From the IMG/VR virus record IMGVR_UViG_3300009500_000011, positions 104,585 to 168,584 of that record: a DNA stretch of 64,000 nt. One strand, written 5' to 3'. Source of the DNA: a virus (lineage: Duplodnaviria; Heunggongvirae; Uroviricota; Caudoviricetes). Shown one piece after another: positions 1-64,000 of this stretch; positions within the stretch are counted from its first letter, which is position 1; each line of letters opens with the position of its first letter. The notes beneath the pieces were generated by a model. It worked only from the letters and a program-made list of their open reading frames with translations, did no database searches and was not told the origin of the DNA. The translations under genes were made by a program, and so were the position numbers.

Positions 1-10038: not shown

Positions 10039-10110
10039 AATTATACCCTTTATGTATCAATTCTGGTTATATAATAAGAATATGCAATTGATACAAAATG
10101 AGAGTCAAAT

Positions 10111-10644
10111 ATGTTAAGACAATTAGAAGATTTAGATGAATTTTTTAAACTAAAATCTGCCGATGCTGATATTTATGCCGAACATGTTGCTGCCGAACTA
10201 TTTCGGTTTCAAACTGCTGTAAGAGCAGGAATAGAAACTGTTTTAGAAACTGCTAAACCGCACCATAATGGTATGAGTCGGGCTGTTAAAATTTTAGCTT
10301 TATGTTCGAGTATGGAAATTATACAGGCTCTTAGAAGATATTTTGCTAAAAAATCTTCTGAGGAAAGAGATACAAATATCAAAATTTTGATTCGTTCAAT
10401 TTTGGAGAATCATTCTATTGATATTTACTCAAAAATTGATATACTTCAAAATTATATTGGCAATCCAAGATTTGAACAATCTATAGATATTAAACATGAA
10501 ATAATTGATGCTTTATGTATCCTTAAATATCAATTAGATGATATAATTGAAGAAATTAAGCAATTATTGTTTAAATATTACTCAGATAAAGATGTTCGCG
10601 AGATATCTAAAAAAACTGTTGCAAAATTATTTTCATCTGATTAA
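10111..10644 (+). CDS. hypothetical protein
   Basis: Intact ORF; no motif recognised. Confidence 0.45.
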   Translation: MLRQLEDLDEFFKLKSADADIYAEHVAAELFRFQTAVRAGIETVLETAKPHHNGMSRAVKILALCSSMEIIQALRRYFAKKSSEERDTNIKILIRSILENHSIDIYSKIDILQNYIGNPRFEQSIDIKHEIIDALCILKYQLDDIIEEIKQLLFKYYSDKDVREISKKTVAKLFSSD

Positions 10645-10647
10645 ATG

Positions 10648-10676
10648 TTGACAATATTTAACTTTTATGGTATTAT
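10648..10676 (+). promoter_or_regulatory. sigma70-type promoter
   Basis: TTGACA-17 nt-TATTAT upstream of the AdoMetDC gene. Confidence 0.55.
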
Positions 10677-10714
10677 AATAATTTGTTCGTCTTCTTAAAG
10701 GATTTTATGTTAAA

Positions 10715-11146
10715 TTGGAAGCTTTTGGAACTCATGTGATTCTTGAATTATCACAATGCGTAAATATACATTCATTTGATTCTAACGAAACGCTTGAAGT
10801 GATGATGTTGGAATCTGTGCAAAAAGGAAATTTAAGTCCTTTGCTAATAAAGACTCATAAATTTGACCCTCAAGGCATTAGCTCTGTAGCTATTTTGCAA
10901 GAAAGTCATTTAAGTTGTCATTTATTTCCTGAGATAGGATATGCTTCAATGGATGTTTATACCTGTGGAGAACAAAATAGAGTGGGTGCATATCTTGCTG
11001 CATCTAATTTTGCTTTTTGTATAGGTGCAAAAGAAATAACTATTTTAGGCTTAAAAAGAGGTATTCCCTTTACTAAAGGTTATACCTATAGAATAGATAC
11101 AGAATCATATAATTTATTTTATGATGATTTCTTAGGGAAAATATAA
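10715..11146 (+). CDS. S-adenosylmethionine decarboxylase proenzyme (small prokaryotic class)
   Basis: TTG start. GTHVILEL..C, self-cleavage-type ES motif in LQESHLSCHLFPE, and MDVYTCG. These match the AdoMetDC pattern ESH..iHT.PE...a.D.ftCG. Confidence 0.8.
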   Translation: MEAFGTHVILELSQCVNIHSFDSNETLEVMMLESVQKGNLSPLLIKTHKFDPQGISSVAILQESHLSCHLFPEIGYASMDVYTCGEQNRVGAYLAASNFAFCIGAKEITILGLKRGIPFTKGYTYRIDTESYNLFYDDFLGKI

Positions 11147-11659
11147 ATGGATTTTTTAGTTGGCGATATATTAGTTTTAAAACAAGATGCTCTTGACCTT
11201 GAAGATAAAACTGGCAAAACAATTTTATATCCCGCAGGTTCCGAAGCTGAAATTATACAAATAAAAAATGAAAATGAATATCATCTGCAATTTCCAGATG
11301 CCAAAATATGGCCTCATGACTTGGCAACTTTATTGATTTTCTTTAATCGTAAAAAAGATGGTAAAAATGTTTATACTCGCCAGGTTTCAGAGTATGGTAC
11401 GCCACCAAAAGAGCTTGCTTTTTATATACCTAGAGAAGTTGATTGGCGTAAAAACTATAGGTATACTGTCAGAATTGAAGCAGAAGATTGTGGCTTTAAA
11501 AAATTGATTTGTCCTAGTTGTTTCAATGACCTGGGAGAAAATGGCGAACCAGATAATGAAGGTTTGCAAAAATGTCAAAAATGTGGTACAATGGTTCTCC
11601 CGATAGACCCATTAACATTCAAGTATCCACATGATGACGGAAATGAACACACAACTTAA
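11147..11659 (+). CDS. hypothetical protein with C-terminal zinc ribbon
   Basis: CPSC...CQKCG pair of CxxC motifs. Confidence 0.45.
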   Translation: MDFLVGDILVLKQDALDLEDKTGKTILYPAGSEAEIIQIKNENEYHLQFPDAKIWPHDLATLLIFFNRKKDGKNVYTRQVSEYGTPPKELAFYIPREVDWRKNYRYTVRIEAEDCGFKKLICPSCFNDLGENGEPDNEGLQKCQKCGTMVLPIDPLTFKYPHDDGNEHTT

Positions 11660-12935
11660 GAGTAATTCTCAAAAATTCTTAGAAGCAGCAAATTGGGCTC
11701 TTGTAAAAGAACGCTTTGGCGAAGATACAGGAGTTAATATTCGTCGCGCTTCTATAGATAATGTGCAAAATATTACGCTTTTCAATGGTTCAAAAGGTTT
11801 ACTTTTTGATGGATATTCGTTTCCTGAACAAGAACATCTTAAAGGCTTGATTGTTCACGAAGTATTAGGAAGCGCACATTCGGTTATAGCGGCATGTTTT
11901 CCTAAATTCTATAACTATGGCGAACCTGCTGAAAAACAAAAGCATCTTGAATACTTAAATGACGATTCTATGAGTGTGTTATTTGCTAAGAAAGAGGATG
12001 GAGTAAATATTCGTCCTTATTTCAATGCTGCAACAAATAGAGTTGAATTTGCTACGCGCGGAACCTTGCTTGTTGTTTCTGATATTGAAGAAACGTCTAA
12101 TCTTGATTATGGCGCAATGGCTCGTTCAATTGCAGAAGAAAAATATCCAATTCTTTTGGATGAGGAATTTGTAAAGAAATACTCTTGTATTTTTGAAATG
12201 ATTCATCCTGATTCCAAAATTCTTACGGATTATGGACAAAGAAAAGACCTTATTCTTCTGTCAGTATTTGATTTAGAAAATAACTGCTATGAATTTTCGC
12301 GTGAATGGGTAGCATCTTGGGCAAATATAATTGGGTTAAATTATGTTGAATATTGGTTTGACCAATATGCGCCTGTTTCTGAATTTTCTTCTTTAGTTGA
12401 AAAACTACTTAAAAAATGGAACGAAACGGATGTAGAAGGTTCTGTTGTTATATTTGTAAACTCTGAAGCAGAACCTGTATATCGTCTTAAAGTTAAAAAT
12501 GCTTATTATTTACAAATGCTTCGACTTGCAAAATTTTGCACTTTGAAGAATTTAGTCTCAATCATGGAAGAAAATAACTTTTCAAATTGGGAACAACTTC
12601 GTGCATATTTGTACGAAAGCCCTTCAATGAATGAAGAATTAGAAATGGCATATAAGGCTCATTTTGATGTATATGAAAATTGGTTAGCAAATCTTGAAAT
12701 CGAAAAACAAAATGTTTTAAAAGAATATCAAGAATTACCTTCTTTCGAATTACAAAAAGATTTTGCTTTATACATCTTAAAAGATGGCGCTTATCCATAC
12801 AATCCGCTATTCTTTGCTATTCGCAAATGGTTAGCAGAAGCCAAAAATCCTAATTTAGAACAATTCTTTGAAGAAAATGTTAAAGCAACAGTAATGTTGA
12901 AGAAAATCTATCCACTATCGGAAGTAGAGGAATAA
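11631..12935 (+). CDS. ATP-dependent RNA ligase (Rnl1-like)
   Basis: Covalent nucleotidyltransferase motifs: motif I KKEDGVN (T4 Rnl1 has KEDG), FEMIHP, motif IV-like VEGSVVIF, motif V-like RLKVKNAYY. Confidence 0.7.
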   Translation: MMTEMNTQLKSNSQKFLEAANWALVKERFGEDTGVNIRRASIDNVQNITLFNGSKGLLFDGYSFPEQEHLKGLIVHEVLGSAHSVIAACFPKFYNYGEPAEKQKHLEYLNDDSMSVLFAKKEDGVNIRPYFNAATNRVEFATRGTLLVVSDIEETSNLDYGAMARSIAEEKYPILLDEEFVKKYSCIFEMIHPDSKILTDYGQRKDLILLSVFDLENNCYEFSREWVASWANIIGLNYVEYWFDQYAPVSEFSSLVEKLLKKWNETDVEGSVVIFVNSEAEPVYRLKVKNAYYLQMLRLAKFCTLKNLVSIMEENNFSNWEQLRAYLYESPSMNEELEMAYKAHFDVYENWLANLEIEKQNVLKEYQELPSFELQKDFALYILKDGAYPYNPLFFAIRKWLAEAKNPNLEQFFEENVKATVMLKKIYPLSEVEE

Positions 12936-12936
12936 C

Positions 12937-13443
12937 ATGGGTTTATTTGATTATGTAATTTGTGATTATCCTTTACCTGATTCATATAAAGGGAGTATTA
13001 AGTTTACAACTAAAGACTTAAATTCTTTTATGAATACTTTTACTATTACTGAATCAGGTCAACTTTTAGAACACAAATTTCATTTTGAAGAAGTTCCTGA
13101 AGAAGAACGTCCTAAATTTAATACACCCGAATGGAATTCTGATAACGAAACAATTAAAACTTGGACACGCTTAATGGGTTCAAAGATTCAAGTATTTGAT
13201 GGCTTGGAACCCTACCTTTACACAGGTGCTGTTTGTTTTTACGGTTCAAATTTAGATAGTTGTAATTCGGATGGATATTATACTACAGAAAATGATGAAC
13301 CTTATGAATACAAAGAATACATTGCTTTGTTTAAAAATGGTATGTTAATTAACATTATTGAAAATAATGAAAAAGACAATGAATTTTTTACTCCAGAATG
13401 TTTTTTAACACAAAAACAGTATAAAGAAAAATATAATGAATGA
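12937..13443 (+). CDS. hypothetical protein
   Basis: Intact ORF between the RNA ligase and the Thg1-like gene. Confidence 0.45.
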   Translation: MGLFDYVICDYPLPDSYKGSIKFTTKDLNSFMNTFTITESGQLLEHKFHFEEVPEEERPKFNTPEWNSDNETIKTWTRLMGSKIQVFDGLEPYLYTGAVCFYGSNLDSCNSDGYYTTENDEPYEYKEYIALFKNGMLINIIENNEKDNEFFTPECFLTQKQYKEKYNE

Positions 13444-14197
13444 CTCGCTTGGCGACCGAATGAAAACATATTATGAAGATGTGACGCGGCATTACTTGCC
13501 TCGGCGAACTCATACAATTATTCGGTTAGATGGAAAATCTTTTCATACGTATACAAAAAAATTAGCAAGACCATTTGATGCTGGTTTGATTGAAGATATG
13601 CAAAAAACCACAATTCGACTTTGTGAGAATATTCAGGGCGTTGTTCTTGGTTATACGCAATCTGATGAAATATCTCTTGTTTTATGTGATTATAAAGAAA
13701 AAGAAACTGAATCCTTTTTTAAAGGTAATATTCAAAAAATTTGTTCAGTATCTGCAAGTATGGCTACTGCATTCTTCAATGCTTTTAGACAAGCCCGTAA
13801 TTTTGAAGGTGGTCCAGCATTTTTTGATGCTAGAGTATTTACTATTCCAGAAAAGGTAGAAGTTCTTAATTATCTTATTTGGAGACAAAAAGATGCAACA
13901 AGAAATTCTATTCAAATGGCCGCACAATCTGTTTATTCTCATAAAGAACTTAATAAAAAGAAGTGGTCTGATTTAAATGAAATGCTTTTTCAGAAAGGTA
14001 TTAATTTTAATGATTATTCTTCTTCTGAAAAACGTGGTTCTTTAATTGTGAAAGAATATTTTGAAGGGGAAGCCTATGATAAGCGTAAGCAAGAAAATGT
14101 TATAGTTACTCGGTCGCGTTGGATTGTAGAACCTGAAACACCTCTTTTTACTGCTGAAGAAAATAGAGATTTATTTGAAAGGTATTTATATAAATAA
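13436..14197 (+). CDS. tRNA-His guanylyltransferase (Thg1)-like protein, 3'-5' nucleotidyltransferase
   Basis: LGDRMK.YE....., IIRLDGKSFHTYTK, GYTQSDEISLVL. These are the hallmark Thg1/TLP motifs. Confidence 0.85.
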   Translation: MNDSLGDRMKTYYEDVTRHYLPRRTHTIIRLDGKSFHTYTKKLARPFDAGLIEDMQKTTIRLCENIQGVVLGYTQSDEISLVLCDYKEKETESFFKGNIQKICSVSASMATAFFNAFRQARNFEGGPAFFDARVFTIPEKVEVLNYLIWRQKDATRNSIQMAAQSVYSHKELNKKKWSDLNEMLFQKGINFNDYSSSEKRGSLIVKEYFEGEAYDKRKQENVIVTRSRWIVEPETPLFTAEENRDLFERYLYK

Positions 14198-14282
14198 ATT
14201 TAGTTATTTTCTGACTTCTTTTCATGTCGAATCGCGTACTCTATTGACATGAAGAAATTTCTCGGAAATTTTCCCTACAAAA

Positions 14283-14321
14283 AAGCCAACCATTTGTAAT
14301 AATAATGGGTGGCTTTTTGTT
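14283..14321 (+). terminator. intrinsic terminator after the Thg1-like gene
   Basis: AGCCAACCAT...ATGGGTGGCT followed by TTTTT. Confidence 0.6.
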
Positions 14322-14349
14322 TGAAAAACACTATTTATGATGGAGAGCA

Positions 14350-15051
14350 ATGTATATGCCAAAAAAACAATCTTCTCAAACACCTAGAAGAATTCCAACC
14401 ATAAGAACGGTACAATTTGAAGCCCAAACAATAAATCAAGAGAAGTTTGTAAAAAATATAGAAAGAAATGTTGTTTCATTCGGAATAGGTATACCAGGTT
14501 CAGGAAAAACGTATTTAGCATTAGCAACTGCTCTTAAAGCATTAGTTGAACAAAAATGTGAACGAGTTGTAATAACTAGACCAATGGTTGAAGCAGGTCC
14601 TTCTATCGGATTCCAACCTGGAAATGAAGAAGAAAAACTTGGAGTATATTTAAAACATATTTATGATATGATATATAAATTACTACCAAAAGTTTTGGCA
14701 GATGATTTGCTTGATTCAGGAAAAATATCAATTGGTGCTATTACATTTATGAGAGGAATGAATTTTGAAAACTCATATGTAATAATAGATGAAGCCGAAA
14801 ACTTAGACAAAAAATCATTTTATTTGTTATTAACAAGAATTTGTGAAGGGTCTAAAATGATTTTTTGTGGTGATACTGGCCAGGTTGATTTAAAAAATCC
14901 TAGTGAAAGCGGATTAAATGATGCAGTTTTAAAATTTCAAGGTAAAGAAAATTTTAGTGTAACTGAATTTACTATTGAAGATTGTCGCAGAAGTAAAGTT
15001 GTTATGGAAGTTATTAAAGCATATTTCCCTAACTCAACCAAGACAAAGTAA
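14350..15051 (+). CDS. phoH: PhoH-like ATPase
   Basis: Walker A GIPGSGKTYLALA, Walker B IIDEAENL, GDTGQVDL motif. Confidence 0.9.
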   Translation: MYMPKKQSSQTPRRIPTIRTVQFEAQTINQEKFVKNIERNVVSFGIGIPGSGKTYLALATALKALVEQKCERVVITRPMVEAGPSIGFQPGNEEEKLGVYLKHIYDMIYKLLPKVLADDLLDSGKISIGAITFMRGMNFENSYVIIDEAENLDKKSFYLLLTRICEGSKMIFCGDTGQVDLKNPSESGLNDAVLKFQGKENFSVTEFTIEDCRRSKVVMEVIKAYFPNSTKTK

Positions 15052-15102
15052 AACAAATTGCGTACTTAATTATGCAAACTTATTTTATGAGGCTTTTTTA
15101 GT

Positions 15103-16095
15103 ATGTTGTTTTTTGCAAATAAAATTAAAAAAATTGCATCAACCCCTTTATGGGCAAATGTTGTAAATTTAGATGACGGCTCTGGTCCTGTACAAGGGTT
15201 TTGGGTTGATTCAAGTTTGGGTATGCCATTCTTTTTAAGAAAATCCGACCATGTGATTTGGTTGCCTAAAACTTTACGTGGCAAAAAAATTGATTCTTTA
15301 ACACCAGAAGAATTACAAAATGTTCCGAAAGAAGATTCTGGAAAAGTTCATTATAAAAATTGGAAAGCAAATTCAGATAAAAGAAATATTGCCGCAAAAT
15401 TATTTAATGGATATGCTTTTACGGACGCTGGAATTCAATTAGTTCAAGGATTAAAAAAATTAGCAGATAAATATGAATTAGATGATGTTACAAATGTTCG
15501 TCTTGAACGTCGTCTTTCCATCAATCCTGGTCTTTTTGATAGACTTTTACAATGTAATAATCTTCAAGATGTTCAACGTCTTGGGCGTCTTATAGTAAGA
15601 AAATTTGTTTTCATTATTAAAAATATGAGTTTAACTGAACCTAAAATTGCCAAAAGATTAGATGCTGATTTTATGTATCAATACAAAAAAATTGAACCTC
15701 TTTTTGATATTGACCCGCTATCTATAGATGTAGAACTTCCTGAAACATTTGAAGAAAATGAAATTCCAGACCCACGTTTAGACCATGTTAAAGTTTTAAT
15801 GCAAAATTGTGAAGCAGAAATAGAACCAATGATGGATAATGACCTTCAGCTTTCTGCACCTCTCACTTGGCTAAAAGATGCTTCTAAAGTGCTTAAAAAA
15901 GCTCAAGATATTCAATCTGAAAATATAATGGAAGAAGTAAAATTTTATCTTATTTCAATGATTTTTTCTCTTCAAAAATTAGCAAAGGTTGCTCCTGCTG
16001 ACCATCCTCTTGTAGGTAAAGTCGAGCAAATTTTGAATGCTAAAAGTCTAAGTGCCATTTTAATGGCACTTGCAAAGACTGACCCGCAAATGTAA
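15103..16095 (+). CDS. hypothetical protein
   Basis: 330-aa intact ORF; no motif recognised. Confidence 0.45.
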   Translation: MLFFANKIKKIASTPLWANVVNLDDGSGPVQGFWVDSSLGMPFFLRKSDHVIWLPKTLRGKKIDSLTPEELQNVPKEDSGKVHYKNWKANSDKRNIAAKLFNGYAFTDAGIQLVQGLKKLADKYELDDVTNVRLERRLSINPGLFDRLLQCNNLQDVQRLGRLIVRKFVFIIKNMSLTEPKIAKRLDADFMYQYKKIEPLFDIDPLSIDVELPETFEENEIPDPRLDHVKVLMQNCEAEIEPMMDNDLQLSAPLTWLKDASKVLKKAQDIQSENIMEEVKFYLISMIFSLQKLAKVAPADHPLVGKVEQILNAKSLSAILMALAKTDPQM

Positions 16096-16104
16096 TATAG
16101 AGTC

Positions 16105-16287
16105 ATGGAAGAAATAATTCGGGGTCGTTCTAATGAAGTTATTGGACGCCTCATCAAATCAAATGGCGAAACTAGTGTGTACGGTGACCGAGGTCAATAT
16201 CTTGGTTATGCTAACCAAAATGGAACTTTCGATGCTTCTGGGCGTCTTGTAAGCAATTCGGAATCTCCTACCCTACTTCTTCGGTAA
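16105..16287 (+). CDS. hypothetical small protein
   Basis: 60-aa ORF in the tiling. Confidence 0.35.
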   Translation: MEEIIRGRSNEVIGRLIKSNGETSVYGDRGQYLGYANQNGTFDASGRLVSNSESPTLLLR

Positions 16288-16302
16288 TAGTCGATAAAAT
16301 TG

Positions 16303-16331
16303 TTGACAAATCTATTTTAATAGACTATACT
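16303..16331 (+). promoter_or_regulatory. sigma70-type promoter
   Basis: TTGACA-17 nt-TATACT. Confidence 0.6.
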
Positions 16332-16337
16332 TTCAAT

Positions 16338-16467
16338 AGGACCCGTTGTAGGGACACCCGCCTGGGTATGACAGTCACTTGTCGTTTTGCCGGGCTGACC
16401 AAGAAATAGTGAACATTTTGCGGTCGTATTAAATAACCCCAGCGTGACTTATGTTCGCTGGGTTTTT
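16338..16467 (+). ncRNA. candidate ~130-nt sRNA bounded by a consensus promoter and terminator
   Basis: TTGACA-17-TATACT at 16303-16331. No ORF or RBS. Ends in CCCAGCG...CGCTGGG-TTTTT. Identity unknown. Confidence 0.45.
16437..16467 (+). terminator. intrinsic terminator of the candidate sRNA
   Basis: CCCAGCG...CGCTGGG followed by TTTTT. Confidence 0.6.
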
Positions 16468-16509
16468 AATTTGTTGGAAAACACTCTCAAAAATTTTTTT
16501 GAACGAATG

Positions 16510-16538
16510 TTGACAAAACTAAAAAAATGGCATATACT
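16510..16538 (+). promoter_or_regulatory. sigma70-type promoter
   Basis: TTGACA-17 nt-TATACT; fires into the CAT tRNA-like gene and the tRNA array. Confidence 0.6.
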
Positions 16539-16543
16539 ATAAA

Positions 16544-16618
16544 TGCGAGCGGGCGGTTTAGTATCGCGTGAGTCTCATAAGCTCATCAAACTGGCGCAAA
16601 TCCACGGCTACGCAACCA
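16544..16618 (+). tRNA. atypical tRNA-like gene, anticodon CAT, with its own promoter
   Basis: D arm GCGG/TCGC. Anticodon arm TGAGT-CTCATAA-GCTCA. 3' ACCA. However, the acceptor needs a bulged A and the T arm is only TGG-CGCAAAT-CCA. Confidence 0.4.
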
Positions 16619-16652
16619 ATTTTTTAAATATTGAGGGAAGGAGATAATCAAA

Positions 16653-16775
16653 ATGTTGAACATTGCTTGTATTAATGAATGCATCAATTATCAAGGTACG
16701 AACGATAATCAGTTCGATACCCAATTTTTTCCGATTATCTCAGACTTCAATTCCGCAAGGGCTGTACCGGCTTAA
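16653..16775 (+). CDS. candidate 40-aa small protein
   Basis: Not in the ORF track. Strong RBS GGAAGGAGA lies 7 nt upstream of the ATG. A hairpin terminator at 16803-16836 follows. Confidence 0.3.
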   Translation: MLNIACINECINYQGTNDNQFDTQFFPIISDFNSARAVPA

Positions 16776-16802
16776 TAAAACCGAAAAAGCCTAAAAAGAG
16801 TC

Positions 16803-16836
16803 AAGGACTGAGATAGTAAAAATCTCGGTCCTTTTT
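16803..16836 (+). terminator. intrinsic terminator
   Basis: AAGGACTGAGAT...ATCTCGGTCCTT followed by TTT. Confidence 0.6.
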
Positions 16837-16875
16837 GTTTAATAGAACTTTGAAAACTGAATAAGATTTATTTTT

Positions 16876-16950
16876 GGCTCTATAGTGTAGTGGTCTGCAT
16901 AAAAGCTTGTCACGCTTTAGGTCGGGGGTCGGAACCCCGTAGAGTCGCCA
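16876..16950 (+). tRNA. tRNA-Asp(GTC)
   Basis: Acceptor GGCTCTA/TAGAGTC, anticodon loop TTGTCAC. T arm CGGGG-GTCGGAA-CCCCG (non-canonical loop). Encoded CCA. Confidence 0.8.
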
Positions 16951-16951
16951 T

Positions 16952-17027
16952 CCCCTTGTCGCTTAATGGTCTAAAGCAACTTACTGATAATGAGTAGATG
17001 AAAGTTCGATTCTTTCCGAGGGGACCA
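16952..17027 (+). tRNA. tRNA-Ile(GAT)
   Basis: Acceptor CCCCTTG/CGAGGGG, anticodon loop CTGATAA, T arm GAAAG-TTCGATT-CTTTC, CCA. Confidence 0.85.
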
Positions 17028-17049
17028 AAATACATATAATTTGGAATAT

Positions 17050-17126
17050 GGCAACATAGCCAAGGGGATAAAGGCGAAGGTCTGCAAAACCTTCATGCGT
17101 TGGTTCGAATCCAACTGTTGCCTCCA
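17050..17126 (+). tRNA. tRNA-Cys(GCA)
   Basis: Acceptor GGCAACA/TGTTGCC, loop CTGCAAA, T arm GTTGG-TTCGAAT-CCAAC, CCA. Confidence 0.9.
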
Positions 17127-17137
17127 ATTTAATTTAT

Positions 17138-17224
17138 GGAAGTATCGCATAGCGGCGATTGCATCTGACTGTAAATCAGACGCGCGAAAGCGCCTCGGAG
17201 GTTCGAGTCCTTCTACTTCCACCA
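17138..17224 (+). tRNA. tRNA-Tyr(GTA), type II
   Basis: Acceptor GGAAGTA/TACTTCC, loop CTGTAAA. Variable arm GCGC-GAAA-GCGC. T arm GGAGG-TTCGAGT-CCTTC, CCA. Confidence 0.9.
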
Positions 17225-17235
17225 TTTTAATAATA

Positions 17236-17371
17236 TTTTGAGTTGCGCTAGAATAAAGTTACTTCGTCTGTAAAACGAGGAATCCGGGTTCGAGTCCCGG
17301 TCGGAATCTAACGATTTCGGTACTTTAATCGGTAAAATCCTAAACACTTTGTTCGCTACCTTCGCTCAAAA
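17236..17371 (+). ncRNA. Y-RNA-like / YrlA-like element with tRNA-mimic module, embedded in the tRNA array
   Basis: TTTTGAG/CTCAAAA terminal helix. TTGCG...AAAGT pairs with ACTTT-gtt-CGC, followed by TACCTTCG, the same 3' box as element B. TTACTTCGT box. Anticodon-like arm CTTCGT-CTGTAAA-ACGAGG. Perfect T arm CCGGG-TTCGAGT-CCCGG. Confidence 0.55.
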
Positions 17372-17399
17372 TATTTTAAAAACTTGTTGCCCATAGTAT

Positions 17400-17474
17400 G
17401 CCGAACTAGTATAATGGCTATTACATCTGTTTCGTAATCAGAGAATCTCAGTTCAATTCTGGGGTTCGGCCCCA
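17400..17474 (+). tRNA. tRNA-Thr(CGT)
   Basis: Acceptor GCCGAAC/GTTCGGC, loop TTCGTAA with a U-U at the loop-closing pair. T arm CTCAG-TTCAATT-CTGGG, CCA. Confidence 0.7.
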
Positions 17475-17485
17475 AAAAAATTTAT

Positions 17486-17562
17486 TCCTCTATAGCACAA
17501 TTGGTAGTTGCATCTGACTGTTAATCAGAGGGTTCCTGGTTCGACCCCAGGTAGAGGAGCCA
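17486..17562 (+). tRNA. tRNA-Asn(GTT)
   Basis: Acceptor TCCTCTA/TAGAGGA, loop CTGTTAA, T arm CCTGG-TTCGACC-CCAGG, G73, CCA. Confidence 0.9.
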
Positions 17563-17567
17563 ATTAT

Positions 17568-17641
17568 TCCTTCTTCGTTCAATGGTAGGACGTCTGGTTG
17601 TTACCCAGATAATCGCGGTTCAAGTCCGTGAGAAGGAGCCA
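17568..17641 (+). tRNA. tRNA-Asn(GTT), second copy
   Basis: Acceptor TCCTTCT/AGAAGGA, anticodon arm TCTGG-TTGTTAC-CCAGA, T arm CGCGG-TTCAAGT-CCGTG, CCA. Confidence 0.75.
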
Positions 17642-17712
17642 ATTTATTCAGTTCGAAAATTATTATAAATTCAAACTAACTTACATACTATACATTTCAG
17701 AGGTACAAAATA

Positions 17713-25197: not shown

Positions 25198-25274
25198 GGG
25201 ATAGTAGGAGAATTGGCATATCTACCACGTTTAGACCGTGGGTTCTGTGGGTTCAAGTCCCACCTATCCTACCA
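25198..25274 (+). tRNA. type I (5-nt variable loop) tRNA with anticodon TAG
   Basis: Acceptor GGGATAG/CTATCCT, perfect arm CCACG-TTTAGAC-CGTGG, variable GTTCT, T arm GTGGG-TTCAAGT-CCCAC, A73, CCA. Confidence 0.65.
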
Positions 25275-25282
25275 AATATTTA

Positions 25283-25306
25283 AAAGACCTGATATCAGGT
25301 CTTTTA
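25283..25306 (+). terminator. intrinsic terminator after the tRNA pair
   Basis: AAAAGACCTGAT/ATCAGGTCTTTT perfect palindrome. Confidence 0.6.
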
Positions 25307-25329
25307 TCATTCAAAAAGTTTAATTTAAT

Positions 25330-25473
25330 ATGGCAAGAAAAAACATAGATGATATTTATAACGAAAACAATTATGTTCAGAAAAATTATACAGGCAGCGG
25401 TTTTGCCCTTGGTTTAGCCTTGGCGGCGACATGTTTGATAGCGTTGCACCTTCTGGGAGTTAAATTGATTTAA
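25330..25473 (+). CDS. candidate 47-aa membrane-anchored peptide
   Basis: C-terminal hydrophobic stretch GFALGLALAATCLIALHLLGV. Confidence 0.3.
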   Translation: MARKNIDDIYNENNYVQKNYTGSGFALGLALAATCLIALHLLGVKLI

Positions 25474-25587
25474 TATGGTAAGATTAAAATTAAAATGGAA
25501 AATAAAAAAAGATGGATATGGTTTAAAATCATCTTGGAAAAAGAAAAACAAACATAAAAAATCTTTTATTATCTGGAAATAAAAATA

Positions 25588-26253
25588 ATGCCTTTAAAAA
25601 TCGTGTGTATTTCTGATACTCACAATTCATTAAATCAACTTGAACTTAATGGATTAAAAATGCCAGAAGCAGATGTTCTTATACATGCTGGTGATTTAAC
25701 ATTTAAAGGCCAACTTCCAGAAATTTCAAAAGCAAATTATCATTTAGGGAAAATTAAACATAAGTATAAACATGTGGTTTTTGTTCCAGGAAATCATGAT
25801 TTTCTTTTTCAAAAAGATGAAGCAATTGCAAGGGCTGTATTGTCTAATGCAACCGTATTAATTGACCAACCTTTAGAAATTGAAGGTTATAAATTTTACG
25901 GTAGTCCTTGGCAACCCTGGTATCAAGATTGGGCATTTAATTTTAAAAAATATTCAGCAGGAGGAAAAGAACAGTCAATTCGTATTTGGGGAGCTATTCC
26001 TGAAGAGACTGATATTTTAATTACTCATGTCCCGCCATATATGATGATGGATAAAACTGAATATGGTGAAAATATTGGTGATGCTTGGCTTGCTAAACGT
26101 TTGAAAGAACTTCCTAATCTTAAACTTCATGTTTTTGGGCATGTTCATGAAAGATACGGTAAAGTAGAAGCAAAAATTACCTTTGTTAATGCAGCTTCTA
26201 TGAACCGTAGATATAGCATTGTGAATCCACCAATTGTTATAGATTTGCCTTAA
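25588..26253 (+). CDS. metallophosphoesterase (calcineurin-like)
   Basis: Motifs ISDTHN, GDLTFKG, GNHD, GHVHE. Confidence 0.85.
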   Translation: MPLKIVCISDTHNSLNQLELNGLKMPEADVLIHAGDLTFKGQLPEISKANYHLGKIKHKYKHVVFVPGNHDFLFQKDEAIARAVLSNATVLIDQPLEIEGYKFYGSPWQPWYQDWAFNFKKYSAGGKEQSIRIWGAIPEETDILITHVPPYMMMDKTEYGENIGDAWLAKRLKELPNLKLHVFGHVHERYGKVEAKITFVNAASMNRRYSIVNPPIVIDLP

Positions 26254-26262
26254 AATAAGAAT

Positions 26263-26742
26263 ATGGATAACAAAGATTTGGTAGTTCATTGTAAGATAAA
26301 ACCTTACGACGTTTATATTGGGCGAAGCAAAGACCCTAAAAAAGGTAAGTGGGGGAATCCTTATTCTCATGAAGAAGGAACCCTTGCCGAATATAAAGTG
26401 GCAACCCGAGAAGAAGCGGTAGAATGTTTTCGTAAATATTTATTAAAAAATGTCGATTTAATGAAACAAATTTTAACCTTAAAAGGTAAAGTTTTGGGAT
26501 GCTGGTGTAAGCCTAAATCTTGTCATGGAGATATTATTGTAGAATTTATTAATAAAATTGACAATGGTGAATCCTTGTGCGATAATTGTGAAGAGGAAGA
26601 TTGTTATTATTGCAATCTTGGTTGTCCTTGGTGTGGACATGCACACAGTTTAGATGGTTCATGTAAAAATTGTTGGTTAGAAGCATGTCAAATAAATGAT
26701 GAAGAAATGCTTCTAAGAATAAAAGATTTAATACCTAAATAA
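26263..26742 (+). CDS. DUF4326-like protein with C-terminal Cys cluster
   Basis: YIGR....WGNPY...R..A...F..YL......L.GKVLGCWCKPKSCHGD pattern. This is the DUF4326 signature as I recall it. Confidence 0.6.
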   Translation: MDNKDLVVHCKIKPYDVYIGRSKDPKKGKWGNPYSHEEGTLAEYKVATREEAVECFRKYLLKNVDLMKQILTLKGKVLGCWCKPKSCHGDIIVEFINKIDNGESLCDNCEEEDCYYCNLGCPWCGHAHSLDGSCKNCWLEACQINDEEMLLRIKDLIPK

Positions 26743-26746
26743 AATT

Positions 26747-26833
26747 GGCCGAATGGCGGAATTGGTAGACGCGGCAGACTCAAAATCTGTTGTCCGAAAG
26801 GGCGTGTGGGTTCAAGTCCCACTTTGGCCACCA
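26747..26833 (+). tRNA. tRNA-Leu(CAA), type II
   Basis: Acceptor GGCCGAA/TTTGGCC, arm GCAGA-CTCAAAA-TCTGT, variable arm GTCC-GAAA-GGGC, T arm GTGGG-TTCAAGT-CCCAC, A73, CCA. Confidence 0.9.
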
Positions 26834-26862
26834 CAAATTGAATTCTTTAAGAAGAGGAAAAA

Positions 26863-27309
26863 GTGATTAACTTTATTAAAAAGATTTTTAAACTAGGTAG
26901 TACCCAACCGAAGAATATTTCGTCAAATTCAAAACCATCGACAGCGAGTAATTCAATTAATTACAATGTTCATCCCATTGTGATTGAGCGACCTCTTCCG
27001 ACTCCTAAGCCGGTGTATTACGATGATACATCTTCGCAATTAACGAATATGTTGTTAATGGAAGAGATTATTGATTCAAGTTATCAACCTACCACAACGG
27101 TAATTGTAGAACCACCAGCACCTGTTGATAATTACAATAACTATTCGGCACCAGAACCTTCGCCGTCTTCGTCGCCAAGTCCATCATATGATAGCGGTTC
27201 ATCATATTCAGATAGTAGTTATTCGTCGTCTTCTTCATGGTCTTCTTCGTCATATGATAGCGGTAGTAGTAGTTCGTCTTCATCATATGATAGTGGTGGT
27301 GGTTGGTAA
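26863..27309 (+). CDS. Ser/Pro-rich low-complexity protein with SYDSG repeats
   Basis: GTG start. The C-terminal third is about 60 percent Ser, with three SYDSG units. Confidence 0.4.
   Translation: MINFIKKIFKLGSTQPKNISSNSKPSTASNSINYNVHPIVIERPLPTPKPVYYDDTSSQLTNMLLMEEIIDSSYQPTTTVIVEPPAPVDNYNNYSAPEPSPSSSPSPSYDSGSSYSDSSYSSSSSWSSSSYDSGSSSSSSSYDSGGGW
27184..27297 (+). repeat. three copies of a 15-nt unit TCATATGATAG(C/T)GGT within Ser-rich coding sequence
   Basis: Copies at 27184-98, 27250-64 and 27283-97. Each encodes SYDSG. Confidence 0.7.
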
Positions 27310-27320
27310 ATAATAATAAA

Positions 27321-27403
27321 GGGCAAGTGGTGGAACTGGTATACACGTATGTCTAAGAAGCATATGCGAAAGCATGTGGGTTCGAGTCCCACCTTGCCCA
27401 CCA
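27321..27403 (+). tRNA. tRNA-Leu(AAG), type II, A34
   Basis: Acceptor GGGCAAG/CTTGCCC, arm TATGT-CTAAGAA-GCATA, variable arm TGC-GAAA-GCA, T arm GTGGG-TTCGAGT-CCCAC, A73, CCA. Confidence 0.75.
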
Positions 27404-27428
27404 TAATTTAAGGGAATATAAATCTTTG

Positions 27429-27881
27429 ATGTTAGATGATTTAATTACGCCACTTAATTCTTTTCAAGAATTAAAAAATATTCTTGAAGAAAATCCTAGA
27501 CTACATTATAGCAAAGGTTATGCAGGTAATATTTCTACGATACCTGGTCCTGTAATTCTTTATCCAATTATTGGTGTGGTTAGAAATAAGGCTAATTGGC
27601 GTTTGATAAATGGCAAAATTTATGGCGGAGAAATTTTAATAAAAGTTTTTGCAGAAGTCGATTATACAACTACTGTTTATCCTTTAGATTATTTACTTGA
27701 TGATTTAAATGAACTTACTCTTGAAGAATTAGCACGACCTATTTTGATTTCTCCATGTAAGAGAAATCAAAATATCGAAGAAGTCACTCTATATGCAGAG
27801 TGTGCAGGAATTTTAACTCGACCAGATGAATTTGATACCAACCTATATTTAGGTTTTGGAAAATTGCCAGAAATCATATAA
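27429..27881 (+). CDS. hypothetical protein
   Basis: Intact ORF in the tiling (ATG one codon after the TTG at 27426). Confidence 0.4.
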   Translation: MLDDLITPLNSFQELKNILEENPRLHYSKGYAGNISTIPGPVILYPIIGVVRNKANWRLINGKIYGGEILIKVFAEVDYTTTVYPLDYLLDDLNELTLEELARPILISPCKRNQNIEEVTLYAECAGILTRPDEFDTNLYLGFGKLPEII

Positions 27882-27889
27882 TGAAATTT

Positions 27890-27979
27890 GGGGATATGGT
27901 GAAATTGGTCAGACACAACAGGCTTAAACCCTGTCGGGCGTTATATCCCATGTCGGTTCGAATCCGACTATCCCTACCA
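27890..27979 (+). tRNA. tRNA-Leu(TAA), type II
   Basis: Acceptor GGGGATA/TATCCCT, arm ACAGG-CTTAAAC-CCTGT, long variable arm, T arm GTCGG-TTCGAAT-CCGAC, A73, CCA. Confidence 0.85.
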
Positions 27980-27987
27980 ATTAAATA

Positions 27988-28155
27988 ATGAAATGCATTG
28001 AAAACACTAAATCCTGTAGTAATATAATTTTTACTTGCAGGATTTGTAATAATAAGAATTGTTTTATTCATTCTAATTTGCTTCATTGGTCAACAATGAA
28101 AGCGATTTGTTTGCATTGTCAAAAGGAAAAGAAGAGTAATGATGCACAATTATAA
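27988..28155 (+). CDS. candidate 55-aa zinc-ribbon protein
   Basis: C..C/CRIC...CLHC motifs; below the ORF-track cutoff. Confidence 0.3.
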   Translation: MKCIENTKSCSNIIFTCRICNNKNCFIHSNLLHWSTMKAICLHCQKEKKSNDAQL

Positions 28156-28615
28156 AGTGTCAGAAAAATATTGGGCGCAATTTGATACTGATGAGAAACT
28201 TATAGAATTTGCGTATAGTCGTCTTTTAAAATATTCTTTAAAAGATTTAAATAAATTAGCGCGCGAATGGTTATCCGAGATTGGTGCCATTGAAGGTAAA
28301 GAATTTTATATAGAATATATTATTGAAAATAATATTGATACTGATGATGTTGAATATCATGAACTAGATACACTTGATAAATGGGATTTAGAAGATTACA
28401 TCGTTTCAGATATGTATTTTTATACACCTTCTGATGTTGTTCTTTGGTTAAAAGATACAAATTATTTTAATCTTGATAAAGAAATTCTTCGTAGTGAACT
28501 TATTGCTTTTGTAGAAAATACTTTTAGCGATTTTGATGATTGGCCAGATGAACAATCTATAATTGAAGTGTTCAAGAACCCTAATCAATTAGAATTTAAT
28601 TTTGATGAAATATAA
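28139..28615 (+). CDS. hypothetical acidic protein
   Basis: Intact ORF in the tiling. Confidence 0.4.
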   Translation: MMHNYKVSEKYWAQFDTDEKLIEFAYSRLLKYSLKDLNKLAREWLSEIGAIEGKEFYIEYIIENNIDTDDVEYHELDTLDKWDLEDYIVSDMYFYTPSDVVLWLKDTNYFNLDKEILRSELIAFVENTFSDFDDWPDEQSIIEVFKNPNQLEFNFDEI

Positions 28616-28862
28616 AACCATAAAATACTTTGATTGTCAAGATATGCCTGAAAAAGTAAAAGAGGCATTTTTTAATACTTTTGAAATTTTTGAAAAATAT
28701 TATCCAAATAATATCATTATTGAATGGTTTGAAGAATATTCAAAAAGTGGATTTAAAAAACAATTTCCAAATAATGCTGATAATTTAAACAAAGTAAATC
28801 TTTGGTTGAAAAAAAATGGAGCATTACCTGGAGAATTAGTATTAATTAAACATTGGTGGTAA
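28602..28862 (+). CDS. hypothetical protein
   Basis: Intact ORF in the tiling. Confidence 0.4.
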   Translation: MMKYKTIKYFDCQDMPEKVKEAFFNTFEIFEKYYPNNIIIEWFEEYSKSGFKKQFPNNADNLNKVNLWLKKNGALPGELVLIKHWW

Positions 28863-28864
28863 AT

Positions 28865-29404
28865 ATGTCTAAAGAAATTTTAACCGTGTATTTAGCCGGT
28901 CGTATAGATGGTATTAGTGCAGATAGAGCAACAAATTGGCGCGATGAAGCATTAAAGTTACTTGCAAAAAATAAATTTGCAGGTCTTTGTCCTATTACTC
29001 ATGGTGTTGATTTAGAACTTAACTCTGGTGTTCCCGCCGATTTGACTAAACCAGAAATACATAATAAAATTTTTGAAATAGATTTAGATTTAATTTTTAG
29101 AAGCGATGCAGTTATTGCAAATATGGAATATATATCGTTTGGAACCGCACAAGAAATATTTTATGCAGATAAAATATTAAATATTCCTGTAATTGCATTT
29201 AATAATAAAAGTTGCACTTCTGCTTTTCTTTATGCAACAACTTACAAAATAGTTGACACATTAGAAGATGCTATTGAAGTGTTAAAAACATTAAATAAAA
29301 AATCAGAAATGTTAACAATTGGTGGTTTAAGAGAAGTTCTTTGGAGTACAAGAGAGACATACGATATTCCTTTAGAAAAACTAAAAAAACGTAATTCTTT
29401 TTAA
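28865..29404 (+). CDS. nucleoside 2-deoxyribosyltransferase-like protein
   Basis: N-terminal VYLAGRIDG....W motif typical of the NDT-like fold. By-eye call. Confidence 0.45.
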   Translation: MSKEILTVYLAGRIDGISADRATNWRDEALKLLAKNKFAGLCPITHGVDLELNSGVPADLTKPEIHNKIFEIDLDLIFRSDAVIANMEYISFGTAQEIFYADKILNIPVIAFNNKSCTSAFLYATTYKIVDTLEDAIEVLKTLNKKSEMLTIGGLREVLWSTRETYDIPLEKLKKRNSF

Positions 29405-29408
29405 AAAT

Positions 29409-29609
29409 ATGGGTTGTTTTGATGACTTTCAAGCATATTATAATGCTATATGTCCTAACTGTGACCCCGATGATATTCATGAAAATTTCGCATCTTTGCA
29501 TCAACGATGTTTTGAATATTACACATCCTTAATAATTATGCGTTTAGATTATGGCCTTCATATGAATATCCTAAATCTTATACTAGGATTAGAAGATTTA
29601 GGATATTAG
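29409..29609 (+). CDS. hypothetical small protein
   Basis: 66-aa ORF. Confidence 0.3.
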   Translation: MGCFDDFQAYYNAICPNCDPDDIHENFASLHQRCFEYYTSLIIMRLDYGLHMNILNLILGLEDLGY

Positions 29610-29622
29610 GAACAATTCTCGT

Positions 29623-29651
29623 TTGACTTTTCTTTCTAAATATGTTATCAT
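29623..29651 (+). promoter_or_regulatory. sigma70-type promoter
   Basis: TTGACT-17 nt-TATCAT upstream of the PPP phosphatase. Confidence 0.5.
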
Positions 29652-29682
29652 ATAAGGGTAATATAAAAAAAGGAAAAGAAAA

Positions 29683-30408
29683 ATGATTAATACATATGTT
29701 GTAGGGGACGTACACGGTTGCTACGATTCTCTAATCGAATTACTAGAATTGGTTAATTTTAATGTTGACCGAGATATGTTAATAAGTGTTGGCGACCTTG
29801 TAGATAAGGGTCCAAAAACCAAGGAAGTTTTAGACTTCTTTATGAAGTATGGTTATCCTGTGGTTAGAGGCAATCATGAAGATAAGATTGCTCGTCTTGC
29901 CAAGGGAAACAAGATTAAGATTAACTCTGAAATTCAAGATACTGTTGAACAACTTGGAGAAGGTTGGCAGGAAACGTATGGCCTATTTCTTCAATCAATG
30001 CCATTATATCTTCCGTTTGAAGATGCTTTGGGTAAGGGATATATTGTCCACGGTGGCGTTGCACCAGACCTTCCTATCGAAAGGCAAAGTTCTAATTTCT
30101 TAATGCGTCTTAGAACGTGGCCTTTTGAAGAATATGTACGTGGGGTAGAGGCAACTCAACCTCCTTGGCAGACTGAATATAGAGGTCACTTAGGAACAAT
30201 ACTTCACGGGCATATTCCAAGTGCAGGCGTAATGTATGCAGGTTCTGAAAAGCATGGAAATCCCAATGTATATTCATTGGATGGTGGATGTGTTTACGGG
30301 AATGACCGTCCTTGGGGCGGTAGTCTTCGGGCTATTAAACTTGATACTAGAGAGATTTTCTCTGTTCCCGGTAATCAAGAACAAACAGAACATTATAACA
30401 GTTTGTGA
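29683..30408 (+). CDS. PPP-family Ser/Thr phosphatase / ApaH-like diadenosine tetraphosphatase
   Basis: GDVHGC, GDLVDKGP, RGNHE motifs (lambda-phosphatase/ApaH family). Confidence 0.85.
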   Translation: MINTYVVGDVHGCYDSLIELLELVNFNVDRDMLISVGDLVDKGPKTKEVLDFFMKYGYPVVRGNHEDKIARLAKGNKIKINSEIQDTVEQLGEGWQETYGLFLQSMPLYLPFEDALGKGYIVHGGVAPDLPIERQSSNFLMRLRTWPFEEYVRGVEATQPPWQTEYRGHLGTILHGHIPSAGVMYAGSEKHGNPNVYSLDGGCVYGNDRPWGGSLRAIKLDTREIFSVPGNQEQTEHYNSL

Positions 30409-30420
30409 AATAATCACAAA

Positions 30421-30462
30421 TTGACAAAACAATAGCCTACATTGTAATATATGTAGGCTATT
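30421..30462 (+). promoter_or_regulatory. promoter overlapped by an 11-12 bp perfect inverted repeat
   Basis: TTGACA-18 nt-TAATAT. Inverted repeat AATAGCCTACAT (30431-42) / ATGTAGGCTATT (30451-62) brackets the -10 and abuts the ATG at 30463. No RBS is visible. Confidence 0.5.
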
Positions 30463-30888
30463 ATGTTTTCTGAAGAACTTGCCACTTTACCTTTTGGTTT
30501 GAAGATGGCTCAAAAAGTATTTCAAAATACTCCTGATAAAAAGAAGCGGGTAACTGCTTGTTTTGTGAAAGGAGGTTTATTTCTTGCTGACACCAATCAA
30601 TTTAAGACCGACCCTACAGGCCATAAATTGAATAGTCGGGGTTGTCGCCTTCATGCTGAAATGAAAGTTCTAAAAAGACTTCGTTTCCAAGAAACAAATG
30701 GTGGCAAGTTGTTTGTTTATAGAGAAGATATGTCCGGTGCAATTAAAAATGCCAGGCCGTGTCGTGCTTGTAGAAAAATGATAGTAGAATGTGGAATTAA
30801 CACAGTTTACTATACAATAGAAGAAGGATACATAAAAGAGAAGATAAACAACTCAGCAGATTATATAGGCTCAGATAATGAATATTGA
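30463..30888 (+). CDS. CDA-fold zinc deaminase (dCMP/cytidine/tRNA-adenosine deaminase-like)
   Basis: HAEM...(about 35 aa)...PCRACRKMI zinc-binding signature. Substrate cannot be told from the sequence alone. Confidence 0.8.
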   Translation: MFSEELATLPFGLKMAQKVFQNTPDKKKRVTACFVKGGLFLADTNQFKTDPTGHKLNSRGCRLHAEMKVLKRLRFQETNGGKLFVYREDMSGAIKNARPCRACRKMIVECGINTVYYTIEEGYIKEKINNSADYIGSDNEY

Positions 30889-31186
30889 TGATAAGTGCGA
30901 AACATGCGATGGTAAAGGTACATGGGAAGTACCCTGGGATGAAGTTGATGATGCAACCAAGGCTATGCTTGGTGGCATTGATGACTTGATAAGTAAATTT
31001 CCTGGTTCTAAATTGGGTCCATTAGTTTATAATTGTCCTGATTGTCAACAAACTGGTTCGCAAGCCGTTCGAGAACAATGGTCAATAAATCGTTTAGACC
31101 CTAAAAAACATGAGTATGTTTTTCAATGTACTGATGGTGACCCTTGTTGGGAATGTAAAGCAGAGAAAAAAGAGCATTTAAAATGA
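30878..31186 (+). CDS. small zinc-binding protein (DnaJ-type CxxCxG-like)
   Basis: CETCDGKG and CPDCQQTG motifs. Confidence 0.4.
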   Translation: MNIDDKCETCDGKGTWEVPWDEVDDATKAMLGGIDDLISKFPGSKLGPLVYNCPDCQQTGSQAVREQWSINRLDPKKHEYVFQCTDGDPCWECKAEKKEHLK

Positions 31187-32001
31187 TTGATTATACAACA
31201 AAACCGGATTTAGGAAAATTATCTGAATCAGAATTTTTTGATTTAGATAATCCGCCTTTTGATATTCAAAAACATTGTTTATATTCAGTCATATCTGGTT
31301 CAAAAGCATATGGATTAGATACGCCTACAAGCGATACTGATATTCGTGGAGTTGTATATTTACCAGAAAGAATGTTGCTTGGTTTAGGTAGATTTGAACA
31401 AATTGAAAATCAAAGCAAAGATATTTGTTATTACAGTCTACAAAAACTTTTTAATTTGGCATTAAAAAATAATGTTCATGCAATGGAAATGCTTTGGATG
31501 CCAAAAAGAACGGTTAACTTTATACATCCTTTATTTGAGCAAGTTCTAGATAATAAAAATTTATTTATGTCTAAACGCATTGCATATACTTGTGGTGGAT
31601 ATGCTTTCCAACAAGTTAAGGTTGCCTTTACAAAGATGAAAAATAAGACTGGTAGAGTTAGTTTATTAGAACAATTTGGCTATGATACTAAATTTATGAG
31701 TCATAGTATTCGTATTTATAGAATGGCCCGTGAAGCATTAGAAACAGGTTTTCTAAATGTCTATCGACCTGATAGAGAGTTTTTACTTGATGTTAAGGTT
31801 GGTAAATATAAACTTGAAGATATTGTTGTTATGGGTAAAAATTCAGAAGGTAAAGATACTTTTGTTGGTGGATTATTAGCAGAAGAATTGCGACTTTTTA
31901 ATGAAGCACTTGCAAAAACAAAATTACCAACCGACCCTCCTTTCCAAAAAATTGAAAATCTTTTAATTAAAGTTCAAAAAGAAGCTTTATCTTTTAATTA
32001 A
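31183..32001 (+). CDS. Pol-beta superfamily nucleotidyltransferase (RlaP/PF10127-like)
   Basis: ISGSKAYGLDTPTSDTDIRGV matches the GS..YG......SD.D..G NTase signature. This family is often annotated as RNA-repair associated. Confidence 0.7.
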   Translation: MIDYTTKPDLGKLSESEFFDLDNPPFDIQKHCLYSVISGSKAYGLDTPTSDTDIRGVVYLPERMLLGLGRFEQIENQSKDICYYSLQKLFNLALKNNVHAMEMLWMPKRTVNFIHPLFEQVLDNKNLFMSKRIAYTCGGYAFQQVKVAFTKMKNKTGRVSLLEQFGYDTKFMSHSIRIYRMAREALETGFLNVYRPDREFLLDVKVGKYKLEDIVVMGKNSEGKDTFVGGLLAEELRLFNEALAKTKLPTDPPFQKIENLLIKVQKEALSFN

Positions 32002-32003
32002 CC

Positions 32004-32321
32004 ATGCCTTTTTCCCGAATAAATAGTATTTCTGATTTAGAATATCTTCCCAAGTTTAATAAAGCAATTCAACAACGATATAATAAGAATGCTGTTGGAA
32101 TTACTATTTATCATTCTTATTCTGATTTGAATAAACTAGAAATAGTTTTTGATTTCAGAATCGTTAAAAGAGAAAATATTAAATTAATAAAAAGATTACC
32201 TTTTTGTATATTGAAGGATAATTGTGCAAAAACAGCCAATTTAGTTTCTTTTGTAGACGAAGCAAGAGAAGAATTAGAACAGAATTTCTTTGAGAAAGCA
32301 CATTTTAGTGTATTTGAGTAA
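32004..32321 (+). CDS. hypothetical protein
   Basis: Intact ORF in the tiling. Confidence 0.4.
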   Translation: MPFSRINSISDLEYLPKFNKAIQQRYNKNAVGITIYHSYSDLNKLEIVFDFRIVKRENIKLIKRLPFCILKDNCAKTANLVSFVDEAREELEQNFFEKAHFSVFE

Positions 32322-32324
32322 TTG

Positions 32325-33611
32325 ATGAGTTTTGATATAACACCAGTAACAACATTTATAAAATCAAATCCTTGGGTAATTGGAGGATTTTCTTTTATCG
32401 CAGGCGGAAGTTTTGTTGCAGCAATAAAAGAAATTCCTATTGCTATTTTTCAAGGTATTCGTCGTCAATGTATTCTTAGTTTAGATATTACTGATGAAAC
32501 AGAATTATATAATATTGTTCTTGAATGGTTAAATGACCATCAATATTCAAAAAAAACAAGACTTGTTACTGCTAATATTGACGACGATGACGACGATGAT
32601 AACAGACCTGGAACAAGTTATTCTTCTAATAAAAAGCAAAATGTTTATAATTTAAAAATGACACCTGCTCCGGGTAATCATTTTATTTGGCATAAACGTA
32701 AATTGATTTGGATGAATAGATATCGTCGTCCCTCTAATGCTGGTAATCACAAAAGTTATGTTCAAGGTTTCGAGATTGTTTGTGTAGGTAGAAATCAGAA
32801 ATTTCTTCGTACTTTTCTTGAAGAAATAATAAAATCTTATGCAGAAAAACATGAAGATAAAATTTCACTTCATGCCAATGTTGATGGAAGTTGGCGTTTG
32901 GTTAAAGAATTACCACAACGTGAACTTTCAAGTGTTATTTTAAAAGAAAATGAAATGGAAAATATTATAAATGATTTAACTGAATTTCAATCTAATGAAG
33001 AATGGTATCATAAATTAGGTATACCCTATCATAGAGGTTATCTTTTATATGGTTTGCCTGGAACAGGAAAATCAAGTTTAATTCAAGTCTTAGCACAAAA
33101 TTTTAAGAAAAATCTGTATGTTATCAATCTATGTGAAAAATATATGAGTGATGCTACATTAACTAATCTTATTTTGAGAATGCCTCATAGTTCTTTTCTA
33201 TTATTAGAAGATATTGATGCTGTTTTTAAATCTAGAGAAGAAATTCAAAATAAAACAGATTATCAAGGTGATGATAGCGAAGTAACCCTTTCTGGTTTGT
33301 TAAATGTATTAGATGGCGTAGTTGCTAAATCTGGTATTATCACATTTATGACAACAAATTATAAAGAAAAATTAGATACAGCATTAATTCGCCCAGGTCG
33401 TATAGACTATGAGTTGGAATTTACTTATGCAGATAAATTTCAGTTTAAAAAAATGTTTGAACGATTTTATCCAAATGCTGGAAAATCAGAAATGACAGAA
33501 CTTTTAAAAATAATTCAAGATAAACAAATGACAATGGCACAAATTCAAATGATTTTCTTAAAGAATAAAGACAATCCAAAAGGCGCAATAAAGGATATTG
33601 CAAAAATATGA
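32325..33611 (+). CDS. BCS1-like AAA+ ATPase with N-terminal TM segment
   Basis: N-terminal hydrophobic helix. GYLLYGLPGTGKSS, LLLEDIDAVF, LSGLLNVLDG, TTNYKEKLDTALIRPGRID. These are the typical BCS1-clade motifs. Confidence 0.85.
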   Translation: MSFDITPVTTFIKSNPWVIGGFSFIAGGSFVAAIKEIPIAIFQGIRRQCILSLDITDETELYNIVLEWLNDHQYSKKTRLVTANIDDDDDDDNRPGTSYSSNKKQNVYNLKMTPAPGNHFIWHKRKLIWMNRYRRPSNAGNHKSYVQGFEIVCVGRNQKFLRTFLEEIIKSYAEKHEDKISLHANVDGSWRLVKELPQRELSSVILKENEMENIINDLTEFQSNEEWYHKLGIPYHRGYLLYGLPGTGKSSLIQVLAQNFKKNLYVINLCEKYMSDATLTNLILRMPHSSFLLLEDIDAVFKSREEIQNKTDYQGDDSEVTLSGLLNVLDGVVAKSGIITFMTTNYKEKLDTALIRPGRIDYELEFTYADKFQFKKMFERFYPNAGKSEMTELLKIIQDKQMTMAQIQMIFLKNKDNPKGAIKDIAKI

Positions 33612-34465
33612 GCAGAATTTATTTTCATTCACTAGATAAAGAATCAGAAGTTTATGGTTCTGAAAGAGCATATATGGGTCATTTGTGTACAGACTTGGCT
33701 TATAGTGTTTCAGACCTTGATTCGTTCTTTTTTGAAAAATCTCCGATGCTTAAAATTTTAGAAGAATCTAATAATCGTAAATACAACAAAGAAGATGCAA
33801 AAATGGCATTTAATCCATTTAATTCAATGTTTTTTAATATTAACTGGAAGGTCAACGATAGAAATGTAAATCCTTTTGCAGTTGTTTTAAATACAGCAAT
33901 GGCTCTTGGCGGTGATGCCATAAAACTATATGCCAGATTACATGGCCAATGCGAGATTCATGCATATGTTGAAGGAGAATACAGAAGTTGGCTTGCTGAT
34001 ATTATTGATAAAGGCGTCGAATCAAAAATTTTGCGTGTTTTTCCTGAAGATGGCGAAAAAGAATATTTACAAAATCAAAAAAGATTTATTGGATGGAATC
34101 AAGTTTCTAAACATTTAAGAGAAAATAATGTTAATCCTGTTGTAACTTCTTATAGTGTTTGTGAATCTTTTCCCAATTATCAATTTACTTTTGATTATCA
34201 AAATTTAAAAGATAAGTTGTCCAAAAAAGAAGATTTATCAAAAGATAATTTTCACAAGAAAATTGAGGATTGGACTGAAAAGAATTATTATTCATGGTCA
34301 ACAGAAATGCAATGGAGAGAGTGTATGCATTATTTGAGAACATGTGACAACGGATTGAGGGAAATTTGTCCTGAAACTTGGGATAATTTTTATTTTGGAC
34401 CACAAAATGATACTGTTTTTTCAATAATAGAAGAAGTGAATACCGCACAAAAGGAATTAATTTAA
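33608..34465 (+). CDS. hypothetical protein
   Basis: 285-aa ORF translationally coupled (ATGA) to the BCS1-like ATPase. Confidence 0.45.
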   Translation: MSRIYFHSLDKESEVYGSERAYMGHLCTDLAYSVSDLDSFFFEKSPMLKILEESNNRKYNKEDAKMAFNPFNSMFFNINWKVNDRNVNPFAVVLNTAMALGGDAIKLYARLHGQCEIHAYVEGEYRSWLADIIDKGVESKILRVFPEDGEKEYLQNQKRFIGWNQVSKHLRENNVNPVVTSYSVCESFPNYQFTFDYQNLKDKLSKKEDLSKDNFHKKIEDWTEKNYYSWSTEMQWRECMHYLRTCDNGLREICPETWDNFYFGPQNDTVFSIIEEVNTAQKELI

Positions 34466-35905
34466 TTGAACAAAATTTACGACCTTATCATTATTGGAAC
34501 TGGCCCAGCAGGTTTTTTCTGTGCAATAGATTTAGTTAGAAAAGGATATACAAATATCCTTATGATTGATAAAGGTTCTCTTCGTACAGGTAAATCAGAC
34601 GAAAATGTGACAGAAGGATGGGCAGGGGCTGGGGCACATTCCGATGGTAAGGTCAATATGACTCATAAAGTCGGAGGAATCTTAGCCGACGTTATTGGGT
34701 TAAAGCGTTTCCATGAGTTATTAGAAAAACAAGACCAAATGTGGCTTGATTTTTCTCCAACAAATGAACAAAAAAAATTACGTCAACAAAAATCTCCTGA
34801 TGCTGATTTAGATGTAAGGTTATTCGTTCCAACTGATGAATCTAAAATTTTAAGAGCTAAAGCCTTAGCAAATCACATGGAACTTGAAACATATCCAATA
34901 AGACATTTGGGCACAGATAATATGTTAGATTCAACTAACAATATGCTCGAATATCTTAAATCTAATGGTGTTGAAGTAGTATTAGAGGCTGAAGTAAAGC
35001 AAATCTGTAAATATAAAAATGAAGAAGAATTTGTAGTAAGAGTTCAAAAAAAAGATAGTTGGTGTGACCCAGAATTTGGAGACTATGAACTTGAACATTA
35101 TGACGGGAAGAATGTTCTTATTGCTACAGGACGCTCTGGGGGGCATTTCTTCCGTGAAACCATGCAATGCTTAGATATTCCTATGTTAAATAATGGCGTT
35201 GATATTGGTGTTCGTGTCGAAGTTCCAAATGAGATTACAGATGGACTCTTAAAAGCCGGTATTTATGAACCTAAAATGCTTTATAGAACACCAACATTTG
35301 ACGATTCCGTTCGCACATTTTGCTGGTGTAATAGTGGATTTGTTGCAATAGAAGAATATCGTGATACCGGAATTAAGACAGTTAATGGTCATTCCTATGC
35401 CGACAAGAAATCTAACAATACAAATTTTGCTTTACTTGTTACAAAAACATTTACTTCGCCATTCGATAACCCACAAGCATATGCAGAATCAGTTTCAAGA
35501 ATGGCCAATCTTTTATCGGGTAATTCTGTTTTAGTTCAAAGATATGGAGATTTTAAAGCAGGTAGACGTACAACAGAAAAAAGATTAAATGAAGGAGCCC
35601 TTGTTCCAACTCTTGATGCAGTACCAGGAGATTTATCTCTTGCTATTCCTTATCGTCAAATGTTGGCAATCGGAGAAATGTTAGAAGCTATGGACAAAGT
35701 TTTACCAGGTATTGCAAGTAAATACACCTTGTTATACGGTATTGAAGCTAAATTCTATAGCAATCGAGTTAATATTGATTCAAATAGTATGACAGAAATT
35801 AAAGGTCTTTATGTTGCTGGAGACGGTTCTGGATGGACAAGAGGGTTAAATCAAGCGGCAATTCAAGGACTTGTTGTTAGTGAAGGAATTTTAAATGCAA
35901 AATAA
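34466..35905 (+). CDS. FAD-dependent oxidoreductase (COG2509-like)
   Basis: TTG start. N-terminal dinucleotide fold YDLIIIGTGPAGFFCA. C-terminal GLYVAGDGSG. Confidence 0.75.
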   Translation: MNKIYDLIIIGTGPAGFFCAIDLVRKGYTNILMIDKGSLRTGKSDENVTEGWAGAGAHSDGKVNMTHKVGGILADVIGLKRFHELLEKQDQMWLDFSPTNEQKKLRQQKSPDADLDVRLFVPTDESKILRAKALANHMELETYPIRHLGTDNMLDSTNNMLEYLKSNGVEVVLEAEVKQICKYKNEEEFVVRVQKKDSWCDPEFGDYELEHYDGKNVLIATGRSGGHFFRETMQCLDIPMLNNGVDIGVRVEVPNEITDGLLKAGIYEPKMLYRTPTFDDSVRTFCWCNSGFVAIEEYRDTGIKTVNGHSYADKKSNNTNFALLVTKTFTSPFDNPQAYAESVSRMANLLSGNSVLVQRYGDFKAGRRTTEKRLNEGALVPTLDAVPGDLSLAIPYRQMLAIGEMLEAMDKVLPGIASKYTLLYGIEAKFYSNRVNIDSNSMTEIKGLYVAGDGSGWTRGLNQAAIQGLVVSEGILNAK

Positions 35906-36149
35906 TAAAACAGATTTATGTTTAAAGGCTTGGTTCTTTGCTTTTAATGTCGGAGATAGAATTTCTTTCACTTATAATAGCGCAGAATGTCAAGGCGAAA
36001 TTATTGAAATTCTCTATCAAACAGAATCAGATAATGAATTTGTAGCAGCCGTTAGCTTCTGTAATGATTGGCCAGCACTTGGTAATAGTACGCAGGTGAC
36101 ACTCACTAACAGTAATAACCTTAAATTACTTTATCCTCAAAATTGGTAA
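35895..36149 (+). CDS. stand-alone copy of the C-terminal domain of the 1111-aa repeat protein
   Basis: RISFTYNSAECQGEIIEI...FCNDWPALG...LKLLYPQNW aligns with RVKFRYNGALCQGKIILR...FCSNWKAIG...LLSINPQNW at the end of 41543..44878. Confidence 0.5.
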   Translation: MQNNKTDLCLKAWFFAFNVGDRISFTYNSAECQGEIIEILYQTESDNEFVAAVSFCNDWPALGNSTQVTLTNSNNLKLLYPQNW

Positions 36150-36233
36150 ATAATTAAACCACTTGAGTATAGTATACTTGTGTGGCCATAACTATTATAT
36201 CATGGCTTAATTTTGAAGGAGTATTTAAATTTT

Positions 36234-36779
36234 ATGTTCGAAAAACTAAAAACTTTTTTAAGCGTTGCCTATGATGTAATTCGCGGACGCGCTTTAGTAG
36301 AAACGCTTCATCCACGTAAACGTAATAAAGTTCGTTTGGAAATTATTCGTGCTGATGGCACAAGAGAATTACTTTCCGCAGGATGCAATAGTCGTGTAAA
36401 TAGCGGAGCAAACTGGCAAGCTTCACTTATGGGAAGTGCCGCAGGTACACCAGCAAATTATATGGCCCTTTCAACGGCAACATTATCTCCTGCTCTTACA
36501 GATACTTCACTTACCGGAGAAATTACTTCAGGTACAAATGCTGGACTTGCAAGAACACAAGCAACATATCAAAACTATACAGCACCAACAACCTTGGGCG
36601 GTCCTGCTTCATATCAATTGCAACATACATTTACTTCTTCAGCAACCGCTACAGTAAATAGTGCTGCTCTTTTTAATGCGTCTTCTTCTGGAACAATGTT
36701 CGTTGAAGCAAACCTTTCCCCCTCTGCCACACTTGCTTCTGGGGACCAGATAGTTTTAACGTGGAGTGTTCAAATTTAA
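36234..36779 (+). CDS. putative virion structural protein
   Basis: Start trimmed to the ATG after RBS GAAGGAG. T/S/A-rich beta-type composition. Lies upstream of the fibre genes. Confidence 0.45.
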   Translation: MFEKLKTFLSVAYDVIRGRALVETLHPRKRNKVRLEIIRADGTRELLSAGCNSRVNSGANWQASLMGSAAGTPANYMALSTATLSPALTDTSLTGEITSGTNAGLARTQATYQNYTAPTTLGGPASYQLQHTFTSSATATVNSAALFNASSSGTMFVEANLSPSATLASGDQIVLTWSVQI

Positions 36780-36844
36780 TAATTAATCAATGTTAGGTAA
36801 TTGTTAAATTTGACTTTCTATATTTTTTGTTATATGATTCTATC

Positions 36845-37306
36845 ATGGAAGATATGAATTTATTCAAAAAATGTGGTCATTGCAAATTAGTTTATCGTAA
36901 AACTTTCTTTTTTAATAATAAAGCAAGATATGATGGATTAAGTAGTCAATGCAAAAAGTGCCATCAAGAAGACACTACCAAACGATATAATTCATTAAAA
37001 CAAAAATGTTTTGAAAAATATGGTGGTAAATGTATAAAATGTGGCGATACTGATAGTCGAGTTCTTCAATTTGACCATATAAATGGTGGTGGTGCAAAAG
37101 AATTAAAAAGTCAAATTTTTGGCGGAACTTATGTACCTTCTACTTACTTTCAAAAAGTTTTAAAAGATACTACAAATAAATTTCAATTATTATGTGTAAG
37201 ATGTAATTGGATAAAGAGACATGAGGAACGTGAGCAGTTTACTCGTCTGAATGAGCAGCCAATTACAGGTGAATTACTTCAAAGGTTTATAGAATATAGG
37301 GGCTAA
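36845..37306 (+). CDS. HNH homing-type endonuclease (paralog 2 of 3)
   Basis: CGHC...CKKCH ribbon, LQFDHINGGG, CVRCNWIKRH. Confidence 0.7.
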   Translation: MEDMNLFKKCGHCKLVYRKTFFFNNKARYDGLSSQCKKCHQEDTTKRYNSLKQKCFEKYGGKCIKCGDTDSRVLQFDHINGGGAKELKSQIFGGTYVPSTYFQKVLKDTTNKFQLLCVRCNWIKRHEEREQFTRLNEQPITGELLQRFIEYRG

Positions 37307-37310
37307 TTAA

Positions 37311-40300
37311 ATGCCAGAAGGCTTTGTTTCAGTCCCAGATAATAGTGATGCAAGTATAACAGTTAAGGTAGTTGATACAAATGAAATAAGCATTATATCA
37401 ACTACCTTAACCACAGCAGTTACAGGTGCAGGTATATTTACCGTAACGCCTGCATCTATTACTGGAATTGGTATCGGAACACCATTAATTGTTGACACTC
37501 TTGTAAGTGGTGTACAAGAATCTGTCAATGTTCTTTCTATTGTTGGTTCAAGTTTTTCTGCAAAATTTGCATATGCTCATGCTTCAGGTGTTCCATTAGT
37601 ATTAAATGTAGAGCGCCAGAATATGAGTATAGCAGACCCAACAACTTATGGCAATATTGCTAAGGTTGCAAGTGGTACTGCATCTATAACTGATATTGGT
37701 TTAACTGTAAGACCTATTCCTACTTCGATTCCTGCTGGGACAAATACCATTGGAAATGTTGCTATAACTAGTCCTAATGGTGCTGCTGCTGGTATATATG
37801 GCCTTGTTAATCCTTATGGTACTACTCGTATTAGTGGAGAGCCAATAGGTTTATTTACTGATACTTTTGATGGTACAACTTTTGATACTGTAAATCGTTG
37901 GAATACGCCTACTGTGGTTAATGGTGGTGCATATTCACAAAATAATGGAGATTTAAGTTTAACAACTGGTCTTACTGCTAATGCTCAATCTATTGTTACA
38001 TCGCAACCAAATTTTGTGCATGTAGGTAGTAGTTTTCTTGAATATACAACAGTTGTTCAATTAGAATCTAGTCCAATAGCTACAGGTTGTCATCGTTATT
38101 GGGGAACAGGAACTTCTCCAACAGTTATTTCTGCGACAAACCCTGTTCAAAATGGATATGGATTTGAAGTAACAACTACAGGAACAATGAATGCAGTTGT
38201 TTATGCATCTGGAACTAAAGTTGGTTCTTATCCATTATCTATTCCAACGGATGGACTTCCACATAGATATGCAATTATTATTCGTTCAGATGTTGTTTTT
38301 TATTATGTAGATAACATCGAAGTTCCAGTTGCCGAATTTATGTTTGTTTTACCATCTGTACAAACTCTACCAATAAGATTTCATATTTTAAATGGAACTT
38401 CTGCTTTAACAAAAGCGCCAATTCTTTATGCTTATGGTGTTGCTATGTCCGATACGGCAGAAAATTCATCTGCTATTTCTGATGGTACTTATCCTTGGCG
38501 TAAGGCTTCTGTTGAAAATATAAATCCTAGTTCATCTGATTATGGGTTAGTAACTAGAAATATTCCCAATAGTACATCTAATCAAGCAATCGTTTCAAAT
38601 GATTTATCTACGACAGGAACTATACAAAATTTAAATGATACTGTTTCTTTAACATTAAATGGTATATCAAGTTGGATTGCTGAATTACAAGGAACTTGGA
38701 CAGGAACAGTACAATTTGAAGCATCAATTGATGGTATTAATTTTGTACCATTACGCGGCAGACAAAGTGGTATGGGTGGAAACACTATACTTTCAACTCA
38801 GGTTACAAGTACAAATGGGTATTGGCGTGGTAATGCTGCTGGGTTTAATATTTTTAGAGTACGTGCAATAACTGCTTTAACTGGTCCTGCAACTATAAAT
38901 ATTAAAGCAAGCATTGGTACAGATGCTGTCTTTTTAGATGCAGGTTTACCTCCAGGAACTGATTATATCGGTCAGGTTGGAGGAACTACCACAACATATC
39001 CTGTTACAGCCGGTGCAGTAATTACAACTACTCCAGGAACTACTGGTGTATCCGTTTATTCAGATACATATGGTAATATGAGAACTATTGTTTCTGATTA
39101 TGTTCAAACAGGAACACTTGTTAATTTAAATGATACTATTGTTGTAAATCAAAATGGTGGTTATACTGCTTGGAATGTATCATTATCTGGAACTTGGACT
39201 GGCGTAGTAACTTTTGAAGGTTCAGTAGATGGTACTAATTGGCAATCTATTACGGGTAGATTAGCCGGTGTAGAAAGTGGTCCTTTATATAATTCAACAG
39301 GTCTTAACGGTGTGTATAGAGGAAATGCTGCTGGTCTTCAATTCAGAGTAAGATTAAGTGCTATAACTAGCGGAAGTGTTACTGTTACAATTCGTTTAGG
39401 TCAAGGACCTTATGGAGTTTTCTTAAATTCTGCATTACCTGTTGGAACTAATAATATCGGTAGTATTTCTACTAGCACATTTCCTTCAACAGGCGTAAAC
39501 AATGCCCCAGGTACAGTTGGACAGACGCTATTATCTGATAGTGACGGTTCATTAAGAATACATGCTGCTGATATTTATTCTTCGGGAACAATTAATACAT
39601 TAGGCGCTACTGTTCAAATACAACCTGTTGGTCATGCTACTGCTTTAATTAATATTCAAGGAAGTTTTGTTGGTACGTTTCAATTTGAAGTTTCATTAGA
39701 TAGTTTAACGTATTATCCTATTGAAGTCAAACAAGTAGGTGTTTCAACAACGACATTATTAACAACCTCTAATGTTGGTGGAATTTTTAGAGGAAATATT
39801 GCCGGGGCTTTATATTTTCGTGTTCGCGCAACAAGTTGGACTTCAGGAAGTGCTACAGTTTATATTAACGGTTCACATGCTACTGCCCCTGTATTTTTAG
39901 ATGCTGGTCTTCCTATAGGTACAAATAACCTTGGAAGCACACAATTAGCGGACGGAACAAATAGTTCTCAATTAGCCAAGGTAACATCTGATGGGGCTCA
40001 ACTTGTTGCTATAGATTCAACAACATCATTGCCTGCTGGAACTAATTCAATTGGAAATGTTACATTAAATAACGACCTTACCTATACTGGAACTATTCTT
40101 GCCGGAACACAATTAAGCCATATTATTATACCTTTAAATGGTGCTAATACTATCGGTGTTAGCTGGACAAATAACAGTACAAATGCTATTTTACAATTTC
40201 AAGCAAGTGTTGATGGAGTAAACTATGTAGGTATTGTTCCTTATGAATCAAGTGTTTTGAATTCTTATGTTTCTACAGTATCGTCAGTATTATTTAACGG

Positions 40301-40886
40301 GCGTGTAAGTGTTGCTGGTTATAGTTACTTTAGAATTAGTAATCAATCCGCAACAGGTAGTGTTGGTTCAAATACAATCAATGTTAATTTTACTGTTAGT
40401 GGTAATTCTTCTATTGTAACTCTTGTAGACCCTATTCCACCTGGTACAAATGCTATCGGTACTGTTGGAGTAACAGCATTGCCATCAATACCTGCTGGTG
40501 GTAATACAATTGGAAATGTAAAATTAGTTGATACTGCTGGAAGCAATCAAGCTTCTGTAAATACAAATGGTTCTCTTTCGGTTTTATCTTACAATGATTC
40601 AACTACGACATATTATTATGCTACCGCAGCTAGTGCAAATGTTCTTGTTAAAAATGGTCCCGGCAGATTAATCTCTGTTACTGTTTTTAGTGCAAGTACA
40701 GGCATTTATGGTATTCTTTTTGATACTAATGGAACTCCAGTAGCAGGAACAACCACTCCATTAGTTGTTATACCTGCTTATGCCCCGGCAGGATATACAG
40801 TTTTTTGTGATATTCCTTTTGCAAATGGTTTGACTATTTTTGGAACCGGCTCAACCGGACCTACATATACTGTAAATTATCGTTAA
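37311..40886 (+). CDS. tail-fibre-like protein with four tandem ~120-aa repeats
   Basis: 1191 aa, G/T/S/N-rich. Recurring LP.GTN.IG linkers and four repeated modules between about nt 38610 and 40460. Confidence 0.7.
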   Translation: MPEGFVSVPDNSDASITVKVVDTNEISIISTTLTTAVTGAGIFTVTPASITGIGIGTPLIVDTLVSGVQESVNVLSIVGSSFSAKFAYAHASGVPLVLNVERQNMSIADPTTYGNIAKVASGTASITDIGLTVRPIPTSIPAGTNTIGNVAITSPNGAAAGIYGLVNPYGTTRISGEPIGLFTDTFDGTTFDTVNRWNTPTVVNGGAYSQNNGDLSLTTGLTANAQSIVTSQPNFVHVGSSFLEYTTVVQLESSPIATGCHRYWGTGTSPTVISATNPVQNGYGFEVTTTGTMNAVVYASGTKVGSYPLSIPTDGLPHRYAIIIRSDVVFYYVDNIEVPVAEFMFVLPSVQTLPIRFHILNGTSALTKAPILYAYGVAMSDTAENSSAISDGTYPWRKASVENINPSSSDYGLVTRNIPNSTSNQAIVSNDLSTTGTIQNLNDTVSLTLNGISSWIAELQGTWTGTVQFEASIDGINFVPLRGRQSGMGGNTILSTQVTSTNGYWRGNAAGFNIFRVRAITALTGPATINIKASIGTDAVFLDAGLPPGTDYIGQVGGTTTTYPVTAGAVITTTPGTTGVSVYSDTYGNMRTIVSDYVQTGTLVNLNDTIVVNQNGGYTAWNVSLSGTWTGVVTFEGSVDGTNWQSITGRLAGVESGPLYNSTGLNGVYRGNAAGLQFRVRLSAITSGSVTVTIRLGQGPYGVFLNSALPVGTNNIGSISTSTFPSTGVNNAPGTVGQTLLSDSDGSLRIHAADIYSSGTINTLGATVQIQPVGHATALINIQGSFVGTFQFEVSLDSLTYYPIEVKQVGVSTTTLLTTSNVGGIFRGNIAGALYFRVRATSWTSGSATVYINGSHATAPVFLDAGLPIGTNNLGSTQLADGTNSSQLAKVTSDGAQLVAIDSTTSLPAGTNSIGNVTLNNDLTYTGTILAGTQLSHIIIPLNGANTIGVSWTNNSTNAILQFQASVDGVNYVGIVPYESSVLNSYVSTVSSVLFNGRVSVAGYSYFRISNQSATGSVGSNTINVNFTVSGNSSIVTLVDPIPPGTNAIGTVGVTALPSIPAGGNTIGNVKLVDTAGSNQASVNTNGSLSVLSYNDSTTTYYYATAASANVLVKNGPGRLISVTVFSASTGIYGILFDTNGTPVAGTTTPLVVIPAYAPAGYTVFCDIPFANGLTIFGTGSTGPTYTVNYR
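38610..40460 (+). repeat. four tandem ~360-490-nt coding repeats in the tail-fibre-like gene
   Basis: Protein modules begin TGT(I/L).NLNDT / SGTINTLGAT / TGTILAGTQ. Each contains W(T/V)G.(V/F).FE.S.DG...(W/F/Y) and RGNAAG...FRVR, and ends LP.GTN.IG. Confidence 0.7.
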
Positions 40887-40892
40887 TAAATT

Positions 40893-41540
40893 ATGCCTGG
40901 TTTACAAACGTTATATCTTACAAACACAGAATCCGTTATAACACCTGTTACTTCAATAAAACAGATGAATTTAGCATATGGTACAGCAAGTGATTCGTCT
41001 ACAAAAGTTGTTAATACAGCAAGTGGAACATATCAATTTATTCCAGCAAATGCTGCTAATGGAACTGCTGCAACTGTAAGCACTTCGCCGACTTCTAAAG
41101 GTTGGATATTTGAAAATACAATACCAGGGAGATATTGGCCTGGAACATGGACAATTCAGGCTTATGTTGCTTGTTCAAATAGTGGAGTTTGGACAGGTGA
41201 AACAGGGAATCTTGAAGCAAAATTTTATATTGTAACTCCAGGAACAACCACCGTTACAGAATATGCTGGTAATGCAAGCGGTACATTTACGTCAACAGCA
41301 CAAAATTTATCAGCAAATAATTTTACATTTTCTTCAAATTTAACTGTTAATCAATTTTTTTACATTTATCCAACTGCTTTATTATATGTAGAGCTTTATT
41401 GGGTTCTTGCCAATAATGCTTTTACTACAACAACTGCTTTATGGTTGGATTCACCAAACACATTTATTAAAACTTCATTTTTTGAAGAATATACAAATTT
41501 CAATTATCAAACTAGAAGAAGAACAGGAATGGGGAATTAA
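40893..41540 (+). CDS. putative virion/fibre-associated protein
   Basis: T/S/N-rich 215-aa ORF between the two giant fibre-like genes. Confidence 0.45.
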   Translation: MPGLQTLYLTNTESVITPVTSIKQMNLAYGTASDSSTKVVNTASGTYQFIPANAANGTAATVSTSPTSKGWIFENTIPGRYWPGTWTIQAYVACSNSGVWTGETGNLEAKFYIVTPGTTTVTEYAGNASGTFTSTAQNLSANNFTFSSNLTVNQFFYIYPTALLYVELYWVLANNAFTTTTALWLDSPNTFIKTSFFEEYTNFNYQTRRRTGMGN

Positions 41541-41542
41541 AA

Positions 41543-44500
41543 ATGTCGCTACTCTTGTTGTATAACCGTAAACTTTTTCAGTCTACATTAACTAATTCTA
41601 ATTTAACTTCTGATTCAAATTCAAGAAAAACTTATTTTTCAAGAACTAATGTAGATTCAAGTTTGTTTTCTGATTCTTCTGCTAGAAGTGCAAATTATAA
41701 TAGAGCATCATCAGATATATTCAACTTATCTGATAGTCTTTTGCGTAATACGTTTTATGCACGTAGTTTTCAAGAAATATATTCTTTTTTCGATTCATTA
41801 AATAGACAAGTTGATAACAGTAGAAGTGAATCAGAAATTTTTAGTACGATTGATATTCAAAATTTATCACGATTTTATAATCGTTCATCCACAGATTCTT
41901 TTAATTTTTCTGATAGTAATTCTCGGTTTTTAGATTTTGCTCGTCTTCAATCTGATGTTTTAATTTTTAATGACTTAATTAATCGTTCCACTAATGTAAA
42001 TCGTTCTATAACCGACCAATCTATAGAGATAGATTCTTTAACAAGACAAATTATTGATAATCGCCAAACTTCGGACGTATTCAATACTATTTTATCTTTT
42101 ACAGAACAGCAGTTTTTATCTAGGTCAACTACCGATGGATTAAGTTCTTTTACAGATTCTTCATCGTATAGTCGAGTTTTGCCACGTTCTGTTATGGATA
42201 CTTTTAGTTTTTCGGATTCAAATTCTATTTCTCAATTACTTCTAAGAACATTTAGTGAAAGTTATTCTTTCAATGATGTTCTTAGTAATTCTGGAACTCA
42301 TATCGCTTTTTTAAGTGATGTATTAACAAATTTTGTAGATTCAATAAGCGCCGAACAGTTTGTTTCAAGAACAATGTCTGATAATCTAACGACATTAGAT
42401 TTAGTAACTTCAGTTAAGACTTTTTATAGATTAAATTCAGATAATACTAACTTTGCAGATGCTATCTCTTCTGCTAATATTTTAAATAGATTTAATATTC
42501 AAAATTTAAATTTTAATGATTCACTTAATAATCAAAATATTTTTAATAGAAATAATAGTGATTTAGTTAATAATTTTAATGATTCCACTTTAATATCTCA
42601 ATTTTTAAATCGAACCTCAAATGAGGTGTTTTCAACATCTGATATTTTATCTTTGGCGCAATTTTTGTCTCGTAATCCAACAGATATTCTTACAACGTTA
42701 GATAATAACGGTAGAAATATCTTTATTTCTAAATCAGTAATTGATTCTATTTTAACTTTCGATAGTCTTCAAAGCACGAAGATTGCTAATTTAAATCTTC
42801 AAGAAACATTTAGCTTTAGTGATGTTCTTTTAAGAAATATTATAGATTTCCGTACAAATTCAGACAGTTTTGCGTTTGTTGATTTTGTCAATAATTATAA
42901 TATATTTACAAAATCAATTGTTGAATCTTTCCAAACAAATGATTTGCTAACAAGGGAGTATATCTCAAATCAAAATCTTCAAGAAAACTTTAATTTTTTA
43001 GATATATTATCTGAAAGTCAATTTTTACAAAGACAATGTTCAGAACAATTTAATTTTATTGATGGTATATTGAGAGAAGTAATCATTAATAGGGCCATGA
43101 ACGAAACTCTATTGGAATCAGATGACATTACTACTGCTTTAGTTTTCTTTAGGAATATAAATGAACAATTCTCTACCGCAGCATCTGTAAGTTATGTACA
43201 TTCATTCGTTAGAAATTTGTTAGAAAATTTTGCAACTTCTAATTCCATTAGCAGGGCTCTTATTTCTCCAAGAAATACTTCTGATTTCTTTAATCAAATT
43301 GTCGATACTTTAAATTCATATAAAATTGCCAATTTTAATCTTGATGAAACTTTTGCATTTAATGATTCTTTATCTCAAATGTCTCTGGTTTTTAGGAATT
43401 TTTCAGATTTATTTAGTTTTTTTGATTTTACAACAAGTAATGCAATAATTCCTAGAAATATTGAAGAATCATATCCTATAAGTGATTCATTGTCCAATAA
43501 CAATTTGTTTTCAAGACTTTTCGAAGAAGAATTTAATTTTACTGATGCTGTTAATATAAGTCAGAGTTTGGCGCGTCAATTCTTAGATAGTTTTATTTTT
43601 TTTGATAATGTTTCAACAAATAGTTCAGGCGGTTTGTTTTTAAGAGTAATATCAGATGTTTTAAATACTAATGATTCTAGTGAAATAAATCAATTTTTAA
43701 ATCGTGAAAATACCGATACATCATTAACTAGTGATTCGCTCCAAAACTCCAATATTTTAAATAGACAATTTCAAGACTTATTAAGTATAGCAGATACCTT
43801 AACTTCTACTAATGAATTTAATAGATTTTTTTCTGATTTGTTGCAAACTAATGATGCTGCAAATTCAAATTACGTTTATAATTCAAATTTATCTGATAAT
43901 TTAAACACAAGTGATTCGCTAAATAGATTTTTTCTAAATATTGCAAACTTAGCAGAAACATTTACAACAACAGATTCCAACTCCAGAGAATCTATTTTGG
44001 CGCGAAGTCTATCTGAAACATTTTCTCTATTGGATTTATTAACTAGAGTTTTATCTAAAGTAAGGTTATTAAACGATAATCTTCCCTTTACTTTTGATTC
44101 ACTTGCAACATATAGTACGTTTTTTAGAGAACTGCAAGAAGAGTATATATCATCCGAAGAATTAATTAACGAATCTATTTATAAAAGGCAACTTGAAAAT
44201 ACATTTACAACTTTGGATGAGTTGATGCGTGTTTTACTTATTGCTAGGGAAGTATTTGAAGTCGGAGAAATATCAGATACTGTTGCAAGTAAAGCAGTTA
44301 TTCTAAGATTTGTAGAAGAATTTTTTGAATTAGTAGATAATATTGCCTTAAATCAAAGAATTAATCGTAGTTCTGAGTATCAAAGTAACTTCTCGGATAT
44401 TCTAAATAGAGAAGTTATATTAGAAAGATTTTTGTCTGATTCAAGTCAATTTTTTGACAATTCTTTACTTCAAAAAGTTGGTGCAAGATTTTTCGTTAAT

Positions 44501-44878
44501 TTATTTGATGAATACTCATTTACTGATGAACTTATTGGGACAAGTTTGTTAGAAAGATTTTCTCAGGACATATTACAAACAGCCGATGAAGTTGCTCGTT
44601 TAGTAAATAATAATAGAAGTGTAGAAGAAATTTTTGAATTCTTAGATATTGCTTCGCGTAAACCAGTATTTAAAATTGGTCAAAGAGTTAAATTCAGATA
44701 TAATGGTGCCTTATGTCAAGGTAAAATTATTTTAAGATATTATGCAACAAATCCTAGTGAAGGCATTAGATATCAAGTTAATGTTGATTTTTGTAGTAAT
44801 TGGAAAGCAATTGGAAAAACAACACGAATTGATGTAGATTTAAATGATTTATTATCAATTAATCCTCAGAATTGGTAA
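41543..44878 (+). CDS. giant tandem-repeat protein (~50 x 20-aa units), putative fibrous virion protein
   Basis: Period-20 repeat R-x2-S-[DE]-x-F-x-F-x-D-S-x8 over about 1000 aa. Unique C-terminal domain ending PQNW. Confidence 0.6.
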   Translation: MSLLLLYNRKLFQSTLTNSNLTSDSNSRKTYFSRTNVDSSLFSDSSARSANYNRASSDIFNLSDSLLRNTFYARSFQEIYSFFDSLNRQVDNSRSESEIFSTIDIQNLSRFYNRSSTDSFNFSDSNSRFLDFARLQSDVLIFNDLINRSTNVNRSITDQSIEIDSLTRQIIDNRQTSDVFNTILSFTEQQFLSRSTTDGLSSFTDSSSYSRVLPRSVMDTFSFSDSNSISQLLLRTFSESYSFNDVLSNSGTHIAFLSDVLTNFVDSISAEQFVSRTMSDNLTTLDLVTSVKTFYRLNSDNTNFADAISSANILNRFNIQNLNFNDSLNNQNIFNRNNSDLVNNFNDSTLISQFLNRTSNEVFSTSDILSLAQFLSRNPTDILTTLDNNGRNIFISKSVIDSILTFDSLQSTKIANLNLQETFSFSDVLLRNIIDFRTNSDSFAFVDFVNNYNIFTKSIVESFQTNDLLTREYISNQNLQENFNFLDILSESQFLQRQCSEQFNFIDGILREVIINRAMNETLLESDDITTALVFFRNINEQFSTAASVSYVHSFVRNLLENFATSNSISRALISPRNTSDFFNQIVDTLNSYKIANFNLDETFAFNDSLSQMSLVFRNFSDLFSFFDFTTSNAIIPRNIEESYPISDSLSNNNLFSRLFEEEFNFTDAVNISQSLARQFLDSFIFFDNVSTNSSGGLFLRVISDVLNTNDSSEINQFLNRENTDTSLTSDSLQNSNILNRQFQDLLSIADTLTSTNEFNRFFSDLLQTNDAANSNYVYNSNLSDNLNTSDSLNRFFLNIANLAETFTTTDSNSRESILARSLSETFSLLDLLTRVLSKVRLLNDNLPFTFDSLATYSTFFRELQEEYISSEELINESIYKRQLENTFTTLDELMRVLLIAREVFEVGEISDTVASKAVILRFVEEFFELVDNIALNQRINRSSEYQSNFSDILNREVILERFLSDSSQFFDNSLLQKVGARFFVNLFDEYSFTDELIGTSLLERFSQDILQTADEVARLVNNNRSVEEIFEFLDIASRKPVFKIGQRVKFRYNGALCQGKIILRYYATNPSEGIRYQVNVDFCSNWKAIGKTTRIDVDLNDLLSINPQNW
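41600..44640 (+). repeat. ~50 tandem 60-nt (20-aa) degenerate coding repeats
   Basis: Consecutive 20-residue units such as RASSDIFNLSDSLLRNTFYA / RSFQEIYSFFDSLNRQVDNS / RSESEIFSTIDIQNLSRFYN / RSSTDSFNFSDSNSRFLDFA. Confidence 0.75.
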
Positions 44879-44904
44879 CTTTACAGTTTCTTTACATAGC
44901 ATTG

Positions 44905-44933
44905 TTGCAAATATTGGTATGCTTGTCTATAAT
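44905..44933 (+). promoter_or_regulatory. sigma70-type promoter for the Y-RNA-like array
   Basis: TTGCAA-17 nt-TATAAT. Confidence 0.55.
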
Positions 44934-45030
44934 CTCTAATAGAGTTGAAGCTGAAGGAAACGAAGCAGGTGGTTTAAATGCCATCGGAAGCAAGTGCAAG
45001 TCTTGCCATCTCTGCCATAAAAAACTAAAT

Positions 45031-45258
45031 AAATTTGAGTTGCGTTAGAGTACGGTTACTTCTTAATTGACATATACCTAATGTCCCACCTCAATAAAGG
45101 AGTAAAATCTTTTATTGGGCTAGTCACCTGAGTCGTGGTGAGACGCATTGTGCAAATGTTAGTGGAGGCTCGTAAAATAAGCCTAGAACTAAAAATTCTT
45201 AGACTTAAGATGTAAAAATCAAAAGTCGGTCCCGTACTTGCCCTCTTCTCTCAAATTT
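45031..45258 (+). ncRNA. Y-RNA-like element A (upstream of Ro60 gene)
   Basis: Terminal helix AAATTTGAG/CTCAAATTT. 5' TTGCG..AGTACGG pairs with 3' CCGTACT. Conserved TTACTTCTT box. Same architecture as elements B, C and the one at 17236. Confidence 0.55.
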
Positions 45259-45275
45259 ATTTTAAAAATTAAAAA

Positions 45276-45346
45276 CTTGGGTTGCGACAGATTACAGATA
45301 CTTCTTATATGGAATAAAAAAGCTGTATTCGCTACCTTCTCCCGAG
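45276..45346 (+). ncRNA. Y-RNA-like element B (minimal hairpin version)
   Basis: CTTGGG/CCCGAG terminal helix. Internal loop tt / TACCTTCT. GCGACAG pairs with CTGT-att-CGC. ATACTTCTT box in the apical region. Confidence 0.55.
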
Positions 45347-45362
45347 TATAAATTTTATAATA

Positions 45363-45456
45363 TTTAAATTGCGTTAATTACAGATACTTCTTGTATATTG
45401 GTTCGAGTCCATTAAGTGTAGTCGGTACACAACTGTAGTTGTTCCATTCGTTTAAA
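45363..45456 (+). ncRNA. Y-RNA-like element C with tRNA-like T arm
   Basis: ATTTAAA/TTTAAAT terminal helix, TTGCG...TTACAG pairing with CTGTAG, ATACTTCTT box, TGG-TTCGAGT-CCA T-arm mimic, GTGTA-gtcgg-TACAC hairpin. Confidence 0.5.
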
Positions 45457-45464
45457 TTTTATTT

Positions 45465-45498
45465 AATCCTTGGGAATATATTTCTCAAGGATTTTTTT
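45465..45498 (+). terminator. intrinsic terminator closing the Y-RNA-like array
   Basis: AATCCTTGGGA...TCTCAAGGATT followed by TTTTT. Confidence 0.6.
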
Positions 45499-45519
45499 GT
45501 TGTCATAAAGGAAAAAAGA

Positions 45520-47205
45520 ATGAAATACAATACTAAAACAGTAAATGCTGGTCCAGGAACAAAAATGATAAATCTTGCAGGCGGAGAAGCTTTTAAAGTT
45601 GATAATCGTACTGCATTATATTTAACTTCTGCAACTTCTTTAGGTGGCGGTCAAGGAAATAAATATTATGTTTCTGCAAATCAAGAATACAAAAATATTC
45701 TTGAACTAATTGAAAAGGTTTCCGCTCAAGACCCAGAATTTATTTTCCAATTGGCTGCATATTGTCGTCAAGATTTATACCTTCGTAGTATTCCAACGGT
45801 ATTATTTATCGAAGGTATTCGTGCAATGCATAAGCAAAAAAAGGCCAATGCACCATATCCAGTAGATGCATCTAAGTATGCAAATGCTATTTTTGGTCGT
45901 GCTGATGAAATTGTTGAAGCAGTTGCATATTGGCTTGGAGTTGAAGGCCATCACAAATTGCCTTCCCCTCTTCGTAAATCTTTGACCATTGCTTTAAATT
46001 CATTTGATGAATACCGCTTGCTTAAATATAATCAAGAAGATAAGCAAGTTACATTTAAAGATATTGTTCGTCTTGTGCATCCAGAACCAAAAACTGATGT
46101 GCAAAGTGCAATTTTCAAATACTTCATCAAGGATGAAATCAGTCCAGAATTAATGCCAAAGGCAACTGCCCGCAAGGCTTTGCTTTCACGTACTCAATTT
46201 GATGAAGAAGCACAACGCTTGATGAGAGATTCATCTGCTACTTGGGAAACTGTAATTGCTAAATTCGGTTCGACTAAAGAAATTTGGGAAGCAGTTATTC
46301 CAAATATGGGATACATGGCTTTATTACGTAATCTTAATAATTTTCTTAAAAAAGAAGTAGATTTAGATTTAGTAATTCCTCGCCTTGTGAATCCGCAAGA
46401 AATTCGTAAAAGCAAGCAATTGCCTTTCCGTTTTTACACAGCAATGAAACAACTTGGTGTAGAAGATAACAATAAGAATTCTACGATGACATATTATGGA
46501 TATTCCGATTCAGTAAAAACAGCATTTGAAAAATGGCGTAATGTAAATTCTAGCGATGGAATTTCTCGTTTACGTAATGCTCTTGGTGTTGCTATGAATA
46601 TTGCAGTAGAAAATGTTCCTCACCTTTCAGGTCGTACCGTTGTTGCGGCAGACCTTTCTGGTTCTATGAGTCAACCTCTTAATAACAAATCAAATGTAAC
46701 TTATCGTGAAATCGCTTGTATTATGGCTGGTATTGCTGGTTCAATAGCACCAGATAATGTAATTTGTGGATTTGGTTGTTCATTTGCTGTTGCTAAAAAA
46801 GGCAAAGATATTCTTGAAACTGCAAATAATATTGATAAATTAAATGTTGGAATGTCAACGGATGCATGGCGTATTCTTGATTACTTGCTTACAAACAAAA
46901 TTTTTGTAGATAGAGTCATGTATTTTACAGATACACAATGTTATAATTCATATGGGGGCGCAAATTTAAACGAACTTTGGAAAAAATACAAAGTTCTTTG
47001 CCAATCAACTGGTAAAAAAGTTCCTGTTCTTTATGAAGTAAATCTTGCAGGTGGTAATACATCTAGTTTTAATTCTGAACAAAGAGTTGCTACCATTGGT
47101 GGATGGTCTGAAAGAATTTTTGATTTAATTACTACTTATGAAACTGACCCTCGTCAAGCAATAAGTAAAATTAAAGAAAAATATTCAGATTTAGTATCTG
47201 TTTAA
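45520..47205 (+). CDS. rsr: Ro60-related protein (TROVE domain + vWA), Rsr-like
   Basis: Start trimmed to MKYNTKT behind AAAGGAAAAAAG. TROVE-like helical repeat region (FIFQLAAYCRQDLYLRSIP). C-terminal MIDAS AADLSGSMS. Confidence 0.85.
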   Translation: MKYNTKTVNAGPGTKMINLAGGEAFKVDNRTALYLTSATSLGGGQGNKYYVSANQEYKNILELIEKVSAQDPEFIFQLAAYCRQDLYLRSIPTVLFIEGIRAMHKQKKANAPYPVDASKYANAIFGRADEIVEAVAYWLGVEGHHKLPSPLRKSLTIALNSFDEYRLLKYNQEDKQVTFKDIVRLVHPEPKTDVQSAIFKYFIKDEISPELMPKATARKALLSRTQFDEEAQRLMRDSSATWETVIAKFGSTKEIWEAVIPNMGYMALLRNLNNFLKKEVDLDLVIPRLVNPQEIRKSKQLPFRFYTAMKQLGVEDNNKNSTMTYYGYSDSVKTAFEKWRNVNSSDGISRLRNALGVAMNIAVENVPHLSGRTVVAADLSGSMSQPLNNKSNVTYREIACIMAGIAGSIAPDNVICGFGCSFAVAKKGKDILETANNIDKLNVGMSTDAWRILDYLLTNKIFVDRVMYFTDTQCYNSYGGANLNELWKKYKVLCQSTGKKVPVLYEVNLAGGNTSSFNSEQRVATIGGWSERIFDLITTYETDPRQAISKIKEKYSDLVSV

Positions 47206-47209
47206 TAAT

Positions 47210-47240
47210 GAAGGGGTAGGGGAAATCTTACCCCTTCGTT
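47210..47240 (+). terminator. hairpin terminator after the Ro60 gene
   Basis: GAAGGGGTA...TACCCCTTC; weak T tract. Confidence 0.5.
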
Positions 47241-47282
47241 ATATAATTAGACTATATAAACTTTAATAAAAGGAATGATTTT

Positions 47283-47858
47283 ATGATTTCTTGTTGCGAT
47301 GAATGTGTAAATTATGTTGAGTGTGATAAATGTGAAGGATGTTATGAGTGTGATTCTTGTATTTGTTCGCAATCAAACTCTGGAGAAGAAGACTTTGTGG
47401 CAGAACTTCCTGATGCACCATTTGAAACTTATTATGCTCAAGATGGTTTAATTTCTTTTGGCGCATATTTAGACATTATCTTAATGTATAAAAAATTATT
47501 TTCACCTAATTTAGAAAATTCATTAAGTGTAAATGAAATGTCTATTAATTCTATGCGTGAATTTATTTGGGAAAAACTAAAAGAGCTTTCAACAGAAAAT
47601 GATGAATTTAAAGAATCTGTCGTAAATACTCAACAAAATGTTGATAAAATGCGATTAGAGTTTGAAGCAAATAAAAATAAAATGCAAAGCTTAGAGCAAG
47701 AAAACGTTAATCTTGGTAAAAATATGATTGACAAAGATGCTGAACTTGAAAGATTAAGACGAGAAATAGATACTTTAAAGAGTGAACTTAGAGTTGCCCG
47801 TGGAGTCAATTATTTTCAATCACATAATATTAAAACGGAAGACATGAAGCATGAATGA
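47283..47858 (+). CDS. Cys-rich N-terminus plus coiled-coil protein
   Basis: CCDEC..YVECDKCEGCYECDSCIC, followed by a long heptad region. Confidence 0.45.
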   Translation: MISCCDECVNYVECDKCEGCYECDSCICSQSNSGEEDFVAELPDAPFETYYAQDGLISFGAYLDIILMYKKLFSPNLENSLSVNEMSINSMREFIWEKLKELSTENDEFKESVVNTQQNVDKMRLEFEANKNKMQSLEQENVNLGKNMIDKDAELERLRREIDTLKSELRVARGVNYFQSHNIKTEDMKHE

Positions 47859-48468
47859 AAATAAAAAATACACAGGCATAATTTTTGTTGGTCCTCTTGG
47901 TTCAGGGAAAGATTTTATTTTATCTCGTATTCGTAAAGCTTTTGATGAAAGTTTGACAGAATATCATGTCTGGAATGTTGGAGATTATTATTATAAGCAT
48001 TTAGGCAAACAAATTAATAAATCCGTTAAATATATTGTTGATAATAAAGCTCGTTTTAGAAGTCAACTGCAAGCAATAGGAACAACTCCATCTATTGTTG
48101 AACAAGGTGTTGCGTATTCACTCGGGAAATATCAAGACCTTAGTGCTTGGGGTGTCTTACCTGTTTTAACAGGTAGATTAAAAAATGAAGTTATTGCTTT
48201 AAAAGAATTAGGTATTGCAGTTATTTTTGTTAAAACTTCTGTTGAAACAAGAGCAAGACGTATATATCAAAGAGACGGAAAATTTCCTTCTGAATCCCAA
48301 TTAAATCATCCAGTAGAACCTAAATTTGAAGATTTTGAAGAATTGGCAGATGCAGTAATCATAAATGAAGATGAATCTGGAGATTTTTATGTAAAATTTA
48401 ATCCCGATGTTAATGCATTAACATATCTTAATAAATCATGTCAAGGCAAACTTATTTTTGACATTTAA
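47851..48468 (+). CDS. P-loop kinase-like protein (dNMP / polynucleotide kinase-like)
   Basis: Walker A VGPLGSGKDFI at the N-terminus. Small kinase-size protein. Confidence 0.55.
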   Translation: MNENKKYTGIIFVGPLGSGKDFILSRIRKAFDESLTEYHVWNVGDYYYKHLGKQINKSVKYIVDNKARFRSQLQAIGTTPSIVEQGVAYSLGKYQDLSAWGVLPVLTGRLKNEVIALKELGIAVIFVKTSVETRARRIYQRDGKFPSESQLNHPVEPKFEDFEELADAVIINEDESGDFYVKFNPDVNALTYLNKSCQGKLIFDI

Positions 48469-48495
48469 TGTGTTTTATGATATAGAGAAATAGTT

Positions 48496-49146
48496 ATGGA
48501 AACTCAAAAAACCTTCTTTACTAGTGATAATCACTTCAATCATGAGAATATAATTAAATTTTGTTTTCGTGGTTATGGTTCTTATGAAGAAAGAAAAAAT
48601 AACCCAGAACTTCATTTCAAATCAATAGGTGAAATGAATGAAATTATGGTTCAACGTTGGAATGAAGTGGTTGGACCAACCGATACTGTATATGTACTCG
48701 GTGATTTTGCTATGGGTGATAAATATAAGTCTGTTGAATATTTTAATAGGCTAAATGGAACAAAACATCTAGTTCTTGGAAATCATGATTGTAGTAACTT
48801 TGTCAAAAAAGAAGTTCACCCTGCAATCCTTGAAATGGGTTTTGCTTCAATTACTGAAGAACTATACGCAAAAATAGATGGTCGAAATGTATGGATGGCT
48901 CACATTCCATATGGTCATAATAATGATAAACGTAACTATCTTCGTGAAAAAGTTAAGCCAGGTTTTTCTCTTAAAAAAGATGTTATTCTAAGTGGCCATG
49001 TACATGATAAATGGATTATAAATAATCATAATTCCATTAATGTGGGAACAGATGTTTGGGATTTTTACCCTCAAACCTTGTCTCAACTTCTGGAAAAAAC
49101 AAAAGACCTTCCTCGTTTTGATTCTTCAATATTTCTTCCTGTTTAA
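48496..49146 (+). CDS. metallophosphoesterase
   Basis: FTSDNHFNH, LGDF, GNHD, GHVHD motifs. Confidence 0.8.
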   Translation: METQKTFFTSDNHFNHENIIKFCFRGYGSYEERKNNPELHFKSIGEMNEIMVQRWNEVVGPTDTVYVLGDFAMGDKYKSVEYFNRLNGTKHLVLGNHDCSNFVKKEVHPAILEMGFASITEELYAKIDGRNVWMAHIPYGHNNDKRNYLREKVKPGFSLKKDVILSGHVHDKWIINNHNSINVGTDVWDFYPQTLSQLLEKTKDLPRFDSSIFLPV

Positions 49147-49147
49147 G

Positions 49148-49402
49148 ATGTGGCGACCTTTTTTCTTTTTTTCAAAGGAACCTATTGCCATTGCTAATGG
49201 TAAATTAGATGTAAACGATTATATTTGTGAAAATATGACTGATTTAAAATATGGATTTCCTACACTTTCAGATTTTAAAATAGGTCGCATGTTAGGCATG
49301 AAATATTGTAATTTATTATGGACGAGTGAAACAAGTTTTACTCCTCTTGTAATTGATTATATTAATATACATAAATTCTTTAATTTTGGTAGTGTTCCAT
49401 GA
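49148..49402 (+). CDS. hypothetical protein
   Basis: ORF 49040..49402 trimmed to the ATG at 49148 to remove overlap with the phosphoesterase. Confidence 0.35.
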   Translation: MWRPFFFFSKEPIAIANGKLDVNDYICENMTDLKYGFPTLSDFKIGRMLGMKYCNLLWTSETSFTPLVIDYINIHKFFNFGSVP

Positions 49403-49680
49403 ATCTCTATTTAGCTATTTATTTAATAATTGGGTTAATATGTGTATTAATTGGTTATTTTTTTGCTGAGTATGGCGAAGGATTGGCGATAACAGCAAAA
49501 GAATTTGAAAATCAATATACAAAATATGAATATGAAAATATAAATGAATTAATCGAATATTTTCACTATCTAAAAAATAGACCATTTTTTTCAAGAGTTT
49601 TTGGAGCATTATTGTTTGTATTTATTTGGCCAATATTCTTTTTATTAGTTATATTTCAATTAATTGCTATGCAAAAATAA
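49399..49680 (+). CDS. membrane protein (two TM helices)
   Basis: Hydrophobic N- and C-terminal segments. Confidence 0.45.
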   Translation: MNLYLAIYLIIGLICVLIGYFFAEYGEGLAITAKEFENQYTKYEYENINELIEYFHYLKNRPFFSRVFGALLFVFIWPIFFLLVIFQLIAMQK

Positions 49681-49723
49681 AAATTGTATATCTTATTAAA
49701 GACTTTAAGTTTTTTTAAGAAAT

Positions 49724-50029
49724 GTGGTGGTTGCTATGGCAAGAGATACAGTTTACATCACAATTGATATACAATTAGATTCATATGAAATAGCAAACCT
49801 ACTTTTGGCTTTAGACTATGTTCCAAAAACTGGCGAATGGTATGATAAAATTGTAAATAAAATAGCAGATGCTATGGCTCTAAAAGGTGTGAAAATAGAA
49901 GAATTTTATTATAAGCCTAATTCAGGTTTAAATTTAAAATCTGTTCATAGACACCTCGAACTTATGGAACACAAAGAAAAATATCCACATTTAAAAACAA
50001 AAAAAGTTGACAAAACTACTGAAAAGTGA
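49724..50029 (+). CDS. hypothetical protein
   Basis: Intact ORF, GTG start or ATG at 49736. Contains the promoter for tRNA-His in its 3' end. Confidence 0.4.
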   Translation: MVVAMARDTVYITIDIQLDSYEIANLLLALDYVPKTGEWYDKIVNKIADAMALKGVKIEEFYYKPNSGLNLKSVHRHLELMEHKEKYPHLKTKKVDKTTEK

Positions 50030-50035
50030 TAAAAT
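50007..50035 (+). promoter_or_regulatory. sigma70-type promoter for tRNA-His
   Basis: TTGACA-17 nt-TAAAAT, 12 nt upstream of G-1. Confidence 0.55.
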
Positions 50036-50046
50036 GTAAGAATCTT

Positions 50047-50124
50047 GGTGTTTGTAGTGTAGTGGTTTTAGCACGTTAGCCTGTGAAGCTGAAAGGGCCG
50101 TTTCGAATACGGTCAAACACCCCA
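50047..50124 (+). tRNA. tRNA-His(GTG) with genome-encoded G-1
   Basis: G-1 followed by acceptor GTGTTTG/CAAACAC with C73 opposite G-1. Arm TTAGC-CTGTGAA-GCTGA. T arm GCCGT-TTCGAAT-ACGGT, CCA. Promoter at 50007-50035. Confidence 0.85.
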
Positions 50125-50155
50125 ATTAAATCTTTCTTGAAGAAGAGAAAAATAA

Positions 50156-50284
50156 ATGCACATTATAAAAACTTACTCACCTTATCATGTTGCTTGTACA
50201 TGTAATCATCCTAAATATAAACATATTGAAGGAGCAAAATGTGTAAAAGCAGAATGTAATTGTGAGTCATTTAACCGTAAGTAA
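50156..50284 (+). CDS. candidate 42-aa Cys/His-rich peptide
   Basis: Lies between tRNA-His and tRNA-Gly; C.C..H...H...C...C.C pattern. Confidence 0.25.
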   Translation: MHIIKTYSPYHVACTCNHPKYKHIEGAKCVKAECNCESFNRK

Positions 50285-50291
50285 AATTTTT

Positions 50292-50369
50292 GCGAGTATG
50301 GTGTTTAACGGTTCAGCATGGGTGCCTTCCAAGCATTTGGTGCCGGTTCAAATCCGGCTACTCGCTCCA
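50292..50369 (+). tRNA. tRNA-Gly(TCC)
   Basis: Acceptor GCGAGTA/TACTCGC, arm GGTGC-CTTCCAA-GCATT, T arm GCCGG-TTCAAAT-CCGGC, CCA. Confidence 0.85.
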
Positions 50370-50387
50370 ATTATTTAAGGAATTATA

Positions 50388-50858
50388 GTGGCAAAACATA
50401 GATTAAGTTTTTTTCAACGTTTATCTGGTTTAACAACTGAACTTGATGGATATAAACTTGATGACAATGCCTACTTTATTTATAGTTATCGACCTCATAA
50501 ATTAAATGACGTTTATAGATATGAAATCACATTAGCCCAGGGCAAAATTGTTCAAATATCTACATTTGATTTTGATGATGACTTTCATCCTTACACTATT
50601 AAAACTGAAAAAATTTATCACCATATTCTGGATATTTTCAGAACAAGACAAAAAGTTACACCACTAGTTGATATTGATAGAAACATTGGTGTTAACCGAA
50701 ATAATATTTTTGTTAGTTATGATGCTGCACTTGAAAAATATGAAAAAATTGTTACTGAAACATTTTACTTTTTTAAAGATATGGAAGCAGCATCTTCATT
50801 TAAGAACCAAGCAGACGAATTGAATGCTCATCATGAATATCTTTTGAAGTTTTTGTAA
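50388..50858 (+). CDS. hypothetical protein
   Basis: GTG start. The 3' end overlaps the convergent minus-strand ORF by 59 nt. Confidence 0.4.
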   Translation: MAKHRLSFFQRLSGLTTELDGYKLDDNAYFIYSYRPHKLNDVYRYEITLAQGKIVQISTFDFDDDFHPYTIKTEKIYHHILDIFRTRQKVTPLVDIDRNIGVNRNNIFVSYDAALEKYEKIVTETFYFFKDMEAASSFKNQADELNAHHEYLLKFL

Positions 50859-51162
50859 GAGTTGTTTGCATAAAATCAAGACAATCTTTACACATTAAAA
50901 TTAATTTTGGATTTTGAAAATTTTCTTCATCAATAATTTCAACAAAATTATTTTTTTCTGTCTTGCAAAGCAAACATAAATGTGGTATTCCATCATTAAC
51001 TGCCAAAAAATATAAAGAATTGGAAAATTTTTCAACAATAATAAATGGCCTCATTTGATGAACAATTTCTCCAATATTTAAAAGATATTTTTCCATTAAA
51101 TCGAATTCTTCATCGGTACTAAACCCAGCAGATGTTCCATCGGGCTTGAATTTGAATAGCAT
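50800..51162 (-). CDS. hypothetical protein (reverse strand)
   Basis: 120-aa minus-strand ORF with CLLC...CKDC motifs. No competing + strand ORF across most of its length. Confidence 0.45.
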   Translation of the reverse strand: MLFKFKPDGTSAGFSTDEEFDLMEKYLLNIGEIVHQMRPFIIVEKFSNSLYFLAVNDGIPHLCLLCKTEKNNFVEIIDEENFQNPKLILMCKDCLDFMQTTLTKTSKDIHDEHSIRLLGS

Positions 51163-51186
51163 ATATTGTATAATCTCCTTATATAT

Positions 51187-51263
51187 GGCCGTATACCAGC
51201 CTAATTTCCTAAATTAGTAACTGTAGATGGACAAGGTAGGTTCGAATCCTATTGCGGCCTCCA
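51187..51263 (+). tRNA. atypical tRNA-like gene, CCT anticodon-like loop, no canonical D arm
   Basis: Acceptor GGCCGTA/TGCGGCC and T arm GTAGG-TTCGAAT-CCTAT, then T73 and CCA, are good. The only anticodon-type hairpin, CTAAT-TTCCTAA-ATTAG, starts 5 nt after position 9 and leaves an 18-nt 3' spacer. Confidence 0.45.
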
Positions 51264-51286
51264 TATAATTATAAGAAGATAATAAT

Positions 51287-51637
51287 ATGCTTGAAGATTT
51301 TAGTATTCGTGTATATCCAAATCAAAGCCTTACTCATGAAGAAGTGGTATTTTTTCTAAAAAATCGAATATTATGTTCTGATAGGATAACAAAAAAATTT
51401 ATTGCTTTAAAGAAAAAAACTATTCTAAATGGACTTTTTAGAAATTGTATAACTAGAGGTTCAAAGTGGAAACAAGCTTTTCAAACTAAAGAAGAAGCTA
51501 ATACTTTTGTTGAAAAACGATTTGGTAAAGATAAAGCATATAGTTATAAATGTGAACTTCATGGTTATCACATATCTTGCATAGATGAAAGTACGTATCG
51601 AAGAGGATATTTGAAAAGAGAAGAAGAGACGAGATAA
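51287..51637 (+). CDS. hypothetical protein, paralog of 62970..63194
   Basis: Shared motif W/K-x-F-Q-T-x3-A-x2-[FW]-x2-K-x-F...Y.C..HG[YW]H. Confidence 0.4.
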   Translation: MLEDFSIRVYPNQSLTHEEVVFFLKNRILCSDRITKKFIALKKKTILNGLFRNCITRGSKWKQAFQTKEEANTFVEKRFGKDKAYSYKCELHGYHISCIDESTYRRGYLKREEETR

Positions 51638-51670
51638 ATTTATTGGACCTTTCTCAAAGGAAATAATAAA

Positions 51671-52426
51671 ATGCGCGCTCTTGGTTTAAAATCTTTAGTA
51701 GACCCACGTAGGGACCAATATCCAAAATTAATTTTAAAAGATGGTCCAATTCCTTCAAAAGTTGAATATGCTCCTTTATATCCTCCGGTTGATGACCAAG
51801 GAAATTTTGGTACATGTGTTGCATTTGGAACCGGCAAAGTCTTTGAATACTTTTATAATAAGCAGAACAACAAACAACTTTTAATTTCAAAACGTGCCCT
51901 TTTTTCAGAAATTAAACAAAATTTTTACCCTCATGATACTCAAGATGATGGTGCCCAAGTTTCTGATGGATTACAAATATTATCTTTAAATTACATCTTA
52001 GAATCTGATTTTCCTTATGAACCGGCTGGAGATTTTAGTCAGTTTTTACATGGGGTTCCAGCAAATCTTGAAAAAACAGATTTTAAAATAAAACATTTTG
52101 TATCGGTAAATCCCGTCATTGATGATATGAAAAATGCATTATTTCATCAAGGCCCTTTAGCTATCGGAACATCCTTTGCAAACGAATGGATGGAGATTGG
52201 TAGTGATGGTCGTTTACCTGGTTCTAATCTTACATCTGCTGGTGGACATTGCATGTCTATTACCGGATATGATGATGACTTTGTAAATCTAGATGGTTCA
52301 AAAGGTGCTTTCCATTATATTAACAATTGGTCAACTGCTTGGGGCCAAGAAGGATATGCTTGGTTGCCATATAACGTTGATACAGACTTTTTTCCAACCG
52401 ACCTTTTTACAGTTCAAGTTCAATAA
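51671..52426 (+). CDS. papain-like cysteine peptidase (C1 family)
   Basis: QGNFGTCVAFG (Gln/Cys), GGHCMSITGYDD (His), NNWSTAWGQEGYAW (Asn/Trp). Complete catalytic signature. Confidence 0.85.
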   Translation: MRALGLKSLVDPRRDQYPKLILKDGPIPSKVEYAPLYPPVDDQGNFGTCVAFGTGKVFEYFYNKQNNKQLLISKRALFSEIKQNFYPHDTQDDGAQVSDGLQILSLNYILESDFPYEPAGDFSQFLHGVPANLEKTDFKIKHFVSVNPVIDDMKNALFHQGPLAIGTSFANEWMEIGSDGRLPGSNLTSAGGHCMSITGYDDDFVNLDGSKGAFHYINNWSTAWGQEGYAWLPYNVDTDFFPTDLFTVQVQ

Positions 52427-52437
52427 TAATCAAACTG

Positions 52438-52466
52438 TTGACAAAACAGAGGAAATTGATTATACT
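52438..52466 (+). promoter_or_regulatory. sigma70-type promoter for the tmRNA transcript
   Basis: TTGACA-17 nt-TATACT. Confidence 0.6.
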
Positions 52467-52471
52467 ATAGA

Positions 52472-52602
52472 TATGGTCGTAAGAGACTAGTCGCGGTCTG
52501 AAAAAAAGCCGCCTTGCGTTGACCCTCTTATCACGCCCGTAAACTCGGGACTTAGTAAGTCCTTCCAGAACAAGTCTAATAAACACTCTGGAAGGCAAAC
52601 TT
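52472..52602 (+). ncRNA. structured 5' leader or co-transcribed RNA upstream of the tmRNA
   Basis: Lies between the predicted TSS and the tmRNA 5' end. 9-bp hairpin CCTTCCAGA/TCTGGAAGG and hairpin GGACTT/AAGTCC. Confidence 0.35.
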
Positions 52603-53054
52603 GGGATATAGCAGTTTTGACTGGAAAACCAAGGGCTATAAGACAAGCAGTAGAGCATTAGGCTACTATAAAAAATGCAAACAAACAATCGCAGACTTTT
52701 CTGTAACTGGGTTCAACGACTTCATCGCTCGCGAAGCGGTCGCTGCCTAAAACCTCTCTAGGCTCGTAGAGTAATACGGGCTAAGGGAAACATAGTTTCC
52801 CTACCTTATCCGTGGGGCCACACGGAAGGTTCGATTCACGTTTCAGAGGTTACTACTCTGTAGCACCATAAACGAGAATATTACCCTTATGAATAAGGGC
52901 GACCGGAGGGCTAGGTCGTAAATGGCGCTCATTGTAGGCTGAAATTTCCTACAAAACCAAGTCCTGGTTGAGGGAATAAATATCAGGAAGCTTGTATAAT
53001 CAAATAGTTCGAAGATTCTAGGACTCGGGGGGCGGCTCCCCGAATATTCCACCA
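52603..53054 (+). ncRNA. ssrA: tmRNA (SsrA) candidate, one-piece
   Basis: 5' GGGATAT pairs with 3' ATATTCC-ACCA and gives G3-U70. H-type pseudoknot AGTAG-a-GCATT-agg-CTACT-ataaaa-AATGC at 52649-52678. Then a 12-nt A-rich spacer ending ATC and resume codon GCA at 52691. The tag frame reads ADFSVTGFNDFIAREAVAA, with stop TAA at 52748-52750 in hairpin GCCTA/TAGGC. GGAC precedes the T stem TCGGG/CCCGA. Own promoter and terminator. Confidence 0.75.
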
Positions 53055-53063
53055 AATAATAAT

Positions 53064-53095
53064 AAACCTTCAATGTAAAAGTTGAAGGTTTATTT
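53064..53095 (+). terminator. intrinsic terminator after the tmRNA
   Basis: AAACCTTCAA...TTGAAGGTTT followed by ATTT. Confidence 0.6.
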
Positions 53096-53096
53096 A

Positions 53097-53125
53097 TTGA
53101 CATTCTTAGGTAATTCTGATATAAT
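53097..53125 (+). promoter_or_regulatory. sigma70-type promoter
   Basis: TTGACA-17 nt-TATAAT (full consensus). Confidence 0.65.
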
Positions 53126-53131
53126 ATTGAT

Positions 53132-53335
53132 ATGTACCCAATGAATATTCAAGTAATTTATAAAGATATTCCTGGTTTTAAAGGAATGGGTCGCGTTGTC
53201 GGTGTTGCATCTTATGCTTTTCCTGGAATGGGCTGCATGTATATTGTTGAAGACTTAGATGGTAATATTCCGACCAAAGAATATCCTTATAAAACTTTTA
53301 TTGTTCAAGAATCTTTATTACATTTTTGTACTTAA
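53132..53335 (+). CDS. hypothetical protein
   Basis: ORF behind the consensus promoter at 53097-53125. Confidence 0.4.
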   Translation: MYPMNIQVIYKDIPGFKGMGRVVGVASYAFPGMGCMYIVEDLDGNIPTKEYPYKTFIVQESLLHFCT

Positions 53336-53340
53336 TAAAA

Positions 53341-53538
53341 ATGACAGTTAAAGAATTAATTTTGGGATTATCTAAATTTGACGAAAATTTTACTATTGTT
53401 ACCAGGACTGGAAAATATTATTTAGCAGATAAAGTAACAACCGTTGAAGATGGATGGTTTGATGAAGAAAATATGATTTTTTATATTGAATCTTCATTTA
53501 AAGACATAAATATTAAAAACGCTGTATTAATAGAGTGA
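53341..53538 (+). CDS. hypothetical protein
   Basis: ORF 53326..53538 trimmed to ATG (MTVKEL). Confidence 0.4.
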   Translation: MTVKELILGLSKFDENFTIVTRTGKYYLADKVTTVEDGWFDEENMIFYIESSFKDINIKNAVLIE

Positions 53539-53624
53539 TGGGTGAATTGGTCAAACCACCTTCCTGCTAAGAAGGCGCGACCCCTCAAAAGGTCTTCCGG
53601 GTTCGAGTCCCGGTCACTCTGCCA
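53532..53624 (+). tRNA. tRNA-Ser(GCT), type II
   Basis: Acceptor AGAGTGA/TCACTCT, arm CCTTC-CTGCTAA-GAAGG, long variable arm GACC...GGTC, T arm CCGGG-TTCGAGT-CCCGG, G73, CCA. Confidence 0.85.
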
Positions 53625-53646
53625 ATTTAAATCTAAGAAAATTATA

Positions 53647-53868
53647 ATGCGAAATATAAATGATTCTGTTGCAATTATAGCTTATTCTCAAGATGATTAT
53701 ATTATTGTTACATCTGGAAGAATAGTAGGTATAAAAATCCATGTTACTAAACCTGATTTATATAATGTTCTTAGTATAGATGGCAACATTTATAGTGTAT
53801 CAGATGATAAAATTTTTGATTCTTTTGAATCTGCTTTAGAAATAGCCAAATCAAAACCAAATTTATAA
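53647..53868 (+). CDS. hypothetical protein
   Basis: ORF 53542..53868 trimmed; its first 35 codons are the tRNA-Ser gene. Confidence 0.4.
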   Translation: MRNINDSVAIIAYSQDDYIIVTSGRIVGIKIHVTKPDLYNVLSIDGNIYSVSDDKIFDSFESALEIAKSKPNL

Positions 53869-54287
53869 TGTCTTATAAATTATTAAAAATTATACCTGGG
53901 GCTTCAAAAGGCATAAAATTATTTAGAACAAGTAAATTTAATCGTGATGGTATGCCTAAAATAAAGCCCAAATCTAGCAAATATAGGTCTTCTATGTTTG
54001 CTTCTTATTTTATAGAACATACCCGTTGTGCTTTTAAAGGTCATGTTCCTAAACCTTCGGGTCGCAAAAATCATTTGCCAACATGTAAATATTGTTATCA
54101 TATTTTGCCTGAATATGGATACGGTTATGGATGGACAAAAGAATTAGAAATTTCTATATATGGTGAAAAGGATTGTCGTCGGTATTGTGAGAATTGCACA
54201 TCAGGTTATTATTTAAAGCCAGATTCGATTAAATGTAATAACTATTTTTGCGGTAAAGAAAGAAAATATATTATTAATCATGCATAA
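53868..54287 (+). CDS. hypothetical Cys-rich basic protein
   Basis: Intact ORF in the tiling. Confidence 0.4.
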   Translation: MSYKLLKIIPGASKGIKLFRTSKFNRDGMPKIKPKSSKYRSSMFASYFIEHTRCAFKGHVPKPSGRKNHLPTCKYCYHILPEYGYGYGWTKELEISIYGEKDCRRYCENCTSGYYLKPDSIKCNNYFCGKERKYIINHA

Positions 54288-54567
54288 ATATGCTGTTTTC
54301 CATCAAAATTATAATGAAAAATATGATAAACGTTTGATTGCAGTAGTTGAAATTGCAGAAGGTGTTAATCCTCATGCTGCTCATATGTATGGGCAATCAT
54401 TTTTAAATGACCCTGAGCATTATTATACCATTGTCGAAAGATATGAAGAACCAAAGGTTGTATTGATAACAGAAAAAGTTCTTCAAGCAAGATTGTCTAT
54501 AATAGAAAAGCAACGTGAAATTGCTGAAAGACAAAAAGAAATTAATAAGTTATTAAAGGTTGGATAA
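54280..54567 (+). CDS. hypothetical protein
   Basis: Intact ORF in the tiling. Confidence 0.4.
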   Translation: MHKYAVFHQNYNEKYDKRLIAVVEIAEGVNPHAAHMYGQSFLNDPEHYYTIVERYEEPKVVLITEKVLQARLSIIEKQREIAERQKEINKLLKVG

Positions 54568-54881
54568 TGAAACCAGCAAATAAACCATGTTCAAAAGAGT
54601 ATTGTTTTAAAGAGGCAAAAGAATTTGAAGATGCTTTAATTGAAGATGGCATGGTTGTCACACGAACAAAACCTAAACTTTTTAAGTGTGGCAAATGTGG
54701 TATTCTTGTTTGTGCCTACCATTCGACGGCATTAGTTATGTTTAGGGATGAACATGGAAATCGAAAACAAATTGCGTATAAACCAGCAATTTGTCGTCGT
54801 TGTTCTTGGTTAGAAGATAATGCTGGTTTACATGGTAGACCCGCAGGTTGGATTGCAACGAGAGTCCCTATTCCTTGGTAA
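54567..54881 (+). CDS. hypothetical Cys-rich protein
   Basis: CGKCG...CRRC motifs. Confidence 0.4.
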   Translation: MKPANKPCSKEYCFKEAKEFEDALIEDGMVVTRTKPKLFKCGKCGILVCAYHSTALVMFRDEHGNRKQIAYKPAICRRCSWLEDNAGLHGRPAGWIATRVPIPW

Positions 54882-54924
54882 TAATCAAAATAATAATTGA
54901 CAACACTAGAAAAGAAAGTAAGAT

Positions 54925-55179
54925 ATGAACATGGATACTAAATCACAGAATTCGGAAGAAACAAAAATTGTAGGTCGTACTGCTTTAGTTACTGGCAAAA
55001 TTGGCCCAGACACACTTGGTCAAGTTACTGTTGCTATACGTGAAGGCACAGATACATATTCTGCGCGTTCGGCTCATCCTGACGAAGTAATATCTGTTGG
55101 TTCTGAAGTTGTAATTTCAAAGTTTTTTCCTCCACGGACTGTTTTAGTTTCAAAAACTACTACTTCTACGAAAGAATAA
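54925..55179 (+). CDS. NfeD-like OB-fold protein
   Basis: G.TALVTG.I....G.V.V......Y.A.S......G..V.I pattern of the NfeD C-terminal domain. Sits immediately upstream of an SPFH gene, as in bacterial nfeD-floT operons. Confidence 0.5.
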   Translation: MNMDTKSQNSEETKIVGRTALVTGKIGPDTLGQVTVAIREGTDTYSARSAHPDEVISVGSEVVISKFFPPRTVLVSKTTTSTKE

Positions 55180-55185
55180 TAAATC

Positions 55186-56619
55186 TTGACTAGTTTACTT
55201 ATGACATATGGAATTCCGGTAGGTATCGGATTATTAGCATTATTTTTCATCGTTGGACTTCTTCGTTCAATGTATAAAGTCGCAGAACCGAATGAAGCTT
55301 TAATTATTTCAGGTTTTGGGGCAGGCAAAAAAGGTTCTGACTTAGATTTCAAATCAGTTGCTGGCGGTGGCACATTTGTAATTCCTGGCCTTCAAATTGT
55401 GCGTAAACTTTCTTTAGAAGCCCGTACTGCTAAATTGGTTACAAGTTGTGTTTCTAAGCAGGGTATTGGTGTATCTATTGAAGGTGTTTGTATGTACAAA
55501 ATTGGTGATAGCGCACAATCTATTGCCAACGCTGCACGACGTTTTCTAGGTCAACCAGATGACTTAATTGATAGCAATATTCAAACAGTTCTTGACGGTC
55601 ATCTTCGTTCAATTATCAGTAATTTAACGATTGAAGAAATTCTTCAAAATCGTGAAAAACTTACTGGTGAGACAAGAAGTGCTGCTGATGATGAACTTGC
55701 ACAGATGGGTCTAGTTATTAACTCGCTTCAAATCATTAGTATCAAAGATTCTAGTAATTATGTTGCAAGCATGGCTGCTCCTCATGTTGCAGAAGTTCAA
55801 AAGAATGCTCGTATTGCACAGGCTGCTGCTGAACAAGCAGCAACAATTGCTGAACAAGAGGCTGCTGCTCAAAAGGCCGCTGCTACTAGAGATTCAGAAG
55901 TCAAACAGGCTGCATATTTAGCAGAGATTGAATCTGCGAAAGCAACAGCAGCACAACAAGGCCCTCTAGCGGCTGCTAAAGCGCAACAAGCCGTTATGGT
56001 TGAACAAACTAAAATGACGGAACTTGAAGCTAATCGTAAAGAACAAGAACTTCAAGTTAGTGTTCGTCGTCCTGCTGATGCAGAAGCCTATGCTGTTACA
56101 GTTAAGGCAAATGCTCAAAAGGTTGCTACGATTGCTGCTGCTGAAGCAAATGCACAACAAACTAAACTTGAAGCTGAATCTCGCGCTGCCGCAGCTAGGG
56201 TTCTTGGTGAAGGTGAAGCAGAGGCTACAAAGGCCCGTGGTGCTGGTGAAGCTGCTGCTATTGAAGCCAAAGGTCTTGCTGAAGGTAAAGCAATTCAAGC
56301 GCGTGTACTTGCCGAAGCCGAAGGTATTGCCGCTAGTGGTAAAGCATTCGCTGAAAATAAAGAATCTGTTATTCAAAAGATTCTTGCAGAACATATGCCT
56401 GAAATTGTTAAAGAAGCTGCACAACCATTTGCTGCAATTAAAAACTTCATGGTTCTTGATGGTGCCCAAGGTGTAAATCGTACACTTACCGGAATCATCG
56501 GTGTGGGTGCAACCTTGCTTCCACAAATCATGCAGACTTTTAAAGATGGTGCAGAGGTTGTTAAGAATCAAGTATCACTCACGAATTCTGGAACAGACTC
56601 TGAAAAACCCAAGAAGTAA
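55186..56619 (+). CDS. flotillin-like SPFH (band 7) protein
   Basis: N-terminal TM helix, YKVAEPNEALIISG start of the SPFH domain, long Ala/Glu/Gln-rich flotillin coiled coil. TTG start (alternative ATG at 55201). Confidence 0.85.
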   Translation: MTSLLMTYGIPVGIGLLALFFIVGLLRSMYKVAEPNEALIISGFGAGKKGSDLDFKSVAGGGTFVIPGLQIVRKLSLEARTAKLVTSCVSKQGIGVSIEGVCMYKIGDSAQSIANAARRFLGQPDDLIDSNIQTVLDGHLRSIISNLTIEEILQNREKLTGETRSAADDELAQMGLVINSLQIISIKDSSNYVASMAAPHVAEVQKNARIAQAAAEQAATIAEQEAAAQKAAATRDSEVKQAAYLAEIESAKATAAQQGPLAAAKAQQAVMVEQTKMTELEANRKEQELQVSVRRPADAEAYAVTVKANAQKVATIAAAEANAQQTKLEAESRAAAARVLGEGEAEATKARGAGEAAAIEAKGLAEGKAIQARVLAEAEGIAASGKAFAENKESVIQKILAEHMPEIVKEAAQPFAAIKNFMVLDGAQGVNRTLTGIIGVGATLLPQIMQTFKDGAEVVKNQVSLTNSGTDSEKPKK

Positions 56620-56690
56620 GTAATTTACTACAATCACATAGCAGGTAGATTAATCTCTACCTGCTATGTTTATTTAAAAGGTTCATATAT

Positions 56691-56993
56691 ATGTTAAGCG
56701 AAGAATTTAAAGAAAAAAGATTTAAAGAAAACACATCATTAGATAAAGACCGCATTCTATATTCAGGTGCTTTATATGATGATGTTAGAGCGGCAATATA
56801 TGCTGTAGTTCGTCAATGGCGCGCTTCACATAATAATTTTGGTAAAAATTCTACAATGAAACATGTAGATGAAATTATGACTATGCCTGAAGTAATTCGA
56901 TTATATGACCCATTTTATACAACAAAAAGTTGGTTTAATTATACAGGTTGCACCTGTCGCGGTGATTGCTGCGAAAATCATGAAGAGGAATAA
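56691..56993 (+). CDS. hypothetical protein
   Basis: Intact ORF in the tiling. Confidence 0.4.
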   Translation: MLSEEFKEKRFKENTSLDKDRILYSGALYDDVRAAIYAVVRQWRASHNNFGKNSTMKHVDEIMTMPEVIRLYDPFYTTKSWFNYTGCTCRGDCCENHEEE

Positions 56994-57000
56994 TAAAAAA

Positions 57001-57228
57001 ATGCCGTTTTACAAATTTCGTTGCTCAAATTTTGAATGTAGTTATAACCAAAAAGATTTAAAACCATTAGTATTTGAATTAAATATGTCAATGACAAATT
57101 ATTCTCAATTATCTAAAGATAGTATCACCGGGAATCCAATGGTAAAATGTCCAGAATGTTCTTATGATGCTATTAGAGTATTTGAAGCCCCAGCAGTTCA
57201 TACAGAAACGGGAGTTAAATCAAGATAA
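57001..57228 (+). CDS. FmdB-family zinc-ribbon protein
   Basis: Trimmed to MPFYKFRC..FEC...CPEC, the canonical FmdB N-terminus (MP.YEYRC..C). Confidence 0.55.
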   Translation: MPFYKFRCSNFECSYNQKDLKPLVFELNMSMTNYSQLSKDSITGNPMVKCPECSYDAIRVFEAPAVHTETGVKSR

Positions 57229-57443
57229 TGAATCAAAAAGTTTACCAACCTAGAAAAGAAGATAGAAGAAAATCTTCAAGACGCGAAGCTGATGATAAAG
57301 TTATGGTAACCTTTGAACTTGATAGAGAAGTTTATTTCGAAGTTTTAAAAATTTGTATTGAGACAAAACAAACCTTTGAAGAATTTGTTGTCAAAGCGGT
57401 AAAAGAACAATTAGAAAGAATTAAAAATTCGGATGTTGGGTAG
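57228..57443 (+). CDS. possible ribbon-helix-helix (CopG-like) protein
   Basis: Basic N-terminus, then beta-strand VMVTFELD and two short helices. By-eye call only. Confidence 0.35.
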   Translation: MNQKVYQPRKEDRRKSSRREADDKVMVTFELDREVYFEVLKICIETKQTFEEFVVKAVKEQLERIKNSDVG

Positions 57444-57681
57444 ACAACAATCTTTGTACAATTCTTGTAAAATTAATTTTAATACTTTAAAACAAAATGT
57501 TAAAATTTTGTTGGGTGATAATAAAAAAGTTTTAGATGCCTTACAAGTTGTTGAATTAGAACTAATTAAAGTCAATCCTTATTGTAAAATAACTTCAATT
57601 AAAAATGTTACAGAAGAAGAAAACAATTCTCCTGTTCTAGAAAAAGAGAATACTACTGATGAAAGCAAAACAAGCAATTAA
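57433..57681 (+). CDS. hypothetical protein
   Basis: Intact ORF overlapping both neighbours by a few codons. Confidence 0.35.
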   Translation: MLGRQQSLYNSCKINFNTLKQNVKILLGDNKKVLDALQVVELELIKVNPYCKITSIKNVTEEENNSPVLEKENTTDESKTSN

Positions 57682-57853
57682 AATGCTAAAAAACATAGGA
57701 TTTGATATAGAGCGTATGGGAAAAGGTGACCATATATTATTGCGGAGTCCTGATAATAAAAGAATTGTTCTGCAAAATGGTGCATTAGAATTATCTCCAG
57801 GTTTGACAGGTAAAGTTAGAAGTCTTTTGCAAAAAGGTAAGTTAAATGAGTGA
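57659..57853 (+). CDS. HicA-like mRNA interferase toxin
   Basis: 64 aa. K..IK.L...GF.....GKGDH......D......L.....L..G pattern of the YcfA/HicA family. Confidence 0.55.
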   Translation: MKAKQAIKMLKNIGFDIERMGKGDHILLRSPDNKRIVLQNGALELSPGLTGKVRSLLQKGKLNE

Positions 57854-58106
57854 CCATTATACTTATTCCTATGATTCTCCTCCTTTTTGTTATAAATGTA
57901 AAACATTACATAATAATAATCTAATTTGTGATGTTCTTAAAGAAGAATATCTTAAAAAAAGTTTAGAACCCGAAAGATTTATAAAAGTCCACGAAGAAAA
58001 ACGCTGGATTGATTCGACTAATTTCCGAATAATAGAATATTTCAATCTTTTGCCTAAAAAAATTTATGGAAATTGGGCTAAACCAATATTGTTGACAAAA
58101 CAATAA
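57846..58106 (+). CDS. hypothetical protein
   Basis: ATGAGTGA overlap with the HicA-like gene. Contains the promoter for tRNA-Val in its 3' end. Confidence 0.4.
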   Translation: MSDHYTYSYDSPPFCYKCKTLHNNNLICDVLKEEYLKKSLEPERFIKVHEEKRWIDSTNFRIIEYFNLLPKKIYGNWAKPILLTKQ

Positions 58107-58120
58107 AATTGTGCTATTAT
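58092..58120 (+). promoter_or_regulatory. sigma70-type promoter for tRNA-Val(TAC)
   Basis: TTGACA-17 nt-TATTAT, 10 nt upstream of the tRNA 5' end. Confidence 0.6.
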
Positions 58121-58130
58121 AAAAGTATAT

Positions 58131-58213
58131 CGGCGGGTTCCCGTAGCGGCGAACGGTCTGCTTTTACATGGCAGCATACCACATCGTGGGTTCGAGTCCC
58201 ACCCTGCCGACCA
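58131..58213 (+). tRNA. tRNA-Val(TAC) with 11-nt variable loop
   Basis: Acceptor CGGCGGG/CCTGCCG, arm CTGCT-TTTACAT-GGCAG, variable CATACCACATC, T arm GTGGG-TTCGAGT-CCCAC, CCA. Promoter at 58092-58120. Confidence 0.7.
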
Positions 58214-58230
58214 CTTTAGCAGAGAAACAA

Positions 58231-58560
58231 ATGGCAAAAGTAACAAAAAAATTAGAGCATTGCCCTGATTGTTATGTTAAGATAAATGAACGCCATCATA
58301 AAGGCTGTGACATTGAAAGATGTACGGTTTGTGGCGGTCAAAGACTTGTTTGCGGTTGTAAAGGTCATAAGCCTTGGAGTGCTGTTTGGACCGGATTTTG
58401 GCCCGGTGTAATTGAATGTCAAGTTTTAGGATGGTATTCAAAATTTATTCCGAATTATGGTTGGCGTCAAACTACCCAAGATGACCCAGATGGAATGGAA
58501 GATTTAAACCGATGGGTTATCTATAACATGGAAGTTCATCAGTTGACAAATCTTTCCTAA
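58231..58560 (+). CDS. hypothetical Cys/His-rich protein
   Basis: ORF 58168..58560 trimmed to ATG (MAKVTKK); the first 21 codons are tRNA-Val. CPDC...CTVCGG...CGC. Confidence 0.4.
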   Translation: MAKVTKKLEHCPDCYVKINERHHKGCDIERCTVCGGQRLVCGCKGHKPWSAVWTGFWPGVIECQVLGWYSKFIPNYGWRQTTQDDPDGMEDLNRWVIYNMEVHQLTNLS

Positions 58561-58571
58561 TTTAGTATCAT
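58543..58571 (+). promoter_or_regulatory. sigma70-type promoter for the leader plus tRNA-Arg
   Basis: TTGACA-17 nt-TATCAT. Confidence 0.55.
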
Positions 58572-58577
58572 ATAATT

Positions 58578-58680
58578 GTAAGCACCAAGCGGGTAAGAGA
58601 ATGAATGTAAGAAGTTCTCTCTTCGTAGTGCAATTCCGTGGTTCTTGTCGTCTTAAACCGAACGGCGCTTTTTCGGTTAA
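58578..58680 (+). ncRNA. structured leader RNA upstream of tRNA-Arg(ACG)
   Basis: Lies after promoter 58543-58571. Hairpins AAGAGAA/TTCTCTT, GCAC/GTGC and AACCGAA/TTCGGTT. No ORF. Confidence 0.35.
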
Positions 58681-58685
58681 AATAT

Positions 58686-58776
58686 CTCGGTGTGGTGTAA
58701 CTGGATAGCACAAAACGCTACGAACGTTTAGGGAGCCGCAAGGCCATTGGGGGTTCGAATCCCTCCATCGAGGCCA
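58686..58776 (+). tRNA. tRNA-Arg(ACG) on a type II (long variable arm) scaffold
   Basis: Acceptor CTCGGTG/CATCGAG, perfect arm AAACG-CTACGAA-CGTTT, 19-nt variable region with GCC-GCAA-GGC hairpin, T arm GGGGG-TTCGAAT-CCCTC, CCA. 91 nt. Confidence 0.65.
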
Positions 58777-59009
58777 ATTAAAAAATTCCTTCTAGTAAAG
58801 AAGGGTAAGAGCATGAGTTAGGCGGGTAAACTGTACTATGCCAGGCCAAGGTAGTGGCAGCACAAATCTACTGTAGAGCAAGAGTCGAACAGTTTACATA
58901 AGAACACCTAGCAAACTGGGAGAGTTGAGGCCCAGGGATGCCGCCGAACATTCACTCTGTACAATTCGGCATTCAAAATTTCAAACTGCAAATTGAGTGC
59001 AGTATTTAA
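58777..59009 (+). ncRNA. structured non-coding region downstream of tRNA-Arg(ACG)
   Basis: Nested long-range pairings GGCGG/CCGCC and GTAAACTGT/ACAGTTTAC. Hairpins GCCGAA/TTCGGC and CTGCA/TGCAG. Shares a GGGTAAGAG box with the upstream leader. No ORF. Confidence 0.35.
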
Positions 59010-59294
59010 TTGAAACATTATAGATATCAAAGTCAAGAAGATGGTTACTGTCTTTCAAAAGAAGAATGGTGCTATCTTTGGTCATTAGAAGATGATTATT
59101 TAGGTCCAAATTGGACTCATGAAGATAGTTGGGAAGTTTATTTTGATGAAAGGTTGAATAACAAAAGCTTTATATCTATTGAAGATGAACAACATTCATG
59201 CAATAGATATAAAGGACAAACAATTCAACAAATAGAAGAAGAAATGATTCACTACTTTGAAAAAATTGAAGGAATGAAAAAAATTTCAAAGTAA
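59010..59294 (+). CDS. hypothetical protein
   Basis: TTG start; intact ORF. Confidence 0.4.
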   Translation: MKHYRYQSQEDGYCLSKEEWCYLWSLEDDYLGPNWTHEDSWEVYFDERLNNKSFISIEDEQHSCNRYKGQTIQQIEEEMIHYFEKIEGMKKISK

Positions 59295-59383
59295 GACTTG
59301 TCTTTTCCACAACAATGATATATAATGCTACAAGTGTGGATTTTCCACATAATTTGATTAAAGAAGAAAGGAACTTATCGAAA

Positions 59384-59467
59384 ATGCAAACTGCTAATAA
59401 CGTTGCAATGGCCCCGGTTGTTGTCGTTCCCGCACCTCAAGGTGTGTTAGTTAGTTATGCCCGATAA
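59384..59467 (+). CDS. candidate 27-aa micro-ORF
   Basis: Promoter-like TTGTCT-17-TATAAT at 59298-59326, RBS AAGAAAGGA. Peptide MQTANNVAMAPVVVVPAPQGVLVSYAR. Strong terminator at 59497-59525. Confidence 0.25.
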   Translation: MQTANNVAMAPVVVVPAPQGVLVSYAR

Positions 59468-59496
59468 GTAACCTTAAGGTCTAAAAAAGAATTTAG

Positions 59497-59525
59497 AACC
59501 CCTGGTGAAAACCGGGGGTTTTTTG
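59497..59525 (+). terminator. intrinsic terminator
   Basis: AACCCCTGG-tgaaaa-CCGGGGGTT followed by TTTT. Confidence 0.65.
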
Positions 59526-59626
59526 TATAATCGGGGGTAGGCAAGCGGTGAGCCATCTGGCCTGGACTCATTGTTATTAATCCAAATCAATTGAGTATTT
59601 CTCCTTTAGAAGGAGATTATTCAAAA

Positions 59627-60082
59627 ATGAAAACTTGTTTAAACTGCAAACAAATTAAAGACGAATCTTTATTTAGATGGAAAAATAAATCCAAGGGTTG
59701 GAAAAAAGCTAATTGTATAGAATGTGATAAAGTCTACGATAGAAAATATCATCAAAATCGACCATTAGAAAAGAAAAAAAATAAATTAATTTTAAGTAAA
59801 AAAAGAATAGACGATATAACAGAAAAAATTTGTTTACTTTTATTAAATAAAAAATGTATTGATTGTGGTCAATCTGATATTAGAGCTTTAGATTTTGACC
59901 ATCAAGAAAATAAAACTAATAATATTGGTAATCTTACTAGTATTAAATGGAGTTGGGAAAGAGTTCAAGAAGAAATCGAAAAATGTGTAGTTAGATGTGC
60001 TAATTGTCATAGAATTAAAACTCATAAAGAGAGAAAAACACGAAAATATTTATTTGGTTTAAAATATAATCTCTGGGAGTAA
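59627..60082 (+). CDS. HNH homing-type endonuclease (paralog 3 of 3)
   Basis: Trimmed to the ATG after RBS AAGGAGA. CLNC...CIEC ribbon, LDFDHQEN, CANCHRIKTH. The last 10 nt overlap tRNA-Pro. Confidence 0.7.
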   Translation: MKTCLNCKQIKDESLFRWKNKSKGWKKANCIECDKVYDRKYHQNRPLEKKKNKLILSKKRIDDITEKICLLLLNKKCIDCGQSDIRALDFDHQENKTNNIGNLTSIKWSWERVQEEIEKCVVRCANCHRIKTHKERKTRKYLFGLKYNLWE

Positions 60083-60147
60083 CTCAAAAGTAGAGTGCTA
60101 TGTTTGGAACATAGAAGTTGGGATGGCAGAATTCCCCTCTCAGACCA
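60073..60147 (+). tRNA. tRNA-Pro(TGG)
   Basis: C1-G72 acceptor CTGGGAG/CTCTCAG, D arm ACTC/GAGT, arm CTATG-TTTGGAA-CATAG, A73, CCA. T arm GGGAT-GGCAGAA-TTCCC (non-canonical). The 5' end overlaps the HNH stop codon. Confidence 0.65.
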
Positions 60148-60167
60148 ATCTTTTAGAAAGAAGAGAC

Positions 60168-60515
60168 ATGGGACTGTTTAGAAAAATATCTACGGCCACT
60201 TTACCATCAAATAACGCTGTAATGAAAAGTTATTTGGTAGATACAAAAAATCCAAATCCCTATAAGTATAAAATTTTAAAAACAGAACAATTAGGTGAAT
60301 ATTTGATTGTCAAAATTAATTATCCTAATTGTGAAAATTACGAAGGAAATAAAATTTTAGTTTATAAAAATACTACAATAGATAAATTAGTATCAGGAAA
60401 ATATATAGACCCGCATTTTTTTGATAATAAAATTTACAATTCTCCAATTGCTAGATTTCGACCAACCAAAGAAGGTTGGAATATGGCAATTAATTTTGTA
60501 AAAGGTTTAAAATAA
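60168..60515 (+). CDS. hypothetical protein
   Basis: ORF 60123..60515 trimmed to MGLFRK because its first 25 nt (60123-60147) overlap tRNA-Pro; the first Met after the tRNA was chosen. Confidence 0.4.
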   Translation: MGLFRKISTATLPSNNAVMKSYLVDTKNPNPYKYKILKTEQLGEYLIVKINYPNCENYEGNKILVYKNTTIDKLVSGKYIDPHFFDNKIYNSPIARFRPTKEGWNMAINFVKGLK

Positions 60516-60519
60516 ATAT

Positions 60520-60593
60520 AGCGGAGTGGTGAAATGGTATCATGCGTGGTTTGGGACCATGTGGCGAGGGTTCGATTCCCTCCTCTGCTACCA
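60520..60593 (+). tRNA. tRNA-Pro(TGG), second copy
   Basis: Acceptor AGCGGAG/CTCTGCT, arm CGTGG-TTTGGGA-CCATG (G37), T arm GAGGG-TTCGATT-CCCTC, CCA. Confidence 0.8.
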
Positions 60594-60597
60594 ATTT

Positions 60598-60672
60598 CCC
60601 CGGTTAGTTCAGCGGGAGAACGCCACATTGACATTGTGGAGGTGGTAGGTTCGACACCTACACCGGGGACCA
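60598..60672 (+). tRNA. tRNA-Val(GAC)
   Basis: Acceptor CCCCGGT/ACCGGGG, arm CCACA-TTGACAT-TGTGG, T arm GTAGG-TTCGACA-CCTAC, CCA. Confidence 0.85.
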
Positions 60673-60792
60673 ACAAACTTAAAGAAGTTGCGCTCAATCC
60701 GACGCTACAAGGTCGCTCCTTGTATCTTGTATAGAGAATATCGGAGTGCGAGACGTTTTCGGTTCACTACGAGTAAGAAGGGAACCGTTTAA

Positions 60793-60867
60793 GGGGAACT
60801 AGTGCTAATGGTAACACGACTCGCTTGCACCGAGTAATTCAGAGTTCGATTCTCTGGTTCTCCACCA
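60793..60867 (+). tRNA. tRNA-Ala(TGC)
   Basis: Acceptor GGGGAAC/GTTCTCC with G3-U70. Arm ACTCG-CTTGCAC-CGAGT, T arm CAGAG-TTCGATT-CTCTG, A73, CCA. Confidence 0.9.
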
Positions 60868-60891
60868 AATTTATTCAAGGTAAATAGTAGT

Positions 60892-61110
60892 ATGTCATTT
60901 AGAAAATTTGTATTTGAAAGAAGTGAAGATGTAAGCGGAGTATCAGGAATCGGTATTGTTGCTGAAGGCGTAGAATTTTCAAATGGTAAAACAGTAATTG
61001 CTTGGTGCGTTCCTGGAAAACCAAATTCAGCAGTTATATACGATAATATACACGAAGCAATAGAAGTACATGGTCACGAAGGCCGAACAGTAATAAAATG
61101 GATAGATTAA
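60892..61110 (+). CDS. hypothetical protein
   Basis: Intact ORF after tRNA-Ala. Confidence 0.4.
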   Translation: MSFRKFVFERSEDVSGVSGIGIVAEGVEFSNGKTVIAWCVPGKPNSAVIYDNIHEAIEVHGHEGRTVIKWID

Positions 61111-61111
61111 G

Positions 61112-61513
61112 ATGGATGAATTTGAAGAAATTATTGATGTTTTAGTCCGAAAAATTGAACTATCTGATGATAGATATGTTTTGGTTATAAATGGTAAATA
61201 TCAATTAGTAGTTGATGCAGATTGTTGCTCTGAAACATGGATTGAACATATTATTGGTGTAAAACAATTATTAGGTTCAAAAATAAGAAGTGTAAAAAGA
61301 TTAGAATTTCCATCTGAATATATTGAATGCTTGACGAAAGCAGAACCATCTGCCGACTATACACAATATTATGGATTAGCTATAACTTCTAGAAATGGGC
61401 AAATGATTATTGATTTTCGTAATCGGAGCAATGGTTATTATGGTGGAAGTATTCAGTTGCTTATTAGCGAAAAAATTCCTTCAAATTTAAGATTGATAAC
61501 CGAGGATGAATAA
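61112..61513 (+). CDS. hypothetical protein
   Basis: Intact ORF in the tiling. Confidence 0.4.
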   Translation: MDEFEEIIDVLVRKIELSDDRYVLVINGKYQLVVDADCCSETWIEHIIGVKQLLGSKIRSVKRLEFPSEYIECLTKAEPSADYTQYYGLAITSRNGQMIIDFRNRSNGYYGGSIQLLISEKIPSNLRLITEDE

Positions 61514-61515
61514 TA

Positions 61516-61716
61516 ATGTTCTGCGGTAAAAAACCAACTCAAGATGAAATAATGAAAATCAAAGAGTTTGCTGCTTTCTTAAGAAATATAAATTCTATCG
61601 AAAAAGATGAGAACTTGACAAAAGAAGAAAAAAAAGATAAACTAAACGAAATTATAGCGCAAGCAAATAATAAAATACAAAAAGAATGGGAAAATGGCAG
61701 AAAAAAACGACGATAA
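61516..61716 (+). CDS. hypothetical lysine-rich protein
   Basis: Intact ORF in the tiling. Confidence 0.4.
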   Translation: MFCGKKPTQDEIMKIKEFAAFLRNINSIEKDENLTKEEKKDKLNEIIAQANNKIQKEWENGRKKRR

Positions 61717-61924
61717 GTTTGAACTAAAAGGTTTTGTACTTAAATCACATCCCGGAGCAACTTTTTCAGTTCGATTAGAAGGAATAGAAAAAGATGTTCT
61801 TTGTCATCTTTCTGGGAAAATGCGAATGAATAATATTCGTGTTCTAGAAGGTGATACTGTGGATGTTGAAATGGATGTATATGATTTATCTAGGGGTAAA
61901 ATCATATTTAGGTATAAGAAATAG
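61694..61924 (+). CDS. infA: translation initiation factor IF-1 homologue
   Basis: 76 aa, colinear with bacterial IF-1: G.V........F.V.LE.......H.SGKMR.N.IR.L.GD.V.VE...YDLS.G.I.FR. Confidence 0.9.
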   Translation: MAEKNDDKFELKGFVLKSHPGATFSVRLEGIEKDVLCHLSGKMRMNNIRVLEGDTVDVEMDVYDLSRGKIIFRYKK

Positions 61925-62089
61925 ATGGTCGATAGACTATTACATTTTCTTCAAAATAAATATGTTCCCGCACTATGGGCAGTTTTATTAACAGTATGGT
62001 TAATTGGTGCTATAATTGATACAACTCCCAAAGTATATAATGTAATAAATTTAATAAATAAACAAATAAAGGTCAATCATCATGTTTGA
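61925..62089 (+). CDS. candidate 54-aa membrane peptide
   Basis: TM-like ALWAVLLTVWLIGAII. ATGTTTGA overlap with the next gene. Confidence 0.3.
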   Translation: MVDRLLHFLQNKYVPALWAVLLTVWLIGAIIDTTPKVYNVINLINKQIKVNHHV

Positions 62090-62360
62090 AATTGAATTTG
62101 TTGGTGGATATCATGATGGAAGAATTGAAAAGGTTGCTAAAACAAATCCTACAAAAACATTAACAATTAGCCAAAAAATGTCTACGAATGATTTAACTGG
62201 AGAAATTAAATCTCTTGTAAGCAGCTACAAATTAGATAGGAAAACTGAAGGTGTAAATGGTTTTCCACGCATTATTTATATAATTGATGCAGAAATTATA
62301 GAAACATCATTGATGCAAGATTTAATTAAAAATACAAGACACCTTCCAGAAGGATTATAA
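62082..62360 (+). CDS. hypothetical protein
   Basis: Intact ORF in the tiling. Confidence 0.4.
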   Translation: MFEIEFVGGYHDGRIEKVAKTNPTKTLTISQKMSTNDLTGEIKSLVSSYKLDRKTEGVNGFPRIIYIIDAEIIETSLMQDLIKNTRHLPEGL

Positions 62361-62361
62361 A

Positions 62362-62562
62362 ATGGCAGAAAAAGTTCAAAGTGATTCAACTATGTTTTTT
62401 AATTCGCGAGAAGATTCTGAAAAATTAATTAAAGAAGTTAAACATATTTCGACTACTAAGGTTCAAATTCCATTGCATGATGAATTACAAAAATTGATAT
62501 CCCATTCTGTTGGGATACCTCCTGAAGTAATGAATATTGACAAAACTAAAGAAAAAGAGTAG
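62362..62562 (+). CDS. hypothetical protein
   Basis: Intact ORF in the tiling. Confidence 0.4.
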   Translation: MAEKVQSDSTMFFNSREDSEKLIKEVKHISTTKVQIPLHDELQKLISHSVGIPPEVMNIDKTKEKE

Positions 62563-62577
62563 TATATAAATAAATAT

Positions 62578-62652
62578 GGGGTTATCATATAGTGGCTATT
62601 ATGACGGTTTTGCAAATCGTTCACCTCAGTTCGACTCTGAGTAGCTCCACCA
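62578..62652 (+). tRNA. tRNA-Ala(TGC), second copy
   Basis: Acceptor GGGGTTA/TAGCTCC with G3-U70. Arm ACGGT-TTTGCAA-ATCGT, T arm CTCAG-TTCGACT-CTGAG, A73, CCA. Confidence 0.85.
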
Positions 62653-62662
62653 AACAAAAATT

Positions 62663-62863
62663 ATGGAACATAATGATATAGACCAAAAAACAGTTCATGC
62701 TCTTGTATATAAATTTGCAAATGATTTAAATGCATTATTTGGCTGTGAAACAACTTTTAAAATTTCTAAAATGCCCCATGCAAAATATGGAATGGCTATG
62801 GAAATAAAGGTTCATCCACATTATCCAGTTAATGAAATAAACATTGATTTAACAATAAATTAA
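62663..62863 (+). CDS. hypothetical protein
   Basis: Intact ORF between two tRNAs. Confidence 0.4.
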   Translation: MEHNDIDQKTVHALVYKFANDLNALFGCETTFKISKMPHAKYGMAMEIKVHPHYPVNEINIDLTIN

Positions 62864-62868
62864 AATAT

Positions 62869-62944
62869 GGCTCTATCGTATAGCGGTTTATTATAGGGGT
62901 TTCATAAGCCTTTGACGAAAGTTCGACTCTTTCTAGAGCCTCCA
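62869..62944 (+). tRNA. tRNA with CAT anticodon (Met or Ile2)
   Basis: Acceptor GGCTCTA/TAGAGCC, arm GGGGT-TTCATAA-GCCTT (G-U rich), T arm GAAAG-TTCGACT-CTTTC, CCA. Confidence 0.75.
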
Positions 62945-62969
62945 AAATTCTTACTTTTAAGGAAATCCT

Positions 62970-63194
62970 GTGCAAGTAAACAAGAACGGTATTCCCATTG
63001 CCGGTTTTCGGGTTAAAAATATACCTGCTAGTTGCAGGAATAAAAGCCGTCAAACTGGCATGAAGAAAAGTTTTCAAACTCAAGCCAGCGCACAAAAATG
63101 GCTTGATAAAAAATTTCATGTAGATTTTATAGGAATGGAGCCTTATCCTTGTAGCATACATGGTTGGCATGTAGGCCATTCTATACGTAATTGA
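62970..63194 (+). CDS. hypothetical protein, paralog of 51287..51637
   Basis: GTG start. KKSFQTQASAQKWLDKKF...YPCSIHGWH motif is shared with 51287..51637. Preferred over the antisense 199-aa ORF. Confidence 0.4.
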   Translation: MQVNKNGIPIAGFRVKNIPASCRNKSRQTGMKKSFQTQASAQKWLDKKFHVDFIGMEPYPCSIHGWHVGHSIRN

Positions 63195-63225
63195 TTTTTC
63201 TTGTGCATTCTGGTACAATTTGTGT

Positions 63226-63738
63226 ATGAAAATTACTGATAAATACGTTTTGTTTTTTGGGCCAGAAGATTGTCCTTCCCAATGGTATCCTGTAAAGTTC
63301 AAAACTAGATTATTCGATTTTGAAAATTTAGAATTTAATTGTAGTGAACAATTCATGATGGCTGCAAAAGCATTATTCTTTGATGACAAAGAATCATTTG
63401 TTAAAATCATGAATACGTCTAGCCCCAATCAACAAAAATCTTTAGGTCGAAATGTTCAAGGTTTTGATAAAGATAAATGGAATGCTGTTTGCCGACCTTT
63501 AGTGACAGTTGGCAATATGGCTAAATTTACTCAAAATGATGATTTAAAGCAGTTTATGTTAGACAATGAGGGGAAAATTTTTGTTGAGGCTTCTCCTTAT
63601 GACGATATTTGGGGTGTTAAACTTGGGGCCAACGACCCTAGAATTTTAGACCCTTCTAAATGGAGAGGGACTAATTGGCTTGGAGAAATTTTGACTAGAA
63701 TTAATATTATAATTTGCAAAAAGGAGAAGTCAAAATGA
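63226..63738 (+). CDS. NADAR (YbiA-like) domain protein
   Basis: SEQFMMAAKA, SP...K.LGR, W......V...N.AKF.QN..L...L......VEASP.D.IWG, G.N.LGE.L motifs of the YbiA/NADAR family. Confidence 0.8.
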   Translation: MKITDKYVLFFGPEDCPSQWYPVKFKTRLFDFENLEFNCSEQFMMAAKALFFDDKESFVKIMNTSSPNQQKSLGRNVQGFDKDKWNAVCRPLVTVGNMAKFTQNDDLKQFMLDNEGKIFVEASPYDDIWGVKLGANDPRILDPSKWRGTNWLGEILTRINIIICKKEKSK

Positions 63739-64000
63739 GTATTTGGGAACCTTTCACGGAAAGAGCTAGACGTTCAATTGTTTTAGCCCAAGAAGAATCT
63801 CAACGTCTTGGTAGGGATTATATTGGAACCGAACATATTTTGCTTGGTATAATTTCTGAAAATGCATCTTTTGCAGCAGAAACATTAATCAATGAAGGTT
63901 TAAATCTTCAATCTGTGAGAGGAGAAGTTGAAGCAATTGTAGGTAGAGGTCAAAGAGCAAACAACAATGAAATGGTGTTTACTCCTCGTTCTAAAAAAGT
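63735..64000 (+). CDS. ClpC/ClpB-type chaperone, N-terminal Clp_N domain (partial, runs off the window)
   Basis: ATGA overlap with the NADAR gene. FTERARRSIVLAQEESQRLGRDYIGTEHILLGII...VRGEVEAIVGRGQ...FTPRSKK is colinear with the ClpC N-terminus. Not in the ORF track because it is open-ended. Confidence 0.85.
   Translation, partial: MSIWEPFTERARRSIVLAQEESQRLGRDYIGTEHILLGIISENASFAAETLINEGLNLQSVRGEVEAIVGRGQRANNNEMVFTPRSKK

Follow-up and report, generated by a model that had tools for sequence, protein, structure and literature searches.

A virus-encoded tRNA-Arg(ACG) with a long variable arm that is conserved in a relative and recurs in other large phages

The window considered here, that is, the whole stretch of 64,000 nucleotides of viral DNA that was analysed, carries at positions 58686-58776 a genuine virus-encoded tRNA gene with a standard tRNA fold, tRNA-Arg(ACG). 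The gene, its variable region and the elements on both sides of it are the following:

58543-58571, plus strand: sigma-70-like promoter, TTGACA-17 nt-TATCAT (consensus scan, 11 of 12 positions)
58579-58677, plus strand: 99-nt lineage-specific insertion (the 'leader'), with the first GGGTAAGAG at 58591-58599 (alignment)
58686-58776, plus strand: tRNA-Arg(ACG), 91 nt, with its anticodon at 58720-58722 (ARAGORN, Rfam tRNA)
58730-58748, plus strand: variable region of the tRNA, 19 nt, with a GCC-GCAA-GGC hairpin at 58735-58744 (Rfam insertion placement)
58788-58804, no strand assigned: hairpin CCTTCT-AGTAA-AGAAGG just 3' of the tRNA (comparison with a relative)
58805-59009, no strand assigned: conserved ORF-free element, whose 5' edge is overlapped by two bases by the second GGGTAAGAG at 58803-58811 (comparison with a relative)
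58985-59003, plus strand: terminator-like hairpin ACTGCA-AATTGAG-TGCAGT, followed by ATTTAATT (pattern scan)

An earlier note on this DNA had described a 91-nt Arg(ACG) gene bearing a variable arm of class II type, and the gene has been confirmed in two ways: ARAGORN calls it at 58686-58776, and the Rfam tRNA covariance model (RF00005) matches it over model positions 1-71 with 49.4 bits, the gathering score being 29. The ARAGORN cloverleaf is the same as the covariance-model fold and is complete: the acceptor stem has 7 bp and the T stem 5 bp, and the D arm is canonical, its stem having the normal 4 bp. CCA is encoded in the gene and the discriminator is G73. The tRNA-finder fold proposed as a check returned a tRNA, as did the covariance model, the additional bases being confined to the variable region, where Rfam inserts them between positions 44 and 45 of its model. 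That they might be an intron, or lie inserted in another part of the tRNA, was ruled out, as every extra base is placed in the variable region by Infernal. The 19-nt variable region and its GCC-GCAA-GGC hairpin, as first read, are found both in the sequence and in the Rfam placement: the 14 additional nt fold into a compact hairpin with a GNRA cap, on a short stem of three G-C pairs with a possible fourth (3-4 bp).

The division into class I and class II tRNAs, which reserves the long arm for Leu, Ser and Tyr, is regarded as a bacterial rule, and we know of no cellular tRNA-Arg that is class II. As in the bacterial class II tRNAs, the variable region exceeds 10 nt (19 nt here) and folds into a stem-loop standing out from the core; unlike them, the phage tRNA has a short arm stem, and its arginine anticodon (ACG) and arginine determinants place it outside the Leu, Ser, Tyr (bacterial) and Sec families. 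Within the same genome, GNRA-capped variable arms are found on Tyr(GTA), Leu(CAA) and Leu(AAG), so that the likeness to the Leu/Tyr arms pointed out in the earlier note holds for these three, but not for Leu(TAA), which, like the Ser tRNAs, has a variable arm devoid of a GNRA cap. The Thr(TGT) and Val(TAC) tRNAs of the window have unstructured 11-nt variable loops.

The identity set recognised by bacterial ArgRS consists of A20 in the D loop together with C35 and G36 or U36. In the phage tRNA, the D loop (AACUGGAUA) contains A20 and the anticodon ACG supplies C35 and G36, while the anticodon loop CUACGAA, read directly from the gene, is the one required of a TadA substrate (ACG to ICG). The canonical bacterial tRNA-Arg(ICG), here compared through that of E. 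coli, has the same D loop, xCUGGAUA including A20, the same CUACGAA loop and the same T loop, UUCGAAU; it differs in having a 5-nt variable loop and usually G1-C72, against the 19-nt variable region and the C1-G72 pair of the phage tRNA. C1-G72, which is uncommon as a first pair, is followed by U2-A71 in the acceptor stem.

As regards decoding, CGT, CGC and CGA make up about half of the arginine codons in 14 ORFs (164 of 317), and they stand at conserved, invariant catalytic-site arginines of the ribonucleotide reductase, in the LRP, RRGAL, RRxG and YRxD motifs (alignment to PDB 1xje). Only one Arg(ACG) tRNA is called in the window. Since these codons encode conserved arginines and constitute roughly half of the Arg codons, the gene is taken to be an arginine tRNA and no recoder: codon placement indicates that CGN codons mean arginine in this genome, aminoacylation with arginine is to be expected, by the indirect route of codon use, and the tRNA is probably a working one.

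That the long arm and G73 make the tRNA a substrate of SerRS (or of LeuRS or TyrRS), with CGN being read in part as another amino acid, is extremely unlikely. The arginine identity set (A20, C35, G36) is intact, the arm stem has only 3-4 bp, the second pair is U2-A71 and not the G2-C71 typical of E. coli tRNA-Ser, and G73 rather than A73 speaks against Leu or Tyr identity; furthermore, the invariant catalytic-site arginines of the reductase are occupied by CGT, CGC and CGA. The idea draws on the fact that a long variable arm and G73 are elements essential for SerRS recognition (PMC5389517). It also brings to mind the allo-tRNAs of bacteria and phages, which combine a long variable arm and G73 or U73 with non-serine anticodons, including those for arginine codons; their acceptor/T stems are of the 8/4 or 9/3 kind, their D arm resembles that of tRNA-Sec, and they are believed to be serylated (PMC5389517). 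The phage tRNA resembles them in its G73 and its 19-nt variable region, both of which fall under the definition given there (PMC5389517). It departs from them in its 7/5 stems, where 8/4 or 9/3 would be needed, in its canonical Arg-type D loop and in serving codons that mean arginine. Likewise, Hamashima et al. reportedly found nev-tRNAs in nematodes and other eukaryotes which have class I-type anticodons and a long V-arm and are said to be charged with leucine; those are eukaryotic and mis-decoding, whereas nothing suggests mis-decoding for the phage tRNA-Arg(ACG).

Two related contigs from independent samples (L127 and L128) carry the same tRNA with 90 of 91 positions identical, while the flanking ORFs are only 89.1% and 90.6% identical in the relative. 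The sole substitution, which is also the only informative one there, changes the arm loop from GCAA to GCGA and so leaves it a GNRA loop. As the same sequence class was recovered in independent samples, an assembly artefact can be discarded. More widely, a pattern search for Arg(ACG) tRNAs that have both a long arm and a canonical D loop found them in 12 IMG/VR viral contigs and 52 metagenome contigs, but in only 5 of 185,579 species genomes, counts which come from one strict pattern and are no measure of frequency relative to ordinary phage Arg(ACG) tRNAs. The arm is GNRA-capped in 25 of the 35 distinct sequences, and in one lineage of 11 sequences three of the five arm pairs change on both sides, with 94.5% of the cells paired, a covariation on a par with that of the remaining cloverleaf helices. 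These comparisons indicate that the unusual form has been conserved among large phages and occurs there repeatedly, and the central claim of an Arg(ACG) tRNA with a class II-type arm has been strengthened by the retention of the arm in the relative and in other phage lineages, with covariation.

Other searches were negative. GenBank phages gave no match by near DNA, by distant DNA or by the neighbouring 1191-aa protein, and the genome is therefore unrepresented there. No relatives of the upstream 109-aa protein were found in IMG/VR, and two distant homologues of it are not syntenic. A lineage-specific tRNA pattern had no matches in metagenome contigs, the source contig being likewise missed by it, and a tighter pattern retrieved only unrelated tRNAs from IMG/VR. 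In the literature searched, whose coverage was incomplete, no account of a class II-like or D-armless tRNA-Arg in phages was found.

The variable region is the sole place where the L-shape of tRNA tolerates added length, and the arm could be a neutral insertion that was accepted in this length-tolerant part, is kept folded merely to avoid harm and is otherwise useless. Expansions of the variable region are indeed common and diverse across phage tRNA isotypes: in the sample of fetched loci, long variable regions occur in Cys (9/29), Ile (7/45) and Lys (6/71), as well as in His (5/38), Val (5/48), Thr (4/53) and Glu (4/62). The loops of Thr(TGT) and Val(TAC) in the window, of 11 nt and unstructured, fit the same reading; GNRA is simply the most stable cap, and selection for keeping an insert folded would also yield covariation and GNRA loops in an arm of no positive function. 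However, hairpins are easily removed by slippage, yet the arm has outlasted many compensatory substitutions in the 11-sequence lineage, and comparable arms exist in many distinct lineages. The near absence of long-arm Arg(ACG) tRNAs from cellular genomes (5/185,579), moreover, suggests a phage-specific benefit over a general tolerance. We consider a neutral origin rather unlikely, although it retains a substantial minority share of our belief.

As to the surroundings of the gene, the consensus promoter of the earlier note stands as a pattern match and is conserved: its TTGACA and -10 region are kept in L127/L128, where about 10 nt separate the site from the tRNA. Similar promoters are found directly upstream of the His, Val(TAC), Ala and Thr(GGT) tRNAs of the window, and a dedicated sigma-70-like promoter for tRNA-Arg(ACG) is plausible, in keeping with the way in which this genome habitually equips single tRNA genes with a promoter of their own. 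The leader of about 100 nt, on the other hand, had been described as rich in hairpins, and this did not hold: it folds no better than shuffled sequences (z -0.07), and the 99-nt segment, box included, is absent from L127/L128 in the alignment. It matches no Rfam family, and nothing similar to it was found in the rest of the window, in the fetched loci or in a 109-nt insertion present in the relative. The alignment thus identifies the leader as a recent lineage-specific insertion and no part of the tRNA device. The possibility that the 99-nt insertion and the 109-nt insertion of the relative are one relocated segment was ruled out, the two sequences being unrelated.

Downstream, the absence of ORFs noted earlier was confirmed for 58777-59009, which holds no plus-strand ORF of at least 30 aa. 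A protein-coding trailer was also rejected on the minus strand, where a 42-aa ORF spans a 1-nt indel in the relative. The hairpin at 58788-58804 reads CCTATT-ATTAA-AATAGG in the relative; four of its five changes in 17 nt make up two compensatory pairs, and it is the only flank hairpin with such pairs. A T run follows it on the minus strand of the window, but none does so in the relative. The ORF-free element beyond it (58805-59009, about 205 nt) has 95.1% identity with its counterpart in the relative, more than the two flanking ORFs (89.1% and 90.6%), and it still adjoins the following ORF there, although the unrelated 109-nt insertion parts it from the tRNA. The nested long-range helices that had been proposed for this region survive only in part. 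The GTAAACTGT/ACAGTTTAC inverted repeat is present, but the fold reaches z -0.85 on the plus strand (-2.0 on the minus strand), and in the relative the downstream 9-bp helix is interrupted by a bulge and by a C.A mismatch, so that it is not maintained on the plus strand. At 58985-59003 the terminator-like stem keeps 4-5 pairs in the relative, with a C-G pair becoming U.G on the plus strand, and its T run is weak. One substitution favours the minus strand for the trailer (C.A on plus, G.U on minus) and two favour the plus strand.

The Rfam scan suggested for both flanks detected no known family, the sole match being algC with 17.9 bits against 33.8 and an E-value of 1.9, and nothing was found in either flank by a whole-window Rfam E-value scan. 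The trailer might conceivably be a Y RNA that partners the phage Ro60 protein, but neither an Rfam match nor a T-loop-like motif speaks for this, and no paralogues that would make the flanks a repeat family were found in the window or in 120 fetched loci. The downstream 205 nt is, by sequence comparison, a separate, modestly conserved noncoding element and no part of the device.

The GGGTAAGAG box had been presented as the link between both flanks. Two exact copies do exist, at 58591 and 58803 (212 nt apart), and they are the only ones in the 64 kb; the match extends to 13 of 14 positions, and the upstream box is complementary to 58948-58958. Against this, the BLAST E-value versus the window is 2.7-6, a rough estimate for one flank against the other gives about 0.01-0.02, and with one mismatch allowed the motif occurs 7 times, with 6.06 expected by chance, so the sharing is weak evidence. 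An RNA operon composed of promoter, structured leader, tRNA and structured trailer, with a functional box in the flanks, would account for the exact and extended box copies, the conserved promoter, the somewhat conserved trailer and the complementarity just mentioned. It is nevertheless highly improbable: the leader and its box are missing from the relative, where 109 unrelated nucleotides precede the trailer, the plus strand folds no better than shuffles and has no Rfam matches, the one-mismatch count equals chance, and the 9-bp helix is lost on the plus strand. The single transcription unit of box-linked structured RNAs envisaged at first has accordingly been abandoned.

For the tRNA itself we favour, with moderate confidence, a functional phage elongator tRNA-Arg(ACG) that has its own promoter and whose arm is kept for the altered core surface it provides. 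The gene would be transcribed from its sigma-70-like promoter, its 5' leader removed by RNase P and its 3' end trimmed to the encoded CCA; after deamination of A34 the tRNA would be read as ICG and would decode CGU, CGC and CGA. Class I synthetases such as ArgRS bind tRNA with the variable-region face toward the solvent, and charging, EF-Tu binding and ribosome use should therefore be unaffected by the arm. What keeps the arm in place may be the altered surface that it gives to the tRNA core, so that tRNA-directed nucleases, either of host defence or of the phage's own host shut-off, could then distinguish phage from host tRNA-Arg; stabilisation of the core is another possible role.

Evasion of nucleases by means of the arm is plausible from gene context and by analogy. 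PMC13096335 reports that T5 tRNA-Tyr resists retron-Eco7 cleavage owing to its distinctive variable loop, and that Septu cleaves tRNA-Tyr in its variable loop. T5 tRNA-Tyr is likewise a phage tRNA that differs from that of the host in the variable loop, with resistance reported (PMC13096335); there, however, an existing class II arm was altered and experimentally tested, whereas here it is a class I-type tRNA that bears an additional arm, known from sequence alone. The genes nearby, among them some for RNA repair, point to a pressure from tRNA damage: a T4 Rnl1-like RNA ligase, a Thg1-like enzyme, RlaP and Ro60 are all encoded in the window, as are three calcineurin-like phosphoesterases and one tmRNA-like gene. 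The cut made by colicin D falls between positions 38 and 39, and as the anticodon loop is unchanged (CUACGAA), no protection is obvious against nucleases that read only the anticodon stem-loop. Moreover, a long variable arm can also serve a toxin as a handle.

Another idea is that of a non-translational, tRNA-like RNA, acting as a decoy, sponge or sensor ligand that is directed at a phage factor or at a defence of the host. Neutralisation of defence systems by phage tRNAs is described in the literature on PARIS and retron-Eco7, and the unusual shape and the uncommon C1-G72 pair would suit such a role. All charging and decoding features are intact, though, CCA is encoded, and no second Arg(ACG) tRNA is called in the window, where half of the Arg codons are CGN, for which reasons we hold a decoy to be very improbable.

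The preferred reading, a translating tRNA with a modified surface, may be set beside an unannotated family of phage tRNA-Arg with a rewired D arm, a member of which, with anticodon CCU, lies at 51187-51263 of the window. Its members have, in place of the D stem, a 3-bp helix enclosing the anticodon arm, after which comes the D-loop-like UAAYUGGA, and this core form was found in more than 100 viral contigs in addition to the window. Both kinds of tRNA have a remodelled core, and in both A20 is kept along with the anticodon loop, T arm and acceptor; tRNA-Arg(ACG) stays outside the family, with its normal 4-bp D stem and a D loop that precedes the anticodon arm. Large phages might thus possess shape-camouflaged Arg tRNAs, in which, by variable arm or rewired core, the needs of ArgRS, TadA, EF-Tu and the ribosome are preserved and the D/variable core recognised by nucleases is altered, so that translation would survive the depletion of tRNA-Arg. 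This generalisation is speculative and we rate it as doubtful.

The architecture of tRNA is among the most conserved features of life. A conserved, covarying arm on phage Arg tRNAs shows that viruses explore tRNA shapes not used by cells, and Lys, Cys, Ile and other phage tRNAs apparently take part in the same exploration, some such tRNA genes being wholly missed by standard annotation. If it is true that the arm protects from tRNA-targeting immunity, it would represent a new principle of counter-defence, working through a change of scaffold in place of the anticodon loop or the expression level, and it would provide design rules for orthogonal or nuclease-resistant tRNAs.

The gene at 58686-58776 is one of the 32 tRNA genes called in the window by ARAGORN, and the only one called as Arg(ACG). 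The gene and its variable arm are located as follows:

58686-58776: tRNA-Arg(ACG), 91 nt, found by ARAGORN and the Rfam tRNA model
58730-58748: variable region of the tRNA, 19 nt, read from the sequence
58735-58744: variable-arm hairpin GCC-GCAA-GGC, read from the sequence

The Rfam tRNA model scores this gene at 49.4 bits (gathering score 29) and aligns 71 of 71 model positions. Direct reading gives an acceptor stem of 7 bp with C1-G72 as first pair, U8, a D stem of 4 bp with the D loop AACUGGAUA (including G18, G19 and A20), an anticodon stem of 5 bp with the loop CUACGAA, a T stem of 5 bp with the T loop UUCGAAU, the discriminator G73 and an encoded CCA. A 76-nt fold with an insertion elsewhere is ruled out, the Rfam model placing all extra bases in the variable region. 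Since these bases form a single insertion there, in an otherwise complete cloverleaf, the central observation of the earlier note, an Arg(ACG) tRNA with a class II-type variable arm, is correct, and ARAGORN (which calls the 91-nt gene with a long variable region), Rfam and direct reading all bear it out.

The long-arm Arg tRNA is more than the oddity of one genome. A search pattern made up of a D loop of the Arg type, the loop CUACGAA, a long gap and the T loop hit 12 IMG/VR contigs (90-360 kb for the most part), 52 metagenome contigs and 5 of 185,579 species genomes (MAGs in four cases). After removal of duplicates, 35 distinct long-arm Arg(ACG) tRNAs were counted, their variable regions spanning 14-24 nt; 25 of the 35 carry a GNRA tetraloop with two or more closing pairs (GAAA 14, GCAA 8, GAGA 2, GCGA 1). 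Within one lineage of 11 sequences, 3/5 pairs of the arm helix change on both sides, with 94.5% of cells paired, and covariation over the whole structure reaches 0.373, against 0.170 after shuffling (0/500) and at most 0.113 with slid partners. The arm is thus structurally maintained across several lineages of phages.

Nor is the feature confined to arginine: among the fetched loci, long variable regions are also found in tRNAs for Cys, Ile(TAT), Lys, His, Val(TAC), Thr(TGT), Glu and others. Further tRNA genes of the window are:

25104-25188, + strand: Lys(CTT), 85 nt, GAGG-GAAA-CCTC arm
23092-23174, + strand: Thr(TGT), 83 nt, unstructured 11-nt variable loop
58131-58213, + strand: Val(TAC), 83 nt, unstructured 11-nt variable loop
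25198-25274, + strand: Leu(TAG), 77 nt, 5-nt variable loop, A73

The Leu(TAG) tRNA, without a class II arm, adjoins the Lys(CTT) tRNA that has gained one, and two fetched loci, L033 and L037, have similar Lys(CTT) tRNAs whose GAAA-capped arms covary. Two further ARAGORN calls are a tRNA whose anticodon loop has 8 nt ('atcg'; 18948-19021, +; Rfam 35.2 bits) and, at 17242-17308 (+), a 'Tyr(gta)' of 67 nt that contains several mismatches and goes unreported by Rfam up to E 1.

A first, broad pattern scan for long-arm Arg tRNAs mostly matched a different set, the rewired tRNA-Arg-like genes:

L001-L120 and L191-L262 (e.g. L006 249-327, - strand): fetched loci of the rewired family, ~76-86 nt, at least 120 matches in each of two pattern scans
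GenBank AP018399.1 47795-47859 (L263 1501-1565): member of the rewired family
51187-51263, + strand, window: rewired tRNA-Arg(CCU), Rfam tRNA model 27.9 bits against a gathering score of 29, D arm deleted, missed by ARAGORN

This large family receives no ARAGORN calls, and one member scores 30.7 bits with Rfam, again with the D arm deleted. In its genes, an acceptor stem of 7 bp and U8-A9 are followed by a 3-nt strand whose pairing partner is the trinucleotide immediately 5' of a conserved, D-loop-like UAAYUGGA, 3' of the anticodon arm, so that a 3-bp helix around the anticodon arm replaces the D stem. Across 26 sequences, 3/3 pairs of this enclosing helix vary on both sides, with pairing in 96.2% of cells. 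The anticodons (ACG, UCU, UCG and CCU) are all for arginine, the search pattern being biased toward Arg-type D loops. Members occur, unannotated in 12 of 12 cases, in 12 GenBank phage records (11 isolates), including phages Xanthomonas XacN1 and Xoo-sp13, Stenotrophomonas DLP_6, Rhizobium RHph_I1_18 and Microbacterium Zooman; a literature search found no description of the family. The window gene reads, in order, acceptor GGCCGTA, TA, C-CAG-C, anticodon arm CTAAT-TTCCTAA-ATTAG, TAA-CTG, TAGATGGA, CAAG, T arm and TGCGGCC-T-CCA, CAG pairing with CTG around the anticodon arm; a promoter-like TTGAAT-17-TGTATAAT lies immediately upstream. With this gene and the long-arm one, the window phage thus carries two differently non-canonical tRNA-Arg genes.

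The surroundings of tRNA-Arg(ACG) can be compared with a relative, since the 94-aa ORF downstream has an 84%-identical homologue on L127 and L128, related phage contigs from two other samples that share the order Val(TAC)-ORF-Arg(ACG)-ORF. In a single alignment with identity counts, tRNA-Arg(ACG) is identical at 90/91 positions and the flanking ORFs at 89.1% and 90.6%; the sole change in the tRNA falls in the arm loop, GCAA to GCGA, and keeps GNRA. The Val(TAC) tRNA is identical in L127.

Of the dedicated transcription unit that had been proposed, the promoter is plausible, its TTGACA/-10 elements being kept in the relative; the reading of the flanks finds little support. The 99 nt at 58579-58677, containing the entire 'hairpin-rich leader' and the first GGGTAAGAG box, are missing from it, and its -10 box lies ~10 nt from the tRNA, a spacing equally short in the window for the His, Val(TAC) and Ala tRNAs. 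The leader also folds no better than shuffles (z -0.07). The GGGTAAGAG box is weak evidence of a tie between the flanks: the copies match at 13/14 positions, nominally unusual for flank against flank (~0.01-0.02 by our estimate), but against the whole window the box is unremarkable (E 2.7-6; 7 one-mismatch sites against 6.06 expected), and the upstream copy falls within the segment absent from the relative.

Downstream, an AT-rich insertion of 109 nt, of no kinship to the 99-nt segment, separates the tRNA of the relative from the ORF-free element at 58805-59009. The hairpin at 58788-58804 shows five changes, four of them being two compensatory pairs, and the element itself is 95.1% identical, roughly half as divergent as the ORFs on either side. 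Of the nested helices described there, the GTAAACTGT/ACAGTTTAC inverted repeat is present, but in the relative its 9-bp helix, read on the + strand, acquires a bulge as well as a C.A mismatch that on the - strand would be G.U; two other changes favour the + strand, so that the changes point both ways. Fold z is -0.85 on the + strand and -2.0 on the - strand (better than shuffles, 5/200 for 58784-59009), the latter ending, in the window, in a hairpin and then a T run not kept in the relative; an antisense small RNA from this strand is possible. Neither flank matched an Rfam family, and no flank paralogues were found in the window or in 120 fetched loci. We conclude that promoter and tRNA are the gene, that the leader is a recent insertion, and that the trailer stands apart as a noncoding element under modest constraint, travelling with the downstream ORF.

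The tRNA region is a hot spot of mobile-element insertion, with which the 99-nt and 109-nt indels are consistent. An HNH endonuclease gene (59591-60082, +) is absent from the relative, which has a TnpB/IS605 OrfB insertion and an additional tRNA-Pro instead (L127 3834-5027). A 64-aa ORF at 57659-57853 (+) matches a PHROG 'toxin' family, with a weak HicA_toxin Pfam annotation.

The window (G+C ~32%) matched no GenBank phage in DNA and protein searches; two flanking proteins have exact copies on contigs of a public sequencing run. Besides primase, ribonucleotide reductase, PhoH, a Band-7 protein and the HNH endonuclease, it encodes an RNA-repair and quality-control gene set, listed here with a tmRNA-like match:

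11631-12935: T4 Rnl1-like RNA ligase
13436-14197: Thg1-like enzyme
31183-32001: RlaP nucleotidyltransferase
45439-47205: Ro60/TROVE
25588-26253, 29683-30408 and 48496-49146: calcineurin-like phosphoesterases
63220-63738: NADAR
52603-53054, + strand: tmRNA-like match, full model, 45.7 bits (gathering 47), E 6e-15, in an ORF-free gap and without ARAGORN call

This content suggests a large phage whose module for translation and RNA repair is extensive. The 390-nt ORF-free gap immediately upstream of Ro60 (45049-45438) could be a Y RNA site; an Rfam scan of it found nothing.

CGT, CGC and CGA make up 164/317 Arg codons in 14 long ORFs and, by alignment to PDB 1xje, encode the arginines of the reductase LRP, RRGAL, RRxG and YRxD motifs; CGN therefore means arginine. 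On the simplest reading, tRNA-Arg(ACG), with A20, C35 and G36 intact, would be a working tRNA-Arg charged by the host ArgRS. Since ArgRS is a class I synthetase, the variable face of the tRNA should stay exposed. The arm may plausibly be retained for escape from tRNA-directed nucleases. Three points favour this: the heavy investment of this phage in tRNA and RNA repair, the near restriction of long-arm Arg tRNAs to viral sequence, and precedents in tRNA-Tyr. Septu cleaves tRNA-Tyr in its variable loop, and T5 tRNA-Tyr reportedly owes its resistance to retron-Eco7 to a distinctive variable loop (PMC13096335). However, the anticodon loop is unchanged, a merely tolerated insert would also covary, and toxins such as MenT3 can be drawn to long arms (PMC11541572).

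In shape the tRNA resembles class II tRNAs, but it does not belong to the Leu, Ser or Tyr families; with allo-tRNAs (PMC5389517) it shares the long arm and G73, but not the 8/4 or 9/3 stems that define them. The most fitting label is a phage tRNA-Arg bearing a class II-like arm, of which a literature search found no description. The remodelling of tRNA-Arg scaffolds in phages more widely is of greater interest than this tRNA alone.

Follow-up and report, generated by a model that had tools for sequence, protein, structure and literature searches.

Does this phage carry its own translation initiation factor IF-1, and what would such a factor do for it? The original prediction had read a phage-encoded IF-1 into a short gene near one end of the window, by which we mean the whole 64-kb stretch of viral DNA analysed here. 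This reading is borne out by the equivalog score, the predicted fold, the kept ribosome contacts, purifying selection and the phage-type surroundings of the gene, and we conclude that these 76 codons are a genuine IF-1 gene, maintained by selection in an uncultivated jumbo phage. Reports of IF-1 in phages of very large size date back to 2018, and the present gene is a divergent new example.

The gene encodes a protein of the bacterial IF-1 family

The gene was taken from the listing of open reading frames, and an ORF of 76 codons runs from ATG to TAG on the + strand just as had been claimed:

61694-61924, + strand: infA-like gene, 76-aa IF-1 homolog, ATG start, TAG stop

Its product, MAEKNDDKFELKGFVLKSHPGATFSVRLEGIEKDVLCHLSGKMRMNNIRVLEGDTVDVEMDVYDLSRGKIIFRYKK, contains the motif on which the prediction had been built (HLSGKMRMNNIRVLEGDTVDVE...YDLSRGKIIFR). 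In profile searches it matched the NCBIfam infA equivalog TIGR00008 with 82.8 bits against a cutoff of 61.15 (E 1.2e-23; residues 6-74 on profile positions 2-69 of 69) and Pfam PF01176 (eIF-1a/IF-1) with 67.4 bits against a cutoff of 30.2 (E 8.8e-19; residues 11-73 on positions 3-64 of 64), and these end-to-end alignments confirm the proposed colinearity with InfA across the whole fold. Twelve solved bacterial IF-1 sequences were matched at 44-55% identity (E 1e-18 to 6e-13; query 6-75 on chain residues of about 4-72). The protein also matched the PHROG family phrog_30201 over residues 6-75 (E 8.8e-19); this family has no functional label, phage IF-1-like proteins are thus already clustered in a public phage family, and the present analysis would label it as IF-1.

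A comparison with generic S1 and cold-shock families, set beforehand as the test that could overturn the call, left IF-1 standing: the generic S1 domain (PF00575) reached 14.1 bits against a cutoff of 22, a TOTE S1/CSD-like model 13.6 bits against 27, and no cold-shock domain model appeared at E<=1 in the Pfam profile search. An identity as aIF1A/eIF1A was likewise rejected, with TIGR00523 at 15.7 bits against 102.9 and NF003082 at 13.8 against 108. These archaeal and eukaryotic factors share a homologous OB fold and the same A-site pocket, but they carry an extra helical domain and tails that are absent from the phage protein, which has only 76 aa. We also rejected the N-terminal OB domain of RsgA/YjeQ (PF16745, 18.3 bits against a cutoff of 27); the GTPase domain is absent, and the phage ORF stops right after the OB fold.

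The AF2 model, of moderate confidence (pLDDT 76.4, pTM 0.60) and built on an alignment of 5 sequences only, predicts a single domain: a five-stranded OB barrel (strands at residues 8-19, 23-28, 34-39, 55-61 and 67-71) with a short helix (41-45) in the beta3-beta4 loop. In a Foldseek search of the PDB with this model, the best 14 structures were all bacterial IF-1s (TM 0.69-0.85), while eIF1A structures ranked under all of them as a second tier (TM about 0.7-0.76). The ribosome-bound 1HR0_W aligned with TM 0.85/0.90 and an rmsd of 1.3 A, and 9fco_I with TM 0.83/0.90. The protein belongs to the same length class as bacterial IF-1 (1AH9; 1HR0 on the 30S), at 76 against 71-72 aa; the bacterial factors differ in their LPNxxFR loop, their shorter beta2-beta3 turn and the position of infA in or near a ribosomal-protein operon. 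The net charge of the phage protein (+1) and its pI (7.9) lie inside the bacterial range and were not counted as evidence.

Decoding-centre contacts are kept and the helix-44 loop is rewritten

Residue numbers such as Arg23 follow T. thermophilus IF-1, and alignment columns were derived from the 150 nearest IF-1 sequences. In this alignment the phage protein keeps the 30S contact positions Pro18, Ala20, the His at 35, Gly38, Lys39, Arg41, Met42, Arg46, Tyr60, Asp61, Arg64 and the C-terminal Arg70, the last of which we take to be Arg69 in the E. coli numbering of PMC4611024, equated via the E. coli sequence. With contact lists taken from PMC10913371, PMC4611024 and bioRxiv 10.1101/2023.10.27.564398, every residue facing A1492/A1493, the 530 loop and uS12 is the common bacterial one, except for Arg66, which is replaced by Lys. 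Three segments of the coding sequence bear on these contacts or depart from the bacterial pattern:

61748-61768, + strand: helix-44 loop HPGATFS, codons 19-25, beta1-beta2 loop, with L17H, N19G and R23S
61784-61786, + strand: insertion of one residue, Ile, codon 31, beta2-beta3 turn (EGIEKD against ENG-HE)
61811-61840, + strand: beta3-beta4 loop SGKMRMNNIR, codons 40-49, with a short helix (41-45 in the model)

The beta3-beta4 loop keeps Gly38, Lys39, Arg41, Met42 and Arg46, which provide contacts to the 530 loop and A1492/A1493. The bacterial counterpart of HPGATFS is LPN[AT]xF[RK], the beta1-beta2 loop that reaches into the helix-44 minor groove of 16S rRNA; Pro18, Ala20 and Phe22 are retained in the phage protein, and the Leu17-Asn19-Arg23 pattern is lost. 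At the three changed columns the 150 nearest IF-1s have Leu (133), Asn (131) and Arg or Lys (133), and none has Ser in place of Arg23. At that column the 18 other viral IF-1s retrieved all have either Glu or a basic residue, again with Ser in none. Arg23 contacts G1410, and Pro18, Arg23, Arg41 and Arg46 are conserved residues (bioRxiv 10.1101/2023.10.27.564398). To judge from the alignment, the place of the lost Arg23 could be taken by an Arg at position 25, two residues on and on the same face of the strand (FSVRL against FRVEL).

The column of the inserted codon 31 is a gap in 132 of the 150 nearest IF-1s, and the next-but-one column, His in 117 of them, holds Lys in place of the usual His30; comparable +1 beta2-beta3 turns occur in several IMG/VR viral IF-1s (L007, L015, L019, L023-L026). 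Further replacements are Tyr44 to Asn and Pro59 to Val. Since the universally conserved Arg23 is lost and Leu17, Asn19, His30, Tyr44 and Pro59 are replaced, normal IF-1 activity is not guaranteed. The changes in the helix-44 loop are specific to this lineage, and they may adjust how tightly or how fast the factor binds. We found no published data on IF-1 arginine mutants in the literature searched, and a 2026 preprint on IF1/IF2 gives no residue-level contacts for IF-1. An apparent 'NNI' signature of viral IF-1s was dropped for ascertainment bias, as GKMRMNNI was itself among the search patterns.

A highly divergent gene under strong constraint

A sister strain is about 90% identical to the window in the DNA around infA. 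Between the two strains all 8 differences in infA are synonymous and none is non-synonymous (dS 0.19, dN 0), from which it follows that the IF-1 protein is under purifying selection; by a simple calculation over 48 synonymous and 180 non-synonymous sites, 8 neutral changes would all be synonymous with P of about 4e-6. Neighbouring small ORFs compared between the same strains reach dN/dS values of up to 0.73. The base composition of infA is fully matched to the phage genome, with a GC content of 32.5% and a GC3 of 19.5% against 32.5% and 17.3% in the other genes.

The phage protein forms a long branch, with 44-58% identity to bacterial IF-1s that are themselves 64-80% identical to one another (PMC10913371); its mean identity to one bacterial set is 53%, against 74% within that set. 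In an exhaustive HMMER search no relative exceeded about 60% identity. Cellular IF-1s reach 58% at most, and the genomes that match best belong to groups as different as Actinomycetota, SAR324, Chloroflexota, Brachyspira, Betaproteobacteria and Bacillota, so the capture of the gene was not recent. In a neighbour-joining tree of about 70 informative columns the sister of the phage protein was the cellular infA L027 in 96 of 200 bootstraps, a place that viral sequences took in few. We rejected L027 as a pointer to the host, given the bootstrap value of 48% and possible long-branch attraction; its organism is itself divergent, with ribosomal proteins about 50-55% identical to all others.

The gene lies in phage-type surroundings

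On either side of infA lies a small ORF:

61516-61716, + strand: 66-aa lysine-rich ORF upstream, the last 23 bases of which are shared with the start of infA
61925-62089, + strand: 54-aa ORF downstream, whose ATG abuts the infA TAG (TAGATG)

Neither has a Pfam family above cutoff, and the upstream ORF accounts for the dN/dS of 0.73 between strains. The TAGATG junction suggests co-transcription and translational coupling of infA and the 54-aa ORF. Cellular infA is found in the order secY-adk-map-infA-rpsM; in contrast, the window gene sits among phage-type genes and tRNA arrays, outside any ribosomal-protein operon. In 20 IMG/VR loci, only a few scattered enzymes among the other window proteins were found beside IF-1. 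The DNA around infA is AT-rich, and a promoter and terminator scan there was uninformative.

Most ORFs of the window are small and lie on one strand, and many are orphans. The recognisable products include HNH endonucleases, endonuclease VII, RNase H, a sigma factor, primase, ribonucleotide reductase, a T4-type RNA ligase, Ro60, a Thg1-like enzyme, PhoH, a nucleotidyltransferase, NADAR and an Acb5-like protein, with an RNA-repair set among them. The strongest family matches are to phage families (phrog_7485 at 1e-99, phrog_4717 at 2e-84 and phrog_850 at 2e-46), and 62 further window ORFs matched only 10 Pfam families at E<=1e-4. The 64 kb hold no ribosomal protein or rRNA. They also hold no capsid, portal or terminase gene, apart from a weak 'head protein' PHROG match (1.2e-7), and the phage assignment therefore rests on gene content. 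The identical IF-1 protein is found on a contig of 274,834 bp, ENA ERZ25039479 contig_29692, and in several independent samples; the source samples are SRR5829579, ERR10755936, SRR27973230 and ERR11571142. At about 90% identity the element turns up again in several independent metagenomes.

Megablast of window positions 52000-64000 against 50,697 phage records gave no match, and the phage is without a close relative in culture. There was also no match by tblastn of a 1191-aa ORF against phages, and PDB sequence searches with two orphan giant ORFs returned nothing meaningful. The primase found only 28% matches among phages, so we assigned no clade.

RNA genes and start codons

The original prediction had set IF-1 beside tRNAs, a tmRNA and CAT-anticodon tRNAs, and had proposed that it might favour the phage's own, partly RBS-poor or non-ATG starts, said to be frequent in the window. 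The tRNAs are indeed there: ARAGORN found 32 in the window, on one strand and in arrays with duplicates. Two RNA features need closer reading:

52603-53054, + strand: tmRNA-like RNA, RF00023 at 45.7 bits against a gathering score of 47, E 6.1e-15
62869-62944, + strand: tRNA with anticodon CAT (ARAGORN; Rfam tRNA 52.5 bits), about 950 bases downstream of infA

A tmRNA is plausible but borderline. The match covers model positions 1-374 of 374 and lies just below the gathering score, and ARAGORN, relaxed settings included, makes no tmRNA call at this position. By eye, a 5' GGGAUAU pairs with a 3' AUAUUCC-ACCA, and a possible tag frame ends in ...AREAVAA-stop. As for the CAT-anticodon tRNAs, one was found and ARAGORN detected no second in the window. 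Its acceptor stem (GGCUCUA/UAGAGCC) leaves G1:C72 paired and its anticodon stem (G-U, G-U, G-C, G-C, U-G) has two G:C pairs only; it is therefore not a bacterial-type initiator, and by its sequence it is of the elongator or tRNA-Ile2 type.

Non-ATG starts proved no more common than usual: in the gene calls of the sister-strain locus 36 of 42 genes begin with ATG, 5 with GTG and 1 with TTG. With ATG at 86% of starts and a CAT tRNA that is not an initiator, the idea that IF-1 favours the phage's non-ATG starts finds no support. Start-codon discrimination is chiefly a task of IF-3, and the other ORFs of the 64-kb window gave no match to IF-3, S21 or any further family of translation factors. Upstream of about half of the called genes in the sister-strain locus a Shine-Dalgarno-like motif is not obvious.

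Relation to other phage IF-1 proteins

IF1 genes have been described in Lak megaphages (bioRxiv 10.1101/356790), in huge-phage clades (Al-Shayeb et al. 2020, PMC7162821) and in soil huge phages (PMC11748809), IF1 counts among the core genes listed for Jug phages (PMC12880540), and the huge-phage factor has been proposed to redirect translation (PMC7162821; bioRxiv 10.1101/356790). The window IF-1 fits this class, with a replicon of more than 200 kb and an expanded set of translation genes, the phage call itself being made from gene content. Lak phages resemble the window in having IF-1, more than 200 kb, many tRNAs, a sigma factor, a tRNA-His guanylyltransferase and a nucleotidyltransferase (for which CCA addition is possible), and their IF-1 is 43.7% identical to ours; the IF-1s of a 395.6-kb IMG/VR contig group (L011-L014) are 45-46% identical. 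These other huge-phage IF-1s differ in keeping the canonical LPN/FR-type loop, and their gene order is not common to the window locus.

Two cultured phages also carry homologs. Sinorhizobium phage Phosso gp175 (PV764938.1), annotated 'translation initiation factor IF-1', is 47% identical and shares the Asn at the Tyr44 column, and DAC19_4 of the 179-kb Bacteroides phage DAC19, a 'hypothetical protein' with a gene call of 101 aa, is 47.5% identical over 80% of the query. In both, the homolog lies among small hypothetical genes and tRNAs, as in the window, but the neighbours differ. The literature searched yielded no experimental test of any phage IF-1.

Proposed role and alternative explanations

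We consider it rather likely that the encoded protein is a functional IF-1 of a jumbo phage of at least 275 kb and supports host initiation. Judged from its sequence, it would most likely bind in the 30S A site of the host, flanked by helix 44, the 530 loop and uS12. From there it would keep A1492 and A1493 in the flipped-out state and bar tRNAs from entering too early, and it would likely cooperate with host IF-2 and IF-3 in the formation of the 30S initiation complex. The likely benefit would be a phage-controlled supply of a stoichiometric factor during host expression shutdown or host mRNA degradation, with the factor acting alongside the phage tRNAs, the tmRNA-like RNA and the tRNA-repair and maturation enzymes.

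A different function for the protein can be imagined in more than one way. It might be a specialised or competitive IF-1 variant that takes the same A-site pocket and, by an altered 30S response, biases initiation to phage messages or escapes a host mechanism, with helix-44 distortion, cooperation with IF-3 or IF-2, or subunit-joining kinetics as its levers. This is in keeping with the clustering of changes in the helix-44 loop alongside the +1 insertion and the His30 to Lys change, with the fixation of all these changes in two strains under strict purifying selection, with a branch that is long relative to bacterial IF-1s, with the genes that have no obvious Shine-Dalgarno-like motif, about half of those called, and with the redirection proposed for huge phages generally (PMC7162821). 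Yet we see no sequence sign of altered specificity: most contact residues are unchanged, start codons are ordinary (86% ATG), the partner factors IF-3, S21 and S1 are absent from the window, and other viral IF-1s have the canonical LPNxxFR loop, so remodelling is no general phage adaptation. We regard such a variant as unlikely, and we are more doubtful still that the remodelled loop and extended beta2-beta3 turn make up a specialised A-site factor preferring phage mRNAs or evading a host A-site defence or toxin. A non-ribosomal RNA chaperone for phage transcripts or tRNAs, acting like a cold-shock protein and not as an initiation factor, is improbable. The OB fold is common to IF-1, cold-shock and S1 domains, RNA-chaperone activity has been reported for E. 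coli IF-1, the locus is rich in tRNA genes and RNA-repair enzymes, and the Arg23 ribosome contact is lost; but the S1 score of 14.1 bits against 22 and the lack of a cold-shock model at E<=1 argue otherwise, the best structural matches are ribosome-bound IF-1s, and the residues for A1492/A1493, the 530 loop and uS12, of which a generic RNA binder would have no need, are specifically kept.

The remaining alternatives concern whose gene this is and whether it serves the phage. That the window derives from a reduced bacterial genome or a very large plasmid, with a cellular infA, is very improbable. Capsid, portal and terminase genes were not found in the 64 kb, none of the 50,697 phage records gave a nucleotide match, and tiny symbiont genomes also carry tRNAs, tmRNA and infA. 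Against this, infA does not adjoin map, rpmJ or rpsM, the 64 kb are without ribosomal protein or rRNA, the tRNA arrays bear duplicates, the window encodes HNH endonucleases, a T4-type RNA ligase, Ro60, NADAR and an Acb5-like protein, the best family matches are phage PHROGs, the ORFs are mostly small orphans on one strand, and an element about 90% identical recurs in several independent metagenomes. Phages do acquire host genes sporadically, and the locus is not syntenic with those of other viral IF-1s, as might be expected of a recently captured passenger gene that is functionless for the phage; the 8 differences between strains, all of them synonymous, a base composition that is fully phage-like, and cellular IF-1s that are at most 58% identical with best matches over many phyla make this hardly credible.

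A functional phage IF-1 that supports host initiation, our preferred reading, is no new category, as IF1 in huge phages and the redirection hypothesis were published in 2018-2020. To the translation genes known from very large phages, a growing list, it adds a well-documented case that is strongly constrained yet highly divergent and is seen in several metagenomes. With its decoding-centre contacts kept and its helix-44 loop rewritten, this IF-1 is a natural variant with which to ask whether such phages top up initiation or re-tune it.

Assignment to the IF-1 family

The ORF at 61694-61924 (+), infA, runs from an ATG to a TAG and encodes 76 residues, including the motif on which the original prediction of a phage-encoded IF-1 was based. 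Profile searches support that prediction: TIGR00008, the NCBIfam infA equivalog, scored 82.8 bits (cutoff 61.15) over profile positions 2-69 of 69, and Pfam PF01176 (eIF-1a/IF-1) 67.4 bits (cutoff 30.2), while 12 distinct solved IF-1 sequences matched nearly the whole protein (E 1e-18 to 6e-13). The profiles did not favour a generic S1 or cold-shock OB family: the Pfam S1 model reached 14.1 bits, under its cutoff of 22, no cold-shock model was among the Pfam models listed for the product, and the RsgA and eIF1A models (Pfam, NCBIfam) stayed far under their cutoffs. Phage IF-1-like proteins already form a PHROGs cluster, phrog_30201, which carries no functional label.

An AlphaFold2 model computed from a shallow five-sequence alignment (mean pLDDT 76.4) predicts an IF-1 topology of five strands plus one short helix (residues 41-45). 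Its first 14 Foldseek matches in the PDB were all bacterial IF-1, among them the ribosome-bound 1HR0_W (TM 0.85/0.90, rmsd 1.3 Å) and 9FCO_I, followed by eIF1A/aIF1A and then the RsgA OB domain.

Phage IF-1 genes have been described before. Lak megaphages were reported in 2018 to carry 'translation initiation factors (e.g., IF1)' with sigma factors, tRNA-His guanylyltransferase and CCA addition (bioRxiv 10.1101/356790); IF1 and a translation-redirection hypothesis followed for huge phages generally in 2020 (PMC7162821), IF1 is on record in soil huge phages (PMC11748809), and the conserved core genes of Jug phages include 'translation initiation factor 1A' (PMC12880540). By tblastn, 35 deposited phage records hold IF-1 homologs, annotated as IF-1 in Sinorhizobium phage Phosso and as hypothetical in Bacteroides DAC/SJC phages; several of the 35 are unverified or fragmentary and possibly host DNA. 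The best 'phage' matches are unannotated: OR844994.1 (locus L114), which bears the mark UNVERIFIED_ORG and encodes an IF-1 of typical Bacillota type, and the matching 'phage' records of Listeria and Enterococcus. All of these probably represent host sequence within assemblies labelled as phage and are best left out of any count of phage IF-1. A homolog also occurs on 20 IMG/VR viral contigs (top identity 62%, on a 354,809-bp contig), with no gene neighbourhood common to them and the window. The window's gene is a new, unusually divergent example of the already published huge-phage IF1.

Sequence comparison places the phage protein on a long branch. Among 1.84 billion representatives, searched exhaustively with HMMER, there were 5,463 homologs, all at or below about 60% identity and 80 bits, and the best matches across 185,579 species genomes (48-57% identity) were spread over unrelated phyla. 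Over 70 trimmed alignment columns, the query averaged 53% identity to 73 bacterial IF-1s, which averaged 74% among themselves; C. difficile IF-1 shares 64-80% with seven IF-1s of other phyla (PMC10913371). Neighbour-joining paired the query with the cellular infA of locus L027 in only 96 of 200 bootstraps, and the organism of L027 is itself divergent, so no donor lineage was assigned.

Ribosome-contact residues and the helix-44 loop

Contact numbers were equated to alignment columns through the E. coli (Met1-counted) and T. thermophilus IF-1 sequences, a correspondence that we assume. In the T. thermophilus contact list whose residue numbers we use (bioRxiv 10.1101/2023.10.27.564398), Ala16 and Pro18 contact G1494, Ala20 A1493, Arg23 G1410, Arg64 C1411, Arg41 A1492 and Arg46 A1493, with Tyr60 and Asp61 on uS12 and residue 35, Gly38, Lys39, Met42 and Arg66 on the 530 loop. 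A second account assigns Lys39 and Met42 to G530, Arg41 and Arg46 to A1492/A1493, and His35, Tyr60, Arg64 and Arg66 to the uS12 face (PMC10913371). The phage protein retains Pro18, Ala20, His35, Gly38, Lys39, Arg41, Met42, Arg46, Tyr60, Asp61, Arg64 and Arg70, the last of which presumably corresponds to the essential C-terminal Arg, Arg69 in PMC4611024; the Arg66 column holds Lys.

Deviations cluster away from these retained contacts. The beta1-beta2 loop (codons 19-25), which enters 16S rRNA helix 44 in bacterial IF-1, reads HPGATFS in place of the usual LPN[AT]xF[RK]; among the 150 nearest IF-1s the corresponding columns hold Leu in 133, Asn in 131 and Arg or Lys in 133, and Ser, the phage residue at the Arg23 column, in none. 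An Arg at position 25, placed on the same strand face by lying two residues further along, may replace the lost phosphate contact. Other replacements are Lys for His30, in a beta2-beta3 turn longer by one residue, Asn for Tyr44 and Val for Pro59. Since the canonical loop is preserved in the remaining viral IF-1s that were retrieved, its remodelling here is lineage-specific.

A beta2-beta3 turn longer by one residue is common to several viral-contig IF-1s (e.g. EGIERP, DNIEKE, DGWENP), and many viral IF-1s, that of cultured Phosso included, have Asn at the bacterial Tyr/Phe44 position. One or both features occur in retrieved homologs L007, L015, L019, L023-L026, P0012, P0014 and P0019, a pattern partly due to ascertainment bias from the search patterns.

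Selection and residence

Locus L004 (sample SRR5829579) has the same sequence as the window, and a sister strain (L001, L002, L003, L005, L006) shares about 90% DNA identity with it over 60891-62867. Between the strains infA differs at 8 positions, all synonymous (dS 0.19, dN 0), and small adjoining ORFs have dN/dS of 0.06-0.73. Its GC (32.5%) and GC3 (19.5%) are about those of other genes. Selection thus keeps the protein in place, and the gene is a long-standing resident of this genome.

Gene context

Features of the window and of the sister strain
7562-8038, +, small sigma-70 region-2 protein (phrog_351, RNA polymerase sigma factor)
11631-16095, 25588-26253, 29683-32001, 45439-47205, RNA repair and tRNA maturation set
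16876-28000, 50048-50369, 53532-53624, 58131-58776, 60520-60867, 62578-62944, +, 32 tRNA genes
among 17713-29401, at least three HNH homing-endonuclease ORFs (batch PHROG scan, family-level output only)
37311-40886 and 41543-44878, +, two very large ORFs (1191 and 1111 aa)
52603-53054, +, tmRNA-like RNA (RF00023, full model, 45.7 bits, gathering score 47, E 6e-15)
55186-56619, +, SPFH/Band-7 and flotillin-domain protein (477 aa)
60892-61110, 72-aa protein, PF26761 Acb5 (precomputed annotation; absent from our Pfam scan)
63220-63738, NADAR-domain protein downstream of infA (6e-43)
L001 15323-18555, NAMPT and NMNAT-like cytidylyltransferase, sister strain, just past the window end
L002 1-605 and 5880-7073, two IS605 OrfB/TnpB (Cas12f-like) genes, sister-strain contig ERZ25039472 contig_52515

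The window very probably derives from a phage, as judged from its genes. Its protein genes make up a typical jumbo-phage set: DNA primase, class I ribonucleotide reductase, T4-type RNA ligase, Ro60/TROVE, AAA/BCS1-like ATPases, a Thg1-like tRNA-His guanylyltransferase (phrog_4717, 2e-84), PhoH, dNMP kinase, phosphoesterases, a nucleotidyltransferase, HNH endonucleases (three ORFs), endonuclease VII, RNase H and a sigma factor, with one weak 'head protein' match. The 64-kb window holds no capsid, portal or terminase gene, and its stretch 52000-64000 has no DNA-level match among 50,697 deposited phage records, so the assignment is strong but contextual. Among 62 further ORFs, only 10 Pfam families were matched at E<=1e-4, by one ORF each.

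Eight contigs drawn from several samples (longest 274,834 bp) encode an identical IF-1, and its neighbours there are all small same-strand ORFs with NAMPT and an NMNAT-like gene downstream; in contrast, the cellular infA that is the nearest word-index match sits in secY-adk-map-infA-rpsM-rpsK-rpsD-rpoA. Candidate counter-defence and NAD genes flank infA, and the sister strain's NAMPT/NMNAT-like genes resemble the NAD+ salvage modules known from gut jumbo phages (PMC11662467).

The RNA repair and maturation set comprises a T4 Rnl1-type RNA ligase, the Thg1-like enzyme, a PhoH-like ATPase, two phosphoesterases, a nucleotidyltransferase, possibly CCA-adding, and the Ro60/TROVE protein, which carries a vWA domain. 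The two very large ORFs matched nothing in Pfam, in PHROGs, among PDB sequences or, by tblastn, in deposited phages; relatives of the 1191-aa ORF occur in two IMG/VR viral contigs (39-43% identity over residues ~131-419). The SPFH/Band-7 protein is of a membrane-scaffold type unusual for a phage. No scanned window ORF matched the OrfB/TnpB family present in one strain variant (L002), which suggests strain-variable transposon insertions.

tRNAs, tmRNA-like RNA and start codons

The tRNAs invoked as context for IF-1 are abundant, all 32 lying on the + strand, with duplicates for Tyr (2), Asn (2), Gln (3), Ala (2), Thr (3) and Leu (4). Unusually long type-I tRNAs (Thr, 83 nt at 23092; Lys, 85 nt at 25104; Val, 83 nt at 58131; Arg, 91 nt at 58686) and one 4-base anticodon call (18948-19021) may reflect insertions, introns or a frameshift-suppressor-like tRNA. 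The proposed tmRNA corresponds to a borderline tmRNA-like RNA, 1.3 bits under the Rfam gathering score at E 6e-15 and with no ARAGORN call in the region. By eye, its 5' GGGAUAU pairs with 3' AUAUUCC-ACCA, and a possible tag frame reads A-D-F-S-V-T-G-F-N-D-F-I-A-R-E-A-V-A-A-stop.

Two further elements of the original prediction did not hold. Instead of several CAT-anticodon tRNAs the window has one (62869-62944), whose G1:C72 pair and weak anticodon stem argue against a bacterial initiator. Nor are TTG and GTG starts frequent: gene calls at a sister-strain locus gave 36 ATG, 5 GTG and 1 TTG among 42, with a partial Shine-Dalgarno-like motif at about half of starts. The TTG/GTG starts of the mechanical ORF list are largely due to its longest-ORF rule; for the NADAR gene, for example, the list gives the TTG at 63220 but the gene call uses the ATG at 63226. 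The remaining ORFs of the window gave no match to an IF-3, IF-2, S21 or S1 family.

Proposed function of the phage IF-1

Most likely the gene encodes a working IF-1 that would bind the host 30S A site and cooperate with host IF-2 and IF-3; the phage would thereby furnish this stoichiometric initiation factor itself, beside its tRNAs, tmRNA-like RNA and tRNA repair and maturation enzymes. The main rival is an IF-1 variant whose altered properties would bias initiation. Minor alternatives are a non-ribosomal RNA chaperone and a non-phage replicon. A functionless passenger, also minor, is contradicted by the selection data.

Only the remodelled helix-44 loop, under strict purifying selection, goes beyond the literature; it makes this protein a reasonable choice for testing the function of a phage IF-1 for the first time.
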